Shown one piece after another: positions 1-64,000 of a stretch of 64,000 nucleotides of DNA. Source of the DNA: Staphylococcus sp. CAG:324 (GTDB taxonomy: Bacteria; Bacillota_I; Bacilli_A; ML615J-28; CAG-313); NCBI GenBank assembly GCA_000433035.1, contig FR890815.1, positions 85,800-149,799 on the forward strand, given 5' to 3'. The position numbers were made by a program, and so were the translations under genes. How positions within the stretch are numbered: position 1 is the first letter of the stretch; each line of letters opens with the position of its first letter. The notes beneath the pieces were generated by a model. The model had not been told where the DNA came from. It ran no database searches and saw only the letters and a program-made list of their open reading frames with translations.

Positions 1-522
1 GATGGTAGGGGGATTAAAGATATTGTATCAATACCTAATGGGGATAGATATGTTATGATTATTACATATACTGATGATACAACAAAGGAATTAGAATTCG
101 CAAGACCTAATAAATGGTTTTCAGAAATGAGTAAGCCACTAGATACAGATGGTATCAATGGTGATCTATGGTATGATTTAAGCCACAATGTGATATATGT
201 CAAACAAAATAATAAGTGGACACAAGTGATAAGTCTTTATGATATCACAAATCAAACGTATACTGTGAAATTTGACTTAAATGATTCAGCAGATGCACCT
301 GCAAGTATGCCACTTGGTACGCTTTTCACTTATGAAATTGTCGGTGGGAATTATTTTAAGGCATCAGGATATGAAATACCAGTTCCTACAAGAGAGGGAT
401 ATGTATTTGCTGGATGGTATACGGTAAAAATTCCAACGGTTGTGAATGGAGCATTTACTGATTTAACAGCAGTGTTCTCTGATTTGACATTATATGCAAA
501 ATGGGAGTTAGCGAATGCATAA
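1..522 (+). CDS. 3' end of a surface protein gene (start lies upstream of window); C-terminal Listeria-Bacteroides (Flg_new) type repeat
   Basis: Reading frame open from nt 1 through stop at 522. C-terminal GYVFAGWYT...TLYAKWE matches the Flg_new repeat signature. ATG at 55 is internal. Confidence 0.5.
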   Translation, partial: DGRGIKDIVSIPNGDRYVMIITYTDDTTKELEFARPNKWFSEMSKPLDTDGINGDLWYDLSHNVIYVKQNNKWTQVISLYDITNQTYTVKFDLNDSADAPASMPLGTLFTYEIVGGNYFKASGYEIPVPTREGYVFAGWYTVKIPTVVNGAFTDLTAVFSDLTLYAKWELANA

Positions 523-551
523 AATATAAATAAAAAGGAGGAAAACTTAAT

Positions 552-1247
552 ATGTTGAAAAAAATTAAGATGAGTATAATAATTATATTATGTATTCCAT
601 CAATTATTGGCATAGGTTTTTCTTCGTGGATTATAGGTACATTAGATAATATTTTAGTGAATGGACAAATTGATGTTGATACCGTTATTGAAAGCGATGA
701 TTATATATTATTAACAAAAGAGCCTTTAGGATTTGAATATGGTGAAAGAGGTTTCATTGATTCTAATGGCAATTATGTCAAAAAAGCAAGTTTTATTGTA
801 TCATTTGAAATAAACATTGATAATTGTAAAAAATTATTTGAAGATATTAGTTTAGCTTATATTAATATTATATTAACACATTCAGATAATTGTGTATTTA
901 ATGATAATCAAGGATTATTTGATAGTTATGTAATAGATAATGGAGATCCTAGTTTAGAAGTAAATTATGTTTTTCAATCTTCAGTAAAGTTAAATAATAC
1001 AAATATTTTTTTAGATTCTAGTGAATTAAAAATTAATGATAATGAATATAGTCTAAATTTTGAAATTGGTAAATATTTTAATATTGATGATAATATATCA
1101 ATACTTAATTTAGATATTTCTTATGAATGGTTTATTGATGATGCTTCAAATTATTTTAAAAATAACATTTATCCTATTATTTATGATGAAAGTAATCATG
1201 TCAATAAACTTACTCTTTCAGTAAGTGCATTTGTAACAGGTAATTAG
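552..1247 (+). CDS. hypothetical membrane-anchored/secreted protein
   Basis: 231-aa ORF with N-terminal hydrophobic segment. GGAGG RBS 8 nt upstream. Tightly packed between two surface protein genes. Confidence 0.5.
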   Translation: MLKKIKMSIIIILCIPSIIGIGFSSWIIGTLDNILVNGQIDVDTVIESDDYILLTKEPLGFEYGERGFIDSNGNYVKKASFIVSFEINIDNCKKLFEDISLAYINIILTHSDNCVFNDNQGLFDSYVIDNGDPSLEVNYVFQSSVKLNNTNIFLDSSELKINDNEYSLNFEIGKYFNIDDNISILNLDISYEWFIDDASNYFKNNIYPIIYDESNHVNKLTLSVSAFVTGN

Positions 1248-1259
1248 GAGGAATAACTA

Positions 1260-4200
1260 ATGAATAGAAAAAAAATATTAGTATTATTTTTGATGTTATT
1301 TCCATTATTAATAATAAGTTTATCTGCTACGTGGATAATATTAAGTAGAACTATTTTTGCTCCATCATATAATCCAAGTAGTGATAGTATTTTATTTAAT
1401 GCTTATGATAATCAAGAGTCCGTTATTTATAATGGATTAGAACAAGGTCCTACTAGTAAAAATTCAGATATTTTAGATAGTAATATGGATTTTAAATATA
1501 GATTAGCAAATACTAAGAATTTTTATAAAGATGGATTTCCTATAGATGCTGGTACATACGATATATTAATTAAAGATAAAAGTAATACATATCTTGATGA
1601 AGTTGTACAATTTACTATAAACAAAGCGACTCCAAAATTAAATGGATCATTAAATTTATCAAGTATTTATCAAGGTGAAACGCCATTAATAACAAATGAA
1701 GATGAATTATTTGTTTTAGGAGTACAAAATGAAATTTTGTATGGAAATTTTGTTATTGATGTCTCTTCAATTGAGTTTGGGGAATCAACCGAAAGTATAA
1801 AAAGTGTAGATGTTATTGTGAAATATACTCTTACACAAAACAATCAAAAAATCAATTACTATGATGGTTCTTACTCTACTTCTGTAGATGTTAAAGCAGT
1901 ATCTTACATAATAGGTAGTCAAAATAAATATTATGGTACAGTTGAAAGTGCTTTAGATGCTTCAAATAGTGGTGATATTGTAACTGTTATCCCACCAACT
2001 AAAAGTAATTATCATGATACTAATAATTCAATAGTTCCAGATAATATCTCTTATACAATTTATAATAATTGTGAAATAAAAAGTGGTGTAAGTTTAATAA
2101 TTCCTACTGATCAAGATTCTCTAAATAGTGTTACAGACTCTGCCACTTTAAAAACTTTTATTAATAGTATGCAAGTAGATGATAGGTCAAGAGGAAGTAA
2201 TAGTTCTTATAATTTATTTGCTACACAAAATGAAAGTAAATATTTAAGAGTAACAGTAAAAATTGCTGATAATGTAATTTTAAAAAATAATGGAGATTTA
2301 ATAGTTAGTGGATATTTAAGTGGTGGTACAAGTGGTGCATGTACACTTGGTCAAACCTCACATAGTTATTCTAGAATATTACTTGGGAATAATTCTCAAA
2401 TAAGTCAAGAAAATGATAGTGCTAATATATATTGTTATGGTTATATATCTGAACAATCTATAAATAATTCTAGTAAAGTTAATATTGTTAGTGGAAATTT
2501 ATATATTCCTTTTATTGTTGATGATTATAAAGGATTTAGTTTTTCATGGGCAATGACAGATGGAGCAATAAGTGAGGAAAGATGTTCCCCCTTTAATCAA
2601 TTTGAAATGAGAAATATAGATTCACAAGTAAAGATAGGATATAATGCAAAGGTTTATGGGATAACTAATGTTTATGTTACATATTCAACTATGGGTGTTG
2701 ATAAAGTCTTTACACAACAACTTAATATATTGGGAAATGATGAAAGTTTCTTTTTTCAATTAACTGATTCAATTTATTCATCGGTTAATTATAAATTTGA
2801 TAAAAATACATTAGTTGCCAATGCAAAAATTTATGGTGGAATGATTTTAAATAATTTTCAGTTAAAACTTCAAGAATCTATAATAACAGTTGATTTAAGT
2901 ACCACAGAGGCATATTTTCCTCTATCATATAGAATAAATATTGAATTATTTGCTTGCGAAGATCAAACAATTGCCAATTTTGATATTACTAATCAAAGAG
3001 TCAAATTATTGCCTGGTAGTAGTTTAACAATAGGTGATAAATGTTTATTAAAATCTAATGAGTTAATAGTCTATAGTGCTTTTTATGATGGTTCAATTGG
3101 AAATGGTGAAAATAGTGCAATTGGAAGTAGTAAACCATATCCTCTTAAAGAAGGAGCCATATTAAAAGTTTTAAGTGGTGGTAGAATTGAATCTAATTAT
3201 TTAGCTGGAACAGTTTATGGGGATGCTAATGATATTTCATATACAAATGGAAAAATAGTGTCTAAAGAAGCTTGGGTTATGGGTAGTTCAGGTTCAATAA
3301 ATCCTGCTTGGAATATAAAAGATTATCTTGAAATAAAAGAAAAAATAAATATTTATCCATTGGAATACTTAGATACTAAAATAAAACTATATGTTGGAAT
3401 AAATACTTTTACAAATTATAATTCATATTTACCATCTTTTAATATTTTAATAAATGGTGCAAGTGAATCATTTAATATAAGTGAATATCAACAAGTTTTG
3501 GTTTTTGATTCTTTAAATGATTATCAATTTGAGTTTGTTAATAATATTTATAAAGCACACTATGCTTCAAGTTATTATAAAAAGGGACAAATAATTTCTT
3601 ATAATGAAAATAATGCAATTATTGGTGTTATTAATAGCACATTATCTATTTCTAATAATAATAATGGTATCAATGAGTTTGATGTGCAAGAGGTTAATGT
3701 TACTTGTTCTACCCCAACAATAAATGGAAAAATTCCTTTATATATAGGTAAATCAATATTATTAAATGCAGAGGTTATTGATATAAATAAATCATATAAT
3801 AAAACAATTAGTTGGCAAAGTTTAGATACAAGTATTGCAACTGTTGATAATAGTGGCAATGTTACTGGTGTTTCGTTAGGAAAAGTAATCATTCAAGCTA
3901 TTTGTGATGAAGTTATTGGCTCTTTTGAAGTTGAAGTTATAGAAGAAGTAGATGTTGATAATATTGAATCAGTATATATTACAGATGCTAGTGGCAATTC
4001 TTCAGAAAAAGTTCTTGGTCAAAGTACGTTTGGCGGTAGTAATAATGTTGATTATAATGGTAAATATGGAAATAACAAACAAATTGTATTTAGCATAAAT
4101 ATAAATCCAACAACTGCACCATATAGTTCAATAGAGTGGACCTTAAATGCATCAGCTACAGGAAGACAATGGATTAACGATAATACTCAAGCAGTAAATA

Positions 4201-5033
4201 TAGAAAAGAATGTTACATCTATAACTGTTAATACAGGTAGTGGAACTGGAACTAGTGATGATAAGGCAACTTTAAAATGTGTTGTTGTAGGCTTAGATGG
4301 TACTATCTATACTGCTATATTTATTATAAATCACGAAAAAGATACCACTTGTCTTGTTGAAGGAACATTAATTACAATGGCAGATGGTACTCAAAAAAAA
4401 GTTGAAAATTTAGAAATAGGTGATTTACTATTGATTTATAATCATGAAACTGGTGATTGGGATTATGCTCCATTATTAGTAAATGTTCATAATAGTGAAG
4501 AAGAAATTTTAACTAATATAATTAATCTTTATTTTGATGATAATAGTAGTTTACGAATTGTAGGTGAACATGCACTATTTGATATGAATTTAAATAAATA
4601 TGTATATATTAATGAGAGTAATATAATGGAATATATAGGTCATAAATTTGTTGCAACTGAATGCATAAATGGCACAATTGATACAAAAATTATAACATTA
4701 AATAGAGTAGACATAACGAAAGAATTAGTAAGAGTTTATAATCCTGCATCGGTTTGGCATTTAAATTTAGTGGCAAATAATATTTTAACATTATCTGCTG
4801 GTATGGTTAATTTCTTTGATTATGGTGAGAATTTAAAATATGATGAAGAGCTTATGATCAAAGACATACAAAAATATGGACTATATACATATGATGATTT
4901 TAAAGATTATGTATCATTAGAAGTATTTTATGCTTTTCCATTTAAATATTTTAAAGTTGCAGTAGGCAAAGGATTAATTACTTTTGAAGATATATTAATG
5001 TTAATTAATTATTATAATGATTCTATAAATTAA
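1260..5033 (+). CDS. large secreted/surface protein with Big_2-like Ig domain and C-terminal Hint (intein-like) domain
   Basis: 1257 aa. N-terminal signal-anchor. RBS AGGAGG. Big_2-like segment (ISWQSLDTSIATVDNSGNVTGVSLGKVIIQAI). From nt 4350: C-L-V-E-G-T-L-I-T-M-A-D-G (intein block A-like, Cys first). Then GEHALFD (block B-like) and VWHLNLVANNIL (block F/G-like). Confidence 0.7.
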   Translation: MNRKKILVLFLMLFPLLIISLSATWIILSRTIFAPSYNPSSDSILFNAYDNQESVIYNGLEQGPTSKNSDILDSNMDFKYRLANTKNFYKDGFPIDAGTYDILIKDKSNTYLDEVVQFTINKATPKLNGSLNLSSIYQGETPLITNEDELFVLGVQNEILYGNFVIDVSSIEFGESTESIKSVDVIVKYTLTQNNQKINYYDGSYSTSVDVKAVSYIIGSQNKYYGTVESALDASNSGDIVTVIPPTKSNYHDTNNSIVPDNISYTIYNNCEIKSGVSLIIPTDQDSLNSVTDSATLKTFINSMQVDDRSRGSNSSYNLFATQNESKYLRVTVKIADNVILKNNGDLIVSGYLSGGTSGACTLGQTSHSYSRILLGNNSQISQENDSANIYCYGYISEQSINNSSKVNIVSGNLYIPFIVDDYKGFSFSWAMTDGAISEERCSPFNQFEMRNIDSQVKIGYNAKVYGITNVYVTYSTMGVDKVFTQQLNILGNDESFFFQLTDSIYSSVNYKFDKNTLVANAKIYGGMILNNFQLKLQESIITVDLSTTEAYFPLSYRINIELFACEDQTIANFDITNQRVKLLPGSSLTIGDKCLLKSNELIVYSAFYDGSIGNGENSAIGSSKPYPLKEGAILKVLSGGRIESNYLAGTVYGDANDISYTNGKIVSKEAWVMGSSGSINPAWNIKDYLEIKEKINIYPLEYLDTKIKLYVGINTFTNYNSYLPSFNILINGASESFNISEYQQVLVFDSLNDYQFEFVNNIYKAHYASSYYKKGQIISYNENNAIIGVINSTLSISNNNNGINEFDVQEVNVTCSTPTINGKIPLYIGKSILLNAEVIDINKSYNKTISWQSLDTSIATVDNSGNVTGVSLGKVIIQAICDEVIGSFEVEVIEEVDVDNIESVYITDASGNSSEKVLGQSTFGGSNNVDYNGKYGNNKQIVFSININPTTAPYSSIEWTLNASATGRQWINDNTQAVNIEKNVTSITVNTGSGTGTSDDKATLKCVVVGLDGTIYTAIFIINHEKDTTCLVEGTLITMADGTQKKVENLEIGDLLLIYNHETGDWDYAPLLVNVHNSEEEILTNIINLYFDDNSSLRIVGEHALFDMNLNKYVYINESNIMEYIGHKFVATECINGTIDTKIITLNRVDITKELVRVYNPASVWHLNLVANNILTLSAGMVNFFDYGENLKYDEELMIKDIQKYGLYTYDDFKDYVSLEVFYAFPFKYFKVAVGKGLITFEDILMLINYYNDSIN

Positions 5034-5042
5034 TTATTTTTT

Positions 5043-5082
5043 AAAAACTTGATTTCAATTTAATTTTGAAATCAAGTTTTTA
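5043..5082 (+). terminator. rho-independent terminator after the 1257-aa gene
   Basis: Perfect inverted repeat aaaacttgatttcaa / ttgaaatcaagtttt followed by T-run. Confidence 0.7.
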
Positions 5083-5170
5083 TATATAAATAATTTGTTA
5101 TTTTTTACAAAAATACTGAATAAGAATTGATAGTAATCATATAATATGATTCAATAAAGATATTGAAAGG

Positions 5171-6420
5171 ATGATTGAAATGTTAGTTAATTTTAAATTT
5201 AAATCTTTTAAAAAAGAAACTATATTTTCAATGGAAGTTACTACTGACAATAGTTATAAAGACTTAAATACCTTTAGTATTAATAAAAATTTACTTTTAG
5301 GAGATTAGTCCTTAATAAAAAGTGCAATTATTTATGGACCAAATGCTTCTAGTAAATCAAATATTTTAAAAGTCTTAAGGTATATGCAATTTGTTGTTCT
5401 TTATTCTAATTCACCTACTTTTGGCATTATTTAAAATAATGAATATTATACTTTTGATAACGATTCATAGTTTAATGATAGTTTGTATGAAGTTGAATTT
5501 ATAGAAAACAATATCTTTTATAGATATGGATTTATTATTAATAATAGGATAATTATAATAAAAGGTATGAGCGTTTAGTCTGTATATTTAATGGGGATAA
5601 AAATAAAATTAACTTCTATGTCTAAAGATATATCTAATTTAATAGTTCTTCAAAAAAATTTATTATTTATACCAAATTCTATGAGATATAATCTACTAGA
5701 AATTGTTACTAAATCTATTTTAGATAGTATTGCATGGTTTACTAAAGCATTAATTATATTTGAAAATAATATTAGTATGTTTAATATATATGATGAAAAA
5801 AATATAAATATTTAGAAAAGACTTTGGAAATATTAAAAATTGCAGATATAGGAATACAAGATGTTTGTTTACACAAAGAATATTTAGCATCTAATGATGA
5901 TATTAAAAATCGTAAAACTATAAATTTACCATTAGAGCTAAATTTGAAAATTGAAGTAGATAAATTAGAAATTGGTAAGATTGACATAAAAACAGATTTT
6001 AACGTTTATAACAAAGAAAAAGAAGTTATAGAAAAAAGGAAGTATATTTATTAAGAAATTCAAATTTTTATTCAGAAGAAACTAAAAAATTATTTTTATA
6101 TTTGGGATGGATTATAGCAGCTTTAGATCAAAAAAGAGTAATTTTATTGATGAATTTAATACTAAATTTCATTTATTAATTGCTGATACTATTATTAAAA
6201 ACCCTAATAACACTCGATTAGTGACAACTGCCCATAATTTAATGTTATAAATGGCGAGATTAGAAGAAATCAAATATATTTTGCAAGCAAAAATGAATTT
6301 GGTGAAAGTAGTCTTGTATTTTTATCTGATTTTAAAAGTGTTAGAAAAAATGATTTATTTAGTAAAAAGTATCTGTTAGGATTTTATTCTAAACTTCCAA
6401 ATATGAAGGATGATTTTTAA
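5171..6420 (+). pseudogene. degraded AAA-family ATPase gene (AAA_21/AAA_15, Abi/OLD-like); in-frame stop plus frameshifts
   Basis: RBS GAAAGG then M-I-E-M-L-V-N-F-K-F-K-S-F-K. In-frame TAG at 5306, followed in the same frame by Walker A IIYGPNASSKSNILKVL. Later fragments (LVTTAHNLML etc.) lie in other frames. Track ORFs 5591/5781/5824 are pieces of this. Confidence 0.5.
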
Positions 6421-6440
6421 ATAAAAAAGGGAGGGATTTG

Positions 6441-6599
6441 ATGAGAAAAAGTGAAACTTTAAAAGCATTTAATAAGGTATTGATTCTTACTAATGATGAA
6501 GAACAAAAAAAAGTATTTCGCAAGTTTAAAAAAAGACGTCTAATCACCTTACAAAATAAATATATTATGTTTGAAAAAAGTCATCATTTTTCTCCTTAA
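6441..6599 (+). CDS. small basic hypothetical protein (52 aa)
   Basis: ATG preceded by AAAGGGAGGG RBS at 7-nt spacing. Encodes MRKSETLKAFNKVLILTNDEEQKKVFRKFKKRRLITLQNKYIMFEKSHHFSP. No homology recognised. Confidence 0.25.
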   Translation: MRKSETLKAFNKVLILTNDEEQKKVFRKFKKRRLITLQNKYIMFEKSHHFSP

Positions 6600-6670
6600 A
6601 TATGGAATTTGTATCATATAGCTACAATTTATAAATGGATAGAATATTTGAAACTCAATTAAATTAAGAT

Positions 6671-6692
6671 GAGGCCTTATATGGCCTTTTCT
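6671..6692 (+). terminator. short GC hairpin + T-run
   Basis: gaggccttatatggcctttt : aggcc/ggcct stem, then TTTT. Confidence 0.4.
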
Positions 6693-6702
6693 ATAAAAAA
6701 CA

Positions 6703-6736
6703 TTGTCAACTATTAAAATAATAAATAAGTTGACAA
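6703..6736. promoter_or_regulatory. candidate BirA operator (bioO-like palindrome) overlapping birA promoter
   Basis: TTGTCAACT-N16-AGTTGACAA, a perfect 9-bp inverted repeat. The right half contains the TTGACA -35. It sits immediately upstream of birA-bioY. Confidence 0.45.
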
Positions 6737-6759
6737 TAATAGAAAAAAATGATATACTT
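6730..6759 (+). promoter_or_regulatory. sigma-A type promoter of birA-bioY
   Basis: TTGACA (6730-6735), 17-nt spacer, TATACT (6754-6759). Confidence 0.45.
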
Positions 6760-6778
6760 TATATCAGTGAGGCCTAAG

Positions 6779-7780
6779 ATGAAAAAAACAAATGAAATGA
6801 TATACAATAATATTTTACAAAAACTAAAAGCATCAAAAAAACCAAATGAATTAGAAGGCAAAATGATTAGTGGCGAAGAAATTGCAAAAGAAGAGAAAAT
6901 TACAAGAAGTTATGTCAGTAAAGTCATTGCTAAATTAATTGAAAAAGGCTATGATATTAAAAGAGTGAATCGTATGGGATATATATATCAAAACGATATG
7001 AAAGTATTAGATGAAGAATATATTAAAAGCCATTTAACAAACCAAAGAAATGTACAAGTATTAGATAGTGTAGATTCTACGAATAATTATCTAAAGAAAA
7101 TGAAAAAAAATGAAAAAATGGAAGAAATGGTTGTCATTGCTGATGCCCAAACAGCAGGAAGAGGTAGACTTGGTAGAAGTTTTATGTCTAATCAGGCTAG
7201 TGGTATATATATGAGTATTTTACTGAAACCTACTTTTTCTTTAGAGTATGCTAAAAAATTAACGTGTCTTGCGGCCGCCGCAACCTCTTTAGCAATTGAT
7301 CAAATGGCAGGTACAAAAACAACAATCAAATGGGTCAATGATATATATCTTAATTCTAAAAAAATATGTGGTATTTTAACTGAAGGTTCTACTTCTATTG
7401 AACAAGGAAGTTTAGAATATGTAATTATTGGGATTGGTATTAATATGTATCATCAAGAATTTAGTGAGGATATTCGTAGGATAGCCACCACTATTGAAGA
7501 TGAGACAAATCAAATTATTTCACGCAATGAATTAATAATAGCAATCATTAATCAAATTGATGCATATTTAAAAAATATTGATGATCATACCTATATGCAT
7601 GAATATATCAAAAAATCTTTTGTAATTGGTAAAAAAGTTGAATTATATCAAAATAATCAAGTGTATGTAGCAAAAGTCTTGAATATTACTGAAGAGGGTG
7701 AATTACAAGTTTTAATAAACAATGATGTAAAAACGATATCTTCAGGAGAAATTACTAGGATGGTGGTAACAAATGAATAA
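6779..7780 (+). CDS. birA: bifunctional biotin--[acetyl-CoA-carboxylase] ligase / biotin operon repressor (class II BirA)
   Basis: N-terminal HTH (ITRSYVSKVIAKLIEKGYDIKRV). GRGRLGRSF biotin-ligase motif. RBS GAGG 6 nt before ATG 6779. The track start 6749 lies inside the promoter. Confidence 0.85.
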   Translation: MKKTNEMIYNNILQKLKASKKPNELEGKMISGEEIAKEEKITRSYVSKVIAKLIEKGYDIKRVNRMGYIYQNDMKVLDEEYIKSHLTNQRNVQVLDSVDSTNNYLKKMKKNEKMEEMVVIADAQTAGRGRLGRSFMSNQASGIYMSILLKPTFSLEYAKKLTCLAAAATSLAIDQMAGTKTTIKWVNDIYLNSKKICGILTEGSTSIEQGSLEYVIIGIGINMYHQEFSEDIRRIATTIEDETNQIISRNELIIAIINQIDAYLKNIDDHTYMHEYIKKSFVIGKKVELYQNNQVYVAKVLNITEEGELQVLINNDVKTISSGEITRMVVTNE

Positions 7781-8333
7781 AACAATTCAAAAAATTTCTT
7801 TTATTGCAATTTTAGCTGCATTTTTATGTGTACTTTCACCATGGTCAATTCCAATTGGTGATATTCCAGTCACTTTGGCTACTTTTGCATTGTACTTAAT
7901 TGGTGGCTTAACTAAAAAGTTTGATGGACTATTGGTCGTTTTAGTTTATATATTTATTGGTATTATTGGAATTCCCGTTTTTTCCTCGTTTAGAGGCGGA
8001 ATTGGTGTTGTATTAGGTGCTACTGGTGGCTATATTATTGGTTATCTTCCAGCAGTTATTATAATTAGTTTTTTAACTTGCATAAATAAGAAACAATTTT
8101 TTTGGTATCCTTTATCCATGGTTTTAGGAACAATTATTTGTTACTTTGTCGGAACAATTTGGTATATGTTTCAAACCGAAAATTCACTTGCCTATGCTCT
8201 TACCGTATGCGTTGTACCATTTATAATCTTTGATATTATCAAAATTATTGTTGCTAGTATCGTAGCATATATCATTAATGTTAAAACAACATTATTTAGT
8301 AGCATATATTCTGGCATAAATAAAAATATGTGA
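7773..8333 (+). CDS. bioY: biotin transporter BioY (ECF S-component)
   Basis: 186-aa polytopic membrane protein overlapping the birA stop. BioY-like glycine-rich helices. Conserved birA-bioY context. Confidence 0.8.
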   Translation: MNKTIQKISFIAILAAFLCVLSPWSIPIGDIPVTLATFALYLIGGLTKKFDGLLVVLVYIFIGIIGIPVFSSFRGGIGVVLGATGGYIIGYLPAVIIISFLTCINKKQFFWYPLSMVLGTIICYFVGTIWYMFQTENSLAYALTVCVVPFIIFDIIKIIVASIVAYIINVKTTLFSSIYSGINKNM

Positions 8334-8347
8334 TATAATAAAAGTGT

Positions 8348-8436
8348 GGAAAATTACTCAAGTGGTTGAAGAGGATGGTTTCGAAAACCATTAGGGTGTA
8401 AAAGCTACGGGGGTTCGAATCCCCCATTTTCCGCCA
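8348..8436 (+). tRNA. tRNA-Ser (anticodon CGA)
   Basis: Cloverleaf folded by hand. Acceptor GGAAAAT/ATTTTCC, D-stem CTC/GAG, anticodon stem ATGGT/ACCAT with loop TTCGAAA (CGA). Long variable arm. T-arm GGGGG-TTCGAAT-CCCCC. 3' CCA encoded. Confidence 0.85.
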
Positions 8437-8455
8437 GACTTAGTTTTATGAAAGA

Positions 8456-8508
8456 AAAAGGTCTTAAAAAAATCTGAAATCAAGCATTTTAGAGTTTTTT
8501 AAGACTTT
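8456..8508 (+). terminator. long hairpin terminator after tRNA-Ser
   Basis: aaaaaggtcttaaaaaaa ... ttttttaagacttt, an inverted repeat with an inner hairpin tctgaaat/attttaga. Confidence 0.55.
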
Positions 8509-9067
8509 AAAAATTCATACTATTTTTTTATATATCATCTTCTTAATAAAATAGAGTAGGCCAAACTTTACAAAGATAAAGCCTTTTCTCATACTAAAGA
8601 TATGTCAAAATGCATAGGTTGAATGATAACGCATTATTCATAAAAAATCTATCCCAAAAAGAAGGGGAAATGAGTTGAAACAAAGAAACGAATAGATTAA
8701 AGAAAAGATTTAATAACAATGAGTAAGTAATGAAATAAGGGATAATACATTTATAATTAAAAATTATAAATATGAGGATAAGAAGTGATGAATACTTAAG
8801 TATAATAGTATGCATTTTATATCAAAATAATGAAGGGAAGATAGCATTTGTTTGTTTATTCTTTATGTAATGTTTTTTATTTATCAATGAAGATTTTATT
8901 TTTAGTGGTTAAAATAGGATGAGCTAGACAAAATAAAAAATATTTGATATAATATAGTAAGTAATTTTTTCATAAAGGATAGTTGCATAATACAAAAGAG
9001 GATAGATACAAGAATATAAATATATATGAATTTAATATAGAAAGAAAAAATCAATTGAGGTGAGAAA

Positions 9068-9592
9068 GTGGAAATTCAAATAAAATTAAATACAAGTATA
9101 TTAAGTCAAGCACTGAAAGTCTTTCATAAAAAGACAAAAATTTTTGCTATCTGTATGTCAATTTTTTTAATTGTTATAGGTGTTTTAGAAGCCTTTACTC
9201 TTATCAATCATTTTGATAGTTTTAGTTTGTTTTTAGCTCTTTTTTGTTTTCTTTTTGGTATTTTTTATATCGTTTATTTTATGTTGATTATCAATAGAAA
9301 TATGAAATTAAATATTAAGCAATTTGAACAAACCAATAATGGTACTGAAAGCGAAGTAGTATTTAAATTTACTGATAATGGAATTGAAAATAAAAGTCTA
9401 AATACAAATAATGTCGCATCCTTTCATTATTCAATGATTAGTAAATGTATGGATAGTCACGATTTTGTTTTTTTGATTACATCACTTAAACAATTTTTAT
9501 ATATACCAAAGAATCAATTGACTCTAGATGAATACAATGGACTGATTGAAATTGTTCAAAATTATGGCATAAAATATAAAAAAATAAAATAA
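9068..9592 (+). CDS. YcxB-like small membrane protein (GTG start)
   Basis: 174 aa. GAGGTGA RBS. Two N-terminal TM helices then a soluble domain, resembling the YcxB family. Confidence 0.5.
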   Translation: MEIQIKLNTSILSQALKVFHKKTKIFAICMSIFLIVIGVLEAFTLINHFDSFSLFLALFCFLFGIFYIVYFMLIINRNMKLNIKQFEQTNNGTESEVVFKFTDNGIENKSLNTNNVASFHYSMISKCMDSHDFVFLITSLKQFLYIPKNQLTLDEYNGLIEIVQNYGIKYKKIK

Positions 9593-9676
9593 ATTAGTAT
9601 TTATTTTATGTTTATTAAAATAATGTGTTATAATAGAAGTGCTATATTTTTATAGTAGAAGGAGGTACCTCAAAGT

Positions 9677-9874
9677 ATGGAAGGTACAGTTAAATTTTTC
9701 AACACTAGTAAAGGGTATGGTTTCATAAGTGAAACAACAACAAAAACGGATTATTTTGTTCACTTTACTGGTATTTCAGGTAATAATAAAACATTAACTG
9801 AAGGACAAAAGGTTACATTTGATGTTATGGAAGATTCAAGAACTGGTAAAACTAGAGCTTGTAATGTTAAATAA
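9677..9874 (+). CDS. csp: cold-shock protein (CspA family)
   Basis: MEGTVKFFNTSKGYGFI...YFVHF...GQKVTFDV. RNP-1/RNP-2 motifs. GGAGG RBS. Confidence 0.9.
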   Translation: MEGTVKFFNTSKGYGFISETTTKTDYFVHFTGISGNNKTLTEGQKVTFDVMEDSRTGKTRACNVK

Positions 9875-9908
9875 ATATTAAGTTGAACTGAAAAAACGAT
9901 CATTGATT

Positions 9909-9950
9909 GTAGGGTGTTTGCTGTAGAATAGCAACCCTACAACTCTTTGA
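9909..9950 (+). terminator. hairpin downstream of csp (weak T-tail)
   Basis: TTGTAGGGT...ACCCTACAA 9-bp stem, then CTCTTT. Confidence 0.35.
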
Positions 9951-10003
9951 CCAAATGGGAATAGATGAACTAAAAAAGTATTATAAAAACATATACAAAA
10001 TTT

Positions 10004-10034
10004 TGTTTACATTTGTAAACAGGGATTGTATAAA
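10004..10034 (+). promoter_or_regulatory. putative promoter with overlapping perfect palindrome TGTTTACA-tt-TGTAAACA
   Basis: 8-bp inverted repeat with 2-nt spacer (10004-10021) overlapping a TTTACA -35. 17-nt spacer, then TATAAA (10029-10034). Confidence 0.35.
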
Positions 10035-10117
10035 GTAGATTTCAAAGTTTACTTTCGATTTAAAAACCTCTTGCGATTGAGGATAGGTAAACTAAATTTT
10101 AAAATACATCTTAAATG

Positions 10118-10160
10118 CTCCTATGCCGAGTAGTTTTTGGACATAGGAGTTTTATTTTTT
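10118..10160 (+). terminator. rho-independent terminator (ends a ~120-nt ORF-less unit)
   Basis: CTCCTATG ... CATAGGAG stem followed by TTTTATTTTTT. Confidence 0.7.
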
Positions 10161-10256
10161 ACATTTGCAACCATACTACCTTTTCTTTCTATTTTATCTT
10201 TCTTTTTATTTTAGGTTTATAAAATATGATGTAAGATCGGTGGTTTCACTATAAAA

Positions 10257-10303
10257 AAGAATAGTTAAATATAAATCTATCTAACTATTCTTTTTTATTT
10301 TTT
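10257..10303. terminator. bidirectional hairpin terminator
   Basis: AAGAATAGTTA ... TAACTATTCTT with A-run before and T-run after. Confidence 0.6.
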
Positions 10304-10434
10304 CTAAAATAATGATTTTCTTACATAAAAAACAAAGATATTGTAATGAATGGACCTTTTTAACATTTTCTTACATAAACAAAGAAACCTTTTATAAGTA
10401 TTTCATAAATAAATAAAAAAAGTTAAAGAATACA

Positions 10435-10463
10435 TTGACAAAAAATGGTAATTTAGATATAAT
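10435..10463 (+). promoter_or_regulatory. consensus sigma-A promoter for the 10621 gene
   Basis: TTGACA, 17 nt, TATAAT (perfect consensus). About 150-nt leader to RBS AAAGGAGGAG. Confidence 0.6.
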
Positions 10464-10620
10464 TAAATTGAGTTCGGGGGAGCAAGAATATATAGGGCGA
10501 AAAACAGTATAAGAAAAAATATTGAATATCAATAAGCAAAAAACAAGTTCTTATTTATTCTGTATTTTTCCTCTTAACTCATAAAGATACACTAATATCA
10601 TATGAAAAGGAGGAGAAAAT

Positions 10621-11874
10621 ATGAAGAGTGTTAAGAAATTCTTTTTTGCTTTTTTTGCTTTGTTAATGAGTTTTGGTTTATTTAGTGCATTAACAAACGC
10701 AAAAGCTGATGTTGTCGTACAAGTTACACCATGGACATTGTCATTTGATAATGGTGATGTGTTCAATGTGATGGAGGATGATAATTCTCTTTCTGTTGTC
10801 GCGAATGCTTTTTCAGTTACCTATTTGGATACAACTGGAAATACAACTGGTGGATATTTTGATGTTTTTCGCGAATCATTACATATGGAAGGAATTGATC
10901 CATATGTAACAGATCAATATATCCAAAATGGACAAACGCTCACCTTTAATTTAGGTGGTCCAATCACACTTAGATTTCATTCGGCTGACCCAACTGGTGA
11001 GTACAAATGGTTTGAATTATACTTGTATCGTTCCATTATTGATACAAATCGAATTGTAACAAATTTAAATCCAGGTCAGTATTATTATAATCACTCTATT
11101 CGTTTTGGTGATTATGATAGAGTTCGTTATGGTGATCCTAATTTAATTTTCGAGATTTATAATTTAACTACAAATGAATTAAATACCATATATGGAAGTC
11201 AGTTTATGATTAATTTTTATATTGAAAAAGAAGGAGAATATGAGGTAACCGTTACAGATTTAAGAAAAGATGAAAGTAGAGTATATCGATTTGCGATTGA
11301 TCAGACAGCACCTGTCATTCAATTAGTAGAATGGGATTATATGGTTGAAACTCCTGTTCTTTCGGGTACTATTACAAGTGCAGGGATGAAGGTTGTTTAT
11401 GGAGATAATATTAAGGTTAATTCTATGACTTATCAATATAAACCATTTACATCAAGTCTTGTTGAAACAGGGACTGTTGACAATAATTTTATCTTTTGGC
11501 GAAAAGGTGAGTATGTAATAACCGTAACCGATATGATAGGGAATGTAACAACTCAAACATTTCAACTTACCGATTTTGATGTTGTAGCAGATCCAGATGG
11601 AGCTCAAACTTTAGGTACAGAAGTTACACAAAATGGGGGAGCAAAAGGGGGAACAATTCTTCACGTCGGCTATACTAGATGTTTATATTTAGGAGGTAAT
11701 GCTTCAAGCCAATCAAGATTAGACTATACTTTCACATCTAGTAATCCATCTATTGCAACGGTTAGTGAATATGGTACAGTTACAGGTTTGTCAGCTGGAA
11801 CAGTTGAAATTACTTGTGTTTTAAAGAGTAATCCTAGTAAGGTTTCTAAAATTGTTCTAACTGTATTACCATAG
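10621..11874 (+). CDS. secreted protein with C-terminal Big_2-like domain (paralog A)
   Basis: 417 aa. Signal peptide MKSVKKFFFAFFALLMSFGLFSALTNAKA. C-terminal SNPSIATVSEYGTVTGLSAGTVEITCV (Big_2-like). Confidence 0.7.
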   Translation: MKSVKKFFFAFFALLMSFGLFSALTNAKADVVVQVTPWTLSFDNGDVFNVMEDDNSLSVVANAFSVTYLDTTGNTTGGYFDVFRESLHMEGIDPYVTDQYIQNGQTLTFNLGGPITLRFHSADPTGEYKWFELYLYRSIIDTNRIVTNLNPGQYYYNHSIRFGDYDRVRYGDPNLIFEIYNLTTNELNTIYGSQFMINFYIEKEGEYEVTVTDLRKDESRVYRFAIDQTAPVIQLVEWDYMVETPVLSGTITSAGMKVVYGDNIKVNSMTYQYKPFTSSLVETGTVDNNFIFWRKGEYVITVTDMIGNVTTQTFQLTDFDVVADPDGAQTLGTEVTQNGGAKGGTILHVGYTRCLYLGGNASSQSRLDYTFTSSNPSIATVSEYGTVTGLSAGTVEITCVLKSNPSKVSKIVLTVLP

Positions 11875-11900
11875 AATTATATGAATAAAGGAGAAAAAAT

Positions 11901-13151
11901 ATGAAAAAAATATTTAAAATTTTTACAATGTTTTTTGCATTACTAGTTGGCTTTGGTTTAATGAATATCGTATCAAAGGTTAAAGCAAGTAGTGATGTAG
12001 TGACTACTCCGTGGACCTTATCTTTTGATAATGGACAGGTTGTAAATATAGTTGAAGATCAAAGTCCTATTTCAGTTGTTGCTAATGGTTTTTCGGTTAC
12101 ATATAATGATTTAACAGGAAAAACCAGTGGTGGATATTTTGATATTTGGGTTGAGTGTCCTGGTGTGATACCTTATGAACCAAGAATTGAAAATCAATAT
12201 ATTGCTAATGGAGAAACATTAACGTATCAAATGGGAGGAAATTTAGACTTTGTATATTATTCTTATAATGAAGAAATGCAATATATGGATAGAATATGGG
12301 TACCTTTTTTTGTAGATCGTTCTATTGTTTCATCTAATCGTATATATACAAGTTTGACAGCTGGAAAATACTATTATAGTGAAACCGTTTCTTTTTCTGA
12401 TTTAGATTATGGAAGAGATCCGGATTTAGATTTGGTTATTGAGGGGAGAAATTTAACAACGGGCGAATATTTAGAAAGTAATTATGGTTATATGCATATA
12501 AGTGATGAAGGTGAGTATGAAGTAACCATTCGCGATAACCGAAAAAATCATACAAAAACATATCGATTTGCCATTGATAAAACAGCACCAATGATATATT
12601 TAGTAGAATGGGATTATTTTGTTGAAACCCCTATGCTAGAAGGATCAATTACAAATGCTGGTATGAAAGTGATTTATGGTGATAATATTAAAGTCAATCA
12701 AATGACTTATCAATATAAACCTTTCAATTCAAATAAAGTTGAAACGGGAAGTGTGGAAAATAATTTTATCTTTTGGCGAAAAGGTGAATATGTGATTACT
12801 GTTGTTGATATGGTAGGCAAGAGTGTGTCAACAACCTTTACAATATCAGAATTTGATATTGTTGCAGATCCAGATGGAGCCCAAACTTTAGGTACAGAAG
12901 TTACACAAAATGGAGGAGCAAAAGGGGGAACAACCCTTCATGTTGGCTATACGAGATGCTTATATTTAGGTGGGGATGCTCCAAGTCAATCTAGACTAGA
13001 TTACACATTCACATCTAGTAACCCATCAATTGCAACGGTTAGTAATTATGGAACTGTTATGGCTAAAGGGGCAGGAACAGTTGTAATTACTTGTGTTTTA
13101 AAGAGTAATCCTAGTAAAGTTTCTAAGATTATTTTAACAATATTACCATAG
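11901..13151 (+). CDS. secreted protein with C-terminal Big_2-like domain (paralog B)
   Basis: 416 aa. Signal peptide present. C-terminal ~100 aa near-identical to paralog A. N-terminal half diverged. Confidence 0.7.
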   Translation: MKKIFKIFTMFFALLVGFGLMNIVSKVKASSDVVTTPWTLSFDNGQVVNIVEDQSPISVVANGFSVTYNDLTGKTSGGYFDIWVECPGVIPYEPRIENQYIANGETLTYQMGGNLDFVYYSYNEEMQYMDRIWVPFFVDRSIVSSNRIYTSLTAGKYYYSETVSFSDLDYGRDPDLDLVIEGRNLTTGEYLESNYGYMHISDEGEYEVTIRDNRKNHTKTYRFAIDKTAPMIYLVEWDYFVETPMLEGSITNAGMKVIYGDNIKVNQMTYQYKPFNSNKVETGSVENNFIFWRKGEYVITVVDMVGKSVSTTFTISEFDIVADPDGAQTLGTEVTQNGGAKGGTTLHVGYTRCLYLGGDAPSQSRLDYTFTSSNPSIATVSNYGTVMAKGAGTVVITCVLKSNPSKVSKIILTILP

Positions 13152-13165
13152 ATTTAAAATAGAAA

Positions 13166-13210
13166 AGTATGAACGATTTGTATGAATAGCAATTTGTTCA
13201 TACTTTTTTA
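13166..13210 (+). terminator. rho-independent terminator
   Basis: AGTATGAAC...GTTCATACT + TTTTTT. Confidence 0.7.
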
Positions 13211-13211
13211 A

Positions 13212-14453
<1,242 letters not shown>

Positions 14454-14454
14454 A

Positions 14455-15354
14455 ATGAAAAAAATATTGTCAATACTATCAATATTTACTTTGACATTGG
14501 TTATGAGCAGTTGTTCACTTCTAAAAAATAAGTATGTTACAATGACAAATGGAGTTGATATCACGATTCCAAATGAGTATAAAGAACATATGCTTTTACC
14601 AAATCATATACCTAGTATGCATTTTGATTTAGAAAATGTTCGAATTTCAACTGATTCGACAAATGCTTTGGTTAAGTTTGTTCAAAATGATCCGTATGTC
14701 TTAAGCGATGCTATGGCCAACCATTTAGCAAGATATTCCAATGATCAAATCATCGAAACAAGAAGGGTCGAACGAGAAGAAAAAAAAGGTGCGAAATTAG
14801 GAAAGGATTATTTACCAATTGATGAGGGAACTCAATCCTTAGAAAAGATTATCATTGCAACACAGGACGATGGAACAAGAGTTTCCTATTCTTTTAGAAC
14901 TTTTCAAAGTAATGGAAAAATTTATTATGCATATTCATATACTGAAAATATGTCCATAGCACTTGAAATGCCTTTAATGGTAGTAAAAGAAGAGAATATG
15001 AAAAAATTGGTATTGTTACCAATACCATATAATACGAAATATATTGTGGGTGGTTATAATATTGAGTTAGATAGTCTTTTAAAAAAGGATCAGTATTTAG
15101 ATACAACAAAAGAAAATTATTATATTTTTAATTATCCGACATATTTAAAAGCGATAAATACAGATTCAAGTTATTTAATAAATGAAGTTAAAAATTGGTA
15201 TATCAAACATTGTAATGGTCATTTTGAAGAGAATCAATTTATTATTGAATATTTAGGTGTTAAATTTTGGATTGATTTTGATCAAGAAAAATTCAATAAT
15301 GATACAGAAAAAATAGAACCTGCATTTCAAATTAAATATATCGGTATCGCATAA
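14455..15354 (+). CDS. lipoprotein, function unknown
   Basis: MKKILSILSIFTLTLVMSSCS lipobox. Start re-set to the ATG at 14455. Confidence 0.65.
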   Translation: MKKILSILSIFTLTLVMSSCSLLKNKYVTMTNGVDITIPNEYKEHMLLPNHIPSMHFDLENVRISTDSTNALVKFVQNDPYVLSDAMANHLARYSNDQIIETRRVEREEKKGAKLGKDYLPIDEGTQSLEKIIIATQDDGTRVSYSFRTFQSNGKIYYAYSYTENMSIALEMPLMVVKEENMKKLVLLPIPYNTKYIVGGYNIELDSLLKKDQYLDTTKENYYIFNYPTYLKAINTDSSYLINEVKNWYIKHCNGHFEENQFIIEYLGVKFWIDFDQEKFNNDTEKIEPAFQIKYIGIA

Positions 15355-15357
15355 AAC

Positions 15358-15397
15358 AAAAAACCTTGTAAACAATTTACAAGGTTTTTATTTTTTT
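15358..15397 (+). terminator. rho-independent terminator
   Basis: AAAACCTTGTAAA...TTTACAAGGTTTT + T-run. Confidence 0.75.
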
Positions 15398-15484
15398 AAA
15401 ATAAAAAGGTTAAAAAAATGAATATTTAAGAACTCATCTTCATATTTTTATATGATAAGAAAAATTCAATAATTTTAATTAAAA

Positions 15485-15550
15485 AATATTGTATAATTTA
15501 AAAGATTTTAAATCTATACCTTTATGATAAAGGTTAAATTATACAATATT
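15485..15550. repeat. 66-bp nested perfect palindrome in the sipW-locus upstream region
   Basis: Outer arms AATATTGTATAATTTAA (15485-15501) / TTAAATTATACAATATT (15534-15550). Inner palindrome CCTTTATgATAAAGG (15519-15533). Each arm carries a TGTATAAT -10-like element. Confidence 0.6.
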
Positions 15551-15745
15551 TTACCATTTTTTTCCAATAAAGTCAATAATTTAGTTAAAATAGATGAATT
15601 TTAATATAAATTTAATGTTTTAATGATACATTTAAAAATTCGTAAAGGTATACCTTTAAAGACGTTTTATAGTATAATTAAAAAATTAAATTATCTTATT
15701 TATAATAAATAATAAAGTTTTTTAATCAAACGGGAAGGAAGAAAG

Positions 15746-16438
15746 ATGTCTGAAAAAATACAAAGTCAATTAAAGCAAAATATAACTAAATTTGGAGTGT
15801 TAAATATAATTGGGGTTATATTATTGGTTATATTTTTACCATTGGTTATTTTAAATTTGATATTCATTATTCAAGGATGGATTCATCCAGACAAGGTACC
15901 AATGATTTTTGATACTGCCCCATTAATTGTTGTATCAGATTCAATGACAATTGAAAAAGATGAAAGTGGAAATATCATTAGTGGAGCTTTTAATAAAAAC
16001 GATTTAATTTTTATTAAAAAAGTAGATCCTACTACTTTAAAAGAAGGAGATATTATTACCTATGTTGCAAAGGATGGTTCAATTGTAACCCATAGAATTT
16101 TTTTGAAGGGAACCACAGAAGATAAAAATGCTTCTGCTTTTGTAATGAAAGGGGATTATAATACTTCAATTGATCAAGATCCCATTTCTTATAACCAAGT
16201 TGTGGGTCTTTATAAAGGAAGAATTGCGGGAATTGGTGGGGTGGCTAATTTTCTTCAATCACCAATTGGTGTCATTGTTGTTTTAGGATTGCCATTGGCC
16301 TGCATTTTAATTATTGATTTAATTAAAAAGAAAAAAGAAAATCAACTTGCTAATTCAAAAAACGCCGAATTAGAAACTGAACTAGCACAATTGAAAGCAG
16401 AAAAGGCGCAAAAGGGATGGAAAGATTCATCTCGTTAA
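15746..16438 (+). CDS. sipW: SipW-type (eukaryote/archaeal-like, S26B) signal peptidase I with C-terminal coiled-coil extension
   Basis: TM, then VVSDSMTIEK (SGSMEP-like Ser box), VTHRI (His box), MKGDYNTS, C-terminal TM, then ELETELAQLKAEKAQ coiled coil. RBS GGGAAGGAAG. Confidence 0.7.
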   Translation: MSEKIQSQLKQNITKFGVLNIIGVILLVIFLPLVILNLIFIIQGWIHPDKVPMIFDTAPLIVVSDSMTIEKDESGNIISGAFNKNDLIFIKKVDPTTLKEGDIITYVAKDGSIVTHRIFLKGTTEDKNASAFVMKGDYNTSIDQDPISYNQVVGLYKGRIAGIGGVANFLQSPIGVIVVLGLPLACILIIDLIKKKKENQLANSKNAELETELAQLKAEKAQKGWKDSSR

Positions 16439-16510
16439 GTTTTGGTATTCACATGGCCACACATGAAAATACATATATAAATTGATATATTAAATTTAAG
16501 GGAGGAAAAA

Positions 16511-17107
16511 ATGAAAAAAAATAAAATTTTTACATTAGGATTAGTTATTACTTTTGTTTTTGTCGTATCACTAACTTTAGTATCTGGAACATTTGCTAAA
16601 TATACATCGACAGTAACTGGTAATGACAGTGCAAGCGTTGCTAAATGGGCTTTTCAATATGGAACAAGCGAAGGAACGTTATCAGATGTTGATTTATCAT
16701 CAACTAAAACAATTGCATTCAATTTATTTGATACTATTTTAGACACAGATGGAGATCCAGAAACTGATGTAGCAGCAAATAAAATTGCTCCAGGAACAAA
16801 GGGTAGTTTTCAATTTGTAGTCAAAAATACTTCTGAGGTTAATGCAACCTTTGACTTAACACTAGAAGTAGTAGGTGCACAAGTACCATTTGAATATACA
16901 ATTCAAGTAGATGAAGGAAGTGCTAGCGAAGCATCTACTACCGTACCTAGTTTAACTACTCAAGCGATTGATATGAATACTTCTGTAACTGTTACAATCA
17001 CTTGGGAATGGCCATTTGATGGTAACGATACGGCTGATACAACTTTAGGATTAGCAGCATCTACTGTAGAGGTTAATGCAACAATTGTATTTGTTCAAGT
17101 TGACTAG
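16511..17107 (+). CDS. small secreted TasA/camelysin-like protein with SipW-cognate-type signal peptide
   Basis: MKKNKIFTLGLVITFVFVVSLTLVSGTFAKYTST (compare TasA ..GGGTWAAFND). T/S/V-rich beta-type sequence. C-terminal VTITWEWPFDGNDTADTTLG..NATIVFV motif shared with neighbouring genes. Confidence 0.55.
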   Translation: MKKNKIFTLGLVITFVFVVSLTLVSGTFAKYTSTVTGNDSASVAKWAFQYGTSEGTLSDVDLSSTKTIAFNLFDTILDTDGDPETDVAANKIAPGTKGSFQFVVKNTSEVNATFDLTLEVVGAQVPFEYTIQVDEGSASEASTTVPSLTTQAIDMNTSVTVTITWEWPFDGNDTADTTLGLAASTVEVNATIVFVQVD

Positions 17108-17290
17108 TATTTCAGTGTTATACATTTAAAGCCACAAGTATATATAAGCGCATAGATAGATTGTGGCCTATCAAAGCGCTTATATTTATGGCGTTAAACA
17201 GGATGGATGAAAAGATATATTTTTACTAAAGTATAGTTTCAAAAGGCAAAATGTATTTTATTAAAAATATAGTATAAGGAGGGAAGAACG

Positions 17291-18139
17291 ATGAAGAAAA
17301 AATATAAAAGTGCCCAGCGCTTATTAGGTTATCATGTATATTTCAACACAATCAGAGATTCTAATGGCCAAATAGTTGCCAAAATCAAAAGACATCAAAT
17401 TGTTTCCCATGATGATTTATTTTTTAAATCCGTTCTTAGTTCTAATACAATAATTGATGTAACTGCTAAGGAATTAAAGAATAGGAAGATCAAATATACC
17501 CTTTATAATGAACAAACTAAAGAAATATTTGCTAAGGCCGATCGTTTTTTTAACATCTATACCCTTGAAAATAATTATTTAGGTTCTTTTTTTAATTCAA
17601 CAAAGTCAATTCTCTTTATTATAAGATGTACTATTTTTGCTATTTTAGCACTTTTTATTAGTTTTGTTAGCCTACAAACGACTGGCAATCCAACAAGACC
17701 TAAAGAAATTGTGATTAGTGAAAGAGATGGGGACATTATTTTAGATGAATGGAATATTTTCGGTAGCCAAATAGGGGATAAAATTTTATATCCGGGAAAA
17801 ATGGGTGAATATTATTTTAGTATTACCAATCCTAATTCCAAAGATATTATACTATCAATCGAATTTACTGAAGATAATAAAGATACACTTCCTATTGTAT
17901 ACCGGTTGGTTTGTAAGAATGAATATCTTTGTGGTGAAACAAACAATTGGATTGATATTGATGAATTGTATGCTAATGAAATTTTAATTCAATCTAATCA
18001 AACCATACAATTTAGACTAGATTGGAATTGGCAAGATGTGGATAATGATGAATTTGAGACAGAATTAGGAATAGATAATAATGCAACCTATACCCTCTTT
18101 GTGGCCATTACTTCAATACTTATTTATCCAAATCATTAA
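17291..18139 (+). CDS. membrane-anchored protein with C-terminal TasA-like domain (TapA-like anchor/accessory candidate)
   Basis: Strong RBS AAGGAGGG. ~105-aa cytoplasmic N-term, one TM, then an extracytoplasmic domain. It ends IQFRLDWNWQDVDNDEFETELG..NATYTLFV, which aligns with the C-terminus of the 16511 gene. Confidence 0.5.
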   Translation: MKKKYKSAQRLLGYHVYFNTIRDSNGQIVAKIKRHQIVSHDDLFFKSVLSSNTIIDVTAKELKNRKIKYTLYNEQTKEIFAKADRFFNIYTLENNYLGSFFNSTKSILFIIRCTIFAILALFISFVSLQTTGNPTRPKEIVISERDGDIILDEWNIFGSQIGDKILYPGKMGEYYFSITNPNSKDIILSIEFTEDNKDTLPIVYRLVCKNEYLCGETNNWIDIDELYANEILIQSNQTIQFRLDWNWQDVDNDEFETELGIDNNATYTLFVAITSILIYPNH

Positions 18140-18165
18140 AAGAATTTGTAAGAAAGGAGCTACTA

Positions 18166-19347
18166 ATGGATAAAAAGACAACAAAAAATAAAATATGTAT
18201 TTTACTTGGCTTGCTGATATTGGCAACTGGTCTTGCCATTAGTGGTAAGATAGGTAGATCAACTACATTTGCTAAATATAAAACCATTATTGATTCAAAT
18301 TCTAGTACCTCAACTATTGCTAGGTGGGATATTCGAACGATAAAAAAAGATAAAACTGAAGTGAGTATGCTTGGTGAGGGGTTTAAATTATCACAAGCAG
18401 GTGAGAATGGCAATTGGTTTTTTACGATTTATAATTTATCAGATGTAAAAGCACAAATTGCAAAGGGATCTAAAATTCGTTTACGCCTTGATAGTGACAA
18501 TTTTATCAATAAACAAAATTTAACATGGAATTTTTTATCAGGAAATAACCCCATTACTTTTTCAATCTATTTATATCATTGTGATATTGCCCAAATTGTA
18601 AGTTATCAAAAACTAGATTCTTCTGAAATCATTTCGTTAGATGAATATTGCAATTTGACTTTAGAAGAACAAGCGAATTATCAAGAAAGAATTGATGAAA
18701 GTATAGATAAAACGTTGTTACTTCAAACCTCAGAAGAATTGATATTGAATAAAGCCATTGAGGAAAAAGATAATGGGAGTATTACTTATTTTTATGCTGA
18801 AAAGGACTTGAGTAGTTTAGCTCAAGAACTCATTGCTTTGGATATGGAAGGATACAAAACCTTTAGAGTGAATTGGAGTGTATCAGAAAGTAGTGCTGAT
18901 GTGGATGGAATTCAAGCAAAATATCAAGCTTATCGACTATCAGATACCAATATAGGCTTTGATGGTTTAGTACAAACATATGAAATTCAAGGCAAAACGT
19001 ATTATCTTGGTTATAATGAATATGATTATTTTGATTATTTAAACTATATATCACAAACGGGTGTAAATGGTGAACCAGCTTTTGTTTTTCCTAATACTAA
19101 TGGTATTGTTGGACAAACGATGAAGGTTGCTTATTCTAATCTTACAACTTCTCAAAAAACGCAAATTGAAAATTATGTGGCAGGAAATACACTAGAAAGT
19201 TTAGAAAAAGTTGTTGAAAGAAATACATATGAAATGTATGAAACATTTTTACACGATAAAATAGATTTTGAAAATAGTTTAGGATATCTTCAATATGGAC
19301 TATATTGTAGTATCATTTTTGATTTAAAAATAGAACAGGTAGACTAG
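18166..19347 (+). CDS. secreted protein with SipW-cognate-type signal peptide
   Basis: ..LLILATGLAISGKIGRSTTFAKYKTI. Internal FRVNWSVSESSADVDG segment resembling the shared motif. RBS AAGGAG. Confidence 0.5.
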   Translation: MDKKTTKNKICILLGLLILATGLAISGKIGRSTTFAKYKTIIDSNSSTSTIARWDIRTIKKDKTEVSMLGEGFKLSQAGENGNWFFTIYNLSDVKAQIAKGSKIRLRLDSDNFINKQNLTWNFLSGNNPITFSIYLYHCDIAQIVSYQKLDSSEIISLDEYCNLTLEEQANYQERIDESIDKTLLLQTSEELILNKAIEEKDNGSITYFYAEKDLSSLAQELIALDMEGYKTFRVNWSVSESSADVDGIQAKYQAYRLSDTNIGFDGLVQTYEIQGKTYYLGYNEYDYFDYLNYISQTGVNGEPAFVFPNTNGIVGQTMKVAYSNLTTSQKTQIENYVAGNTLESLEKVVERNTYEMYETFLHDKIDFENSLGYLQYGLYCSIIFDLKIEQVD

Positions 19348-19351
19348 TCCA

Positions 19352-19879
19352 ATGTTAAAGATAATTTATAAATTCATTTCTTTTTTTCTTGCATTTTTCT
19401 TTGTTATTCTTTTTCTTTTCTTATCAGTGTATTTGATAAAAAGAATAATTGATAAAGATCAACCAACTACTGTTTGGGGCATTGCTTTTTTTGAGGTATC
19501 TACAGGCAGTATGGAACCAGAAATAATGATTGGTGATTTGATCATTACTAAAAAGATAAAAGATGATCAGTATCAAGTAGGCATGATTGTTACATATTTG
19601 CCACCAAATGCTAAAACACCAGTTACCCATCAAATTGTAAAGCGTGATGGTAATATTATTACAACAAGAGGAATAAATGAAGAAACAAACAATATTGATG
19701 ATGAACCTTTTGATGTATCATGTATTATTGGTAAAAAAATAGGAATATGGCACCAATATAATCGATTTGCCAATTTCATTAAATCTCCATTTGGCATTAT
19801 TGTTTTTGTTTTGGGCGGATTTTTAATTATTGAGGGGTATGTATATATTGATAAAAAAATAAAAAAAGTAATCAAGTAA
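19352..19879 (+). CDS. sipW: SipW-type signal peptidase I (second copy)
   Basis: TM, then VSTGSMEPEIMIGDLIITKK (canonical SipW SGSMEP box), VTHQI, TTRGINEE, C-terminal TM. 175 aa, same architecture as B. subtilis SipW. Confidence 0.8.
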   Translation: MLKIIYKFISFFLAFFFVILFLFLSVYLIKRIIDKDQPTTVWGIAFFEVSTGSMEPEIMIGDLIITKKIKDDQYQVGMIVTYLPPNAKTPVTHQIVKRDGNIITTRGINEETNNIDDEPFDVSCIIGKKIGIWHQYNRFANFIKSPFGIIVFVLGGFLIIEGYVYIDKKIKKVIK

Positions 19880-19910
19880 GTAAAGATATACTTTATTTAG
19901 AAAGGAGAAG

Positions 19911-20531
19911 ATGATGAAGAGAAAATATTTGCTCATTTTATATTTAGTTTTTGTATGTGTAGTTTTAATCACATCATCAACTCTAGCTAAATATATTCAC
20001 ACATCTACAACTAAAACTAGTTTTACAATTGGTGATAAATTATATTTTAATTATGAAAGATCGGATTTATTTAGAAATAATCAGTTAATTGTAGGATATG
20101 AAACCGAATATGATGATGATGGCATCATCCATAAAAGAATTGAAACAATGAATGTAATGCCAGGAGATGATTTAAGTTACCATTTTTATGTCAGCAATTA
20201 TAATTCAAAAACATTAGATTATAATGGGTTAGTAGGCGAGTTTCTTCCTATTACCACCGCAATGATTTCACTTCCTGTAAAAGGGCAAACGTATGATGTC
20301 AATTGTACAATAAGTTTTAGGCAAGTACCTACAGATGGAAGTGTAGCAACAACACAATTTTCATTGTTGACTAATAAGATAGCTTTACCACCATATGAAC
20401 AAGAAAAGGTAAAATATGAATTTAAAATCAATTGCATTTTAGATGATCAGTTATCAAATACAACAAGTGATGACTATTTTGGAGCAACTTTATCCATTTA
20501 CTTATTTATCAATGCTGCATCTAGTATTTAA
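19911..20531 (+). CDS. small secreted TasA-like protein with SipW-cognate-type signal peptide
   Basis: ..LITSSTLAKYIHTST. C-terminal YEFKINCILDDQ..DDYFGATLSIYLFI resembles the shared C-terminal strand motif. RBS AAAGGAG. Confidence 0.5.
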   Translation: MMKRKYLLILYLVFVCVVLITSSTLAKYIHTSTTKTSFTIGDKLYFNYERSDLFRNNQLIVGYETEYDDDGIIHKRIETMNVMPGDDLSYHFYVSNYNSKTLDYNGLVGEFLPITTAMISLPVKGQTYDVNCTISFRQVPTDGSVATTQFSLLTNKIALPPYEQEKVKYEFKINCILDDQLSNTTSDDYFGATLSIYLFINAASSI

Positions 20532-20554
20532 TCCATAGAAAGAAGGAGGATTTT

Positions 20555-21733
20555 ATGATAGAAAGAAAAATATTTAATATGCGGTTACATGTTTTACTGA
20601 TGTTAGTATTTTTATTTGTTATTCTTTTACTTGTCAATATATCATTCAATCCGACTTCATCAAGATATATTAAACAAGAAAAAGATGAGATTTTGGCTTT
20701 ATATACTTCTCTTTATTTTAATAGTGATAGAAATCATATGAGTATGTCATTAGAAGATAACAAAGGGTATGTGAATTTTAAATTGATGAATTATATTGGT
20801 GAAGATGTTACGCAAAGAGATATTGAATATATAATTGAAAAACCTTCTAAATTTTATAACTCTAAAGGCGAAGTTATGGAAAACCCTAGTGGTGAGGAAG
20901 ATTTGTATGTTTTAGATGTATGGGGAAAACCTAAAAAAATTGGTAATGATACATATAAATATCAATCAACAATTGTTCAAAATGATGGAGAAATAAGCGA
21001 TGGGGGAAATTATACTTTTCTATATGAAAAACTGGGTTCTAGTGCCGTGGGCAAAACCCATAATTTAACAATTCAGATGGTTAGAGAAGAAAGTACTGAA
21101 ATGACAAGAGTAGAAAATGTTTCTGTGGTAGTTCAACTCATCAAACCTTATCGAGAAGTTTTTATTATCGATATTCTTGTTTCTAATCGATTAATTGTTT
21201 TTTCTCAAACTGTGAGTGAAGTTTTTGAAACACAAAATCAAGTTCTTTATATTCAATCAAGTAATATCTATTCACATTATAAAAGCAATGGTGAATATTA
21301 TCCGAGAACAGCAAATATCAATGGTGAGGTTTATGAATATACTTCTAAAGCATTTTTGGTTACAATTTATTGGGATCATGTCTTGTTAAATCTTCATATG
21401 TTAGATGATATTCATATAGGTATTGGTGAAAACCCTAGTAATTTAGATATTACAAAACCTTATATTGTTGATGTTTACACTCAGAAAGACCGCGGATATT
21501 TAGAAATATATATTCCTCAAGCTTCCAATTTTCATTTGAATTTTTTACCAACCACAACTGCTTATACAATAGATGCGAAAATTGAAGTATGTGTCAGAAA
21601 AAATGATGGTTTAGAAACCTATGTTTTATATGATGAACAGTTTGGAGGATATGAACATATTAAAAAGGCTAATTTGCCTAATAAAAATGATGAAAATGTA
21701 GATCAAGAAGTTGTGAATCTTGTTACGAAATAA
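20555..21733 (+). CDS. secreted protein, SipW-cognate-like N-terminus
   Basis: Hydrophobic segment then NPTSSRYIKQ (same [ST]-x-[AS]-[KR]-Y pattern). 392 aa. RBS GAAGGAGG. Confidence 0.5.
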   Translation: MIERKIFNMRLHVLLMLVFLFVILLLVNISFNPTSSRYIKQEKDEILALYTSLYFNSDRNHMSMSLEDNKGYVNFKLMNYIGEDVTQRDIEYIIEKPSKFYNSKGEVMENPSGEEDLYVLDVWGKPKKIGNDTYKYQSTIVQNDGEISDGGNYTFLYEKLGSSAVGKTHNLTIQMVREESTEMTRVENVSVVVQLIKPYREVFIIDILVSNRLIVFSQTVSEVFETQNQVLYIQSSNIYSHYKSNGEYYPRTANINGEVYEYTSKAFLVTIYWDHVLLNLHMLDDIHIGIGENPSNLDITKPYIVDVYTQKDRGYLEIYIPQASNFHLNFLPTTTAYTIDAKIEVCVRKNDGLETYVLYDEQFGGYEHIKKANLPNKNDENVDQEVVNLVTK

Positions 21734-21754
21734 AAAAGAAAGGAGATAGCAACG

Positions 21755-24700
21755 ATGAGAAAAATTTTTACAATTGGCTCAATAGTGATGTCGGCTTTCA
21801 TCGGAATCGTAGTGATTTGTCTGATTGCTTTTATCATTAAACCTCAAGAGAAAGTAAATGCGGCCGAAGAATATACCCTAACGGTAAACAAAGTTTCTAC
21901 AATTAGTGTGTATGTTAGCGGTCAAGGAGTAAAACTAAAGGATAGTACTTTAGATGTGGATACCTATATTGTAGAGGAAAATACAGAAGTTACGATTAGA
22001 GCAATTAATGAATCAAGAATTTTTCAAAGTTGGGTTATTACAGATGATAATAATCAAACTTTACCTCAAAATGGTGCTACTACTCATATCTTGTCTTTTA
22101 TTCCTAATTGTAATATGCATATTGCAACGATGAGAAAAGATGCCACAACAGAAGATTATGGTAGATATATGTATAATCGTTTTTTAATTGAAACCGCACA
22201 AGATTTAATTGATTTACAAGATATTATTGCTTATGGAAACAATGTCAAAGATACTGATACAAGCATCATTGAAAAATATGATCATTTTTATGATAAATTT
22301 AGTGAATATGCGAATTTAACCACCAATAAAGAAAAGGCTAATTTTATTATCAATCATAATTTATATGATCGCCTTCAAACGGGATACTTTTTAGTTGCCA
22401 ATAATTTATCTTTATATGATGAAAATTTTACAGGAATTGGCAATAAAAACAGACCATTTAGAGGTGTTATGTGTGGACTTAGTAATAATGAAATCTCAAG
22501 TATTTTTTTAACATTAAGTACTACGGAGGCTAGTGATGAACATTATTATGGTCTTTTTGGTTATCTAGATAAAGAAGCAGTTGTTAGAAATTTGAATATT
22601 ACAACTAGCATTGGTATTAGTAAAAATGAGTCTATTAGTCAAAACACAATTTATGCAGGGGGTCTAGCAGGGCAAATCAATGAGGCTTTACTTTCTAATG
22701 TGACAGTAAAATTAAGTACAGGTATTCATGCTAATGATGCTACCATTTATGTTGGAGGGATTGCCGGAAAGATGAATGGCGGACTTGATGAAATGAATAC
22801 AGTCAAATATGATGGCAATCAAGGAAGTTGGATTATTCAATCAAACTCTAGTCATAATATATATGTCGGTTTAGTATCAGGATATGGAACAAATGTCTAT
22901 ATCAATCGTTTTGATGTGGATACATCGGGACTTTCAATTGATGTAAGCAATTTTAAGATGGGAAATTACAATACCAATAGTAATATTTATGCGGGAAATC
23001 TTTTTGGTTATTTAGACATCACAAAGGATACAAGAATCAATCATATTCATTTTAATGGTAAACAAAAACAAACACTCTATGCTAGTATGAATATTGGCAA
23101 TGCATATGTCGGAGGATTAGTAGGATATGTATATGCGAATGCTAATTTAGATGTCGGAGTTGTTCAATTTGATAATAGTGATAGTGAAAAATCCCTATTT
23201 ACAGCTCAATCATTAGATAGCAATAGTCAAGCCAATGTATATACTGCTGGTCTTTTTGGTTATGTGTTAGGGAATTATTTAAATGCGAATGAGGATTTTA
23301 AAAATGCCATTACAACTACAGAAATTGATGGGAAAATAGTATATAACTATCGATATTTGTTTAATGGTAACTATCAAATCCAATCTTTACAAAATGGTAA
23401 AGAAGACAAAAACAATACTTTTGGTAAAAGTATTGCGGGGGGGATTGTTGCGAAGGGTTTGTTTAACATAAATGGTCTTTCGGAAAATCAAAGAAGTGAA
23501 ATCTTTTTATCTAGTGAACAATCATCTTTTCAAGTTAGTGCTATACAGACAAGTTCCGCTAATCATATAGAGGGGAAACAAATTGATATAACAACGGATA
23601 AGGAGCACTGTATTGCAGGATTAGTATTTGGTGTAATATCCAAAGAAACTTTTGCGTATACCTTTAAAAATATAAATATCTATGCTAATCATGCGGATGT
23701 TTTAGCAATTAGAGAAATAGGGTCTTTAGGAATCGGTGATCTATCAACTGGTGGTTTTATCGGTTATTCGATGGGAACAAGTTATTCAAATATAGCATTG
23801 TATTTAAATAATGGATCAATTCAATCAAGAAGTTTATCTTATGAAACTAAAAATGCTCAAGTTGATACCAATAATACATATTGTGGTGGCTTTATTGGTG
23901 ATTTTAGAGGACCAAATGCTACAATGCATAATATTAAGATAGACGGGTATGATTTTAAAAATCAAAAACAAATGGGGACAACAACGAAAATCGAATCCAT
24001 TCAAAACACTATTCCAGGGGGAGGAGATTATAGAGGAGAAAACTATACTGGTGGTCTAATTGGGCGAATTTATCAAGTATCTCGTGTTGAGGCATCATCC
24101 TATATTGGTTCAAATTTAGATACAGATAGCATTCAAATGCAAGGTCATGAAAGTCCAGATAGTGCTTTTTGTGGTGGTTTAATTGGATTTATTAAAAATA
24201 ATGCTAAGACAGATACGGAAAAAATCATCCTTTCTAATTGTATGGTTAAAAATGCTTTAATAGATGGAAGGGCAACCACAACAATTATATATGGAAATCC
24301 TGATATATATGTTTCGGGTTTAGTGGGAGCATGTTATACTTCAGATTCATTTAATACAGTATATATTGAAAGTTCTAACGTATATCATAGCACTATTCAA
24401 TGTTTGGGCAATGAACGAATTGAGGCTTTTGCATCAGGTATTTTAGGAGCAGCCACTTGGGCGGGAACGCATTATATAAATGATTGTTATGTATATGGAT
24501 CTAAAATTGTGGCAACTTCTAATTCCGCCACTGATTTGGCAACTCCACGTAAAGATAATGCCTATGTTGCCGGAATTTGTTCACATCTAACATCAACAAC
24601 AATGTATGTCAATCATTGTGTAGTTGTAGACTCTTTGTTAGATTCAATCTCTCAAAATGGTGATTCATTTGCAAGTGGAATGGTTTATCATTATCAATCG

Positions 24701-27700
24701 AGTAATATACAAATAGAAAATTGTTATACAAACTCCTATCTCAATACTGCAAGTAATAATTATCCAATTACAAATAGAGGTAGTTGCAATAGAAGTTATT
24801 ATGTTTTGCAAAATGTAACTCATGTTTCTTCTGATTTAGGAATTGCCTTAGATTTTTCAAGACAACAAGTAAGTGGTAAAAATGTGCGTATTACAAGTAT
24901 TTTAACTGGATTGAATAATGATGATGGAATGGGAATAAAAATATTGCCAGTTTTAAAATCGAATGAATATTTTAACATAAACAATGGTGGTACTAGTAAT
25001 ATCGTTTCGCTTGATTATATTGGACAAGATAATGATCGAAGGACAAATATTATCAATATTTGGATCAATGCCAAAGAAGAAGGTAGCAGTAGGAGTCCAA
25101 ATGAATACGATGACTTTGAGGCAATGTATAATGATGGATGGTTCGATTTAGGTGAAATCATTATTTATAATCAAGAAAAAGATACTAGTAATGAAAAGAA
25201 TAATATTGAATTTTTGGAAACATATTATATAGATCAAGATAATAAGTATGTATATGATAGAAAGACCTCAGATGGGAAAACGTATTTAAAGAATGTAAAT
25301 TATCCTTTTAATTTAATTCAAAGCGGTTATGAAGAAATAGGGAGTAGTGAGGTAATCAAGGATATTTCCGTCATTAGAGAATATATTGTAAAAATATATG
25401 ATAATATGCCTTATATGCAATTCCAATTTAAAGTGAAAAAAGAAATCCCTATATATTTAAATACTTTATGGGATTCTAATGGCAATGAAACAATTGTAGA
25501 AAATGATTCCATCATTGGAATTGGAGAATTCAACTATACGTATGAAATTGTCGATGCATATACTGTTTATACCATTACATGGGTTCCTAATCAATTATTA
25601 AAAGAAGATCAAACTTTTTATTTATCTTTTAAAATCGGTAGTGGTAATTTTTATGATGAATCTTGTCTAAAGTTTAGTTTAAAAGCAAACAAAAAGAAGT
25701 TAGAAGGGGTCACTTTTGCGGAATACACACCACCTATCAATTATTATTTAGCAGGTATTGATGAAACGTTGGGTGTAACGAAAGATAATCCTTATTTATT
25801 AAGAGCAGGATCAATTACTAAATTTATTCCAATCATTCAAAAAGTAAATGATTTTGATAATACGCAATATTATGATGATACAAATGCTGAGTATGTAACA
25901 TATGAATCAACATATGGTACAATAAAAAGCAGTGGTGATTTAATTGTTAATCAAGTTTCGAATCAAGTCTATCAAATCACAGTTACGTTAAAAGATGACC
26001 CAACTCAAAAACAAGTCATTTATTTTAAAGTAATTGATCAGTATAGTGTTTCTTATACTACAATAGGAGCCAATATGGAGTGTATAACTTACGCTTCAAG
26101 TAGCAGTGATTACTATTTTAAAATTGTTTCAAAAGCGAATTATAGTAGCATTCCTAATCAATTTATTATCAATATTGGCAGTCAAACTTATGATTTATTA
26201 AATGATTTTAATGGAATTAGAGTTTATGATGATAATATGAATCAAATAGATACATTTATTGATAATGTAAAATATTATGAAATATATGTTCCTAGTAATT
26301 TAATAACAGGAGAAATGAATATATCTATTGTTTTTCCTATTATATATACAATAACATTAGATTTACAATGTGGTGATTTTAACCATCATTTTATTGAATC
26401 CGAACAAAAAGTATATCGATTAGTTGAGAATACTAGCTTTAAAGATTTCTTTACAAGCGATTTAATCAATGAAATCAATGATTGGGTTCAAAGTGCTACC
26501 CTTTTTGGTTATGTGTTTACGGGATTTTATTTGGTTTCTAATGCGAATAGTGAAAATGCTTATGGTGAAAGTTTAGATTCAATTCAAGAATCTGATATGA
26601 AGATTACTGCCTCACTTACTTTTTATGCAAGATGGAGTTTTTTAATTGAATTAGTAGAAGCTCCTGGTACTAAAATAGTAACTAGTTTTCCAGATTCATA
26701 TATGAAAGATTATTATGAGGAAAATCTGCTTAATCAAACCATTCAAATTCCCATTAACAATAATAGGGGATATGTATTTACAGTTAGCAAAGAGGATAAT
26801 TTTGTTGGCGAGGCATATGTTGAGGCTTTTATAATAAATTTAATTGGTGAGGAAAAACAAATTACAGAAATACCAATTGAAAAATATTTTGATAATATGT
26901 ATTTATATTATATCGCTCCTGAAAAAATAACAGGATATTTAGTTATTGCTACTTCAATTAGCAATTCAGAGTTAATTGTGGGAGAAAATACAGCTTCAGT
27001 TACAGAAGAAATTTTACCAGAGGATGGTATTTATACTTTTAAATATATTGTAAATCATAAAAATACAAATGAGGAAACTTCATATATTTATAATAGTGGA
27101 ATTGAAGAAAATCCGTCTAGCAACCTTTCCTTAAATAAAGATTTTCTTTTACAATTTAAACAACAAAGTTTTGATGGTAACCACACGAATATTATAGATA
27201 GAACCTTAGATTTAGGTACTGTTATTGATGTTTATTATCGAAAAATGGTAAATGGAGTGGAGACAGATAGAATTGTAGGAACTTATAAGGTAAAAGATGA
27301 AAAGATATCCCAATTACAATTAAGTGCTTTTACGCTTTGGGATTTACAAACACCAGCCTTTCCTGTTGAAACATTTCAAGATTTTCTAGGTAATGAGGAA
27401 GAAGTTTCAGAAATATATTATTTTGTCATTACTCCACCTAATGGTATATGTAGTAAAGTAGAAAATGAAATTATAAATTATATTATTTATGCGGGATATT
27501 ATAATTCGACTACTTTTGACTTTGTTGAAGGAATTAGAAATAATGAAGGGTTTGCTAATATTCCGATTGAAGATACTTTAATAGATCAAGTTATGATTGA
27601 GTCAAGTAAGCAAAGCAGAATATATTCAGTTACTCCTTCTCGACATACTGATTTGATAAAAGATGAAGAGAATAGTTTTACATTTATTGATGAAACAACC

Positions 27701-28459
27701 TATCATCTTTTTGATCTTGTGGCAACTGATGCCAAAATTCAAAATGGAATATTCTATTTGTTTGATGATGAAGATCAAAATAGTATAATTGTTTCTAAAG
27801 AAATGAAATTTGGATTAAATGCTTTAAGGTTAACTTTAGGATATAATTTAGGTAGTGTAGCTATTTATGGTAGTGGGGATGGTATCCTTTGGCAGTTCGT
27901 TGATACCATTTATGTTGATACATTAGAAAATAAAATTTATGAAGTTGATTTTAGTTCTTTTGATTATAATTATTTTAAAATTGATAATACCTCATACAAT
28001 GAAATTCATTTGAAAGAAGTAGAAGTTATTGCTAAATCAAATGGTATGCGTTATCAAACAGATTTTAGTAATCAATCCCATTTTGTTATACATGAAAACT
28101 ACATCACTTATACCTTGAATACAAAATTACAAGGTGATATTCGACATGATGGCAAAACTTTTATGCTTGCTACTCAGTTTATAGAAAAGAATGGGATTTG
28201 TGAAAGTATGGGCAAGATTCAATTAAGCGTTATGATTGATGATCAAATCATTTTTGTTGATGCCATAGATGATGATGCTGTAGGAAAGAATGTAGTTTAT
28301 TTTAATTTAAGTTCCATCTTACAAACGTATAGTCTAGAACAAATAAAGTTTTCCATTATTATGCCAGAATCTATATCGTTATATGCTGTTCAATTATTAG
28401 AATCTACTACGATTTATAAGCCTGCAATGTCAGAGGTAAGAAAAACAATAATCAATTAA
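21755..28459 (+). CDS. giant (2234 aa) surface adhesin-like protein: GLUG-motif repeat region, Listeria-Bacteroides repeat, C-terminal beta-sandwich domains
   Basis: Signal-anchor then VNAAEEYT. More than 14 GG[LIV][AIV]G repeats (YAGGLAGQ, YVGGIAGK, YVGGLVGY, STGGFIGY, YCGGFIGD, YTGGLIGR, FCGGLIGF, YVSGLVGA ...) between roughly nt 22600-24600. Flg_new-like GYVFTGFY...FYARW near nt 26520-26640. RBS AAAGGAG. Confidence 0.7.
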   Translation: MRKIFTIGSIVMSAFIGIVVICLIAFIIKPQEKVNAAEEYTLTVNKVSTISVYVSGQGVKLKDSTLDVDTYIVEENTEVTIRAINESRIFQSWVITDDNNQTLPQNGATTHILSFIPNCNMHIATMRKDATTEDYGRYMYNRFLIETAQDLIDLQDIIAYGNNVKDTDTSIIEKYDHFYDKFSEYANLTTNKEKANFIINHNLYDRLQTGYFLVANNLSLYDENFTGIGNKNRPFRGVMCGLSNNEISSIFLTLSTTEASDEHYYGLFGYLDKEAVVRNLNITTSIGISKNESISQNTIYAGGLAGQINEALLSNVTVKLSTGIHANDATIYVGGIAGKMNGGLDEMNTVKYDGNQGSWIIQSNSSHNIYVGLVSGYGTNVYINRFDVDTSGLSIDVSNFKMGNYNTNSNIYAGNLFGYLDITKDTRINHIHFNGKQKQTLYASMNIGNAYVGGLVGYVYANANLDVGVVQFDNSDSEKSLFTAQSLDSNSQANVYTAGLFGYVLGNYLNANEDFKNAITTTEIDGKIVYNYRYLFNGNYQIQSLQNGKEDKNNTFGKSIAGGIVAKGLFNINGLSENQRSEIFLSSEQSSFQVSAIQTSSANHIEGKQIDITTDKEHCIAGLVFGVISKETFAYTFKNINIYANHADVLAIREIGSLGIGDLSTGGFIGYSMGTSYSNIALYLNNGSIQSRSLSYETKNAQVDTNNTYCGGFIGDFRGPNATMHNIKIDGYDFKNQKQMGTTTKIESIQNTIPGGGDYRGENYTGGLIGRIYQVSRVEASSYIGSNLDTDSIQMQGHESPDSAFCGGLIGFIKNNAKTDTEKIILSNCMVKNALIDGRATTTIIYGNPDIYVSGLVGACYTSDSFNTVYIESSNVYHSTIQCLGNERIEAFASGILGAATWAGTHYINDCYVYGSKIVATSNSATDLATPRKDNAYVAGICSHLTSTTMYVNHCVVVDSLLDSISQNGDSFASGMVYHYQSSNIQIENCYTNSYLNTASNNYPITNRGSCNRSYYVLQNVTHVSSDLGIALDFSRQQVSGKNVRITSILTGLNNDDGMGIKILPVLKSNEYFNINNGGTSNIVSLDYIGQDNDRRTNIINIWINAKEEGSSRSPNEYDDFEAMYNDGWFDLGEIIIYNQEKDTSNEKNNIEFLETYYIDQDNKYVYDRKTSDGKTYLKNVNYPFNLIQSGYEEIGSSEVIKDISVIREYIVKIYDNMPYMQFQFKVKKEIPIYLNTLWDSNGNETIVENDSIIGIGEFNYTYEIVDAYTVYTITWVPNQLLKEDQTFYLSFKIGSGNFYDESCLKFSLKANKKKLEGVTFAEYTPPINYYLAGIDETLGVTKDNPYLLRAGSITKFIPIIQKVNDFDNTQYYDDTNAEYVTYESTYGTIKSSGDLIVNQVSNQVYQITVTLKDDPTQKQVIYFKVIDQYSVSYTTIGANMECITYASSSSDYYFKIVSKANYSSIPNQFIINIGSQTYDLLNDFNGIRVYDDNMNQIDTFIDNVKYYEIYVPSNLITGEMNISIVFPIIYTITLDLQCGDFNHHFIESEQKVYRLVENTSFKDFFTSDLINEINDWVQSATLFGYVFTGFYLVSNANSENAYGESLDSIQESDMKITASLTFYARWSFLIELVEAPGTKIVTSFPDSYMKDYYEENLLNQTIQIPINNNRGYVFTVSKEDNFVGEAYVEAFIINLIGEEKQITEIPIEKYFDNMYLYYIAPEKITGYLVIATSISNSELIVGENTASVTEEILPEDGIYTFKYIVNHKNTNEETSYIYNSGIEENPSSNLSLNKDFLLQFKQQSFDGNHTNIIDRTLDLGTVIDVYYRKMVNGVETDRIVGTYKVKDEKISQLQLSAFTLWDLQTPAFPVETFQDFLGNEEEVSEIYYFVITPPNGICSKVENEIINYIIYAGYYNSTTFDFVEGIRNNEGFANIPIEDTLIDQVMIESSKQSRIYSVTPSRHTDLIKDEENSFTFIDETTYHLFDLVATDAKIQNGIFYLFDDEDQNSIIVSKEMKFGLNALRLTLGYNLGSVAIYGSGDGILWQFVDTIYVDTLENKIYEVDFSSFDYNYFKIDNTSYNEIHLKEVEVIAKSNGMRYQTDFSNQSHFVIHENYITYTLNTKLQGDIRHDGKTFMLATQFIEKNGICESMGKIQLSVMIDDQIIFVDAIDDDAVGKNVVYFNLSSILQTYSLEQIKFSIIMPESISLYAVQLLESTTIYKPAMSEVRKTIIN

Positions 28460-28513
28460 AAATTCAAGAACTTCACATTATCTTATCGTTTTAAGAAAAA
28501 TTTATAAAAAACT

Positions 28514-28542
28514 TTGACAAATTAAAAAAAATATGTTATAAT
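28514..28542 (+). promoter_or_regulatory. textbook sigma-A promoter TTGACA-17-TGnTATAAT
   Basis: TTGACA 28514-28519; extended -10 TGTTATAAT 28534-28542. Confidence 0.65.
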
Positions 28543-28625
28543 ATAAATGGTACTGCTAAAATACCGGTTAAGACCATTTTCGGAGGATGATGGTCTTTTC
28601 TTAACATCAGATGAAAAGCAAAATA

Positions 28626-28662
28626 AACCTAACTTTTAATTAGATTAAAGGTTAGGTTTTTT
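28626..28662 (+). terminator. hairpin + T-run ~110 nt downstream of the promoter, upstream of ftsW/spoVE
   Basis: AACCTAACTTTTAAT / ATTAAAGGTTAGGTT then TTTTTT. Confidence 0.6.
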
Positions 28663-28706
28663 CATAATAATGGATTCTTATCATATAATGAAGTGGTGAA
28701 ACAAAT

Positions 28707-29804
28707 ATGATAAAACATCGCATCAATCGAAAATTATTTATTATAATTATTATGTTAGTCATCTTTGGTCTTTTTATGGTTTATAGTGCTAGTAATGTTG
28801 TTGCTTTATATCGATATGATGATAAGGCATATTTTTTAAAAAGACAATTGATTTTTGCCATAATTGGAATTGCAATTATGATTTTATTTATTCATATTGA
28901 TATCAGAAAAATATATAAAGCTACAACTTATATATATGTTGCCGCATTGATTATGTTAATTTTAGTTTTAATTCCTGGAATTGGGGTTGTAAGAGGAGGA
29001 GCAAGAAGTTGGATTGGTTTTGGTTCATTTTCCATTCAACCTGCTGAATTCATGAAACTAGCGATTATCTTACTTATTGCAAAATATTTAAGCAACCATC
29101 ATAAAGATTTAAAAAAACCTATAGAATTTATCAAAATGCTGATCTTAATTGTTAGTGCTTTTGGTCTTATTATGTTACAACCAGATTTTGGAACTGGGTT
29201 GGTTTTGGTCGTTTCTTGTATTTTATTGCTATTTAATGCAGGAGTTCCACTGAAGTATTTTTTAATTTTATTGGGTCTGGGTATTATTGGAATCATAGCT
29301 TTAATTGCGAGTGCTCCTTATAGATTAGAAAGAATATTTGCTTTTTTAGATCCTTGGAGTGACCCGTTAGGAAGTGGTTTTCAAAGCATTCAATCGTTGT
29401 TTGCCATCGCACCTAGTGGTTTGTTTGGTCTAGGTTATAACAATAGTATGCAAAAACATTTCTTTTTACCAGAACCACAAAACGATTTTATTTTTGCTAT
29501 TATATGTGAAGAATTTGGTTTAATTGGTGGTTTGCTTGTAATTGGTGTCTTTTTATATATTGTCATTGAAGCAGTTAAAATATCGCTTCATGTTGATAAT
29601 AAATATTTAAAATTTCTATCGCTGGGTATTGGTTTATCTCTTTTTACACAAGTATTTATTAATATTGGTGTTGTAATTGGTCTTTTACCAGTAACAGGAA
29701 TTACTTTACCTATTCTTTCTTATGGAGGATCTAGTTTAGTGTTAACCCTGATGTTTCTTGGTTTAATTATCAATATCAGTCAATATACGGAAGAGGTGAG
29801 ATAA
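28707..29804 (+). CDS. ftsW: SEDS-family peptidoglycan glycosyltransferase FtsW/SpoVE
   Basis: 10-TM SEDS protein with characteristic C-terminal region (ITLPILSYGGSS). Located 5' of murG-murB. Confidence 0.85.
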   Translation: MIKHRINRKLFIIIIMLVIFGLFMVYSASNVVALYRYDDKAYFLKRQLIFAIIGIAIMILFIHIDIRKIYKATTYIYVAALIMLILVLIPGIGVVRGGARSWIGFGSFSIQPAEFMKLAIILLIAKYLSNHHKDLKKPIEFIKMLILIVSAFGLIMLQPDFGTGLVLVVSCILLLFNAGVPLKYFLILLGLGIIGIIALIASAPYRLERIFAFLDPWSDPLGSGFQSIQSLFAIAPSGLFGLGYNNSMQKHFFLPEPQNDFIFAIICEEFGLIGGLLVIGVFLYIVIEAVKISLHVDNKYLKFLSLGIGLSLFTQVFINIGVVIGLLPVTGITLPILSYGGSSLVLTLMFLGLIINISQYTEEVR

Positions 29805-29806
29805 AG

Positions 29807-30889
29807 GTGGTTATTGCTTTTAGCGGTGGAGGAACTTTGGGTCATATTACTCCTGCTTTAAGTTTTATTCAAGAAATAAAAAGTAGAAGTAAAAATGTTA
29901 AAATTATTTTTATTGCTACAAGTAAAGATGAAAAGTATGATATATTGAAAAATAATATCAATATTACGAAAATATATTATTTGAAGGCTTATGGGAAACC
30001 TACAAAAATAACAGACTACTGTAAAACAATCTATTATGATTTGAAGGTTTTATCAACCATTAAAAAGATTTTGAAAGAAGAAAAAGTTGATTTGGTAGTT
30101 GGAATGGGAGGATATATTAGTGGCATCAGTATTTATATAGCCAATAAATTAAAACTAAAAACCATTATTCATGAACAAAATAGTGTCATTGGCTTTGCCA
30201 ATAAAATAAATCTTAAAAAAACAGATTTGATTCTTACAACCTTTAAGAAGACGGTTGGGTTAGAAAAATATCCTTTTAAGACAAAATGGATTGGTAATCC
30301 TAGATATATGGATGCTTTAAAGGTCAAAAAAAGTGCTTTTTTAGATAAAAAAAATATTTTAGTAACATCTGGTTCTTTGGGTTCGTATCAAATAAATCAC
30401 GTCATGAAAGAATTTATGAATAGCCCCTTTGCCAAAAATTATACAATAACGCTGATTAGTGGAAAAAAATATTATGATGAGATCGTCTCTACTATTCCTG
30501 TTAGATTTAATTTTTTAATTAAACCTTTTACCAATAATTTATTAGAAGAAATAAGTAAGGCAGGAATTGTCATTGCTAGAGCCGGTTCTACCACTTTATT
30601 TGAAATTTTAGGCACGCATACGCCTTCTATTATTATTCCTTCTCCTAATGTAACGCATCATCATCAATACTATAATGCCAAAAGTCTATGTGATGAAGGA
30701 CTGATTCAAATGATAGATGAAAAAGATTTTGACTATTTAAGTTTAAATGAAGCACTTGATGAAACGATTAGAAAGTATGATTCTTATTTGGAAAAATTAA
30801 AACATTATCAAATAGGTGATGTAAATGATAAGTTTTATCAAGAAATCGTAAAAGTTATGAATAGGGGAGAAAAAGATGAATCAGATTGA
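29807..30889 (+). CDS. murG: UDP-N-acetylglucosamine--N-acetylmuramyl-(pentapeptide) pyrophosphoryl-undecaprenol N-acetylglucosamine transferase
   Basis: GTG start. N-terminal FSGGGTLGHITPAL glycine loop typical of MurG. dcw-cluster context. Confidence 0.85.
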   Translation: MVIAFSGGGTLGHITPALSFIQEIKSRSKNVKIIFIATSKDEKYDILKNNINITKIYYLKAYGKPTKITDYCKTIYYDLKVLSTIKKILKEEKVDLVVGMGGYISGISIYIANKLKLKTIIHEQNSVIGFANKINLKKTDLILTTFKKTVGLEKYPFKTKWIGNPRYMDALKVKKSAFLDKKNILVTSGSLGSYQINHVMKEFMNSPFAKNYTITLISGKKYYDEIVSTIPVRFNFLIKPFTNNLLEEISKAGIVIARAGSTTLFEILGTHTPSIIIPSPNVTHHHQYYNAKSLCDEGLIQMIDEKDFDYLSLNEALDETIRKYDSYLEKLKHYQIGDVNDKFYQEIVKVMNRGEKDESD

Positions 30890-31787
30890 AAAATTTATAG
30901 AATATGTGAACAATAATTTTTTAGGGGAGATACATACTCATATTTCTTTTAAAGATTTAACTACGCTTAAAATTGGGGGTCAAATCGCCTGTTTGTACAG
31001 CCCTAAAACCTTAGATGATTTATTGATTGGTTTTCGGTATTTAATTGAAAATAAAATAGCATATTTTATTATTGGCAATGGATCTAATGTGTTAGCAGCA
31101 GATAAAGATTTTGAAATGGTTGTGATAAGTTTAAAAAAATTATCTAAAGTGACTAAAATAACAAATAATAAATTTATTGTACAAGCTGGTATGAATGATA
31201 GTAAATTAGCAATGTCTTTAGCAAAACAAGGCTATACGAAAATTGAATTTTTAAGTGTCATTCCTGGTACTTTAGGTGGTGCTATTTATATGAATGCAAG
31301 TGCATATGGGGTGCAAATGAAGGATATTGTAAAAGAGGTAACTTATCTAACTGAACAAGGGACGATTCAAACTTACAAAGAAGAAGAATTAGACTTTTCT
31401 TATCGCCATAGTAAATTTCAAGATTTAAAAGGAATTATAGTAGGAGCCTTAATTGAGGTTGAAGAAGCCCATATCAAAAAATTACCGCTTGAAAAGATTG
31501 CAACTCTTAGAAGAAGAAAAAAGGAAACGCAACCTTTACATTTGTTATCGGCCGGTTCTACTTTTAAAAATGGTACGAATTATGAGGCTTGGAAAGTAAT
31601 TGATGATTTGGGGTATCGCGGTTATCAACTTGCTGGAGCAATGGTAAGCAATGCTCATACAAATTATTTAGTCAATACAGGTCATGCTACTTACTTAGAT
31701 ATGACGCAATTGATTTCTAAAATTAAATTAGATGCTCTAAATAAATACAATATTGAATTAGAATGTGAATGGGAAATTTTAGATTAG
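30876..31787 (+). CDS. murB: UDP-N-acetylenolpyruvoylglucosamine reductase
   Basis: FAD-binding N-term (TTLKIGG). SAGSTFKN and other MurB motifs. Overlaps the murG stop. Confidence 0.85.
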   Translation: MNQIEKFIEYVNNNFLGEIHTHISFKDLTTLKIGGQIACLYSPKTLDDLLIGFRYLIENKIAYFIIGNGSNVLAADKDFEMVVISLKKLSKVTKITNNKFIVQAGMNDSKLAMSLAKQGYTKIEFLSVIPGTLGGAIYMNASAYGVQMKDIVKEVTYLTEQGTIQTYKEEELDFSYRHSKFQDLKGIIVGALIEVEEAHIKKLPLEKIATLRRRKKETQPLHLLSAGSTFKNGTNYEAWKVIDDLGYRGYQLAGAMVSNAHTNYLVNTGHATYLDMTQLISKIKLDALNKYNIELECEWEILD

Positions 31788-31838
31788 CCCATTCCTTTTT
31801 TAATTTTAATACATACATTGTTTTAGGAGGTAAAAAAA

Positions 31839-32246
31839 ATGAATCAAAATTATTTAAATTTAATTAGATTGTATCAAAGTCAAAATCCTAATAATAGTAA
31901 AAATCTAAAATATTATGTTGCTATTGATGGCTTATCAAAAGGCAATATGGATGCAACTTTGTATGATCCTTTTGGAAACTATGTTCCAAGAAAACTTGAT
32001 GAAAACAATCCCTTAAATTTACTTAGAGCATATCAATTTGCTTTAATTGATTTGCAACTTTATTTAGATACACACCCAAATGATGTGGTAACAAAAGAAT
32101 TATTTGATAAATATTTAGATGAATACAATCAAGTGAAAAAACTCTATGAAGAAAAGTGTGGTCCACTTACACTTGATTCAGAGGCAAACAAAGGTAAAGT
32201 TTGGAAATGGCAAAAAGGTTGGCCATTTGAAGGGATGGGGAAATAA
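31839..32246 (+). CDS. cotJB: spore coat protein CotJB-like (with N-terminal extension)
   Basis: LYLDTHPNDVV...YGPLT segment matches the CotJB signature. Immediately upstream of cotJC. Confidence 0.55.
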   Translation: MNQNYLNLIRLYQSQNPNNSKNLKYYVAIDGLSKGNMDATLYDPFGNYVPRKLDENNPLNLLRAYQFALIDLQLYLDTHPNDVVTKELFDKYLDEYNQVKKLYEEKCGPLTLDSEANKGKVWKWQKGWPFEGMGK

Positions 32247-32803
32247 TGTTTTTATATGATAAAATTTTGGAGTATCCAGTTAATATTACGAAAAAAGATT
32301 TAAAAATGGCAAAAATTATTGCAAGTCAATATGGTGGACCACAAGGTGAACTTGCTGCCGCCATTCGTTATTTGAATCAAAGAGTAACAATGCCAGATGA
32401 GTATGGGAAATCACTATTAAATGATATTGGAACCGAAGAACTTGCCCATATTGAAATGTTACAAACAATGATGAGTCAACTTATGAAAGGTGCCACCATT
32501 GATGAAATTAAAGCAGCTGGATTAGATGCATATTATACAGAACATGGAAAAGATTTGTTTCCAGAAAATGCATCAGGAGTACCTTTTACAACTGCCTATA
32601 TTTCGGCAACAGGTGATGTCATTGCTAATATTGTTGAGGATATGGCAGCAGAACAAAAGGCAAGAGCCGTTTATGAAAATTTAATTAGACAAGCAACTGA
32701 TCCAGAAGTCATTCAACCCCTTTTATTCTTAAGACAACGGGAAGTTGTGCATTATCAAAGATTTTTAGAACTTTTAGAGCATTATAAAAAACTAGGATAT
32801 TAA
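32246..32803 (+). CDS. cotJC: spore coat protein CotJC (manganese-catalase-like)
   Basis: YGGPQGELAAAIRYLNQR, DIGTEELAHIEM, FLRQREVVH. Strong match to the CotJC/Mn-catalase family. Confidence 0.8.
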   Translation: MFLYDKILEYPVNITKKDLKMAKIIASQYGGPQGELAAAIRYLNQRVTMPDEYGKSLLNDIGTEELAHIEMLQTMMSQLMKGATIDEIKAAGLDAYYTEHGKDLFPENASGVPFTTAYISATGDVIANIVEDMAAEQKARAVYENLIRQATDPEVIQPLLFLRQREVVHYQRFLELLEHYKKLGY

Positions 32804-32821
32804 ATCAATAAATAAATAGGA

Positions 32822-32859
32822 AAAAGATGAATTTTAAAATCAAAATTCATCTTTTTTTC
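32822..32859 (+). terminator. rho-independent terminator
   Basis: AAAGATGAATTTT...AAAATTCATCTTT + T-run. Confidence 0.7.
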
Positions 32860-32991
32860 ATCTAAAATTTATCAGCAAATAAGTTTTAAAAAAATTAAAA
32901 AATGGTATAATTATATACGGCTATTTTGGGTATGAGAAGATTGAAATAGTCAGCTAAAAATAAAATATAACAAGTAGAGGAAAAAAAGATT

Positions 32992-34247
32992 ATGGCAAAA
33001 AAAGAAGATTTAGAAAACATTGAGAATCAATTAAGTACAGAAGACAAGTATCAACTAGCAAAAGAATGTATAGAAAAAGAAGATTATGAAAATGCAATCC
33101 TATACCTTGAACAATTGGCAAAAGTTGACTATGCACTAGCAGAATTTACGCTTGCTAACTTATATTTAGCAGGTCTTGGAGTTGCTAAAGATGAAAAAAA
33201 GGCAGCATATTATTTTGAACTTGCGGCAATGCTTGAATATGTAGAGGCACAAAATGCAATTGCAGACTGTTTTTATTTTGGACAAGGTGTGCCAAGAAAT
33301 TATCGTAAAGCTGTCTATTGGTATCGTCAAGCAACGAAACAAAATCATCCTTATGCAACCGAATCCCTTGCGAACTGCTATTATCGCGGTGAAGGAGTTG
33401 TTCAAAATTTTGAAGAAGCGATGAAATATTTTGAAAAGGCAGCTCAAATGGATAGTATATGGGCATTATATTATTTAGGAGAATGCTATTACTATGGCCG
33501 TGGGGTAGCCAAAGATGAAGCCAAGGCTGTTTCATATTATCAAAAAGCGGCTGAGGCTGGCAATACGCTTGCAGCATCTTCACTTGGTGATTGTTTTGCA
33601 TATGGTGAAGGAGTCAAGAAAGATTTTGAAGAAGCTGTGAAATGGTATACAAAAGCAGCTCTTGATGGAAATGAATGGGCTCAAAATAAACTTGCGAATT
33701 GCTATTACTATGGTGATGGAGTGGAACAAGATGAAGCCAAAGCAGTGGAATATTTTACAAAGTCAGCGGAAGCAGGTAATAAAAATTCAATGAATAGATT
33801 AGGTGATTGTTATAACTATGGTCGTGGAGTGGAACAAGATTATCAACAAGCAATCAATTGGTATCAACAAGCTGCCGAACAAAATATTGAAGGGGCTATG
33901 AATAAACTTGGTGAATGTTATCAATATGGATATGGAGTGGAACAAGATTATCAACAAGCAATCAATTGGTATCAAAAGGCGGTTTAGCAGGTCATCATAT
34001 TGCTAAATATAATTTAGGCAATTGCTATTACAATGGTAACGGAGTGGAACAAGATTATCAACAAGCAATCAATTGGTATCAAAAGGCGGCTGAAAAAGGG
34101 AATGGTTGGGCTCAAGATATGTTAGGAAGCTTTTATGAATATGGAAAAGGCGTAGATAAAGATGTAAATCTTGCTCTCTCTTGGTATCAAAAAGCGGCTG
34201 ATAATGGTAACAAACATGCTAGAACTCGTCTTTCAAGACTTGCATAA
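32992..34247 (+). pseudogene. Sel1-repeat (TPR-like) protein gene interrupted by a 1-nt frameshift near 33976-34040 (ORFs 32992-33987 and 33915-34247)
   Basis: About 10 Sel1 units (..G.GV..D...A..WY.KAA..). The 108-bp periodic DNA repeat ggagtggaacaagattatcaacaagcaatcaattggtatcaa occurs at 33826, 33934 and 34041. The second interval is 107 bp, one base short, and the frame change coincides with it. Confidence 0.5.
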
Positions 34248-34257
34248 TATAATAAAT

Positions 34258-34290
34258 AAAACACTGATAATAAATCAGTGTTTTATATCT
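34258..34290 (+). terminator. rho-independent terminator
   Basis: AAACACTGA...TCAGTGTTT + T-rich tail. Confidence 0.65.
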
Positions 34291-34474
34291 TTTCAATCAA
34301 AGATAGTTTCATTCGTATGAACGGATATAGTATTGGATAATAGATAGGAAAATATTGATTCTATAAAAATATCAATAAAAATGTAACTTTTAAAATCAAT
34401 ATTATATTAATTGAAAAAAAATCATCAATATGATATAATAATATAAATAGCATATTTAAAATGGAGGCATAAAT

Positions 34475-35671
34475 ATGAGTAAAATTATGGCAGTTAATGC
34501 GGGAAGTTCATCATTAAAATTTCAATTGTTAGAAATGCCTAAAGAAGAGGTAATAACCGAAGGTTTATTTGAAAAAATAGGGTTAAAAGATCCCCATTTT
34601 ACAATTAAATATCATGGTCTAAAAGAAGAAGAAGATGTTACAATTCAAAATCATCAAGATGCGGTTGAAATGTTATTAAAGGTGTTAATAGAAAAAAAGA
34701 TTGTACATTGCCTTGAAGAAATTTCTGGAGTAGGTCATCGTATTTTACATTGTGGTGAATTCTATCATGATTCGGTTTTAATGACAGAAGAATCTATTAA
34801 GAAGATTGAATCAGTGAATGATTTAGGTCCGCTTCATAATCCTGCTAATTTAATGGGAGTAAGAGCTTTTATGAAAGCTTTACCCAAGGTTCCTAATGTA
34901 GGGGTTTTTGATACTTCCTTTCATCTAACAATGGAAAAAGAAGCCTATATGTATGCAGTACCTTATGAATGGTATCAAAAATATGGTGTAAGAAAATATG
35001 GATTTCATGGAACATCTCATAAATATGTATCTTATGAAGCAGCAAAGCATCTCAACAAGCCCCTTGAAAGTTTACGACTTATTACTTGTCACATGGGCAA
35101 TGGTGTAAGTTTAGCCGCTGTTAAATATGGAAAATGTGTAGATACGACAATGGGACTTACACCACTTGATGGAGTTCCTATGGGAACAAGATCAGGGACA
35201 ATTGATCCTGCGGTGGTAGATTTTATTTGTCGTAAAGAAAATAAAACCGCCGAAGAAGTCAATCGTATTTTAAATAAAGAGTCTGGCTATATTGGTTTTT
35301 ATAAAAAATCAAGTGATGCACGGGATTTAAGAAAAGCTCAAGCAGAAGGAAATGAGTTAGCGGATTTGATTTTAAAAATGCAAGAAAAGAAAGTCGTTGA
35401 CTATATTGGTAGTTATTATGCTTATATGGGTGGAGTTGATGCAATTATTTTTACTGCAGGTATTGGTGAGAAAGCACCAGAAACTAGGTATAATATATGT
35501 GCAAGACTAAAAGAACCTTTTGGAATTGAAATAGATGAAGAAAAAAATCAAATAAAGGGTCAATTCTTAGAACTTAGTAAGCCTGATGCTAAAATTAAAG
35601 TTTTAGTTGTACCTACTAATGAAGAATTAATGATTGCACGTGATGTTATGAGAATTGGAAATATTAAATAA
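34475..35671 (+). CDS. ackA: acetate kinase
   Basis: MSKIMAVNAGSSSLKFQL N-terminus. HLGNG-like HMGNG motif. 398 aa. Confidence 0.9.
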   Translation: MSKIMAVNAGSSSLKFQLLEMPKEEVITEGLFEKIGLKDPHFTIKYHGLKEEEDVTIQNHQDAVEMLLKVLIEKKIVHCLEEISGVGHRILHCGEFYHDSVLMTEESIKKIESVNDLGPLHNPANLMGVRAFMKALPKVPNVGVFDTSFHLTMEKEAYMYAVPYEWYQKYGVRKYGFHGTSHKYVSYEAAKHLNKPLESLRLITCHMGNGVSLAAVKYGKCVDTTMGLTPLDGVPMGTRSGTIDPAVVDFICRKENKTAEEVNRILNKESGYIGFYKKSSDARDLRKAQAEGNELADLILKMQEKKVVDYIGSYYAYMGGVDAIIFTAGIGEKAPETRYNICARLKEPFGIEIDEEKNQIKGQFLELSKPDAKIKVLVVPTNEELMIARDVMRIGNIK

Positions 35672-35735
35672 ATTAGTTGAATTAATAGAAAAAGTATGTT
35701 ATAATAGCATACACAAATAAGTGAGGAGGAATACT

Positions 35736-36893
35736 ATGAATCAACCAAAAGATATGTTTTCAGCAAAACCGGTCTTAAAAGTTATTGGTGTTGGTGGCGG
35801 TGGTGGTAATGCCGTAAACCGAATGATTGATAATGATGTTCGTGGTGTGGAATATATTGCAATTAATACCGATTGTCAAGTGTTGAGATTATCGAAGGCT
35901 GAAGTTAGAATTCCTATCGGTACAGAACTTACAAAAGGTCTTGGGGCAGGTGCAAATCCAGATGTTGGACGTCGTGCAGCCGAAGAATCAGAAGCGGAAA
36001 TTAGGGAAGTCCTTAAAGATACCGATTTAGTTTTTATTACTGCAGGTATGGGAGGAGGTACAGGAACTGGTGCTGCTCCTGTTATTGCTAGGTATGCTAA
36101 AGAGGCAGGATGTGTCGTTGTTGGTGTTGTGACCAAACCATTTGGTTTTGAAGGAAAGCGACGTATGCAACAAGCTATTGTAGGAATTGAACAAATGCGT
36201 CCATATGTAGATACTTTGGTTATTGTACCAAATGATAAATTATTAGAAATTATTGGGACAAATACGACTTATTTAGATGCTTTTAGTGAGGCTGATAATG
36301 TTTTAAGGCGTGGTGTGCAAGGAATTTCTGAAATCATTACTTTACCAGGATTAATCAATGTAGATTTTGCGGACGTCAAAACAGTACTTCAAGGTAAAGG
36401 TACAGCTTTGATGGGAATTGGTATTGCTAGTGGGCCAAATAGAGCGGTTGAAGCTGCTAGAATGGCAATTAGCAGTCCTTTATTAGAAGTGGATATTAAT
36501 GGTGCAACCGATGCCATTGTTCAAATCACAAGTGATGCTGATATCACAATGAAAGAAGTGGAAGATGTAATTTCTGAAATTAGAAATGCTTCATCAACTG
36601 AAATTGAAATTATCCATGGTACAGGGTTTAATCTTGAATTAAATGGTGAGGTTGTTGTAACAGTTATTGCTACTGGCTTTGATACAATTAATAAAACGGA
36701 AACAGAAAATATTGTGAAAGAAGAAGAAGTGAATAGAAGTTATCAAACAACTCACAATACCTATAATTATACTAGACCACAACAAGAAACTGTCGCTAGG
36801 ACACCATATGTCGAAAGTGGGTCAACTAAAAACGATGCCAAAGAAACTAAGGAAACCAAAGTTCCTAGTTGGCTTCAAAATAGATTTAAATAA
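35736..36893 (+). CDS. ftsZ: cell division GTPase FtsZ
   Basis: [13 protein letters not shown] tubulin signature. GGGTGTG. Start at ATG 35736; the track's GTG at 35721 is the GAGGAGG RBS itself. Confidence 0.95.
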
Positions 36894-36896
36894 ATT

Positions 36897-36921
36897 AAAA
36901 GCACCCTTTTGGGTGTTTTTA
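36897..36921 (+). terminator. rho-independent terminator
   Basis: AAAGCACCC tttt GGGTGTTTTT. Confidence 0.7.
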
Positions 36922-36974
36922 ATTTAGCAGTATACTTTTACAATACAAACTTAAAAATTTGAAAAGGAGTAACA

Positions 36975-37430
36975 ATGATAATTAGACAATATCAGTCATC
37001 AGATTGCGGAGAATTAGCAAAACTATTTTATAATACAGTTCATGCGATAGATCCAAAATATTACACGAAAGAACAAAAAAATGTTTGGGCAACCGGTAAG
37101 ATAGATTTAAAAAAATGGGATGAGTCTTTTCAAAAACACGATAGTTTGGTTGCTATTGACGAGGGAATGATTATCGGTTTTGGTGATATCAGTCATACAG
37201 GATATCTTGATCGTTTGTACGTTCATCCAAATTATCAAAACAAAGGAGTAGCAACGGCTATTTGTGATAGATTAGAGCAGAAAGTAACGGGAAGGATTGT
37301 TACACATGCATCTCTTGTTGCGAAACCTTTTTTTATAAAACGAGGATATAAAGTTGTTCAAATGAATCAAATAAAAAGAGGAGGCATTTTGCTTATCAAT
37401 TATACGATGATAAAGGATACATCCATATAG
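36975..37430 (+). CDS. GNAT family N-acetyltransferase
   Basis: 151 aa. Acetyl-CoA binding-type motif (YQNKGVATAI). Confidence 0.7.
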   Translation: MIIRQYQSSDCGELAKLFYNTVHAIDPKYYTKEQKNVWATGKIDLKKWDESFQKHDSLVAIDEGMIIGFGDISHTGYLDRLYVHPNYQNKGVATAICDRLEQKVTGRIVTHASLVAKPFFIKRGYKVVQMNQIKRGGILLINYTMIKDTSI

Positions 37431-37593
37431 CATTAAAATTATTCTTTCTTTTTATAAATAATAATGAAAAAAATATAAATACTATAATAGATAAGAACTT
37501 GCAATATTATATATCAATAAAATTGAACTTTATAGCGAAAAATGTTATAATATTAAAATGTATGGATATATATGAATATATTAGGAGAATGCG

Positions 37594-38304
37594 ATGTATT
37601 GTAAAGAGTGTAATTTTATTATGAGAGGTGTGGGAACGAAATGTCCTTATTGCGGTACCTACTTTGAAAAAGAACAGTTTTTAGATAAAAGAGTAAATTT
37701 ATTTAACTGGTTATTTTTAACCATTCGTCAATTACTTTTTATTGTTTCATTTAATATTTTTGTTATTCTAATGATTGTGGATATTATTTTAGTAAATGCA
37801 GCAGGAATAAATATTCATTTAACACCATGGGCATTTATTGTTCTTTTTAGTTTGTTGTTTTTTATTTGTGATTTTTTATTAAAAAGTGCCAATAAAAATA
37901 AACTGTTATTTTTAAAAAGTTTTACAATATTCATCATTTTTTCCATTTTAATGATGGTATCTTATCAAAATGAACAAATACTTAAAATAGAAATGGAAAA
38001 TAAAATATTATTGCTTGGATATTATTATCCACTAGTTATTCTCTTTGAATTTTTTGCGGGAATTGTGAGATTTTTAACTATTAAAAGATTTAATATTTTT
38101 TCAACATCCATATATGTTTTGATTTTAGTTATTTTTTCAACAGTTTTATTTATTCTATCTTTTGTATCTAAGATAGGGTTACAACAAATACCTCAAGCTC
38201 GTCTTTTGATATATATATGCTTTGCTATATCAATTGTTGTTGCACTAAATGTTTTGACTCTAACCATTTTAAAAATGCGTTCAAGAGTGAGTATTGAGGG
38301 ATAA
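37594..38304 (+). CDS. zinc-ribbon-containing polytopic membrane protein
   Basis: N-terminal CKEC...CPYC zinc ribbon followed by ~5 TM helices. Confidence 0.5.
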   Translation: MYCKECNFIMRGVGTKCPYCGTYFEKEQFLDKRVNLFNWLFLTIRQLLFIVSFNIFVILMIVDIILVNAAGINIHLTPWAFIVLFSLLFFICDFLLKSANKNKLLFLKSFTIFIIFSILMMVSYQNEQILKIEMENKILLLGYYYPLVILFEFFAGIVRFLTIKRFNIFSTSIYVLILVIFSTVLFILSFVSKIGLQQIPQARLLIYICFAISIVVALNVLTLTILKMRSRVSIEG

Positions 38305-38308
38305 GATT

Positions 38309-39157
38309 ATGAAAATAGGATTAGTATTAGGAGGCGGTTTTGCAAGAGGTGCTGCACAAGCTGGTTTTTTAAAAGGGTTATTAAATTACCTCAAACCAGA
38401 AGAAATAGCATTGATGTCTTGTTCATCTATTGGCGCAATGAATGGTCTTGCTTTATCAAATGATAATTTAGATTATTTGGAATATATGTATCGCAATAGT
38501 AATTTTCAAAACACGTCTAATTTAAAATTAAACTTAAAAAATAAGTTAGTTGATCAAGTTTTAGATGAACTTACCAATAATCATAATGAAATTAGAGTTC
38601 CCCTTTATGTAACTGGTACTTGCTTAAATAGCTTATCAACGCATTATTTTTATATTGATAACAAAACCCCTCAAGAGGATTTATATAAAGTGATTAATAT
38701 TACAGTAACTTTTCCATTTGTGAATGGGCTATATCGAAAAGAATATAAAAGATTGTATTTAGATGGTGGTGCAACTGATAATATTCCAGTTTTTCCCTTT
38801 TTTAGTTGTCATGTCGATTTGTTAATCATTTTACACTGCTATCCAAGATATTTACCACCATTAAAATTAATCAATAGCGATACAGTTGTATTAGATGTAG
38901 ATATTGCCGCAAGATGTGACAATGGTATTTCTACTTATTCATTTCAAACAGAAAATTTAAATAAAATGTTTGATGTTGGCGTTTTGTATGGGAAAGAATT
39001 TGGTCAAAAAGTTTTGATAGATCGCGATTTAAACAATATTAAAAAGCGAGGTCAAGCTTTTATGAGAGCGGAATTACCGATTAGAAAAATGCGCAAAGTT
39101 CCCCTTAGTGCAGCTGTTTTCTTTAATAAATTACAACAATCAAGAGGTTTTGAATAA
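38309..39157 (+). CDS. patatin-like phospholipase (nucleophile elbow degenerate: C-S-S-I-G)
   Basis: GLVLGGGFARGAAQAGFL oxyanion loop. CSSIGA (GxSxG with G->C). DGGATDN. ATG 38309 with GAGGG RBS. Confidence 0.7.
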   Translation: MKIGLVLGGGFARGAAQAGFLKGLLNYLKPEEIALMSCSSIGAMNGLALSNDNLDYLEYMYRNSNFQNTSNLKLNLKNKLVDQVLDELTNNHNEIRVPLYVTGTCLNSLSTHYFYIDNKTPQEDLYKVINITVTFPFVNGLYRKEYKRLYLDGGATDNIPVFPFFSCHVDLLIILHCYPRYLPPLKLINSDTVVLDVDIAARCDNGISTYSFQTENLNKMFDVGVLYGKEFGQKVLIDRDLNNIKKRGQAFMRAELPIRKMRKVPLSAAVFFNKLQQSRGFE

Positions 39158-40371
39158 TGAAGATTGGATTAGCACTGGCAGGAGGTGGTTCACTAGGGGC
39201 TTACCAAGTGGGCATCTTAAAATATTTAAAAGAAAAAAATTGGCATTTTGATGTTGTGACGGGTACTTCGGTAGGTGCAATTAATGGAGCACTGGTTGTA
39301 ACAGATGATATTGAAGAATTAGAAAAGTTATGGTTAGAAATTAGTAATGATAAAATTATGTTAAATGGTATGGATTTGAATAAAAAATTATTAACTGAAC
39401 TAAATCCAGATTATATTTTTAAATTTTTAAAAACGTTTGGTACGCTAAAGGGAGTCAAAATTACTCCTTTTAAAGAACTGTGTAAAAAGTATATCGATCC
39501 GGTTAAGATTCAACAAAGTGCTTGTGAATTTGGAACTATTTGTGTAGATTTTCCTAAACTAGTTGAAGAAAAAATTGATATGAAAAAGATTGATGAACAT
39601 TTGGTATTACCATTCATTCATGCTTCAAGTGCTTGTTACCCCGTTTTCCCAATTGAGAAAATCAATGATAAGAAATATATTGATGGTTTTTATAAAAATA
39701 ATTTACCTATTGATTTTTGTTTTGCTTTAGGAGCGGATAAAGTTATTGCAATTGACTTAGGAATGTTTGGTACTAAACCACAAAATAGTTATCTTATTGA
39801 TTTACCTAATGTCATCTATCTTAAACCTAAAATCAATCTTGGTTCTTTTATGGATTTTAGGCATGAGGTCATTAAAAAAAATATTCAAAGAGGCTATCAT
39901 GATGCCCAAAAGTATTTTAAAGAATTGTTAGGTTCTATATTTACGTTTTATCCAAGTCGTAATTTACAACTTTTAGCTCAAAAATTTATTCAGTATTTAG
40001 TAACCAATCAAAATGAAGAAAATAAAACGCTAATGAAATATTTAAATGAAATGATTAAAAAACATAATTATCAAGTTGTAGATGAAATAACTTATTTGCT
40101 TTTTGTTTTAGAGTTTATGGGTCTAAGATATGAGATGGATGATACAAAGTTATATCATTATCAAGACTTTATTGATTTGGTATATGACCTTGCTAAAGAA
40201 GAAGAGACCAAATCAGTCGTCATTGCGACAAAAAATAAAATGCGTAATTTTTATCAAAAAATAATGAAGATGCAAGAAGAAGAAAATTTAGAAGAATTAG
40301 AAAGTACCAACAAAATGGCTAAACTTTTTAATATTATTTATAATTTATATAATGGTAAAACGTTAGAATAA
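39157..40371 (+). CDS. patatin-like phospholipase
   Basis: GLALAGGGSLGAYQVGIL, GTSVGAING (GxSxG), IDGF (DGG variant). Start overlaps previous stop (TAATG). Confidence 0.75.
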   Translation: MKIGLALAGGGSLGAYQVGILKYLKEKNWHFDVVTGTSVGAINGALVVTDDIEELEKLWLEISNDKIMLNGMDLNKKLLTELNPDYIFKFLKTFGTLKGVKITPFKELCKKYIDPVKIQQSACEFGTICVDFPKLVEEKIDMKKIDEHLVLPFIHASSACYPVFPIEKINDKKYIDGFYKNNLPIDFCFALGADKVIAIDLGMFGTKPQNSYLIDLPNVIYLKPKINLGSFMDFRHEVIKKNIQRGYHDAQKYFKELLGSIFTFYPSRNLQLLAQKFIQYLVTNQNEENKTLMKYLNEMIKKHNYQVVDEITYLLFVLEFMGLRYEMDDTKLYHYQDFIDLVYDLAKEEETKSVVIATKNKMRNFYQKIMKMQEEENLEELESTNKMAKLFNIIYNLYNGKTLE

Positions 40372-40496
40372 TAAATAATATACCTGAAATATTATACAAT
40401 TTGTGGCATAAAAAGAGATTTTATAGTATAATAATACTATAGTTGTAAAATAAAGTCGAGGGAATAGACATTTATAGGAAAGGATGGAAAAATGAA

Positions 40497-40694
40497 ATGA
40501 ATAAAGTTGGTTTAGCTTTAATTTGCTTTTTTCTTGGAGGTTTAGGCATTCACCGTTTTCTTGTTGGGAAAATAGGCACAGGCATTCTTTATTTATGCAC
40601 AGGTGGATTATTTGGCATTGGCGCTCTTGTAGATTTTATTATGATACTTTGTGGTAAATTTACAAGAAAAGATGGTTCACTAGTAGATAAATAA
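40497..40694 (+). CDS. TM2-domain small membrane protein
   Basis: 65 aa, two TM helices, GGLGIHRF motif typical of the TM2 family. Confidence 0.6.
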   Translation: MNKVGLALICFFLGGLGIHRFLVGKIGTGILYLCTGGLFGIGALVDFIMILCGKFTRKDGSLVDK

Positions 40695-40728
40695 GACGAA
40701 AAAGCAAAATTAAAAATTATAAAATGAT

Positions 40729-40780
40729 AAAAAGAAGTAGAATGAACGAGGTTCAATCGGTTCTACTTCTTTTATTTTTT
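40729..40780 (+). terminator. rho-independent terminator
   Basis: AAAAGAAGTAGAA...TTCTACTTCTTTT + T-run. Confidence 0.7.
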
Positions 40781-40809
40781 ATAAAAATAATTCATTTAAC
40801 TTGTTAGTT

Positions 40810-40842
40810 ATGACAAAATAAGTCATTCAAAAGATGTATAAT
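40810..40842 (+). promoter_or_regulatory. spoIIG-type promoter: -35-like ATGACA and TATAAT separated by 21 nt
   Basis: ATGACA 40810-40815, 21-nt spacer, TATAAT 40837-40842. TTTGTCA (0A-box-like, rc of TGACAAA) overlaps the -35. Confidence 0.4.
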
Positions 40843-40859
40843 ATTTATGGTGTTTAAAA

Positions 40860-41573
40860 ATGATCATCTATATCGATCTATTGATTTTATCAACAATTTT
40901 AGTAAATTTCGTTTTTATTAAAACAATTGCCTTAATTTTTAAAGAAAAATTATCTATGATAAGAGTCTCAATATCTTTAATATTATCTGTTTTGCTATTA
41001 CTTTTGTATTTTCTACCATATCAATTTTATTTTTTTATTCGCTATTTTATGGGGATTATTATTGGAATGATAGCATTTCAAAAAAGTGATATTAAACAAA
41101 AACTGATTAAAATTGTTATTTTCTATCTTTTAAATATGACTTTTATTGGCTGCTTAGTGGTTTTTGAAGTAAAAAGTATACTTCCTCTTATTTTAACAGT
41201 AGTCTATGTTGTTGTTTTATATTTAGTTCAAAATTATAAAGATCGTTTTAAAAAAGAAAATGAAAACTTATATGATATTCAATTAAATAAACGTACTTTA
41301 AAAGCTTATTTAGATACAGGGAATTTAGCTACCTATCAAAATATTCCCATTGTTTTTATAAAAAAGAAATTTTTGAATAATGAGTTTATTTTAGAAGGTA
41401 TGACCGCCATAAAGAGTATTTTTGAAGAAAAAAAAGTTCCTCTTTATAAAGGACCAACCCTCGAAGTTAAAAAAAAATTGTATCAAGTTTACTATGTTTT
41501 TGTTGATGAAATTGAGTATGACATCATTTTAAATAATTCAATAGGAGAATCTATTCATGATAAAACTAATTAA
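40860..41573 (+). CDS. spoIIGA: sigma-E processing aspartic peptidase SpoIIGA
   Basis: N-terminal multi-TM domain. C-terminal LDTGN (DTG aspartyl protease motif). Immediately upstream of pro-sigE. Confidence 0.6.
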   Translation: MIIYIDLLILSTILVNFVFIKTIALIFKEKLSMIRVSISLILSVLLLLLYFLPYQFYFFIRYFMGIIIGMIAFQKSDIKQKLIKIVIFYLLNMTFIGCLVVFEVKSILPLILTVVYVVVLYLVQNYKDRFKKENENLYDIQLNKRTLKAYLDTGNLATYQNIPIVFIKKKFLNNEFILEGMTAIKSIFEEKKVPLYKGPTLEVKKKLYQVYYVFVDEIEYDIILNNSIGESIHDKTN

Positions 41574-42270
41574 GAAACTATTAGATTTAATTTTTTTTAA
41601 AAATATTCAGTCACCTTGTTATTATATAAATAGTAATAATCTTTTGCCACAACCATTAGAAGAAGAAGAAGAAACACGCTTGCTTTTATTAGTAAAAGAT
41701 GGTGATATTGAAGCACGAAATACTTTGATTGAACATAATCTAAGATTAGTCATTTTTATTGCTAAAAAATTTGAATCAACAAAAATAAATATGGAAGATT
41801 TAATTAGCATTGGTTCTATGGGATTAATCAAAGGAATACAAACCTTTAAAATGGAGAAAAACATCAAACTGGCTACATATGCTTCACGCTGTATTGAAAA
41901 TGAAATTTTAATGTATTTAAGGAAAACCCAAAAAAGTCGCCAAGAGTATTCATTAGATGAAGTGTTAAGCATCGATTCCGAAGGAAATGAGATGATTTTA
42001 TCAGATATTATTGGCTCTAGTGAACCACTTGCTTTAACAAAACTTTCAGAAGAAGAAGATATTAGAAATTTATATTATGCTTTAGATAGATTGTCAAAAA
42101 GAGAAAGAGAAATTATTATTATGAGATATGGATTATTTGGAGTAGAGCCTCTTACCCAAAAAGAAGTAGCTGATAAGATGGGAATATCACAATCATACAT
42201 ATCTCGACTAGAAAAACGAATAATTGAAAAGATGCGTCAAGATATTGAACAATTAGTAAAAATCGCCTAA
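41557..42270 (+). CDS. sigE: sporulation sigma factor pro-sigma-E
   Basis: N-terminal pro-sequence. LRLVIFIAKKF, KLATYASRCIENEILMYLRK, GISQSYISRLEKRI. Near-identical blocks to B. subtilis SigE. Confidence 0.85.
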   Translation: MIKLIKKLLDLIFFKNIQSPCYYINSNNLLPQPLEEEEETRLLLLVKDGDIEARNTLIEHNLRLVIFIAKKFESTKINMEDLISIGSMGLIKGIQTFKMEKNIKLATYASRCIENEILMYLRKTQKSRQEYSLDEVLSIDSEGNEMILSDIIGSSEPLALTKLSEEEDIRNLYYALDRLSKREREIIIMRYGLFGVEPLTQKEVADKMGISQSYISRLEKRIIEKMRQDIEQLVKIA

Positions 42271-42318
42271 TATTTTTCATCCTATAATTTGCTTCATTTT
42301 ATAAAATAATAAAAAAAT

Positions 42319-42348
42319 GCATAAAATCATCAATAATTACGCATACTT
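42319..42348 (+). promoter_or_regulatory. candidate forespore (sigma-F/G) type promoter upstream of sigG
   Basis: GCATA (42319-42323), 18 nt, CATACTT (42342-42348). Compare sigma-G consensus GHATR-18-CATnnTA. Confidence 0.35.
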
Positions 42349-42366
42349 TATTTGGAGGGTGAATTT

Positions 42367-43143
42367 ATGCGTAATAAAGTAGAAATTACGGGGGTAAATA
42401 CTTTAGAACTAAAAGTGCTACCACCAGAAGAAACAATGATGTTAATCAAAGAAAGTCAAAATGGTGATTATGAGGCTCGAGATAGACTAGTGGAAGGTAA
42501 TATTAAACTAGTTTTAAGCGTAATCAAAAAATTTAATAACAGAGGGGTAGACCTAGATGATCTATTTCAAGTAGGAGCGATGGGATTAATTAAAGCAATT
42601 GATAACTTTGATTTTTCACATGGAGTTAAATTTTCAACTTATGCGGTACCGATGATTGTTGGTGAAATTAGAAGATACTTAAGAGACAATTCGGTAGTTC
42701 GAATTAGTAGATCCATTAAAGATACAGCTTACAGAGCTCTTCAATATAAAGAAAAATATTTTATGGAAAGTGGTAAGGAACCAACAATTGAGGAAATGGC
42801 AGAGTATCTTGGTGTTGATACAATTGATATTGTTATTGCTTTAGAAGCTGTTCAGGAACCCGTTTCTATTTATACACCAATTTATAATAATGGTGGTGAT
42901 GAAATTTATTTAATTGATCAAATAGCAGACAATGCGGAAAGCGAAGAAACCAAACTCAATAAAATGATTATTGAAGAAGGAATTGCTAAATTAAATGATC
43001 GATTAAAGGGAATTATTTATAGTAGGTATTATGACAATAAGACACAAATGGAAATTGCAGAAGAATTAGGAATATCACAAGCACAAGTTTCTAGACTTGA
43101 AAAGAGTGCTTTAAAAATGATTTTCGATTTAAAAGAAAAATAA
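42367..43143 (+). CDS. sigG: sporulation sigma factor sigma-G
   Basis: MRNKVEITGV..LVLSVIKKFNNRG..FSTYAVPMIVGEIRRYLRDN..GISQAQVSRLEK. Start at ATG 42367 (GGAGGGTG RBS). Confidence 0.9.
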   Translation: MRNKVEITGVNTLELKVLPPEETMMLIKESQNGDYEARDRLVEGNIKLVLSVIKKFNNRGVDLDDLFQVGAMGLIKAIDNFDFSHGVKFSTYAVPMIVGEIRRYLRDNSVVRISRSIKDTAYRALQYKEKYFMESGKEPTIEEMAEYLGVDTIDIVIALEAVQEPVSIYTPIYNNGGDEIYLIDQIADNAESEETKLNKMIIEEGIAKLNDRLKGIIYSRYYDNKTQMEIAEELGISQAQVSRLEKSALKMIFDLKEK

Positions 43144-43173
43144 ATGCTATTTTAAATAGCATTTTTATTTTTT
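43142..43173 (+). terminator. rho-independent terminator
   Basis: AAATGCTATTT TAA AAATAGCATTT + TTTATTTTTT. Confidence 0.7.
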
Positions 43174-43215
43174 GTAGTATAATATATAAAATTAAACAAA
43201 TGGAGGATAAAGATA

Positions 43216-43758
43216 ATGTTTAAGATGACAACGAAACGACTTGCAATTCTTTCAATTTTATTGGCTTTGGGTGTAGTATTTAAATCGGTTTTTTCCATTG
43301 GTGATGGTGAATTTAGAATTAGTTTTTTTGATATTCCTTTGTTTCTTGCCGGAATGATTGCAGGACCATTTTATGGTGGACTTGTGGCTTTAGGAACTGA
43401 TTTAATATATGGTTTGTGCTTTTCACCTTATCCTTTTTCTTTTATTATGATGTTTACAACTATTATTTGGGGTGTAAGTGGTGGACTTTTTTATAAAAAA
43501 CCTTATGACAATTTACTTTCTTTATTTATTGTAGTTTTAGCTACATCGTTGATTGCAACTGCGATTAATTCCATCTATTTAGTAATCCATTTTGGTTTTG
43601 CTTCTATGCTTGCCAAACTACCTTTAAGAATTGTTGCTCTTTTTTGTAAATGGCCTGTTACAACCGGTTTGATTAATTTAGTGTACACTAAAGTTTTTGA
43701 AACAAAAATGGAAAACGTTTGGCAATTCAAAAAACTAGAAAAGACGATTAAAAAGTAG
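43216..43758 (+). CDS. ECF-transporter S-component-like membrane protein (substrate unknown)
   Basis: 180 aa, ~5-6 TM. Size and topology typical of ECF S components. Assignment tentative. Confidence 0.4.
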   Translation: MFKMTTKRLAILSILLALGVVFKSVFSIGDGEFRISFFDIPLFLAGMIAGPFYGGLVALGTDLIYGLCFSPYPFSFIMMFTTIIWGVSGGLFYKKPYDNLLSLFIVVLATSLIATAINSIYLVIHFGFASMLAKLPLRIVALFCKWPVTTGLINLVYTKVFETKMENVWQFKKLEKTIKK

Positions 43759-43805
43759 TATAATACAAGTATGAAAGATAGGTATAAAAATTTAAGAGGT
43801 ATAAA

Positions 43806-45335
43806 ATGAGTCAAAAAAAATTAGTAATGTTAGTTATTATGGATGGGTATGGTATTAGAGAAAATCCCGATGGTAATGCTATAGTTGCAGCTAAGAAACC
43901 TAATCTAGATAAACTCTTTCAAAAATATCCGCATACAATTATTGGTGCCTCAGGTGAGGCTGTCGGTCTTCCTGATGGTCAGATGGGAAATAGTGAAGTG
44001 GGTCACTTAAATATTGGTGCAGGAAGAGTTGTTTTTCAGTCATTGACAAGAGTAAATATTGCTTGTCGTGATCAAATATTAGATCAAGTTGAGGCAATTG
44101 ATAAGGCAATTCATCATGCTATTGAAAATCATTCTTCTCTTCATATTATGGGATTGATGTCAGATGGTGGTGTCCACTCTCATATTGATCATATTGTATA
44201 TTTAATGAATAAAGCGGTTCAACGCGGTGTAAAAAAGGTATATGTTCACTCCTTTTTAGATGGAAGAGATGTGCCTCCCACTTCAGCAAAAACTTATTTG
44301 ACCTATCTTGATCAACAACGTGTAAAAGGGGTTGAATTAGGGGTTGTTAGTGGTCGATATTATGCAATGGATCGCGATAAAAATTATGATCGAATTCAAC
44401 TTGCCTATGATGCTTTAGTTAGGGGTGAGGCTCCGATAAAAGGTTTGCTTGAAGGAATTGATGAAAGTTATCAAAATAATATCACTGATGAATTTGTTAA
44501 ACCATATATTGTAACTAAAGATTCCCATATAAAGGAAAATGATGCGGTGATACATGCTAATTTTAGACCAGATCGAGCAATTCAAATGAGTATTGCTATT
44601 ACTAATCCAACCTATGCTAGAAGCGAAAAATCAGTATTAAAAAATTACATAGAATTTAAAAATATAGATTTTGTGCAAATGATGCTGTATTCAGAACTTG
44701 TCAAAGGCGATATTGCTTTTGGTCTTCAAGAGTTAAATAATATGTATGGTGATGTCATTGCAAATCATGGGTTAAAACAATTGAGAATTGCGGAAACGGA
44801 AAAATATGCGCATGTAACGTACTTTTTTGATGGAGGAATTGATAAGGAACTAGAAGGTGCCGATCGTATTTTAGTACCATCACCACTGGTTGCAACATAT
44901 GATTTACAACCACAAATGAGTGCATATGAGGTTACGGAAAAAGTTGTTGCTGCCATTAAAGAAGAAAAATATGATACTATTATTTTAAATTATGCAAATT
45001 GTGATATGGTAGGGCATACTGCTGTGTTTGATGCAGCAGTGAAAGCGGTCGAAACTGTTGATGAATGTATTGGTAAAGTATATGAGGCTGTAAAAGGGGT
45101 TGGTGGAACTTTAATTATTACTGCAGATCATGGTAATGCCGATGAAATTTGGGATGAAAATCATAAGCCATTTTCCGCACACACTACCTCACCAGTACCA
45201 TTTTTGATTACTAATGAACGAATTACATTAAGAAAAACGGGAAATCTAGGAGATATTGCTCCAACAATGCTTGAATTATTAGAAATAGAGAAACCTATTC
45301 AAATGACGGGAAAAAGTATGATTCTTAAAAAATAA
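43806..45335 (+). CDS. gpmI: 2,3-bisphosphoglycerate-independent phosphoglycerate mutase
   Basis: IMDGYG..GNSEVGHLNIGAGR. 509 aa. Catalytic Ser region conserved. Confidence 0.9.
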   Translation: MSQKKLVMLVIMDGYGIRENPDGNAIVAAKKPNLDKLFQKYPHTIIGASGEAVGLPDGQMGNSEVGHLNIGAGRVVFQSLTRVNIACRDQILDQVEAIDKAIHHAIENHSSLHIMGLMSDGGVHSHIDHIVYLMNKAVQRGVKKVYVHSFLDGRDVPPTSAKTYLTYLDQQRVKGVELGVVSGRYYAMDRDKNYDRIQLAYDALVRGEAPIKGLLEGIDESYQNNITDEFVKPYIVTKDSHIKENDAVIHANFRPDRAIQMSIAITNPTYARSEKSVLKNYIEFKNIDFVQMMLYSELVKGDIAFGLQELNNMYGDVIANHGLKQLRIAETEKYAHVTYFFDGGIDKELEGADRILVPSPLVATYDLQPQMSAYEVTEKVVAAIKEEKYDTIILNYANCDMVGHTAVFDAAVKAVETVDECIGKVYEAVKGVGGTLIITADHGNADEIWDENHKPFSAHTTSPVPFLITNERITLRKTGNLGDIAPTMLELLEIEKPIQMTGKSMILKK

Positions 45336-45357
45336 ATATTGTTTTGAGGATAAGAAT

Positions 45358-46257
45358 ATGAATCAAAAAACTATTTTAAAAAAATCTGATAAAATTAGAA
45401 TATTTTTAAATTCCCCTTTTATGCTTATTTTATCTATTCTTTTATCAATTGGTATTTTTATGAATACGATTCATATTTTGATTTCTTCTAAACAATTATT
45501 TGTTGATTTGTTAGGTATGATTTTCCCTATCCTTTTTTGTATTGGTATATGGTTATCTTATTTTCAAAATGATACGATATATAATCCAAAAGGATTAAAA
45601 TTGTTAAAGGTGGTCACTACTTTAAAACTATTTATTACAATATTGATAGTTATTTTGGTTCTATTTGTGTTGTTGCCAATTGTGTATTTATCTATCCATC
45701 TGGATAGTAGTGCTTTCATTCTTAGCAGTATTTTACTTTTTATAGTTGTATTTATTTTTGGTATTCATATAGGTTTTCTTTTTCTGTTAAAAAAATTTCT
45801 AAATATAGTGATTGATATTGAAAAAGAAGAGCAAAGCATACTTAAAGAATCCGTAATATATCTAAATGCTATATGTTGTTTTTCTATTGCTTTGATATAT
45901 ATTATTAATATTGTTTTGTATTTCATTTTAAATGATATAAGTATAGATGAACAATGGATTAACCTTTTTAACAAAACGGGATTATTTGATAATCGATTAT
46001 TTCCAACTATTATTTTAATATGTATCTATATTGATTTAGGTATTTTATGTATTGCTTTCAATACATATCTAAATCATAGTTATTACAATGTTAGTTTAGA
46101 TAACATTGAAGTTCAACAAACTATGACAAAAGAAAGTTATGAAAATACTTTAAAAAAGCAACAACATATGAGGGAAAAATTAATATACATTTTAAAACTT
46201 ATGATTCCTATAATATTATTTATTGGAATCATAATTGCAGTATTATTATTTTCATAA
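45358..46257 (+). CDS. hypothetical polytopic membrane protein
   Basis: 299 aa, multiple TM helices, no motif recognised. Confidence 0.45.
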   Translation: MNQKTILKKSDKIRIFLNSPFMLILSILLSIGIFMNTIHILISSKQLFVDLLGMIFPILFCIGIWLSYFQNDTIYNPKGLKLLKVVTTLKLFITILIVILVLFVLLPIVYLSIHLDSSAFILSSILLFIVVFIFGIHIGFLFLLKKFLNIVIDIEKEEQSILKESVIYLNAICCFSIALIYIINIVLYFILNDISIDEQWINLFNKTGLFDNRLFPTIILICIYIDLGILCIAFNTYLNHSYYNVSLDNIEVQQTMTKESYENTLKKQQHMREKLIYILKLMIPIILFIGIIIAVLLFS

Positions 46258-46387
46258 AAAGGAAATATAATTGTATGAGTAAAAAAATGAATGCAATTAT
46301 ATTTTTTATTTTTACTTGTTGGTGTAAAATATAGAAAAAGGGTATAAAATAATAAAAGGGATTTATGAAAAGTAGGAGAATATAAAA

Positions 46388-47143
46388 ATGACAAAAAAAG
46401 AATATAGGTTAAAGAAAAAAGAATGGAAACAAATTTATAAACAAAATAAAAAAAGTCTTAAAAAACAATACCAAATAGGTAAAAAAACCTTAAATACCTA
46501 TGAGGTTATACCAAATATGCCACATCGTTCAATTATTGAAGAAATTGGTAATTCGGTTACGCATGGACTGGGTGCTATTTTTTCGGTTGTTTCATATATT
46601 TTGATGCTTCTTGCATCTGATACATCAAAAGAATATATTGGTGCTAGTATTTATTTTATTGGGCTTTTTTTCATGTTTATCATGAGCTGCTTATATCATG
46701 CATTTCCATATCAAAGTATGGTAAAAAGAGTTTTTCGTAGGTTTGATTATTCATCCATTTATTTATTGATTGGAGCAACATTTGCGCCGATCTTACTATG
46801 CTATATTGGTGGTATCAAAGGATTGATTTTTTTAATTGTACAATGGGTTATAATAGGAATAGGAATTACTTTGATTGCTATTTTTGGACCATCGAAATTG
46901 AAATATATACATTTTCCCCTTTATTTTCTTTTAGGATGGAGCGGTTTATTCTTTTTGCCTCAAATGTTTTCTAATAATTTTGCTTTTTTTATGTTGATTT
47001 TATCAGGAGGAATAACTTATTCTTTAGGAATTATTCCTTTTATAATTGATAAAAAAGTATCTCACTTCATTTGGCACTTTTTTGTGATTGCGGGAGCCGT
47101 CATTCAGTGGATAGGTATTTATATATATATTTATTTAAAATAA
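46388..47143 (+). CDS. hemolysin-III / PAQR family membrane protein
   Basis: 7-TM. HGLGAIF.., YHAFPYQS, FRRFDYSSIY, conserved His positions typical of the HlyIII family. True start may be an internal Met. Confidence 0.65.
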   Translation: MTKKEYRLKKKEWKQIYKQNKKSLKKQYQIGKKTLNTYEVIPNMPHRSIIEEIGNSVTHGLGAIFSVVSYILMLLASDTSKEYIGASIYFIGLFFMFIMSCLYHAFPYQSMVKRVFRRFDYSSIYLLIGATFAPILLCYIGGIKGLIFLIVQWVIIGIGITLIAIFGPSKLKYIHFPLYFLLGWSGLFFLPQMFSNNFAFFMLILSGGITYSLGIIPFIIDKKVSHFIWHFFVIAGAVIQWIGIYIYIYLK

Positions 47144-47236
47144 AAATAAATAAAAAATCTTAATATTTGCGAAAAAGTTGAATTTCGTTTATAATATATA
47201 TGGTTAAAATTTAAGAATTGAAAAGGAGAAGAAAAC

Positions 47237-47929
47237 ATGAACTATACAAATGAAGTAAAAGAGATGTGTAGTGTTAAGGTTGGTGCAAGTCATGGATGTG
47301 CTCCTATTCCTCAAGAAGGTAAATGGACATATTCTCGCGAAATTAAAGACATCAACGGATTTACACATGGTATTGGTTGGTGTGCTCCTCAACAAGGTGC
47401 ATGTAAACTAACATTAAATGTTAAAAATGGCATTATTGAAGAGGCTTTAGTAGAAACAATTGGGTGTTCTGGTATGACACATTCAGCAGCGATGGCAAGT
47501 GAAGCAATTGTTGGTAAAACGGTTTTAGAAGCTGTAAATACTGACCTTGTTTGTGATGCAATTAATACAGCAATGCGCGAATTATTTTTACAAATTATTT
47601 ATGGTCGTACACAATCGGCTTTTTCTGAAGAAGGACTTTCTATCGGTGCAGGATTAGAAGATTTAGGAAAAGGATTAAGAAGTCAAGTAGGAACAGCCTA
47701 TAGCACAAAACTAAAAGGACCTCGTTATCTTGAACTTGCTGAAGGATATGTAACTCGCTTAGCTCTTGATGATAAAAATCAAATAATTGGTTATGAATAT
47801 TTGCATTTAGGTAAATTTACTGACTTCTTAAAGAAGGGGATGAATGCTGATGATGCTTTAAAGAAAGCAACAGGTACATATGGTAGATTTGCAGAAGGAT
47901 CAAAATATATTGATCCACGTTATGAATAG
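47237..47929 (+). CDS. NifU/IscU-like domain protein (partner of GGGtGRT protein)
   Basis: IGCSGMTHSAAMASEAIVGKTVLEA resembles the IscU GC(G/S)..A.SS..TE...GK...EA block. Cys-rich N-term. Confidence 0.55.
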   Translation: MNYTNEVKEMCSVKVGASHGCAPIPQEGKWTYSREIKDINGFTHGIGWCAPQQGACKLTLNVKNGIIEEALVETIGCSGMTHSAAMASEAIVGKTVLEAVNTDLVCDAINTAMRELFLQIIYGRTQSAFSEEGLSIGAGLEDLGKGLRSQVGTAYSTKLKGPRYLELAEGYVTRLALDDKNQIIGYEYLHLGKFTDFLKKGMNADDALKKATGTYGRFAEGSKYIDPRYE

Positions 47930-47943
47930 GAGGCATACTTATA

Positions 47944-48945
47944 ATGGCATTATTTGAAAACTATGAAAGAAGAATTGAACAAATAAATAAAGCATTAAAA
48001 GAAAATGGTATTGCATCAATTGAAGAAGCAAAAGAAATCTGCGATAAAGCTGGTGTGGATGCCTATAATATTGTAAAAGGTATTCAGCCTATTTGTTTTG
48101 AAAATGCATGTTGGGCATATACAGTAGGCGCTGCTATTGCACTTAAAAATAAAGCTACATCAGCAAGTGATGCCGCAAAATATATTGGTGTTGGTTTACA
48201 ATCATTTTGTATTCCAGGATCAGTTGCTGATGATCGTAAAGTAGGTCTTGGACATGGTAATCTTGGCGCAATGTTACTATCAGAAGAAACAAAATGTTTT
48301 GCTTTTTTAGCAGGTCATGAATCATTTGCCGCAGCTGAAGGAGCAATTGGAATTGCCAAAACAGCAAATAAGGTAAGAAAAGAACCGCTTCGTGTGATTT
48401 TAAATGGTCTTGGTAAAGATGCTGCGAAAATCATTTCTCGTATTAATGGGTTTACTCATGTTGAAACTACTTTTGACTATAAAACAGGAAAACTTCATGA
48501 AGTTTCTCGCACGGCTTATTCTAATGGTGAAAGAGCATTAGTGAATTGTTATGGAGCCGATGATGTTCGTGAAGGTGTTGCAATTATGCATTATGAAGGA
48601 GTTGATGTATCCATTACGGGTAATTCAACAAATCCTACTCGTTTCCAACATCCGGTTGCGGGTACTTATAAAAAAGAATGTGTTGAAATGGGCAAAAAAT
48701 ATTTTTCAGTTGCCTCAGGTGGTGGAACTGGTCGTACACTTCATCCAGATAATATGGCAGCAGGGCCTGCTTCATATGGCTTTACAGATACTCTTGGTAG
48801 AATGCATTCTGATGCTCAATTTGCGGGATCATCTTCTGTTCCTGCCCATGTTGAAATGATGGGATTAATTGGAATGGGAAATAATCCAATGGTTGGTGCT
48901 ACGGTTGCGGTTGCGGTGGCCGTTTCTCAAGCCTTAACAAAATAG
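47944..48945 (+). CDS. GGGtGRT-motif family protein (uncharacterised)
   Basis: Contains VASGGGTGRTLHPD. 333 aa. Gly-rich. Confidence 0.6.
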   Translation: MALFENYERRIEQINKALKENGIASIEEAKEICDKAGVDAYNIVKGIQPICFENACWAYTVGAAIALKNKATSASDAAKYIGVGLQSFCIPGSVADDRKVGLGHGNLGAMLLSEETKCFAFLAGHESFAAAEGAIGIAKTANKVRKEPLRVILNGLGKDAAKIISRINGFTHVETTFDYKTGKLHEVSRTAYSNGERALVNCYGADDVREGVAIMHYEGVDVSITGNSTNPTRFQHPVAGTYKKECVEMGKKYFSVASGGGTGRTLHPDNMAAGPASYGFTDTLGRMHSDAQFAGSSSVPAHVEMMGLIGMGNNPMVGATVAVAVAVSQALTK

Positions 48946-48949
48946 ATAT

Positions 48950-48986
48950 GAAAAAATATGATATTGAAAAGATATCATATTTTTTT
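48950..48986 (+). terminator. rho-independent terminator
   Basis: AAAAAATATGATAT...ATATCATATTTTTTT. Confidence 0.7.
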
Positions 48987-49045
48987 GTTATGGTAGATTC
49001 AAATATAGAATAAATTATTATTTTTTAAAAAAATTAAAAATATAG

Positions 49046-49074
49046 TTGAATTTAATTTTTTTAAATGTTATAAT
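49046..49074 (+). promoter_or_regulatory. sigma-A type promoter of lipoprotein gene
   Basis: TTGAAT, 17 nt, TGTTATAAT (extended -10). Confidence 0.45.
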
Positions 49075-49108
49075 CTATTATAAATTAAATAAGATAGGAA
49101 GGGAAAAA

Positions 49109-52072
49109 ATGAAAAAAAGAATTATATGTTTATTCATGATCAGTTTTATCGCTATTTTTCTAACATCATGTAATAAAAAATTTACAGTTAATTTTGATAC
49201 TGATGGAGGTACAACAGTTGCCGCTGTTGAAGTAAAAAAGGGAGAAACTTTAGAAGAACCGACTGCTCCTACTAAAGATGGCTATATCTTTGTGGAATGG
49301 CAGTTAGATGGTAAAACGTATGATTTTAGTCAAAAAGTGAAAAGCAATTTTACTTTAAAGGCGAAATGGGAGCAAGTAGTACAACTTACAAAACCAACTG
49401 ATTTAAAAATAGAAGATAATATTTTAAGTTGGCAAGCAGTAGAAGGGGCCCAAACATATGATATTTATATTGATGATGAATTGAGGGCTACAAATCTTAC
49501 TACAACAACTTATCAGATTCCTTCTGAAATTAGTTTAGCTTATATTTATGTGGTTGCGAAATCTAAAACCGGAGAATCAGAATCATCAGAAATATTAAAT
49601 TATCAAGTTAGTTTATCAGATGAGGAAGTAAATCAATTTTTAGTAGATTCTGGTCTTAATTATATTGATGATGCGTTTAAAAGTGCTATCAAACTATTAG
49701 CTATTGCTTGTAAAAAGTATAATGTTTCGGTAGATGATTTAAAAAAGTTGAGTTCTGATGAAGGAGTATTGGAATTAGTATTAAAATATATAGAAGATGA
49801 AAGAGTTTCTGATTTATTATCTGTTGCCTTATTGTATGCATCAGAACTATTTAATTCACAAATTCATCAGATGTTAGTAGATAATGTTGTGAATCCCGAA
49901 GGATATGATGAGGCTTTACAAACAGTTTTTACGAAACTAGTGAATAACGATGCCTATCAAACAATCTTTACAAAGGCAAAGGATGATTTAAAATTTGTGA
50001 ATCTTGTTGCTCCATGTCTTGCTTGGGTAGCTAGTTATGCTGATAATTATACTGTTTCTAATGTATTTGATTTTTTAACAATCTTACAATCACTTTGTCC
50101 GCAGTATAAATTGACTAGAAATGATTTAACAATAAATTTTACGAATAACATTACAAACGAAAGTTATACTTTAACGTTAGATGAAATTGAAACGCTTATT
50201 TGTTATTATATGAACAATAAAGATACGAATGAAAATGAAAATGTAATTCATACTTATTTTCAAACTGCTATGTTATATCAAAAATTAGAAACTGCATCAA
50301 TTAACATTTATCAAAACAATCCAGCTTTCAGAAAAACTATCATTCAAAAAATGCCTCAAATTGGTAAACGTGTGCAAGCTATATTCCAAGCTTATACGAC
50401 AGTGATGGCATCAAATGAAGATTTTCAAAATTTGATTACTGCTTTTCAAACGGCTGATACAAGAGAAAAACTGCTTGCGGCATTATTAGATGCACAAACT
50501 TTGAAGAATAATCTAGTCGAAGTCATTGACAAGGCTTTACCAACTAAAGAGGATATCGATATTCTCGCACAACTTGTAGATACTTTATCATTTAGTGATA
50601 TTATGTATTGTATGACTGATAATGCAAATGGTGGAATTAGAATCGAAGGAATCGAATATTTTGTCGAGTATTTAAAAACAATTTTAAGTACTGCGAATAC
50701 ATGCATTGATTTTGTTACATCAATTGATACGGCAAGTTATGATATTATTTCCATCATTGAAGCATATATAATGGGCAATCCTGAACAAGCAGAAATTGCA
50801 AATGCTGAAATTCAAAAACTCATTGCTAATTTACAAGAAGCATTATTACAAAATGAGGATATACAAAACTTTGATCAAACAGGTTTATATTATATTGCTA
50901 AATTTGCTCTTATGACAAATGGTTTCAATTTGGATTCACAATTCTCTTTAGTATTTGGTCAAGCAATGGACGAAGAATTGTTTAATAGACTTTTTGATGA
51001 AATGGAAGAACTTTTAGAATATATATCTGTCGATTCTGCTTATGCTGAACAATTAGTTATGATGCTTTATGAAACTATTTTTATGGCTAAGGCACCCGAA
51101 GTTTCATATGAAGTGGTTTGTGAATTGTTACATCAAGTATTTACATATGTAGATAAAGATGTTTTAAATGAATATAAAGATCTATTAGTAGGATGTTTTG
51201 AATATTATTTTTATAGTAGTAATTTAAGAAAAGAGATGCTTCAAAATAATGAAGAATTTGATGTTTTGAAAAAAGCGGAAGAACTATATCAATGCATATA
51301 TGACAACTTTGAAACTTTAAAACCATTCTTGGAAATGATGTTACAAACAAATTTAATAGGAAATTTTGAGACATCCGGTTATGAAGAGAATAAAAATATA
51401 TTGATTGAAAATTTAAACAATTGGAAAGTATTGTTTGCTAATTCAAATACAACTCCTACAAAAATTATTACAGTTATTGATTTAATTGAAAAATTAACAA
51501 CTGGTGAGGGAGTATCAGCTGCTGATAAAGCATTTTTCAACGATGCGTTATTAACTAAAATTGATCAATTATTGGCATTAGTCGATTGTTATTCATTTGC
51601 TTTAACGACTGAGCAAAAAGATTTGATTTATGATTTTGAATATTATTTGAATATTGATTGGCAATATCCTAGTATTTATGAATTAAGTGTTATAACTCAA
51701 ACAATTGATAATCAAACGATAGATTATTTAGTAGTATCTATTAAAGAAGAAATTTTCAATCTTTATCAAGATAATCTTTCTAAGGGAAATTTTTCAAAGT
51801 TAGAGTTGGAATTAGAAATAGGTAATGCTTCGTATAGTGGATACCTTTCTTTAAATGCTGTAGATGAACCAAATATTTTTGGTATAGTATCTTTTGATGA
51901 TATTGCCTCATCACTTGGTTATCGTTTATCTGAATTAAATGATATACTAAATAATGATGCTTTGGCTAATCTTAAGATTTCATATATTGGTTTAAATATA
52001 CTGTATAATGGTGAAGAATCGTATTTTTCTGGTGCTGTTTCAGATAATATCACTCAATATTTTTTCAATTAA
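49109..52072 (+). CDS. large lipoprotein: N-terminal Listeria-Bacteroides repeat + FN3-like module + long acidic alpha-helical region
   Basis: MKKRIICLFMISFIAIFLTSC lipobox. FDTDGG..GYIFVEWQ..FTLKAKWE (Flg_new). PTDLKIEDNILSWQAVEGAQTYDIYID (FN3-like). Start moved to ATG 49109 (RBS GGAAGGGA). Confidence 0.65.
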   Translation: MKKRIICLFMISFIAIFLTSCNKKFTVNFDTDGGTTVAAVEVKKGETLEEPTAPTKDGYIFVEWQLDGKTYDFSQKVKSNFTLKAKWEQVVQLTKPTDLKIEDNILSWQAVEGAQTYDIYIDDELRATNLTTTTYQIPSEISLAYIYVVAKSKTGESESSEILNYQVSLSDEEVNQFLVDSGLNYIDDAFKSAIKLLAIACKKYNVSVDDLKKLSSDEGVLELVLKYIEDERVSDLLSVALLYASELFNSQIHQMLVDNVVNPEGYDEALQTVFTKLVNNDAYQTIFTKAKDDLKFVNLVAPCLAWVASYADNYTVSNVFDFLTILQSLCPQYKLTRNDLTINFTNNITNESYTLTLDEIETLICYYMNNKDTNENENVIHTYFQTAMLYQKLETASINIYQNNPAFRKTIIQKMPQIGKRVQAIFQAYTTVMASNEDFQNLITAFQTADTREKLLAALLDAQTLKNNLVEVIDKALPTKEDIDILAQLVDTLSFSDIMYCMTDNANGGIRIEGIEYFVEYLKTILSTANTCIDFVTSIDTASYDIISIIEAYIMGNPEQAEIANAEIQKLIANLQEALLQNEDIQNFDQTGLYYIAKFALMTNGFNLDSQFSLVFGQAMDEELFNRLFDEMEELLEYISVDSAYAEQLVMMLYETIFMAKAPEVSYEVVCELLHQVFTYVDKDVLNEYKDLLVGCFEYYFYSSNLRKEMLQNNEEFDVLKKAEELYQCIYDNFETLKPFLEMMLQTNLIGNFETSGYEENKNILIENLNNWKVLFANSNTTPTKIITVIDLIEKLTTGEGVSAADKAFFNDALLTKIDQLLALVDCYSFALTTEQKDLIYDFEYYLNIDWQYPSIYELSVITQTIDNQTIDYLVVSIKEEIFNLYQDNLSKGNFSKLELELEIGNASYSGYLSLNAVDEPNIFGIVSFDDIASSLGYRLSELNDILNNDALANLKISYIGLNILYNGEESYFSGAVSDNITQYFFN

Positions 52073-52273
52073 TTGTATCATTTTAAAAAAAGATATCTTT
52101 AAATAAGAAGGCAAAACTTATTTTGAAGATGTCTTTTTTCATTGAAAGAAAATAGCATATCTTGATAAAATCATTAGTTTTTGATATAATAGATTTGTTT
52201 TATAAAAGTATCCTGAAAAGTGGTATATTTTTTAATAAAATGGCTATAGTAATAATAGGAAAATAATGTATAA

Positions 52274-53586
<1,313 letters not shown>

Positions 53587-53587
<1 letters not shown>

Positions 53588-53639
53588 AAAAAGCATTTAA
53601 ATAGCATCCTTTTATAGGGTGCTAAATAAATGCTTTTTA
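53587..53639. terminator. bidirectional hairpin terminator between convergent eno and minus-strand gene
   Basis: AAGCATTTAaATAGCA ... TGCTAaATAAATGCTT with A-run 5' and T-run 3'. Confidence 0.65.
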
Positions 53640-54457
53640 TTCTGTTTTTTAAATAGGGTCGATTTTAGATGAGAACCATATTTTTTAAATAATCCACAAA
53701 GGATAATCGAAAAAACTAAAATACCAATAAATGTAATTGAGATTATAGTACCAATATGCATAAAGAAATCACCTGTTAATACATTAGTTAATGTATCACA
53801 ATAATGAAATGACAAAGCCAATTCCACTTTATTACTATCGGGAAAAATAATTTTGTGGAAAATTTCAAAAGCCAAATCAAAATCGACAATTGCAAAGATG
53901 GCCACAAAAATACCTAAAACGATAAAGATAGAAACAGTAATCATATATGTTTTGAAAAAGATGGGGCCAATCGTTTTTCTTCTTATGATTAAATAAACAA
54001 TAAAAATAATAAAGAGAACAATACAGACATAACAAAGTTGAATTCCTCCTATAAAAAGAACTTTAACATCTTGCATGTGAACGATTGCTTGTTCAGAGAA
54101 AAAATTAACTGGTCCTTCGGAGGTAATTACTTGAAATTGCATACTATCACAATCGCTATGATATAAATACTGGATAATCAAATCGGTAGCTTTGATCAAA
54201 TCTTCTTTTGTAACATCATATTTGGGATAGTAACAATCATAATAAGAATGCGTTGTTTCATCATAGTGTTGGTGAACATACCCATTAAAAGTATATTTTT
54301 CTAAAATTTCTTCAACTTTATTTCTATCTTGTTCTTTTAGATAATAAGATTTGGATTTAGCAATCGGAAGAATGCTGATACAACCGATTAAAATAATAAA
54401 AATAACGGAAGCAAGAATGAGGATAATGCGATCAATTATATTTAAAATTTTATTCAT
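53612..54457 (-). CDS. polytopic membrane protein co-transcribed with lgt (function unknown)
   Basis: 281 aa, N-terminal TM plus C-terminal TM cluster. Start overlaps the lgt stop by 8 nt. Confidence 0.5.
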   Translation of the reverse strand: MNKILNIIDRIILILASVIFIILIGCISILPIAKSKSYYLKEQDRNKVEEILEKYTFNGYVHQHYDETTHSYYDCYYPKYDVTKEDLIKATDLIIQYLYHSDCDSMQFQVITSEGPVNFFSEQAIVHMQDVKVLFIGGIQLCYVCIVLFIIFIVYLIIRRKTIGPIFFKTYMITVSIFIVLGIFVAIFAIVDFDLAFEIFHKIIFPDSNKVELALSFHYCDTLTNVLTGDFFMHIGTIISITFIGILVFSIILCGLFKKYGSHLKSTLFKKQNKKHLFSTL

Positions 54458-55319
54458 TGGTATTTACATCCTCAGGATTTTCTTTATTTGTTAATTCGAG
54501 ATCATGAGAATTGGCAGTTTCGGCAATCGGCTCTAAAACATTTTTCTTTTGGAGCCACATTTCTAGAGGTTTGCGCCATATTAATAATACAATTCCCCAT
54601 AAAAACATAATAATACTCATAAATTGCGATGGTGATAAAAAACCGAAAGGACTAGAACCTCTATCATCACCTCGTAAGTATTCAAGTAAGAATCGGAATA
54701 CATTATAGCCAATAAAATACCATCCACAGCGATTCTTTTTAATAAAGAAAAATAAGATGGCTGCAAATATAAATAAGAAAACCGCCTCATATAATTGAGT
54801 AGGTAAAATCCAAGCATATTTGGCATTAGGTTCATTTATCGGATAGTAGATAGATAAAAAGGTATGAGGTTCAACTGTTTTTCCATAGCAACATCCCCCA
54901 AAAAAACAACCAATTCTACCAAAACCATGGGCTACACAAAGACCGACCACGATGATATCAAGGAAGAAAAACATTTTATTCCGATCATATTTCATAATAA
55001 AATAATAAAGAATGAAGTATGATAAAATACCACCGAAAAGACCTCCGGAAAAAGTAATACCCCACCATTCCCAGTTAAAACTACCAGTTTCTTTGTAGGT
55101 AGAAATATTGTGCCATAAAGCATCAAAGAAAACAGCACTTAGGGCAAAAATTCCTCCTGCAAGCCCACAAACAACAATTAATTTATCAATTTTTTTCTCA
55201 CTGGTATGATTTTTTCTAAATAGTGTTAAAATGATGATGGTAAAGCATAAAACACCAATTGATACCATTAATCCAAATGTAGGGATTGTGATACCAAAGA
55301 TATGTAATTCTGGTTTCAT
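54450..55319 (-). CDS. lgt: prolipoprotein diacylglyceryl transferase
   Basis: MKPELHIFGITIPTFGLM N-term. GFGRIGCFFGGCCYGK Lgt signature. Start set to the Met giving the canonical N-terminus. Confidence 0.85.
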   Translation of the reverse strand: MKPELHIFGITIPTFGLMVSIGVLCFTIIILTLFRKNHTSEKKIDKLIVVCGLAGGIFALSAVFFDALWHNISTYKETGSFNWEWWGITFSGGLFGGILSYFILYYFIMKYDRNKMFFFLDIIVVGLCVAHGFGRIGCFFGGCCYGKTVEPHTFLSIYYPINEPNAKYAWILPTQLYEAVFLFIFAAILFFFIKKNRCGWYFIGYNVFRFLLEYLRGDDRGSSPFGFLSPSQFMSIIMFLWGIVLLIWRKPLEMWLQKKNVLEPIAETANSHDLELTNKENPEDVNTNE

Positions 55320-55472
55320 TTTAAACTCCTTTCTAAATGAATTGTTAATATTATAACACAAAATTTTCAAATGTAAACATAAAATGCAAGATATCTCAAG
55401 AAAAGCCTGAATACCTTTCTTGAAAAAATTTTTCAATTGTTGTATAATAATACCAAAAGTAGGTGATAGAGG

Positions 55473-56132
55473 ATGATCGATAGTATTTTGCAAAATTTGA
55501 CAAAAATCAAAAAAGATGTCATATATATTGATATATTAATGAACCATATTGTAAATTTGATGTTAAAAGAGAAATGGCAATTTACACGAAATACATATCA
55601 TAACCTTGAAGAAAATGTAAATAAATACCAAAATGGTGATAAAACTTCAATTATTCAAAACTATATTATGAATGATTATGAAACTCTTCTTCAAATGATT
55701 TATGAATTCAAAGAAGACCTTTATCCAATTTTTGATTCCGCTCTTTTTCTTTTACTAGATTCATTTACTGAGGACGAATTAGAGAACTTGCAAAAAAGAA
55801 CAAAGAAACTTTTTTCCACTTCTCCTCATTTTAGTGATTTGCAAGAAAGCTTACTTAAAGATGAGAGTCCAAAAACTAAAATTTTTTTAAATAATTTGAT
55901 TCATTTGTTAAATCATCATGTATCAAGTCAAGATGTAAAATTCATTCCATTTGAAATGATGCATTCCTTAATCGCCTTAGAACAGTTTACAAAAGAGGAT
56001 TATTTAAAAGCTTATCAAATTACTACGAAAGCCTTAAAGTATTTGCAAGATAAGACTATAGTGAAAGAAGAATATTTACAAATGCGCCTAAACGTGTTTA
56101 CTATGCTTGCGGGAGAAAAAGATGTTGAATAA
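55473..56132 (+). CDS. hypothetical cytoplasmic protein
   Basis: 219-aa ORF, no motif recognised. Upstream of rsmB. Confidence 0.45.
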   Translation: MIDSILQNLTKIKKDVIYIDILMNHIVNLMLKEKWQFTRNTYHNLEENVNKYQNGDKTSIIQNYIMNDYETLLQMIYEFKEDLYPIFDSALFLLLDSFTEDELENLQKRTKKLFSTSPHFSDLQESLLKDESPKTKIFLNNLIHLLNHHVSSQDVKFIPFEMMHSLIALEQFTKEDYLKAYQITTKALKYLQDKTIVKEEYLQMRLNVFTMLAGEKDVE

Positions 56133-57357
56133 AATTCTAAATAGTTTAAGGGAAATCTTAAATGAAAATGGTTATACTAATTTAGTTGTTAGTAGAACTT
56201 TAAATCAAGTAAATTGGAATGAACATGAAAAAAAGTTATATACAAAGATAGTGTATGGTGTAGTTGAAAATAAAATCTTATTAGACTATTATCTGCAACC
56301 ACTTACTAAAGGGAAGAGAATTAAACCATTTGTTCGAAATGCTTTAAGAATAGGGGTGTATGGAATGGATAATTTAAATCTACCAAAGTATTATCTGGTA
56401 AATGAAGTTGTGGAATGTATCAAAAAGTTAGATTATAAAGCATCAACATTTGTCAATGCTCTTTTAAGAAAGTATCAACAACTGCCTAAAAGGAATTTTG
56501 ATCATTTATCTAAAATAGAATCTTATAGTATCAAATATAGTCTTCCTCAAGAACTTACCAAAATGCTGTATCAACAATATCAAGATCGAATAGTTGATTT
56601 TTTCTTAAATGATGAGGAAATATACAATACCTACCGAATTAATCCATTAAAAACTACGATAGAAGATGTCAAGACAACGTTAGAAAAAGATAACATTTTG
56701 TATACTTTAGAAGATGATATGATTTTACAAACAAAAAGTAATCTCATTCATAGTAGTTTATTTCAACAAGGAAAGATCATTGCACAAGATAAATCTAGTA
56801 TGATGGTTGGTAAAATCCTAAATCCTATTGAAAATGATGTGATTCTTGATGCTTGTAGTGCTCCGGGTTCTAAAGCAATGCAACTTGCGAGTATGATTGA
56901 TAATAAAGGGATGATTATTGCAATGGATATTTATCCTCATAAAATTCAATTAATTGAGAATAATATTGCAAAAATGGGGGCAACTTGTGTAAAAACAATG
57001 CAAGCAGATGCGATGAATGTTCATTTTGATTTTCTTTTTGATAAAATTTTAATAGATGCCCCTTGCTCTGGGCTAGGTGTACTTAGACATAAACCAGATT
57101 TAAAATATCAAATGACGCTTGAGAAAATTGCCTCAATTAAAAAAACTCAAGAACAAATTTTGGAAAATATGAGCAAGTATGTAAAACCTAATGGTGTTTT
57201 AGTATATAGTACGTGTACTATCAATAAAGAGGAAAATGAAGATATGATTCAACAATTTTTATTTAAGCATCCATCATTTCAAAAAGAAAAAGAAATTCGT
57301 GTGTTTCCATCAAGCAAAGAGGATGGATTTTATATATGTAGATTACGAGGTTATTAA
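56122..57357 (+). CDS. rsmB: 16S rRNA (cytosine967-C5)-methyltransferase RsmB/Sun
   Basis: NusB-like N-term. DACSAPGSK and PCSGLGV motifs. ATG 56122 with GGGAG RBS (track start 56107 is TTG). Confidence 0.8.
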   Translation: MLNKILNSLREILNENGYTNLVVSRTLNQVNWNEHEKKLYTKIVYGVVENKILLDYYLQPLTKGKRIKPFVRNALRIGVYGMDNLNLPKYYLVNEVVECIKKLDYKASTFVNALLRKYQQLPKRNFDHLSKIESYSIKYSLPQELTKMLYQQYQDRIVDFFLNDEEIYNTYRINPLKTTIEDVKTTLEKDNILYTLEDDMILQTKSNLIHSSLFQQGKIIAQDKSSMMVGKILNPIENDVILDACSAPGSKAMQLASMIDNKGMIIAMDIYPHKIQLIENNIAKMGATCVKTMQADAMNVHFDFLFDKILIDAPCSGLGVLRHKPDLKYQMTLEKIASIKKTQEQILENMSKYVKPNGVLVYSTCTINKEENEDMIQQFLFKHPSFQKEKEIRVFPSSKEDGFYICRLRGY

Positions 57358-58404
57358 ATGAAAAAAAATATCTATGATTATTCGTTAGAAGAGTTAAAAG
57401 CATATTTAACTGCGAAAGGGGAAAAACCTTTTAGAGCTAAACAAATCTTTGAATGGTTGTATCGCTTTCGAGTTGATCAGTTTCATTTGATGACGAATCT
57501 TGCTAAAACCACTATTGAGTTATTAAATAATGAGTTTGAAATAAAAGTATTAGAGTTAGTGACTAAACAAATATCAAATGATGGCACTATGAAATATTTG
57601 TTTAGATTAAGTGATGGGAAGTTAATTGAAACAGTTTTAATGCGACATCATTATGGTAATAGTATATGCGTTACTAGTGAGGTTGGCTGTAATATGGGAT
57701 GTGCTTTTTGTGCTAGTGGGGAACTCAACAAAATAAGAAATCTTACAATTGGTGAAATGGTTTTACAAGTTTTAATGGTACAAAAAGATTTGGATTCTCA
57801 TTTCCAAAGGGTATCGAATATTGTGGTAATGGGAATTGGTGAACCTTTTGATAATTATGATAATGTAATGGAATTTTTGCGCATTTTAAATTATCCTAAT
57901 GGTTTTGAAATTGGTGCTCGTCATATCACAGTATCTACTTGTGGGATTGTACCCAAAATTAAAGAATTTGCTAATTTTGATTTACAAGTGAATTTAGCAA
58001 TTAGTTTACATGCTCCAAATAATACGATTCGCAATCAAATGATGAAAATTAATAAACAATATCCTCTTGAACAAGTTATAGAAGCAGTAAAAGAATATAT
58101 TGAAAAAACAAATAGAAGGGTTACGTTTGAATATATTTTACTATCTGAAATCAATGATGAAATCGGTCATGCTGAAGAGTTAGTTAAACTTATCAGAGGA
58201 ATCAATTGCTATGTAAATTTAATACCATATAATGAAATAAGCACTAAACCATTTCAACAAACGTCTAAAAAGAAAGCAGATGCTTTTTTTGAAGTTTTAC
58301 GAAAAAATGGTATCAATGCTACCGTTAGAATGGAACATGGTTCGGATATTATGGCTGCTTGTGGACAGTTAAGGGCTAAAAGATTAAAGGAAGAACGGAA
58401 ATGA
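57358..58404 (+). CDS. rlmN: 23S rRNA/tRNA (adenine-C2)-methyltransferase RlmN (radical SAM)
   Basis: CNMGCAFCASG radical-SAM cluster motif. 348 aa. Confidence 0.9.
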   Translation: MKKNIYDYSLEELKAYLTAKGEKPFRAKQIFEWLYRFRVDQFHLMTNLAKTTIELLNNEFEIKVLELVTKQISNDGTMKYLFRLSDGKLIETVLMRHHYGNSICVTSEVGCNMGCAFCASGELNKIRNLTIGEMVLQVLMVQKDLDSHFQRVSNIVVMGIGEPFDNYDNVMEFLRILNYPNGFEIGARHITVSTCGIVPKIKEFANFDLQVNLAISLHAPNNTIRNQMMKINKQYPLEQVIEAVKEYIEKTNRRVTFEYILLSEINDEIGHAEELVKLIRGINCYVNLIPYNEISTKPFQQTSKKKADAFFEVLRKNGINATVRMEHGSDIMAACGQLRAKRLKEERK

Positions 58405-59279
58405 CAGCAATAATCACTTGTTTAATTTCAGGAGAGTATACCCTTTATGATCAAAGTTCAAATAAGACTTTTGTTGCTAAGGCAAGAGGTATTTTCCGTA
58501 ACCAAAAAACATCACCTAAAGTAGGTGATATAGTGGAATATACATCTGGCAATCCATATGCTACAATTGTTAAAATTTTACCAAGACATAGTGATTTTGT
58601 AAGACCACCAATTGCTAACATTGATCAAGCTTTTATTGTCACTAGTGTAAAAGAACCATCACTAAATTTAAATCTTTTAGATCGAATGATTTGTGTGTTT
58701 GAATTTCAAAATATTTTGCCTATTTTAGTTTTTTCTAAAATGGATTTATTAAACGATAACGAAAAAGAAGAAGTTTTCAAAAAGATGGATTATTATCAAA
58801 CCATTGGTTATCCTATTATTAAAACAACAACAATAGACCCGCTAACTATTGACAAGATCAAACCTTATTTAAAAGATAAAACAAGTGTGATTACAGGTCA
58901 AAGTGGTGTTGGTAAAAGTAGTATTATCAATCTTATTGATGAAACCATTAAGATGGATACAGCTGAAATTTCTAAAGCTTTAAATAGAGGGAAACATACG
59001 ACTAGATATACCAAACTTTTCTTTGTGGAAAATGGGTGGTTAGCAGATACTCCGGGATTTGGAATGGTAGAATTTTTCGATATGGATGAGGTTAGCCTTT
59101 CGCATAGTTTTATTGAATTTTTTCACTTTTCTGAATCTTGTAAATATAGTGGTTGTCTTCATCAAAATGAACCTTCTTGTAATGTGAAAAGAAAATTAGA
59201 AGAAGGATTGATATTAAAAAGTAGGTATGAGAATTACCAACAATTTATGAATGAAATTAAATCTCGCAGAAAGTGGTAA
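58401..59279 (+). CDS. rsgA: ribosome small-subunit-dependent GTPase A
   Basis: GQSGVGKSS P-loop. C-terminal Cys/His zinc knuckle (C..C.H...C). OB-fold N-term. Confidence 0.85.
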   Translation: MTAIITCLISGEYTLYDQSSNKTFVAKARGIFRNQKTSPKVGDIVEYTSGNPYATIVKILPRHSDFVRPPIANIDQAFIVTSVKEPSLNLNLLDRMICVFEFQNILPILVFSKMDLLNDNEKEEVFKKMDYYQTIGYPIIKTTTIDPLTIDKIKPYLKDKTSVITGQSGVGKSSIINLIDETIKMDTAEISKALNRGKHTTRYTKLFFVENGWLADTPGFGMVEFFDMDEVSLSHSFIEFFHFSESCKYSGCLHQNEPSCNVKRKLEEGLILKSRYENYQQFMNEIKSRRKW

Positions 59280-59284
59280 AAAAA

Positions 59285-59926
59285 ATGAAAGTTGCACCAT
59301 CAATTTTATCAGTATTCAATCAAAATTTAGATGAAATTTTATTTCAATTAGCAAAAGCCGATATTAAGTATTTGCATCTAGATGTAATGGATAATAAATT
59401 TGTTCCTAACTATACCTTTGATGAAACATTTGTTTATCAAATAAAACAAAAGACTTCTTTCATTTTAGATACTCATTTAATGATTGAAGAACCATTCAAT
59501 CAAATTGATCGGTATATTAAAAGTGGCAGTGATTATTTATGTTTTCATATTGAGGCTACCAAAAATCCTCAAATGATAATTGATAAGATTAAAGAAGCCT
59601 CGTTAAAGGTAGGAATTGCCATTAAACCAAAGACGCCACTAGATGTTATTTTACCATATCTACCTTTTTTAGATTTAGTTTTGGTAATGAGCGTAGAGCC
59701 AGGTTTTGGAGGTCAAAAATTTATGGCAGAAGTTCTTTACAAAACGGAAGAATTAGCGAAAATAAGAAAAAAGTATGCATATCAATATTTAATTGAAATG
59801 GATGGAGGGATTAACAATGAAAATTTTCAACTTATTAAGAAAGCAGGATGTGATATCATTGTTGTGGGAAGCTATTTGTTTCAACAAGATAATTTATATA
59901 CAACTATAAAGGAGTTAGAAGAATGA
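59285..59926 (+). CDS. rpe: ribulose-phosphate 3-epimerase
   Basis: MKVAPSILS.. N-term, HLDVMD, and EPGFGGQ-like motif (VEPGFGGQKF). Confidence 0.85.
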   Translation: MKVAPSILSVFNQNLDEILFQLAKADIKYLHLDVMDNKFVPNYTFDETFVYQIKQKTSFILDTHLMIEEPFNQIDRYIKSGSDYLCFHIEATKNPQMIIDKIKEASLKVGIAIKPKTPLDVILPYLPFLDLVLVMSVEPGFGGQKFMAEVLYKTEELAKIRKKYAYQYLIEMDGGINNENFQLIKKAGCDIIVVGSYLFQQDNLYTTIKELEE

Positions 59927-60573
59927 AAATCATTATTGTTGCTTCCTCTCCGGTTAAAACTTTTTATCAAAATTATCACTTAAATCCATCGGATTATTTT
60001 ATTGGGATAGATGCAGGAAGTCTTGAATTGATCAAAAGAGGAATTAAACCAGATTTATCAATAGGTGATTTTGATAGTACTGAAGAACTAAACTATATTC
60101 AAGATCATTCATATGAAACAATAGTTTTTTCACGCCAAAAAAATGAAACGGATTTAGAATTGGCTTTTCAATATTTAGAACAGTTGAAAGGTTCCCTCAA
60201 TTTAGAAATTGATGTTTATGATGCAACTAGTGCTAGATTAGATCATGAATTTAATACCTATATGTTGATGGCCAAATATGATAAGTATAAGATTAGAATT
60301 ATTGATGATGAGAATGAAGTTATATATATGAAAACCAATGATAGTTATGAAATTAAAAGACCTCATTGTAAATATTTTTCTTTGTTTGCAAAAGAAGAAA
60401 CGGTTGTTTCAATAACGAATGCTTTGTATGAACTAGATCAAGTTCTGCTTAGTCCTAATGATACGTATGCGGTTAGTAACGAACCATTACATAATCATAA
60501 AAATCCAATTATTGAAGTAAAAAGAGGAGGCATTTATCTATTTAGTTTTTTTGCTAAAGAAGGCATAAATTGA
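59923..60573 (+). CDS. thiN: thiamine diphosphokinase
   Basis: 216 aa. GDFDS motif. Conserved rsgA-rpe-thiN gene order. Confidence 0.75.
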   Translation: MKIIIVASSPVKTFYQNYHLNPSDYFIGIDAGSLELIKRGIKPDLSIGDFDSTEELNYIQDHSYETIVFSRQKNETDLELAFQYLEQLKGSLNLEIDVYDATSARLDHEFNTYMLMAKYDKYKIRIIDDENEVIYMKTNDSYEIKRPHCKYFSLFAKEETVVSITNALYELDQVLLSPNDTYAVSNEPLHNHKNPIIEVKRGGIYLFSFFAKEGIN

Positions 60574-60611
60574 ATTGTTTTTTCATACAATGTATCACTA
60601 GGAGGGTATGT

Positions 60612-60698
60612 ATGCACTTTCACATTATCAAACTACCAAAATTCATTTCTAAAATTATCGCCTTCTTTGTAAAACTTTTTTCAAAGAAAGAAAAATAG
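60612..60698 (+). CDS. 28-aa amphipathic/hydrophobic Lys-rich peptide
   Basis: GGAGGG RBS 5 nt upstream of ATG. Encodes MHFHIIKLPKFISKIIAFFVKLFSKKEK. Terminator follows immediately. Confidence 0.25.
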   Translation: MHFHIIKLPKFISKIIAFFVKLFSKKEK

Positions 60699-60702
60699 AA
60701 TG

Positions 60703-60740
60703 AAAAAGATGATAAGATTTTCACGTCTTATCATCTTTTC
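60703..60740. terminator. bidirectional hairpin terminator
   Basis: AAAAGATGATAAGA...TCTTATCATCTTTT. Confidence 0.65.
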
Positions 60741-60822
60741 AATTATATAAGTGAAAAACTTGCGATAAAAGAAGAAATTTAGTAAAATACATTTATAATA
60801 AAGAAAAGATGGTGGTGATGAA

Positions 60823-62073
60823 ATGAAAGATTTTATGCCCAAAAAAAATCAACAAAAAAAATTAATAGAAAATGTTTTAGCTCTTTCAGCTAAAGCACGT
60901 AAAGAAAAAGAAATGAATCCTAGTATCATCAATGCAACGGTTGGTTCATATTATGATGAAAGTGGGCAAATTAAGGTATTTCGTTGTGTCAAAGAGGCCT
61001 TTGAAAAGCCGGATTATAATAATTATTTATCATATAGTAGTGTAAAAGGTTCAAATGAATTTATTGAAGCAATAAAAGATTGGGTTTTGGGCTCTGATTA
61101 TCAAGATAAATATACGAATTATTATTTGAATGCAATTGCAACTTGTGGTGGAACTGGCGCAATTGCATTGGCTTTTGCAACATATTTAGAAAAAAATGAA
61201 GGTGTGATGTTACCTAATATTATGTGGCCAGCTTATTTGCAAATTGCAACAAATTTAGAAATCAATCATCATGTATACAATTTATATAATGAAAATGGTA
61301 GGCTTGATCTTGCAAATATAAAGGAAGTAGCAAATAAGTTGCAAGTAAAATATGATAAACTATTTCTAGTTATAAATGATCCTTGTCACAATCCAACTGG
61401 TTTTGTAATGAATGATGAGGATTATTTAGGTTTGATTGCGTTATGCAATGCGTTGTCACAAAAAACAAAAATTATTTTATTATTAGATATCGCTTATCTA
61501 GATTATGGGAATGATATTGGTGCTAAAACGCGAGAGAATTTTCAATTATTAAAAAAACTTTCATCTAATGTGATGGTTCTATTTGCTTTTAGTGCATCTA
61601 AAACTTTTGGTATTTATGGACTTCGGTTAGGTGCTTTAATTCAAATGACTACGATTGAAAAAGAAGTGAGTTTATTTAATGAAGCTACTTCATATTTTGC
61701 AAGATCGATATGGTCGAATACTAGTCATTTGGGAATGGAAATTGTAACGAAAACCCTATCGGATAAAAAACAAAGGTTGGTTTTTGAGGAAGAAATTAGA
61801 GCAACTTCACAAAATTTAGAACAACGTTCAAAAAGATTTATTGAGGAATTAGAAAAGTATACAGTACCATTTGCGCCATATCAAAATGGTTTCTTTGTAC
61901 TCATTTTAGTTGATAATCCAATTTTTGAACAGAAAATTGAATCTCAAGGTGCCTATGGCTGTCATTTTGGTAACGGATACAGGATTGCTTTATCAAGTAT
62001 TAGTTTAGAAGAAGCCCCAAGATTAGGAAGGATTATCGGTCAAGCCTATCAAAGTATTTTTAATAAAAAATAA
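60823..62073 (+). CDS. class I/II pyridoxal-phosphate-dependent aminotransferase
   Basis: 416 aa. SASKTFGIYGLRLGA (PLP-lysine box). N..NPTG motif (NDPCHNPTG). Confidence 0.7.
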   Translation: MKDFMPKKNQQKKLIENVLALSAKARKEKEMNPSIINATVGSYYDESGQIKVFRCVKEAFEKPDYNNYLSYSSVKGSNEFIEAIKDWVLGSDYQDKYTNYYLNAIATCGGTGAIALAFATYLEKNEGVMLPNIMWPAYLQIATNLEINHHVYNLYNENGRLDLANIKEVANKLQVKYDKLFLVINDPCHNPTGFVMNDEDYLGLIALCNALSQKTKIILLLDIAYLDYGNDIGAKTRENFQLLKKLSSNVMVLFAFSASKTFGIYGLRLGALIQMTTIEKEVSLFNEATSYFARSIWSNTSHLGMEIVTKTLSDKKQRLVFEEEIRATSQNLEQRSKRFIEELEKYTVPFAPYQNGFFVLILVDNPIFEQKIESQGAYGCHFGNGYRIALSSISLEEAPRLGRIIGQAYQSIFNKK

Positions 62074-62142
62074 TAAAAAAATGATATTTTTCTAAAATAT
62101 TAATATTTTTTGACAATATTCGACATGACGATGTTTTATAAT

Positions 62143-62180
62143 AAAAGTACAAAGTATTTTATTACTTTGTACTTTTACTT
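62143..62180 (+). terminator. rho-independent terminator
   Basis: AAAAGTACAAAGTA...TACTTTGTACTTTT + T-rich tail. Confidence 0.65.
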
Positions 62181-62202
62181 TAGAAGGAAATAGTTGAATA
62201 GT

Positions 62203-64000
62203 ATGAAAATTGTTAAAAAAATAGTTATTGTTATTTTACTTAATTTAGTTAGTTTTTACTATATTAGCAATGCTAAAAAGATTGCTGCTGAGCAAACAAA
62301 CGATGAATTTATAGAAATTAGCATTTATAGTGAAATAGATATTTTTAATGTAGGTTTAGAATTGTATCAAGCTATTCCCAATGTTGAGGATGGTAAAATT
62401 GTTAGTTTTAAAGATAATTTTTATGAAAAAATAAATTTAGATAAGAATACAATTACAATTAAAAGACCTTCTGAATATTTTTATTTAAAAATTGATTTAT
62501 CAACCCTTCCAATTGAATATGGTTTAGATAAAAGAAGTTATTTTATAGATAAAACGAAGGATAAAATTGAATTGCAAATGTTAGAAATTGATGAAATAAT
62601 TCCAGAATATATAGAGAACAATGAAGTTGAAGTGTTATTTAAATCAGTGGATGACAGACAATTATTTGTAGAATATGAAACAGAGTTATTAAAAAATAAT
62701 AGTGGATTTGATTTAGTAGTTACAATAAATAATAGTCAAGATTATATTTTTAATGATTTTATTACTAACATTAATGTTGATGAAGAGAATATAAATGATA
62801 ATTTGATTAATTATTATAGTAATAGTAATTATTCTATTTTGGCACCAGAATTATCATATATGCCAGTAACCTATGAAGTTAGTAATAATGGTTTGTTTAA
62901 AGTATATTATGATCCATTTACAATGGAAAAAAATAATGTACAAAAAGTCATAGATGGAATTTTAGCTATTAATGAAAGTTTTTGTAGTACGGATGGATTT
63001 GGATTTTTACAACCTAAAAGTAATGATGATAATGAATATAATATATATTTAGAACATAAGGAGTATATGAATAATATATATGGTTGTACATATTTTAATA
63101 TTGATAATACTCAAGTATATTCAAATATTGTTTTAAATTATGGATTATTAGATAAGACTTTAGGAGCTTCTACAGATGATGATTCATTTTTGTTAACTTT
63201 ATCACATGAATATTTCCATGCTATTATTGATGAAAATAGTAATGGATTTAATGATTCTTTAGATAGAACAATCTTTCACGAATCATTTGCTTCTTTTGCT
63301 GGATTATATTATATGAATGAAATTAGTCTCAATAATAGTGATATTGATAGACATACTTGGCATAATTATTTAGCTAAAGTAGAATTATTTCATCAAACTA
63401 CGCAATATTCATTAAATGACATGAGTATTGATGATTATAGAAAATACGCATTATTTTTATTACCATTATATATATATCAAAAATATGGAATTTCAGCAAT
63501 AAAAGATATAATAAACGAGATAGACTATACAATTTCTATTTTAGATGCATTTAATATGGCGTTAGATAAATATGGAACAGATATGGACAATTTGTATTTA
63601 GATTTTTCAATATATAATTCTTTTTTACAAGATAAATATGACTTGTTACTAGATGGATATAAAGATTATTGGGAAAGAGAGGCTAATATACCAGCATACA
63701 GTTATGAGCCATATAGTTTTTTTCAACGACCAGGTCATTATTACAAAGAGTTAAGTTTACCATTTTATTCTAGTACATATAGACATTTTTACAATAGCGA
63801 TTGTTCTAAATACAATGTATATATTACGATTGAATTTGACAATTCTAGTGATTTAGAAATTATTCAAGTATTAAAAAATATAGATAATGAAATTTCTAAT
63901 AAATCAATTTCAATAGTAGGAAATATGATGACTATACCTTATTATGGATTTGGATCAAATGAATGCAAAGAATTGGTCTTTCTTTTTGCAAATTGTAAAG
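62203..64000 (+). CDS. secreted putative zinc metallopeptidase (HExxH), 5' partial - runs off window end
   Basis: Signal peptide MKIVKKIVIVILLNLVSFYYISNA. Open frame of ~599 codons to the window edge (hand-translated). HEYFH at ~nt 63210 and HESFASFAG shortly after. Not in the ORF track because it has no stop in the window. Confidence 0.55.
   Translation, partial: MKIVKKIVIVILLNLVSFYYISNAKKIAAEQTNDEFIEISIYSEIDIFNVGLELYQAIPNVEDGKIVSFKDNFYEKINLDKNTITIKRPSEYFYLKIDLSTLPIEYGLDKRSYFIDKTKDKIELQMLEIDEIIPEYIENNEVEVLFKSVDDRQLFVEYETELLKNNSGFDLVVTINNSQDYIFNDFITNINVDEENINDNLINYYSNSNYSILAPELSYMPVTYEVSNNGLFKVYYDPFTMEKNNVQKVIDGILAINESFCSTDGFGFLQPKSNDDNEYNIYLEHKEYMNNIYGCTYFNIDNTQVYSNIVLNYGLLDKTLGASTDDDSFLLTLSHEYFHAIIDENSNGFNDSLDRTIFHESFASFAGLYYMNEISLNNSDIDRHTWHNYLAKVELFHQTTQYSLNDMSIDDYRKYALFLLPLYIYQKYGISAIKDIINEIDYTISILDAFNMALDKYGTDMDNLYLDFSIYNSFLQDKYDLLLDGYKDYWEREANIPAYSYEPYSFFQRPGHYYKELSLPFYSSTYRHFYNSDCSKYNVYITIEFDNSSDLEIIQVLKNIDNEISNKSISIVGNMMTIPYYGFGSNECKELVFLFANCK

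What the first reader, a model, noticed from the sequence alone, without database searches (positions are those of the whole stretch)
15746..28459. Dual-SipW locus: two S26B signal peptidases, a family of TasA-like paralogs with a shared signal motif, and a 2234-aa GLUG adhesin
Eight co-oriented, tightly spaced genes. Two paralogous SipW-type signal peptidases (15746 with SDSM box and a coiled-coil tail; 19352 with canonical SGSMEP) each precede secreted proteins. The N-termini of those proteins share hydrophobic-[ST]-[FLS]-[AS]-[KR]-Y-x-[ST] (GTFAKYTST, TTFAKYKTI, STLAKYIHT, TSSRYIKQ; the giant protein has NAAEEYT). This parallels the SipW-cognate signals of B. subtilis TasA/TapA (..TWAAFND, ..SAAFHD). 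Four of them also share a C-terminal strand motif (h.h.W.W....D....D..LG....NAT..hFV): 16511, 17291, a variant in 18166, and an I.C variant in 19911. 17291 adds a ~105-aa cytoplasmic domain plus TM, as a TapA-like anchor might. The locus ends in a giant GLUG/Flg_new adhesin. Together this looks like a SipW-processed fibre with minor subunits, an anchor and a tip adhesin. It would be functionally analogous to sortase pili but built on the TasA/SipW principle, with two dedicated peptidases. I am not aware of a described system with this composition.
Basis: partly seen in the sequence, partly recalled or inferred. Interest (0 to 1): 0.85.

Follow-up and report, generated by a model that had tools for sequence, protein, structure and literature searches.

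The report
Dual-peptidase TasA-like pilus gene cassette
This is a real eight-gene operon, conserved across many gut Firmicutes but still annotated only as hypothetical proteins, that most likely builds a TasA-like surface fibre from signal-peptidase-processed subunits using two anciently diverged dedicated peptidases.

Summary
The eight genes form a discrete operon. Both peptidases pass the archaeal/ER-type signal peptidase model TIGR02228 and keep the Ser/His/Asp residues.

The motif [AGSTC][KR][YF] at the end of the signal helix occurs in 55/56, 42/50 and 35/46 cassette genes, against 6/159 flanking genes. C-like proteins lack it and keep an uncleaved membrane anchor.

The order SipW1, major subunit, anchor, SipW2, minor subunits, giant protein recurs across Bacilli and Clostridia. 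Forty of 45 loci with enough flank carry both peptidases. The two peptidase classes are old paralogues (112/112 best hits fall within the same class).

Verdict: a new variant of a known kind (TasA, BsaA, Tafi and AbpX donor-strand fibres). Interest is moderately high.

The parts
15359..15389 (+). Terminator-like hairpin ending the upstream gene; left boundary of the operon
   Evidence: 14-bp stem followed by a T-run
15678..15706 (+). Candidate sigma-70-type promoter for the operon (weak evidence)
   Evidence: 10 of 12 consensus match, 40 nt upstream of sipW1. Promoter-like sites are not enriched in this AT-rich region.
15746..16438 (+). SipW class 1 signal peptidase (230 aa). It has two TM helices, the SDSM box, THR, GD.N...D and a cytoplasmic coiled-coil tail.
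   Evidence: TIGR02228, 63.6 bits against 51.85; conserved residues; forms a distinct orthologous class.
16511..17107 (+). B, the putative major fibre subunit (198 aa). Signal helix, predicted cleavage GTFA|KYTS, a conserved N-terminal extension, and a jelly-roll body.
   Evidence: large family with no name; fold closest to the TasA fibre subunit; signal peptide aligns to that of TasA; the N-terminal extension is the most conserved segment but is unstructured in the monomer model.
17142..17185 (+). Stable hairpin in the 183-nt gap after the major-subunit gene; possible attenuator or mRNA-stability element
   Evidence: region MFE -42.4 kcal/mol, z = -3.27 against shuffles. Function is inferred only.
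17291..18139 (+). C, the putative membrane anchor or terminator subunit (282 aa). Cytoplasmic N-terminal segment, one TM helix (107-125), and a B-like ectodomain. It has no cleavage motif and no donor-strand motif.
   Evidence: hhalign to B 99.6%. C-like proteins lack A[KR]Y (9/55) and VAKW (3/55) but keep W.W (54/55).
18166..19347 (+). D, an enlarged B-like minor subunit (393 aa) with TFA|KYKT, VARW and a C-terminal IEQVD. Found only in the Bacilli version of the cassette.
   Evidence: hhalign to B 97.9%; present in W, L001, L004, L009, L013 and L032.
19352..19879 (+). SipW class 2 signal peptidase (175 aa) with the canonical SGSMEP box and two TM helices
   Evidence: TIGR02228, 63.2 bits..
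19911..20531 (+). F, a small B-like minor subunit (206 aa) with predicted cleavage STLA|KYIH
   Evidence: hhalign to B 99.5%; 42/50 genes at this position carry the motif.
20555..21733 (+). G, a conserved motif-bearing protein (392 aa, SS|RYIK) with no detectable B-like body of its own. Candidate strand-only cap or adaptor.
   Evidence: G against the Clostridial second-gene group 93.9%; that group against F 90.7% and against B 88.9%; G against B directly 1.6%; 35/46 genes at this position carry the motif.
21755..28459 (+). H, a 2234-aa surface protein. TM/signal with an AxA site, a β-sandwich (39-128), a helical linker, and a β-helix of about 800 aa with ten Y.GG[LIF].G motifs. The C-terminal half is conserved but unassigned.
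28514..28542 (+). Perfect consensus promoter for the downstream ftsW-murG-murB genes; right boundary of the operon
   Evidence: 12 of 12 match with an extended -10 TG

Best explanation
The operon encodes a sortase-independent, membrane-anchored surface fibre of the TasA superfamily. It is assembled by donor-strand complementation, and cleavage of the signal peptide by dedicated SipW-type peptidases gates each step.

SHOWN
- There are two catalytically intact S26B peptidases of two ancient classes.
- B, C, D and F are paralogues with a jelly-roll fold closest to the TasA fibre subunit.
- The conserved site [small][K/R][Y/F] lies right after the signal helix. By alignment to the known TasA cleavage site, it is cut between A29 and K30 of B.
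- The mature N-terminal 18 residues of B are its most conserved part, yet they are unstructured in the monomer model.
- C-type proteins keep the body but lack both N-terminal motifs and keep their TM helix.
- The gene order is conserved across Bacilli and Clostridia.

INFERRED
- Each subunit is exported by Sec and stays tethered by its signal helix.
- Its groove captures the free N-terminal strand of the previously cleaved subunit.
- A SipW then cuts it, which frees its own strand for the next subunit.
- The tip forms first. G has a strand but no pilin body and acts as a cap or adaptor. F and D are minor pilins. These steps are probably served by SipW2.
- B is then polymerised, probably by SipW1.
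- C has a groove only and cannot be cleaved, so it takes the last strand. This stops growth and holds the fibre in the membrane.
- The giant GLUG-type β-helix protein H is exported through an ordinary AxA site. It is presented by the fibre or alongside it as the binding module.
For: Peptidases:
- Family membership.
- Catalytic residues kept in both classes.
- Two TM helices each.
- 112/112 best hits fall within the same class, with about 30% identity between partners in one locus.
- Both classes are present in 40/45 loci with enough flank.

Subunits:
- hhalign B-C 99.6%, B-F 99.5%, B-D 97.9%.
- B model pLDDT 83.
- Foldseek to 8aur prob 0.99 with the best TM-score, and to AbpA prob 0.96.
- The best PDB sequence hit of the B profile is AbpX, through the APG...N..V.A motif (E 0.02).
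- Mature B has pI 4.05 and 14% Asp+Glu, as reported for AbpX-like proteins (10.64898/2026.01.04.697558).

Cleavage site:
- hhalign places lvS-GTFA|KY on LVGGGTWA|AF of TasA.
- Chain 8aur starts at residue 28 of TasA.

Motif and anchor:
- Motif statistics.
- The N-terminal extension has mean conservation 0.77, against 0.38-0.44 for the variable body segments (residues 48-91 and 113-160). Its pLDDT is 57-67.
- Anchors lack the motifs.
- The anchor in L060 carries a Pro/Thr-rich linker.

Synteny and precedent:
- Synteny.
- No LPxTG motif in any of the six proteins.
- Giants in other loci carry adhesin-type repeats (BspA LRR, DUF285, Flg_new).
- Precedent for the cleavage-coupled strand-exchange model is BsaA of C. 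perfringens (10.1101/2024.11.04.621531).
- Precedent for a TM-plus-jelly-roll anchor is TafF (PMC12337348).
Against: - No filament has been seen and no experiment exists for any member.
- Profile-profile comparison with the TasA family aligns only the signal peptide, at 4.8% probability.
- The AbpX hit is marginal (E 0.02).
- H lacks the motif and a B-like domain was not detected in it (probability at most 2%), so its link to the fibre rests on synteny alone.
- G's pilin relationship is only transitive.
- The assignment of substrates to each peptidase is pure inference.
- Some loci manage with one peptidase (L018, L028, L045, L067, L087).
Confidence: 0.6

Rival explanations
1. The genes build a released biofilm-matrix scaffold (TasA, BsaA or AbpX style bundles or hydrogel), not a discrete anchored pilus with a tip. 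B polymerises into matrix fibres. The other paralogues nucleate or modulate polymerisation, as TapA and CalY do. The giant protein is merely a co-regulated surface adhesin.
For: - The closest structural and sequence relatives are matrix proteins: TasA fibre, AbpA and AbpX.
- B is very acidic (pI 4.05), like the calcium-responsive AbpX family (10.64898/2026.01.04.697558).
- H lacks the motif and a B-like domain was not detected in it.
Against: - A groove-only, non-cleavable, TM-anchored paralogue is conserved in nearly every locus. Some copies have long wall-spanning linkers. These features point to cell attachment.
- The conserved set of minor subunits and the linked giant protein fit a tipped pilus better than a matrix.
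Confidence: 0.2
2. There is no polymer. The B-family proteins are monomeric Ig-like or jelly-roll surface proteins. The conserved [K/R]Y N-terminus is only a sorting or recognition signal for two specialised signal peptidases, which form a private secretion and maturation route for a set of envelope proteins.
For: - The motif is shared by proteins with unrelated bodies, such as G and the giants with DUF285, LRR or Flg_new repeats in L031, L011, L014 and L043. This is what a pure sorting signal would look like.
- Fold matches are generic β-sandwiches at similar scores.
Against: - Conservation extends 18 residues past the cut site (KYTS..G.D.A.VAKW). That is far more than a peptidase needs, and this segment is unstructured in the monomer model.
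- The anchor paralogue specifically lacks this segment while keeping the body.
- The best full-length structural match is a donor-strand fibre subunit.
Confidence: 0.13
3. The cassette makes a spore-associated appendage or coat-linked fibre. TasA was first described as the spore-coat-associated protein CotN, and the cassette would be expressed during sporulation of these spore-forming Firmicutes.
For: - The window encodes CotJB and a CotJC-like Mn-catalase at 31839-32803, so the organism probably sporulates.
- Several sources name TasA homologues 'spore coat-associated protein N'.
Against: - No sporulation promoter or regulator is linked to the operon.
- The cotJ genes lie beyond the ftsW-murG-murB genes and have their own context.
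- The cassette sits in different neighbourhoods in different genomes.
- Nothing in the proteins is spore-specific.
Confidence: 0.05

Closest known systems
Bacillus subtilis tapA-sipW-tasA (TasA fibres; Pfam PF12389, TIGR04088 signal)
   Same: - A dedicated S26B (SipW-type) peptidase is encoded beside its substrates.
- The signal peptide ends in GT[WF]A, followed by an aromatic residue at +2.
- The subunit has a jelly-roll body whose best structural match is the TasA fibre.
- The N-terminal extension is available as a donor strand.
   Different: - There is no sequence membership. PF12389, TIGR04088 and TIGR04087 are not met, and profile-profile comparison of the mature part fails.
- This cassette has two peptidases, not one.
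- It has five paralogous or motif-bearing substrates plus a giant protein.
- Its accessory subunit is a TM-anchored, groove-only paralogue. TapA, by contrast, is a secreted strand donor.
Clostridium perfringens sipW-bsaA-bsaB-bsaC (10.1101/2024.11.04.621531; PMC7395162)
   Same: - It is a Clostridial SipW operon with several TasA-like paralogues and a large extra secreted protein.
- The proposed mechanism has a membrane-tethered incoming monomer that captures the free N-terminal strand and is then cut by SipW.
- The oligomers are membrane-associated.
   Different: - It has a single SipW.
- BsaA locks its subunits with an N35-K74-E56 isopeptide. The equivalent triad is not conserved here: PG...N.[ST][ED] occurs in only 16/60 B-type proteins.
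- BsaC is a VWA protein, not a β-helix giant.
- No TM-anchored paralogue is described.
Archaeal Tafi pili (TafA/E pilins, TafC tip, TafF anchor, TafD signal peptidase, TafG DUF5305; PMC12337348, PMC11821415)
   Same: - This is the closest match in architecture.
- It is a TasA-superfamily strand-donation pilus locus with a dedicated signal peptidase, major and minor pilins and a tip protein.
[quoted passage not shown]
   Different: - It is archaeal and often Tat-dependent. Here the signals are Sec-type (MKKNK plus a hydrophobic helix).
- Its accessory factor is a DUF5305 protein, not a second peptidase. No DUF5305 hit was found here.
- No sequence relationship was tested or found.
AbpX-type loci of archaea and Bacillota (10.64898/2026.01.04.697558; PDB 9sj2, 9rhp)
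   Same: - AbpX is the best sequence hit of the B profile in the whole PDB.
- The subunits are acidic with low pI.
- The loci contain minor subunits, tip proteins and a signal peptidase.
   Different: - The hit is marginal (E 0.02).
- The AbpX-associated peptidases are described as having ten TM helices, whereas both peptidases here have two.
- The bacterial AbpX anchors described are SLH or LPXTG proteins. Here the anchor is a TM paralogue, and no LPxTG motif is present.
Type V pili of Bacteroidota, and chaperone-usher and sortase pili (functional analogues only)
   Same: - Assembly follows the order tip, then stalk, then anchor.
- In type V pili, proteolytic maturation of each subunit enables strand exchange, and an uncleaved anchor subunit terminates and holds the pilus.
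   Different: - The subunit folds, proteases (gingipain or sortase) and envelope are unrelated.
- No usher, chaperone or sortase is encoded here.
- This comparison rests on established knowledge of those systems, not on a test made here.

Membership tests
Peptidase S26B / TIGR02228 (archaeal/ER-type signal peptidase I, SipW type) | HMM score above the curated cut-off | tested here: met
   63.6 bits (15746) and 63.2 bits (19352) against a cut-off of 51.85. Pfam Peptidase_S26 is only sub-threshold for 19352 (18.5 against 22.9) and gave no hit at E<=1 for 15746.
Peptidase S26B / TIGR02228 (archaeal/ER-type signal peptidase I, SipW type) | Catalytic Ser (S-M box), His (TH[RQ]) and the Asp-containing G(D).N...D box | tested here: met
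   S-M, H and G...N...D are conserved at >=80% in both position classes. The window proteins have SDSM/THR/GDYN..D and SGSM/THQ/G..ETNNIDD.
Peptidase S26B / TIGR02228 (archaeal/ER-type signal peptidase I, SipW type) | N-terminal and C-terminal TM helices flanking the catalytic domain | tested here: met
   TM helices at 24-42 and 174-192 (sipW1), and at 11-29 and 142-160 (sipW2).
Bacillus SipW equivalog (NF046067) | HMM score above the cut-off of 190 bits | tested here: not met
   59.2 and 46.3 bits. They are SipW-type peptidases but not SipW orthologues.
TasA / camelysin (Pfam PF12389 Peptidase_M73) | HMM match to PF12389 | tested here: not met
   no hit at E<=1 for B, C, D, F or G. PF12389 is not among the 25 most-matched families listed for the 83 B-family members (91 families matched in all; the rest were not shown). 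All TasA homologues carry it.
TasA / camelysin (Pfam PF12389 Peptidase_M73) | Profile-profile homology of the mature domain to the TasA family | tested here: not met
   only the signal peptide aligns (28 columns, probability 4.8%).
TasA superfamily (fold level: TasA, AbpA, AbpX, TafE, thread) | Jelly-roll or β-sandwich subunit structurally similar to solved fibre subunits | tested here: met
TasA superfamily (fold level: TasA, AbpA, AbpX, TafE, thread) | N-terminal donor strand inserted into the neighbouring subunit | not testable with these tools
   The evidence is indirect. The mature N-terminal 18 residues are the most conserved segment but are unstructured with low confidence in the monomer model. 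No multimer prediction was available.
SipW-cognate signal peptide (TIGR04088) | HMM match, or the shared motif at the cleavage site | tested here: inconclusive
   TIGR04088 gave no hit at E<=1 for the eight window proteins and is not among the families listed for the B family. hhalign does align lvS-GTFAKY with LVGGGTWAAF of TasA in register with the known cut. F gives a weak TIGR04087 hit over its signal region only (E 0.0045).
GLUG repeat proteins (Pfam PF07581) | HMM match above 20.5 bits | tested here: not met
   7.8, 10.0 and 9.7 bits in three segments; none of the 120 listed homologues has PF07581 on record.
GLUG repeat proteins (Pfam PF07581) | Right-handed β-helix like the GLUG-bearing domain of IgA1 proteases | tested here: met
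Flg_new / Listeria-Bacteroides repeat (PF09479) | HMM match in the giant protein | tested here: not met
   no hit at E<=10 in seven overlapping segments. A few larger homologues carry it, as does the giant protein in L011.
Sortase-dependent Gram-positive pili | LPxTG sorting signals and a pilus-specific sortase in the locus | tested here: not met
   no LPxT[GASN] motif in B, C, D, F, G or H; no sortase among the eight genes.
Tafi / AbpX-type pilus loci | Dedicated signal peptidase, pilin paralogues and a TM-plus-jelly-roll anchor | tested here: met
   The layout of C matches the description of TafF in PMC12337348.
Tafi / AbpX-type pilus loci | DUF5305 accessory protein and a Tat signal or ten-TM peptidase | tested here: not met
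   no DUF5305 hit; each peptidase has two TM helices. The signals are Sec-type with no twin arginine.

The most novel reading that the evidence does not exclude
Gut and rumen Firmicutes possess a widespread and so far unrecognised pilus pathway. In it, signal-peptide cleavage is itself the assembly step. Two non-redundant SipW paralogues act in order: class 2 starts the tip complex and class 1 drives stalk elongation. Each cut releases the donor strand that the next membrane-tethered subunit captures. A non-cleavable paralogue terminates and anchors the fibre. This would be a protease-ratcheted, sortase-free and chaperone-free counterpart of type V and chaperone-usher pili in Gram-positive bacteria.
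Probability: 0.3. Interest if true: 0.8.

Novelty: new variant of a known kind. Interest (0 to 1): 0.62.

Why it matters
The major-subunit family alone has 8,758 cluster representatives (50% identity) at E <= 0.001 in public data. It is found in Lachnospiraceae, Oscillospiraceae, Christensenellaceae, Erysipelotrichaceae, Coprobacillus and 'Mollicutes'-type gut Bacilli. Yet it has no Pfam or NCBIfam model and is annotated as 'hypothetical protein'.

If it makes fibres, it is probably a major and unstudied adhesion or aggregation organelle of commensal Firmicutes, with variable giant proteins as the specificity modules. The conserved pair of dedicated signal peptidases raises a clean question that can be tested directly: why does a fibre need two? 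The answer bears on how TasA-like fibres are ordered and anchored in general.

A cultured, genome-finished carrier exists: Enterocloster asparagiformis DSM 15981 (locus L060).

Tried and rejected
- **Direct sequence membership in TasA/camelysin.** Rejected. There were no PF12389 or TIGR04088 hits for the window proteins or among the families listed for 83 family members. hhalign against a 35-sequence TasA alignment aligned only the signal peptide.
- **The giant protein as a fibre subunit.** hhalign of the B, C, D, F and G profiles against the H alignment gave at most 2% probability. Its signal is an ordinary AxA site.
- **An intermolecular isopeptide lock as in BsaA.** K45, N106 and E109 are invariant or nearly so among close B homologues. 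Across all loci only 30/60 B-type proteins keep PG...N, and only 16/60 keep N.[ST][ED]. This remains an untested lead at most.
- **The UniRef name 'Pilin isopeptide linkage domain protein'** for the E. asparagiformis homologue. It could not be reproduced with NCBIfam.
- **One SipW acting as a sortase-like transpeptidase.** Rejected on chemistry. The acyl-enzyme of a signal peptidase carries the signal peptide, not the mature chain.
- **The two peptidases as a recent redundant duplication.** Rejected, because 112/112 best hits fall within the same class.
- **Searches that yielded nothing or could not run.** The search for related loci with the 33-sequence alignment failed for lack of a conserved stretch, so a 14-sequence alignment was used instead. 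The afdb50 fold library was unavailable. An Rfam scan found no regulatory RNA in the locus. Literature searches for a dual-SipW system found nothing.

Full report
**1. The observation**

The window is AT-rich (about 29% G+C). Between 15746 and 28459 it carries eight co-oriented ORFs of 230, 198, 282, 393, 175, 206, 392 and 2234 aa. I call them A (sipW1), B, C, D, E (sipW2), F, G and H. Each follows a Shine-Dalgarno sequence, and the gaps between them are 4-183 nt. A terminator-like hairpin closes the upstream gene at 15359-15389. A perfect consensus promoter at 28514-28542 opens the downstream ftsW-murG-murB genes. The locus is therefore a discrete unit.

**2. The peptidases**

Both A and E exceed the curated cut-off of TIGR02228, the archaeal/ER-type signal peptidase I family to which SipW belongs. 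They score 63.6 and 63.2 bits against 51.85. Both fall far below the Bacillus SipW equivalog model. Each has an N-terminal and a C-terminal TM helix.

I recovered 56 related loci that carry two such genes. In them the Ser-Met box, the His and the G(D).N...D box are conserved at 80% or more in both the first and the second peptidase. The first-position enzymes are longer (median 232 against 190 aa). They share a Pro/Asn pair in TM1 and a cytoplasmic coiled-coil tail with the motif L..EL..L.

For all 112 sequences, the best BLAST hit outside the sequence itself belongs to the same position class. The two partners of one locus are only about 30% identical. The two peptidases are therefore ancient, co-inherited paralogues and not a recent duplication.

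**3. The small proteins**

None of B, C, D, F, G or H matches any Pfam or NCBIfam family. B has 479 homologues in the word-indexed search. The exhaustive HMM search found 8,758 cluster representatives at E <= 0.001. The 120 homologues listed by the word-indexed search carry no source name, and only two have a Pfam entry, the unrelated PF14905. Where NCBI names exist they read 'hypothetical protein'.

The family alignment shows these motifs: MKKN, a hydrophobic helix, (S)GT[FWY]A[KR]YTS..G.D.A.VAKW, then NLFDT, IAPGT.G.F.....N.SEV.A, P, W.W.F....DT.LG and finally F.QVD.

I built alignments of each cassette position from the related loci and compared them profile against profile.
- B-C: 99.6% probability over 207 columns.
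- B-F: 99.5%.
- B-D: 97.9%.
- C-F: 96.3%.
- D-F: 96.8%.

G is related to the roughly 250-aa protein that occupies the same position in Clostridia (93.9%). That group is related to F (90.7%) and to B (88.9%). G against B directly is not significant.

**4. Is it TasA-like?**

By sequence family it is not. PF12389 and TIGR04088 do not appear among the hits for the window proteins, nor among the families listed for 83 B-family members. hhalign of the B alignment against a 35-member TasA alignment aligned only the signal peptide. Every member of that TasA alignment carries PF12389.

By fold and context it is. The AlphaFold model of B has mean pLDDT 83.
- Foldseek gives 8aur the highest probability (0.99) and the highest TM-score. 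AbpA scores 0.96, and chaperone-usher pilins also appear in the list.
- The best sequence hit of the B profile in the whole PDB is AbpX, a TasA-superfamily fibre protein. The match runs through the APG...N..V.A segment at E 0.02.
- Mature B is acidic, with pI 4.05 and 14% Asp+Glu. This is as reported for the AbpX family (10.64898/2026.01.04.697558).

These scores are modest and generic β-sandwiches score nearly as well. I therefore treat superfamily membership as probable, not proven.

**5. The signal motif**

hhalign places lvS-GTFAKY of B on LVGGGTWAAF of TasA. The solved TasA fibre chain begins at residue 28, that is, after GTWA. This predicts cleavage of B at GTFA|KYTS.

The motif lies immediately after the hydrophobic helix (helix 5-25 in the model).

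Across the related loci I counted the motif [AGSTC][KR][YF] at the end of an N-terminal hydrophobic segment.

| Position | Genes with the motif |
|---|---|
| First gene after SipW1 | 55/56 |
| First gene after SipW2 | 42/50 |
| Second gene after SipW2 | 35/46 |
| Third gene after SipW2 | 0/29 |
| Flanking genes with an N-terminal TM | 6/159 |

The conserved part extends well beyond a cleavage site. Residues 30-47 of B have a mean conservation of 0.77, against 0.38-0.44 for the variable body segments (residues 48-91 and 113-160). Yet they are coil with pLDDT 57-67 in the monomer model. This is what one expects of a donor strand.

**6. The anchor**

In nearly every locus, the gene after B encodes a protein with one TM helix, a cytoplasmic N-terminal segment of variable length, and a B-like ectodomain. 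This group keeps the W.W strand (54/55). It lacks A[KR]Y (9/55) and the VAKW motif (3/55). B-type proteins have these in 59/60 and 58/60 cases.

In Enterocloster asparagiformis the TM helix and the B-like domain are separated by a long Pro/Thr-rich linker. C therefore has a body that can accept a strand, has no strand of its own, and cannot be released by a signal peptidase. This is the layout described for the Tafi anchor TafF (PMC12337348) rather than for TapA.

**7. The giant protein**

H has 130 homologues of 1,300-3,100 aa. All that carry a source name are called hypothetical, and a few have Flg_new repeats. Homology extends to Clostridia: 27% identity to a Borkfalkia protein that sits in a B-C-SipW-F-G-H locus.

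H has no HExxH and no LPxTG motif. Its signal ends in VNA|AEEY, an ordinary AxA site, as do the signals of its orthologues. No B-like domain was detected in it.

In other loci the giant protein is different. Examples carry DUF285 plus BspA-type LRR, or Flg_new plus DUF285. When the giant directly follows F, it often carries the [KR]Y motif. The giant thus behaves as a variable surface module. Its attachment to the fibre in this window is inferred from synteny alone.

**8. Conservation**

A scan of one genome per species with two B-derived peptide patterns found 187 relatives. The hosts include 'uncultured Mollicutes' UMGS116 (80% identity to B), other gut Bacilli, Acholeplasmatales, Erysipelotrichaceae, Coprobacillus, Lachnospiraceae, Oscillospiraceae, Christensenellaceae, Syntrophomonas, Pelotomaculum, and the cultured Enterocloster asparagiformis DSM 15981.

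The order SipW1, B, C, SipW2, F, G-like, giant recurs throughout, and in unrelated genomic contexts. Of 45 loci with enough flanking sequence, 40 have both peptidases and all have at least one. D and H-type giants are restricted to the Bacilli version and a few Clostridia.

**9. Mechanism proposed**

The following is shown:
- the parts list;
- the peptidase classes;
- the cleavage-site register;
- the complementary presence and absence of strand and body in B/D/F (both), C (body only) and G (strand only).

The following is inferred. Subunits are exported by Sec and held by their signal helix. The groove of the incoming subunit captures the free N-terminal strand of the last cleaved subunit. 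A SipW then cuts the newcomer. G, F and D start the fibre, B extends it, and C ends it and anchors it. H is displayed with it.

The same cleavage-coupled strand-capture scheme has been proposed for BsaA of C. perfringens (10.1101/2024.11.04.621531). The idea that class 2 serves the tip genes next to it and class 1 serves B is a guess based on gene adjacency.

**10. Comparison and novelty**

The kind is known. It comprises TasA-superfamily donor-strand fibres with a dedicated signal peptidase, minor subunits, a tip and an anchor, as in TasA/TapA/SipW, BsaA, Tafi and AbpX loci.

Three things appear new. Five full-text searches found no description of them.
- This large, unmodelled subunit family.
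- Its [KR]Y-type signal and donor segment.
- The strictly conserved pair of two-TM SipW paralogues, which stands in the place of one peptidase with or without a DUF5305 partner.

I rate it a new variant of a known kind.

Noticed in passing
window 17142-17185 (in the 183-nt gap between B and C): A stable hairpin (AUAUAAGCGC...GCGCUUAUAU) sits right after the putative major-subunit gene. The region folds at -42.4 kcal/mol, z = -3.27 against shuffles. It could raise the ratio of B to the downstream genes, as attenuators do in fimbrial operons.
   Followed up: partly
window 10621-11874 and 11901-13151; also 1260-5033 and 49046-52072: Two tandem paralogous secreted proteins (61.5% identical) carry a C-terminal Big_2 domain. 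A 1257-aa Big_2 protein and a 1008-aa Flg_new protein also lie in the window. All have ordinary signal peptides without the [KR]Y motif. The window is rich in surface proteins that do not depend on the cassette.
   Followed up: partly
window 31839-32803: CotJB and a CotJC-like Mn-catalase are encoded here. The organism is therefore probably a spore-former with a cell wall (ftsW, murG and murB are adjacent), even though its nearest public relative is labelled 'uncultured Mollicutes'.
   Followed up: no
L087 5071-16276 (Candidatus Borkfalkia, high G+C): This is a single-peptidase version of the cassette (B, C, one SipW, F, G, H) with an H orthologue 27% identical to the window's. L018, L028, L045 and L067 also have only the downstream peptidase. 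These are natural experiments on whether the second peptidase is dispensable.
   Followed up: partly
L060 10745-12268 (Enterocloster asparagiformis DSM 15981): The anchor paralogue carries a Pro/Thr-rich repeat linker of about 150 aa (PTDPTDPTEP...) between the TM helix and the B-like domain. In other loci the anchor reaches 900-1364 aa. This would suit spanning the cell wall.
   Followed up: no
P0251 = WP_007716618.1 (B homologue of E. asparagiformis): UniRef calls it 'Pilin isopeptide linkage domain protein' while NCBI calls it hypothetical. I could not reproduce any such model hit.
   Followed up: yes
window 15746-16438, TM1 (residues 24-42) and tail (residues 196-230): First-position SipWs conserve a Pro and an Asn inside TM1 and a cytoplasmic coiled-coil tail. 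Second-position SipWs have neither. A polar residue inside the membrane and a cytoplasmic tail suggest a partner protein, perhaps the cytoplasmic domain or TM helix of C. This was not tested.
   Followed up: no
window 17291-17610 (C residues 1-105) and L087 6233-7159: The cytoplasmic N-terminal segment of C contains short repeats of the form 'D.NG..I..I' (IRDSNGQIVAKIK...). The distant Borkfalkia anchor has similar repeats (DADGRLLCGIDKRGIFDLNGKQI). The segment has no family match.
   Followed up: no

Follow-up and report, generated by a model that had tools for sequence, protein, structure and literature searches.

The window, i.e., the whole stretch of 64,000 nucleotides analyzed here, derives from an uncultured gut bacterium. 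On its + strand, to which the coordinates of the gene, its domains and its upstream neighbors refer, lies an open reading frame of 6.7 kb (21755-28459, stop codon included) that is genuine and unbroken, with an AAGGAG ribosome-binding site ahead of it at 21740-21745 and with full-length relatives of its product. A gene for a protein of 2234 aa had been proposed here in a preliminary description, and this was confirmed. About 70 full-length relatives of the product (hereafter the giant protein) were found at 33-86% identity, together with about 50 remoter ones. These ~120 proteins are of similar length and architecture, and nearly all of them are without any Pfam domain. The giant protein is most likely a member of an unnamed family of very large secreted proteins.

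Two genes upstream encode SipW/archaeal-type signal peptidases I, i.e., sipW1 (15746-16438; TIGR02228, 63.6 bits), with a C-terminal transmembrane segment and charged tail, and sipW2 (19352-19879; 63.2 bits), against a TIGR02228 cutoff of 51.85 bits for SipW-type calls. The product of p198 (16511-17107), a small subunit that is secreted, has GTFAKY at the end of its signal region and carries the motif APGT.G.F.F...N.SEV; its family counts 685 relatives, and it is the candidate major fibre subunit. The product of p282 (17291-18139), a candidate membrane anchor or base, has a cytoplasmic N-terminus, one transmembrane segment and a C-terminal p198-like domain (hhalign probability 98.3 versus p198), and that of p393 (18166-19347) is secreted, its signal region ending in TTFAKY, and resembles p198 in its N-terminal domain (hhalign probability 98.0). 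The remaining two are p206 (19911-20531), a secreted p198 paralogue with a STLAKY signal end (hhalign probability 88.6) and a weak match to the TapA signal region, and p392 (20555-21733), which is secreted and has TSSRY at its signal end. Signal peptides of the TasA/CalY class end in GGTWAAF or GGTFAYF, which the GTFAKY of the cassette resembles. No Peptidase_M73 or TasA domain was found by Pfam and NCBIfam in the cassette proteins and 11 relatives of p198, and a PDB profile search returned nothing.

The genes of the cassette are closely spaced, with gaps of 4-183 bp. The cassette is preceded by a terminator, a promoter-like site lies ahead of sipW1, and a consensus promoter is found just after the stop codon of the giant gene. 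The order sipW-p198-p282-p393-sipW-p206-p392-giant was observed wherever the upstream DNA of a locus extended far enough, in 15 GTDB species; p392 always lies directly upstream of the giant gene, which it often overlaps in relatives, and the giant gene is the last of the cassette in all loci examined. A six-gene core of the cassette is conserved in Borkfalkia-type Clostridia. The flanking genes vary between genomes, thus the cassette itself is the conserved unit. The earlier view of the gene as the terminal one of a SipW locus is borne out by two SipW-type peptidases and by this strictly conserved synteny. Related cassettes without a giant gene also exist (L021), which indicates that the giant protein is not required for the fibre.

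The giant protein begins with a signal or anchor region (aa 1-36; 21755-21862), in which a 25-residue hydrophobic helix is followed by KPQEKVNA-AEE. VNA-A is an ordinary (-3,-1) AxA-type site for type I signal peptidase. The alanine at this site is kept in at least 80% of relatives, and a small-x-small site follows the N-terminal helix in all of them (VNA-A, VAA-A, TEA-A, LNA-E or RSA-E). The signal region contains no lipobox. A SipW-cognate end of the G-T-x-A-x-[FY] class is absent from the giant protein (KVNA-AEEY) and from all its relatives, whereas the small secreted proteins encoded by the cassette all have a signal end of the form [ST]-[FLS]-[AS]-[KR]-[YF]. These observations give no support to the earlier suggestion that VNAAEEYT points to SipW rather than to type I signal peptidase; the giant protein is presumably exported and cleaved at VNA-A. 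Its sole hydrophobic segment is the N-terminal one (aa 1-28), and its C-terminus (...KPAMSEVRKTIIN) shows neither an LPXTG-like motif nor a hydrophobic segment with a charged tail. The absence of LPXTG had been noted before, and it holds for any other anchor signal at the C-terminus.

The AF2 model of the N-terminal half (pLDDT 88.8, pTM 0.85) comprises a transmembrane helix, a beta-sandwich, helices and a beta-helix of ~800 aa. The beta-sandwich (aa 39-128; 21869-22138) is modeled at pLDDT >90 and carries a conserved Y.ITV.K.STVSVYVSG.GV motif; a helical cap or linker (aa 148-209; 22196-22381) leads from it to a right-handed parallel beta-helix (aa ~211-1020; 22385-24814), placed here by the AF2 model, by Foldseek matches short of significance, and by profile matches to PF07581 proteins. 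Along this helix, 17 in-register turn motifs of the form aromatic-x-[GAS]-G-[LIVFM]-x-[GA] were recognized by pattern counts, HMM and alignment (aa ~264-978; 22544-24688), at a spacing of 32-64 aa. The strict pattern [FYWAC]xGG[LIVF][VAI]G occurs in 6 copies versus 0.01 expected, and the looser [GAS]G[LIVF][LVAIF]G in 10 copies versus 0.18 expected; neither count was attained in any of 5000 shuffles. A motif HMM built from the giant protein itself recovers 10 strong and 3-4 weak units and, when the register is read with 70 relatives, most of the 17 units show 92-100% conservation of their key glycines. The preliminary count, at least 14 copies in the stretch ~22.6-24.6 kb, is thus borne out.

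The Pfam GLUG model (PF07581) has no match on the whole giant protein, reaches 9.7 bits (E 1.7) on the segment aa 600-1000 versus a cutoff of 20.5 bits, and has no precomputed match among the 120 relatives. A profile of aa 225-1000, searched against a database of 5.8 billion proteins, retrieves PF07581-bearing proteins (P0129-P0137) at E 2.8e-22 to 3.9e-5, and their Pfam-confirmed GLUG repeats (100-168 bits) lie inside the regions aligned to the profile. The array described earlier as GLUG-like is upheld at this remote level. Foldseek with the N-terminal half places 3n6z, a putative IgA1 protease, on top (probability 0.91, E about 0.06, low TM-score; not significant), and ranks it and the IgA1 proteases 6xja and 7uvk above generic beta-helices, again with none significant; a PDB sequence-profile search with the beta-helix found nothing. 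Taken at the level of profile and predicted fold, the helix is supported as a remote homologue of GLUG-type beta-helices. GLUG beta-helix proteins such as the IgA1 protease ZmpA of Streptococcus pneumoniae in its N-terminal domain (6XJA) and BACOVA_03286 (3N6Z) likewise have repeated aromatic-x-G-G-[LIVF]-x-G turns on a right-handed beta-helix, and a start signature, F.GIG...PF.G...G......GLFG, is common to the giant protein and GLUG-motif proteins. The giant helix of ~800 aa is ~3x the length of the IgA1P helix (residues 781-1070, PMC7695701), its units are spaced at 32-64 aa in contrast to the 28 aa of the Pfam GLUG model, and, unlike IgA1 proteases, the giant protein has no M26 protease domain.

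The C-terminal half is modular and all-beta in the AF2 model (pLDDT 85.8), and Foldseek relates it to tandem arrays of Ig-like or CBM domains, e.g., the Ig-like domains of PrgB, Gram-positive pilins, and a sialidase with CBM. Variable beta-sandwich modules (aa ~1060-1545; 24932-26389) were delimited by AF2, Foldseek and the conservation profile; the stretch aa 1000-1300 is the least conserved of the family, at 20-28% mean identity. Further beta-sandwich or jelly-roll modules (aa ~1797-2234; 27143-28456) end in a conserved KPAMSEVR strand. The consecutive beta-sandwiches of the model and the Ig-like/CBM matches agree with the C-terminal beta-sandwich modules of the preliminary description. Between the two groups, conservation along the protein peaks in a family-specific module (aa ~1635-1795; 26657-27139; 53-64% mean identity) with the motifs FLIEL.EAPGT, PIN..GY.FT, EKY..NMYLY, TS.SNS..IVGENT and PEDG.YTFKY.VNH, which is almost confined to these giants.

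Directly before this module, signature and hhalign point to a single degenerate Flg_new-like unit that stays below the Pfam threshold (aa ~1551-1634; 26405-26656). Its order is strand, 14-residue helix, GYVFTGFY strand and FYARW strand, and the pair GYVFTGFY (aa 1585-1592) and FYARW (aa 1623-1627), at nt 26507-26635, is kept in at least 80% of relatives. Flg_new (PF09479; InlB B-repeat) has a similar G-Y-x-F-x-G-[FW]-Y ... [FL]-Y-A-[RK]-W signature and a strand-helix-strand-strand order compatible in fold. Unlike in Flg_new, the first half of the repeat is unaligned in the giant unit, which scores below every threshold and forms no array: Pfam Flg_new (cutoff 27 bits) has no match to E 10 in segments over aa 1500-1760, a surrogate HMM of 12 true Flg_new repeats reaches 5.3 bits at aa 1584-1620, and hhalign against true Flg_new gives a probability of 44.6% (P 2.3e-4, 34 columns). 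The Flg_new-type repeat described earlier thus stands as a conserved signature, in one degenerate unit, and the Flg_new label is weakly supported by the sequence comparison; no tandem array of ~65-70-aa repeats is present in the giant protein. True Flg_new arrays sit in C-terminal extensions of the relatives P0011, P0052 and P0054, an extension that the giant protein does not have. Another protein of the window (49046-52072) also carries a true Flg_new array. In the Pfam check named in the preliminary description, no significant GLUG or Flg_new match was obtained on the giant protein; both labels apply at the level of remote homology and fold only.

The long beta-helix, the string of beta-sandwiches, and the constant last place in a fibre cassette make a surface adhesion or matrix protein most likely. 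By analogy with known operons we lean, with some reserve, toward a secreted adhesin-like or matrix-binding accessory protein that would act with the SipW-dependent fibre of the upstream genes. The giant gene would be co-transcribed last, after the SipW-type peptidases and the paralogous small subunits with TasA-type (SipW-cognate) signal ends. Its product would be a Sec-exported surface or matrix protein with an N-terminal signal/anchor helix, after which would follow a small beta-sandwich and helical cap, then ~800 residues of rigid right-handed beta-helix formed from 17 GLUG-like turn motifs, and lastly some nine beta-sandwich modules in a chain, among them the degenerate Flg_new-like unit and the conserved family-only module. 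The latter (aa 1635-1795) is a possible docking site. Adhesion as the function of the giant protein, and its physical association with the fibre, are what we infer from this arrangement. Searches with Pfam, NCBIfam and PDB profiles revealed in it no ligand-binding domain whose specificity is known.

SipW operons may end in a gene for a non-TasA adhesion-domain protein (PMC11580942). In the sipW-bsaA-bsaB-bsaC operon of Clostridium perfringens, bsaC is, like the giant gene, the last gene, after those of TasA-like subunits (PMC11580942), and BsaC, to which we liken the giant protein, is a secreted accessory protein that is not itself a subunit paralogue and adopts a protein-interaction fold (PMC11580942). 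The giant protein differs from BsaC in its 2234 aa and its beta-helix and beta-sandwiches, with no detectable homology between the two, and its cassette, unlike the BsaC operon, contains two genes for SipW and four or five for subunit-like proteins. The TapA/TasA/SipW operon of Bacillus subtilis similarly sets a SipW-type peptidase beside small secreted proteins, but it lacks a giant protein, and the subunits of the giant's cassette are without a Peptidase_M73/TasA match.

A stricter role, which we regard as unlikely, is that of a fibre-tip adhesin: the fibre would start with the giant protein as its first subunit, which would accept a putative donor strand from the N-terminus of a small subunit, as FimH does in chaperone-usher pili, with the conserved module at aa 1635-1795 as the acceptor domain. 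It is alone among the secreted cassette proteins in having no donor-type N-terminus, which would fit a terminal subunit confined to accepting a strand; its gene is strictly linked to the subunit genes, and the module in which it is most conserved is nearly exclusive to giants. However, the giant protein has no sequence similarity to the subunits, none of its modules was found to be homologous to them, and in the AF2 monomer every module is a complete beta-sandwich of high confidence, with no open groove hinted at. Given the ordinary AxA site and the absence of a T-F-A-K-Y motif, both SipW processing and the tip position proposed earlier are unsupported. Since a SipW-cognate motif and a subunit-like module are both lacking, incorporation of the giant protein into the fibre is putative at most.

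It is quite unlikely that the giant protein is instead a cell-bound stalk, held by an uncleaved N-terminal signal anchor, with its beta-helix and beta-sandwiches passing through the wall independently of the fibre. The 25-residue hydrophobic segment is of transmembrane length, aa 2-28 form one helix in the AF2 model, and no other anchoring signal was found, but all relatives have, after the helix, the small-x-small site with its conserved alanine, and cassette subunits of clearly cleaved type have hydrophobic regions of equal length. An extracellular beta-helix enzyme (a glycan hydrolase or lyase, or a protease scaffold) acting on host mucin or on the bacterium's own matrix, with the beta-sandwiches as CBMs, is improbable: GH28 polygalacturonases, PL6 lyases, capsule depolymerases and a GH110-like galactosidase are among the Foldseek matches of the N-terminal half, the C-terminal half matches a sialidase with CBM32, polar residues at aa 650-850 are invariant in both subfamilies, and M26 IgA1 proteases carry GLUG helices (P0135; PMC7695701), but the structural matches are all non-significant (E at least about 0.06; at least 0.066 for beta-helix glycanases of the GH28, PL1/PL6 and tailspike depolymerase types, which have no Pfam or NCBIfam match either), Pfam, NCBIfam and a search of PDB profiles found no catalytic family, and neither an HExxH motif nor an M26 catalytic domain is present.

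Counting somewhat against the adhesin-like accessory protein that we favor, the polar residues conserved in both subfamilies within the beta-helix (R653, E654, S695, Q750, D758, E762 and D850) could, judged from the alignment, mark a catalytic or binding site, which leaves an enzymatic role a small probability. Gut adhesin-like proteins that combine GLUG with Flg_new are known (PMC9723798).

The gene for the 2234-aa protein (hereafter the giant) is an uninterrupted open reading frame of 2234 codons on the forward strand (21755-28459), with an AAGGAG ribosome-binding site 9 nt 5' of its ATG, in a window of about 29% G+C where gene order is one-directional. A preliminary description had proposed an array of glycine-rich motifs in this protein, and the array is real. 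The strict pattern [FYWAC]xGG[LIVF][VAI]G was observed 6 times against an expectation of 0.01 and the looser pattern [GAS]G[LIVF][LVAIF]G 10 times against 0.18, and for neither pattern did any of 5000 shuffles match the observed count. An HMM built from the giant's own motif copies detects 10 strong units, of 23-30 bits each, and 3-4 weak ones (aa 288-941). Aligned in register with 70 relatives, the giant has 17 units at aa 266-977 (nt 22544-24688), spaced by 32-64 aa, and most units keep their central glycines at 92-100% conservation.

These motifs had been labelled GLUG, and a segment further downstream Flg_new, with a Pfam scan as the proposed check. Neither model is significant on the giant. 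Pfam is empty on the whole protein and gives nothing significant on nine segments (GLUG, 9.7 bits, E 1.7, against a cutoff of 20.5; Flg_new, no match), NCBIfam gives nothing significant, and PDB sequence searches with the single protein and with the full-family profile yielded no meaningful match. By those models' own thresholds, the giant lies outside both Pfam GLUG and Flg_new. Weak matches to GREB1_2nd, GvpA and DUF4278 were discarded as noise.

Because the direct Pfam check failed, both labels were tried by other routes. For GLUG, a profile of the beta-helix region (aa 225-1000, nine sequences across both subfamilies) was searched against 5.8 billion proteins. Besides family fragments, it retrieved nine unrelated proteins with E-values from 2.8e-22 to 3.9e-5, eight of which carry PF07581. 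Six of the matched proteins have strong Pfam GLUG matches, mostly of 100-168 bits; one of the GLUG proteins has Flg_new domains and another an M26 IgA1-protease N-terminal region. Since the Pfam GLUG matches fall inside the regions aligned to the profile, the beta-helix is a divergent, remote homologue of GLUG-type helices. The GLUG label thus holds in substance, but not at the Pfam threshold, and the reach of GLUG-type beta-helices extends past what the Pfam model detects. The function of GLUG is not established, and GLUG and Flg_new are found together in adhesin-like proteins of gut microbes (PMC9723798). In the IgA1 protease of pneumococcus, an N-terminal beta-helix controls the access of substrate (PMC7695701).

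AlphaFold2, run on 34-row alignments, yielded confident models. The model of the N-terminal half (aa 1-1100; pLDDT 88.8, pTM 0.85) consists of a helix (aa 2-28), a disordered stretch (aa 29-36), a beta-sandwich (aa 39-128), helices (aa 148-209) and an unbroken beta-helix (about aa 211 to about aa 1020), in which every motif unit maps to a strand-turn-strand junction. Foldseek found no significant match to this half in the PDB, yet the order of its list is informative. The best non-significant neighbour is 3n6z, the putative IgA1 protease BACOVA_03286 (E 0.06, probability 0.91); others include the pneumococcal and Gemella IgA1 proteases 6xja and 7uvk, interspersed with generic right-handed beta-helices (e.g., GH28 enzymes, lyases, autotransporter passengers and tailspikes).

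Searching 5.8 billion proteins turned up about 70 full-length relatives of the giant (2200-3100 aa, 33-86% identity) and about 50 further distant ones (roughly 2000-2100 aa, ~25% identity), whose similarity covers the N-terminal 1000 aa and aa ~1340-1810. The relatives come from uncultured gut Bacilli (Mollicutes UMGS116, Acholeplasmatales, Anaeroplasmataceae and 'Bacilli bacterium' MAGs), and the giant-bearing MAGs are from human, goat, sheep and chicken. Mollicutes UMGS116 (92% identity) is the nearest relative, and the distant group includes Candidatus Borkfalkia (Clostridia). The 90% cluster of the giant alone holds 710 member sequences. Gut metagenomes of humans and animals commonly contain the host lineage, uncultured Mollicutes-like gut Bacilli, of whose attachment or interaction almost nothing is known. 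Almost all relatives lack Pfam domains and are annotated 'hypothetical'; the present analysis provides a first structural and evolutionary annotation of the family. Mean identity within the family is 36-44% in the beta-helix half and 20-28% at aa 1000-1300, the most variable region; by far the most conserved region is aa ~1600-1800, at 53-64%.

The C-terminal half (aa 1040-2234; pLDDT 85.8, pTM 0.54) is modelled as a row of beta-sandwich modules that includes one helix of 14 residues (aa 1568-1581). In Foldseek it matches many tandem arrays of Ig-like or CBM domains, significantly but very loosely, among them factor VIII, a CBM32 sialidase, PrgB Ig-like domains, Gram-positive pilins and the Sap S-layer protein; the alignments superpose long stretches of several domains at an rmsd of 30-90 A and indicate only a 'tandem beta-sandwich array'. 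Segments earlier described as Ig/discoidin-like therefore agree with model and Foldseek as beta-sandwich modules, but not as discoidin specifically. All-against-all hhalign comparison detected no similarity among the modules, nor between them and the small subunits encoded upstream.

The proposed Flg_new repeat was based on the signature GYVFTGFY...FYARW, which spans aa 1585-1627 and is kept by 80% or more of the relatives. True Flg_new arrays occur in three related proteins (P0011, P0052 and P0054) as C-terminal extensions past residue ~2260 that are absent from the giant. An HMM from 12 of these true repeats scores 5.3 bits on the giant (aa 1584-1620). When the family region was aligned to the true repeats by hhalign (probability 44.6%, P 2.3e-4), GY.F.GFY...FYARW was paired with Flg_new GY.F.GW...A.W, and the strand, helix, strand, strand order predicted there is compatible with the Flg_new fold. 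The signature itself is confirmed, and we rate the segment as a single degenerate Flg_new-like unit, an assignment that is not established.

Within the most conserved region lies a family-specific module (aa ~1635-1795). Its profile (aa 1580-1800), searched against 1.84 billion cluster representatives, matched only 74 proteins, nearly all of them giants, plus fragments, and in the matching giants the module is always at about residue 1500-2200. It has no relative in the PDB. Weak matches to SH3_5 repeat arrays (P0181) were judged to be hairpin-level similarity, and the SH3_5 lead was rejected because Pfam detects no SH3_5 in the giant. Two proteins larger still than the giant match parts of the profile: P0159 (5007 aa) matches positions 171-219 in 35 repeated stretches, and P0157 (4232 aa) contains a single complete module (residues 1901-2103) as well as Flg_new repeats. 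We infer that the conserved module is the leading candidate for a conserved site of contact with another protein, and it offers a concrete target for how large accessory proteins couple to SipW/TasA-type fibres.

The giant had been described as the terminal gene of a SipW locus, and this is borne out. Two SipW/archaeal-type signal peptidases (TIGR02228, 63.6 and 63.2 bits, cutoff 51.85) and five further proteins are encoded upstream of it, and the order sipW-p198-p282-p393-sipW-p206-p392-giant is kept at all loci with enough upstream DNA, in 15 GTDB species, while flanking genes vary from genome to genome. A strong terminator (15359-15389) and a promoter-like site (15678-15706) precede sipW1, and gaps within the cassette are 4-183 bp. 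Borkfalkia-type loci have a six-gene core that corresponds one-to-one to cassette genes by profile HMMs. The cassette is conserved across two Firmicutes classes; at 12.8 kb, with a 6.7-kb last gene, it is a large investment for a likely small genome. Two SipW peptidases are present here (15746-16438 and 19352-19879), one in the Clostridia type and three at locus L021; the first carries an additional TM segment at its C-terminal end, along with a tail that is charged and coiled-coil-like (ELETELAQLKAEKAQK). Because SipW/p198 cassettes without a giant exist, e.g., L021, whose last gene encodes a protein of 666 aa with the signal end LAYSKY, the giant is a lineage-specific terminal addition.

At L014, in one MAG, sipW1-p198-p282 (12550-15304) lie downstream, not upstream, of the giant gene, which may be a rearranged or circularly permuted cassette. 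In an Anaeroplasmataceae MAG (L015), the giant gene is broken into two neighbouring ORFs, 5051-11311 and 11315-12010, through either genuine disruption or misassembly, with another sipW 3' of it. In one relative (L008, 14876-15649), a gene 3' of the giant's joins an N-terminal true Flg_new repeat (Pfam E 1.3e-12) to a p198-like subunit domain.

Paralogues of p198 are found in the C-terminal domain of p282, the N-terminal part of p393, and p206 (hhalign probabilities 98.3, 98.0 and 88.6). In p282 (17291-18139), a cytoplasmic N-terminus of ~110 aa and one TM segment precede the p198-homologous domain; a membrane-anchored paralogue of this type is kept in Bacilli and Clostridia cassettes and could be the base or anchor of a fibre. 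The signal regions of the small secreted proteins all end in [ST]-[FLS]-[AS]-[KR]-[YF] (GTFAKY, TTFAKY, STLAKY, TSSRY), which resembles the TasA/CalY class. No TasA/Peptidase_M73 homology was detectable: Pfam found no Peptidase_M73 in 11 p198-family members, the best 120 of 685 matches to the p198-family profile carry no TasA-family annotation, and the profile has no meaningful PDB match. TasA membership of the small subunits is thus unsupported.

The giant is the sole secreted cassette protein without this class motif. Its signal region reads KPQEKVNA|AEEY, a (-3,-1) site of the ordinary kind; its relatives show VAA|A, TEA|A, LNA|E and RSA|E. Signal peptidase II is excluded by the lack of a lipobox cysteine. 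As read from these residues, no feature separates SipW from the housekeeping type I peptidase, and the earlier preference for SipW is not upheld. The giant has no LPXTG motif, as previously noted; it is neither an LPXTG protein nor a TasA paralogue.

With modest confidence, we read the giant as an accessory protein in a SipW-dependent fibre system, exported by Sec and adhesin-like or matrix-binding in its role. In function its nearest precedent is the VWA protein BsaC, whose gene closes the sipW-bsaA-bsaB-bsaC operon of Clostridium perfringens (PMC11580942), as the giant's does its cassette. A strict FimH-like tip adhesin is unlikely. The only hydrophobic segment of the giant (aa 1-28) is long and allows a signal-anchor reading; even so, a membrane-anchored stalk is doubtful alongside its ordinary cleavage site. 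A beta-helix enzyme is improbable; the enzymes among the Foldseek neighbours are non-significant.

One can speculate, with considerable doubt, that the cassette of 6-8 genes is an unrecognised class of SipW-dependent appendage. Its hosts would be reduced-genome gut Firmicutes, i.e., RF39/Acholeplasmatales-like Bacilli and Borkfalkia-type Clostridia, and its parts SipW peptidase(s), the membrane-anchored subunit paralogue, several secreted subunit paralogues, p392 and the giant. The giant would be borne on the fibre through its conserved module (aa 1635-1795), which would accept the N-terminal donor strand of a subunit. If true, the fibre-borne giant would be a Gram-positive, chaperone-free counterpart of FimH-type tip adhesins.

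A phage or mobile origin of the giant or cassette was dropped, the base composition being the same as in the flanks. The genes identified next to the cassette, in this window as well as in relatives, have ordinary cellular roles (tgt, ftsW/murG/murB, tRNA synthetases), with no integrase or phage genes among them. No Rfam families were found near the giant gene. Within 28514-28668, a perfect sigma-70 consensus (TTGACA-17-TATAAT with upstream TG) at 28514-28542, 55 nt past the giant's stop codon, is followed by a strongly structured element of ~115 nt (MFE -35.1 kcal/mol, z -4.9) that has no Rfam match and ends in a terminator-like hairpin (~28626-28665) just 5' of ftsW (ATG 28707). The element may be a leader/attenuator or small RNA controlling ftsW-murG-murB. 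Elsewhere in the window, probable surface proteins are encoded at 1260-5033 (1257 aa, Big_2 domains) and 49046-52072 (1008 aa, with a genuine Flg_new repeat at E 4e-15), and a pair of neighbouring paralogues of ~416 aa each, at 10621-11874 and 11901-13151, also has Big_2 domains.
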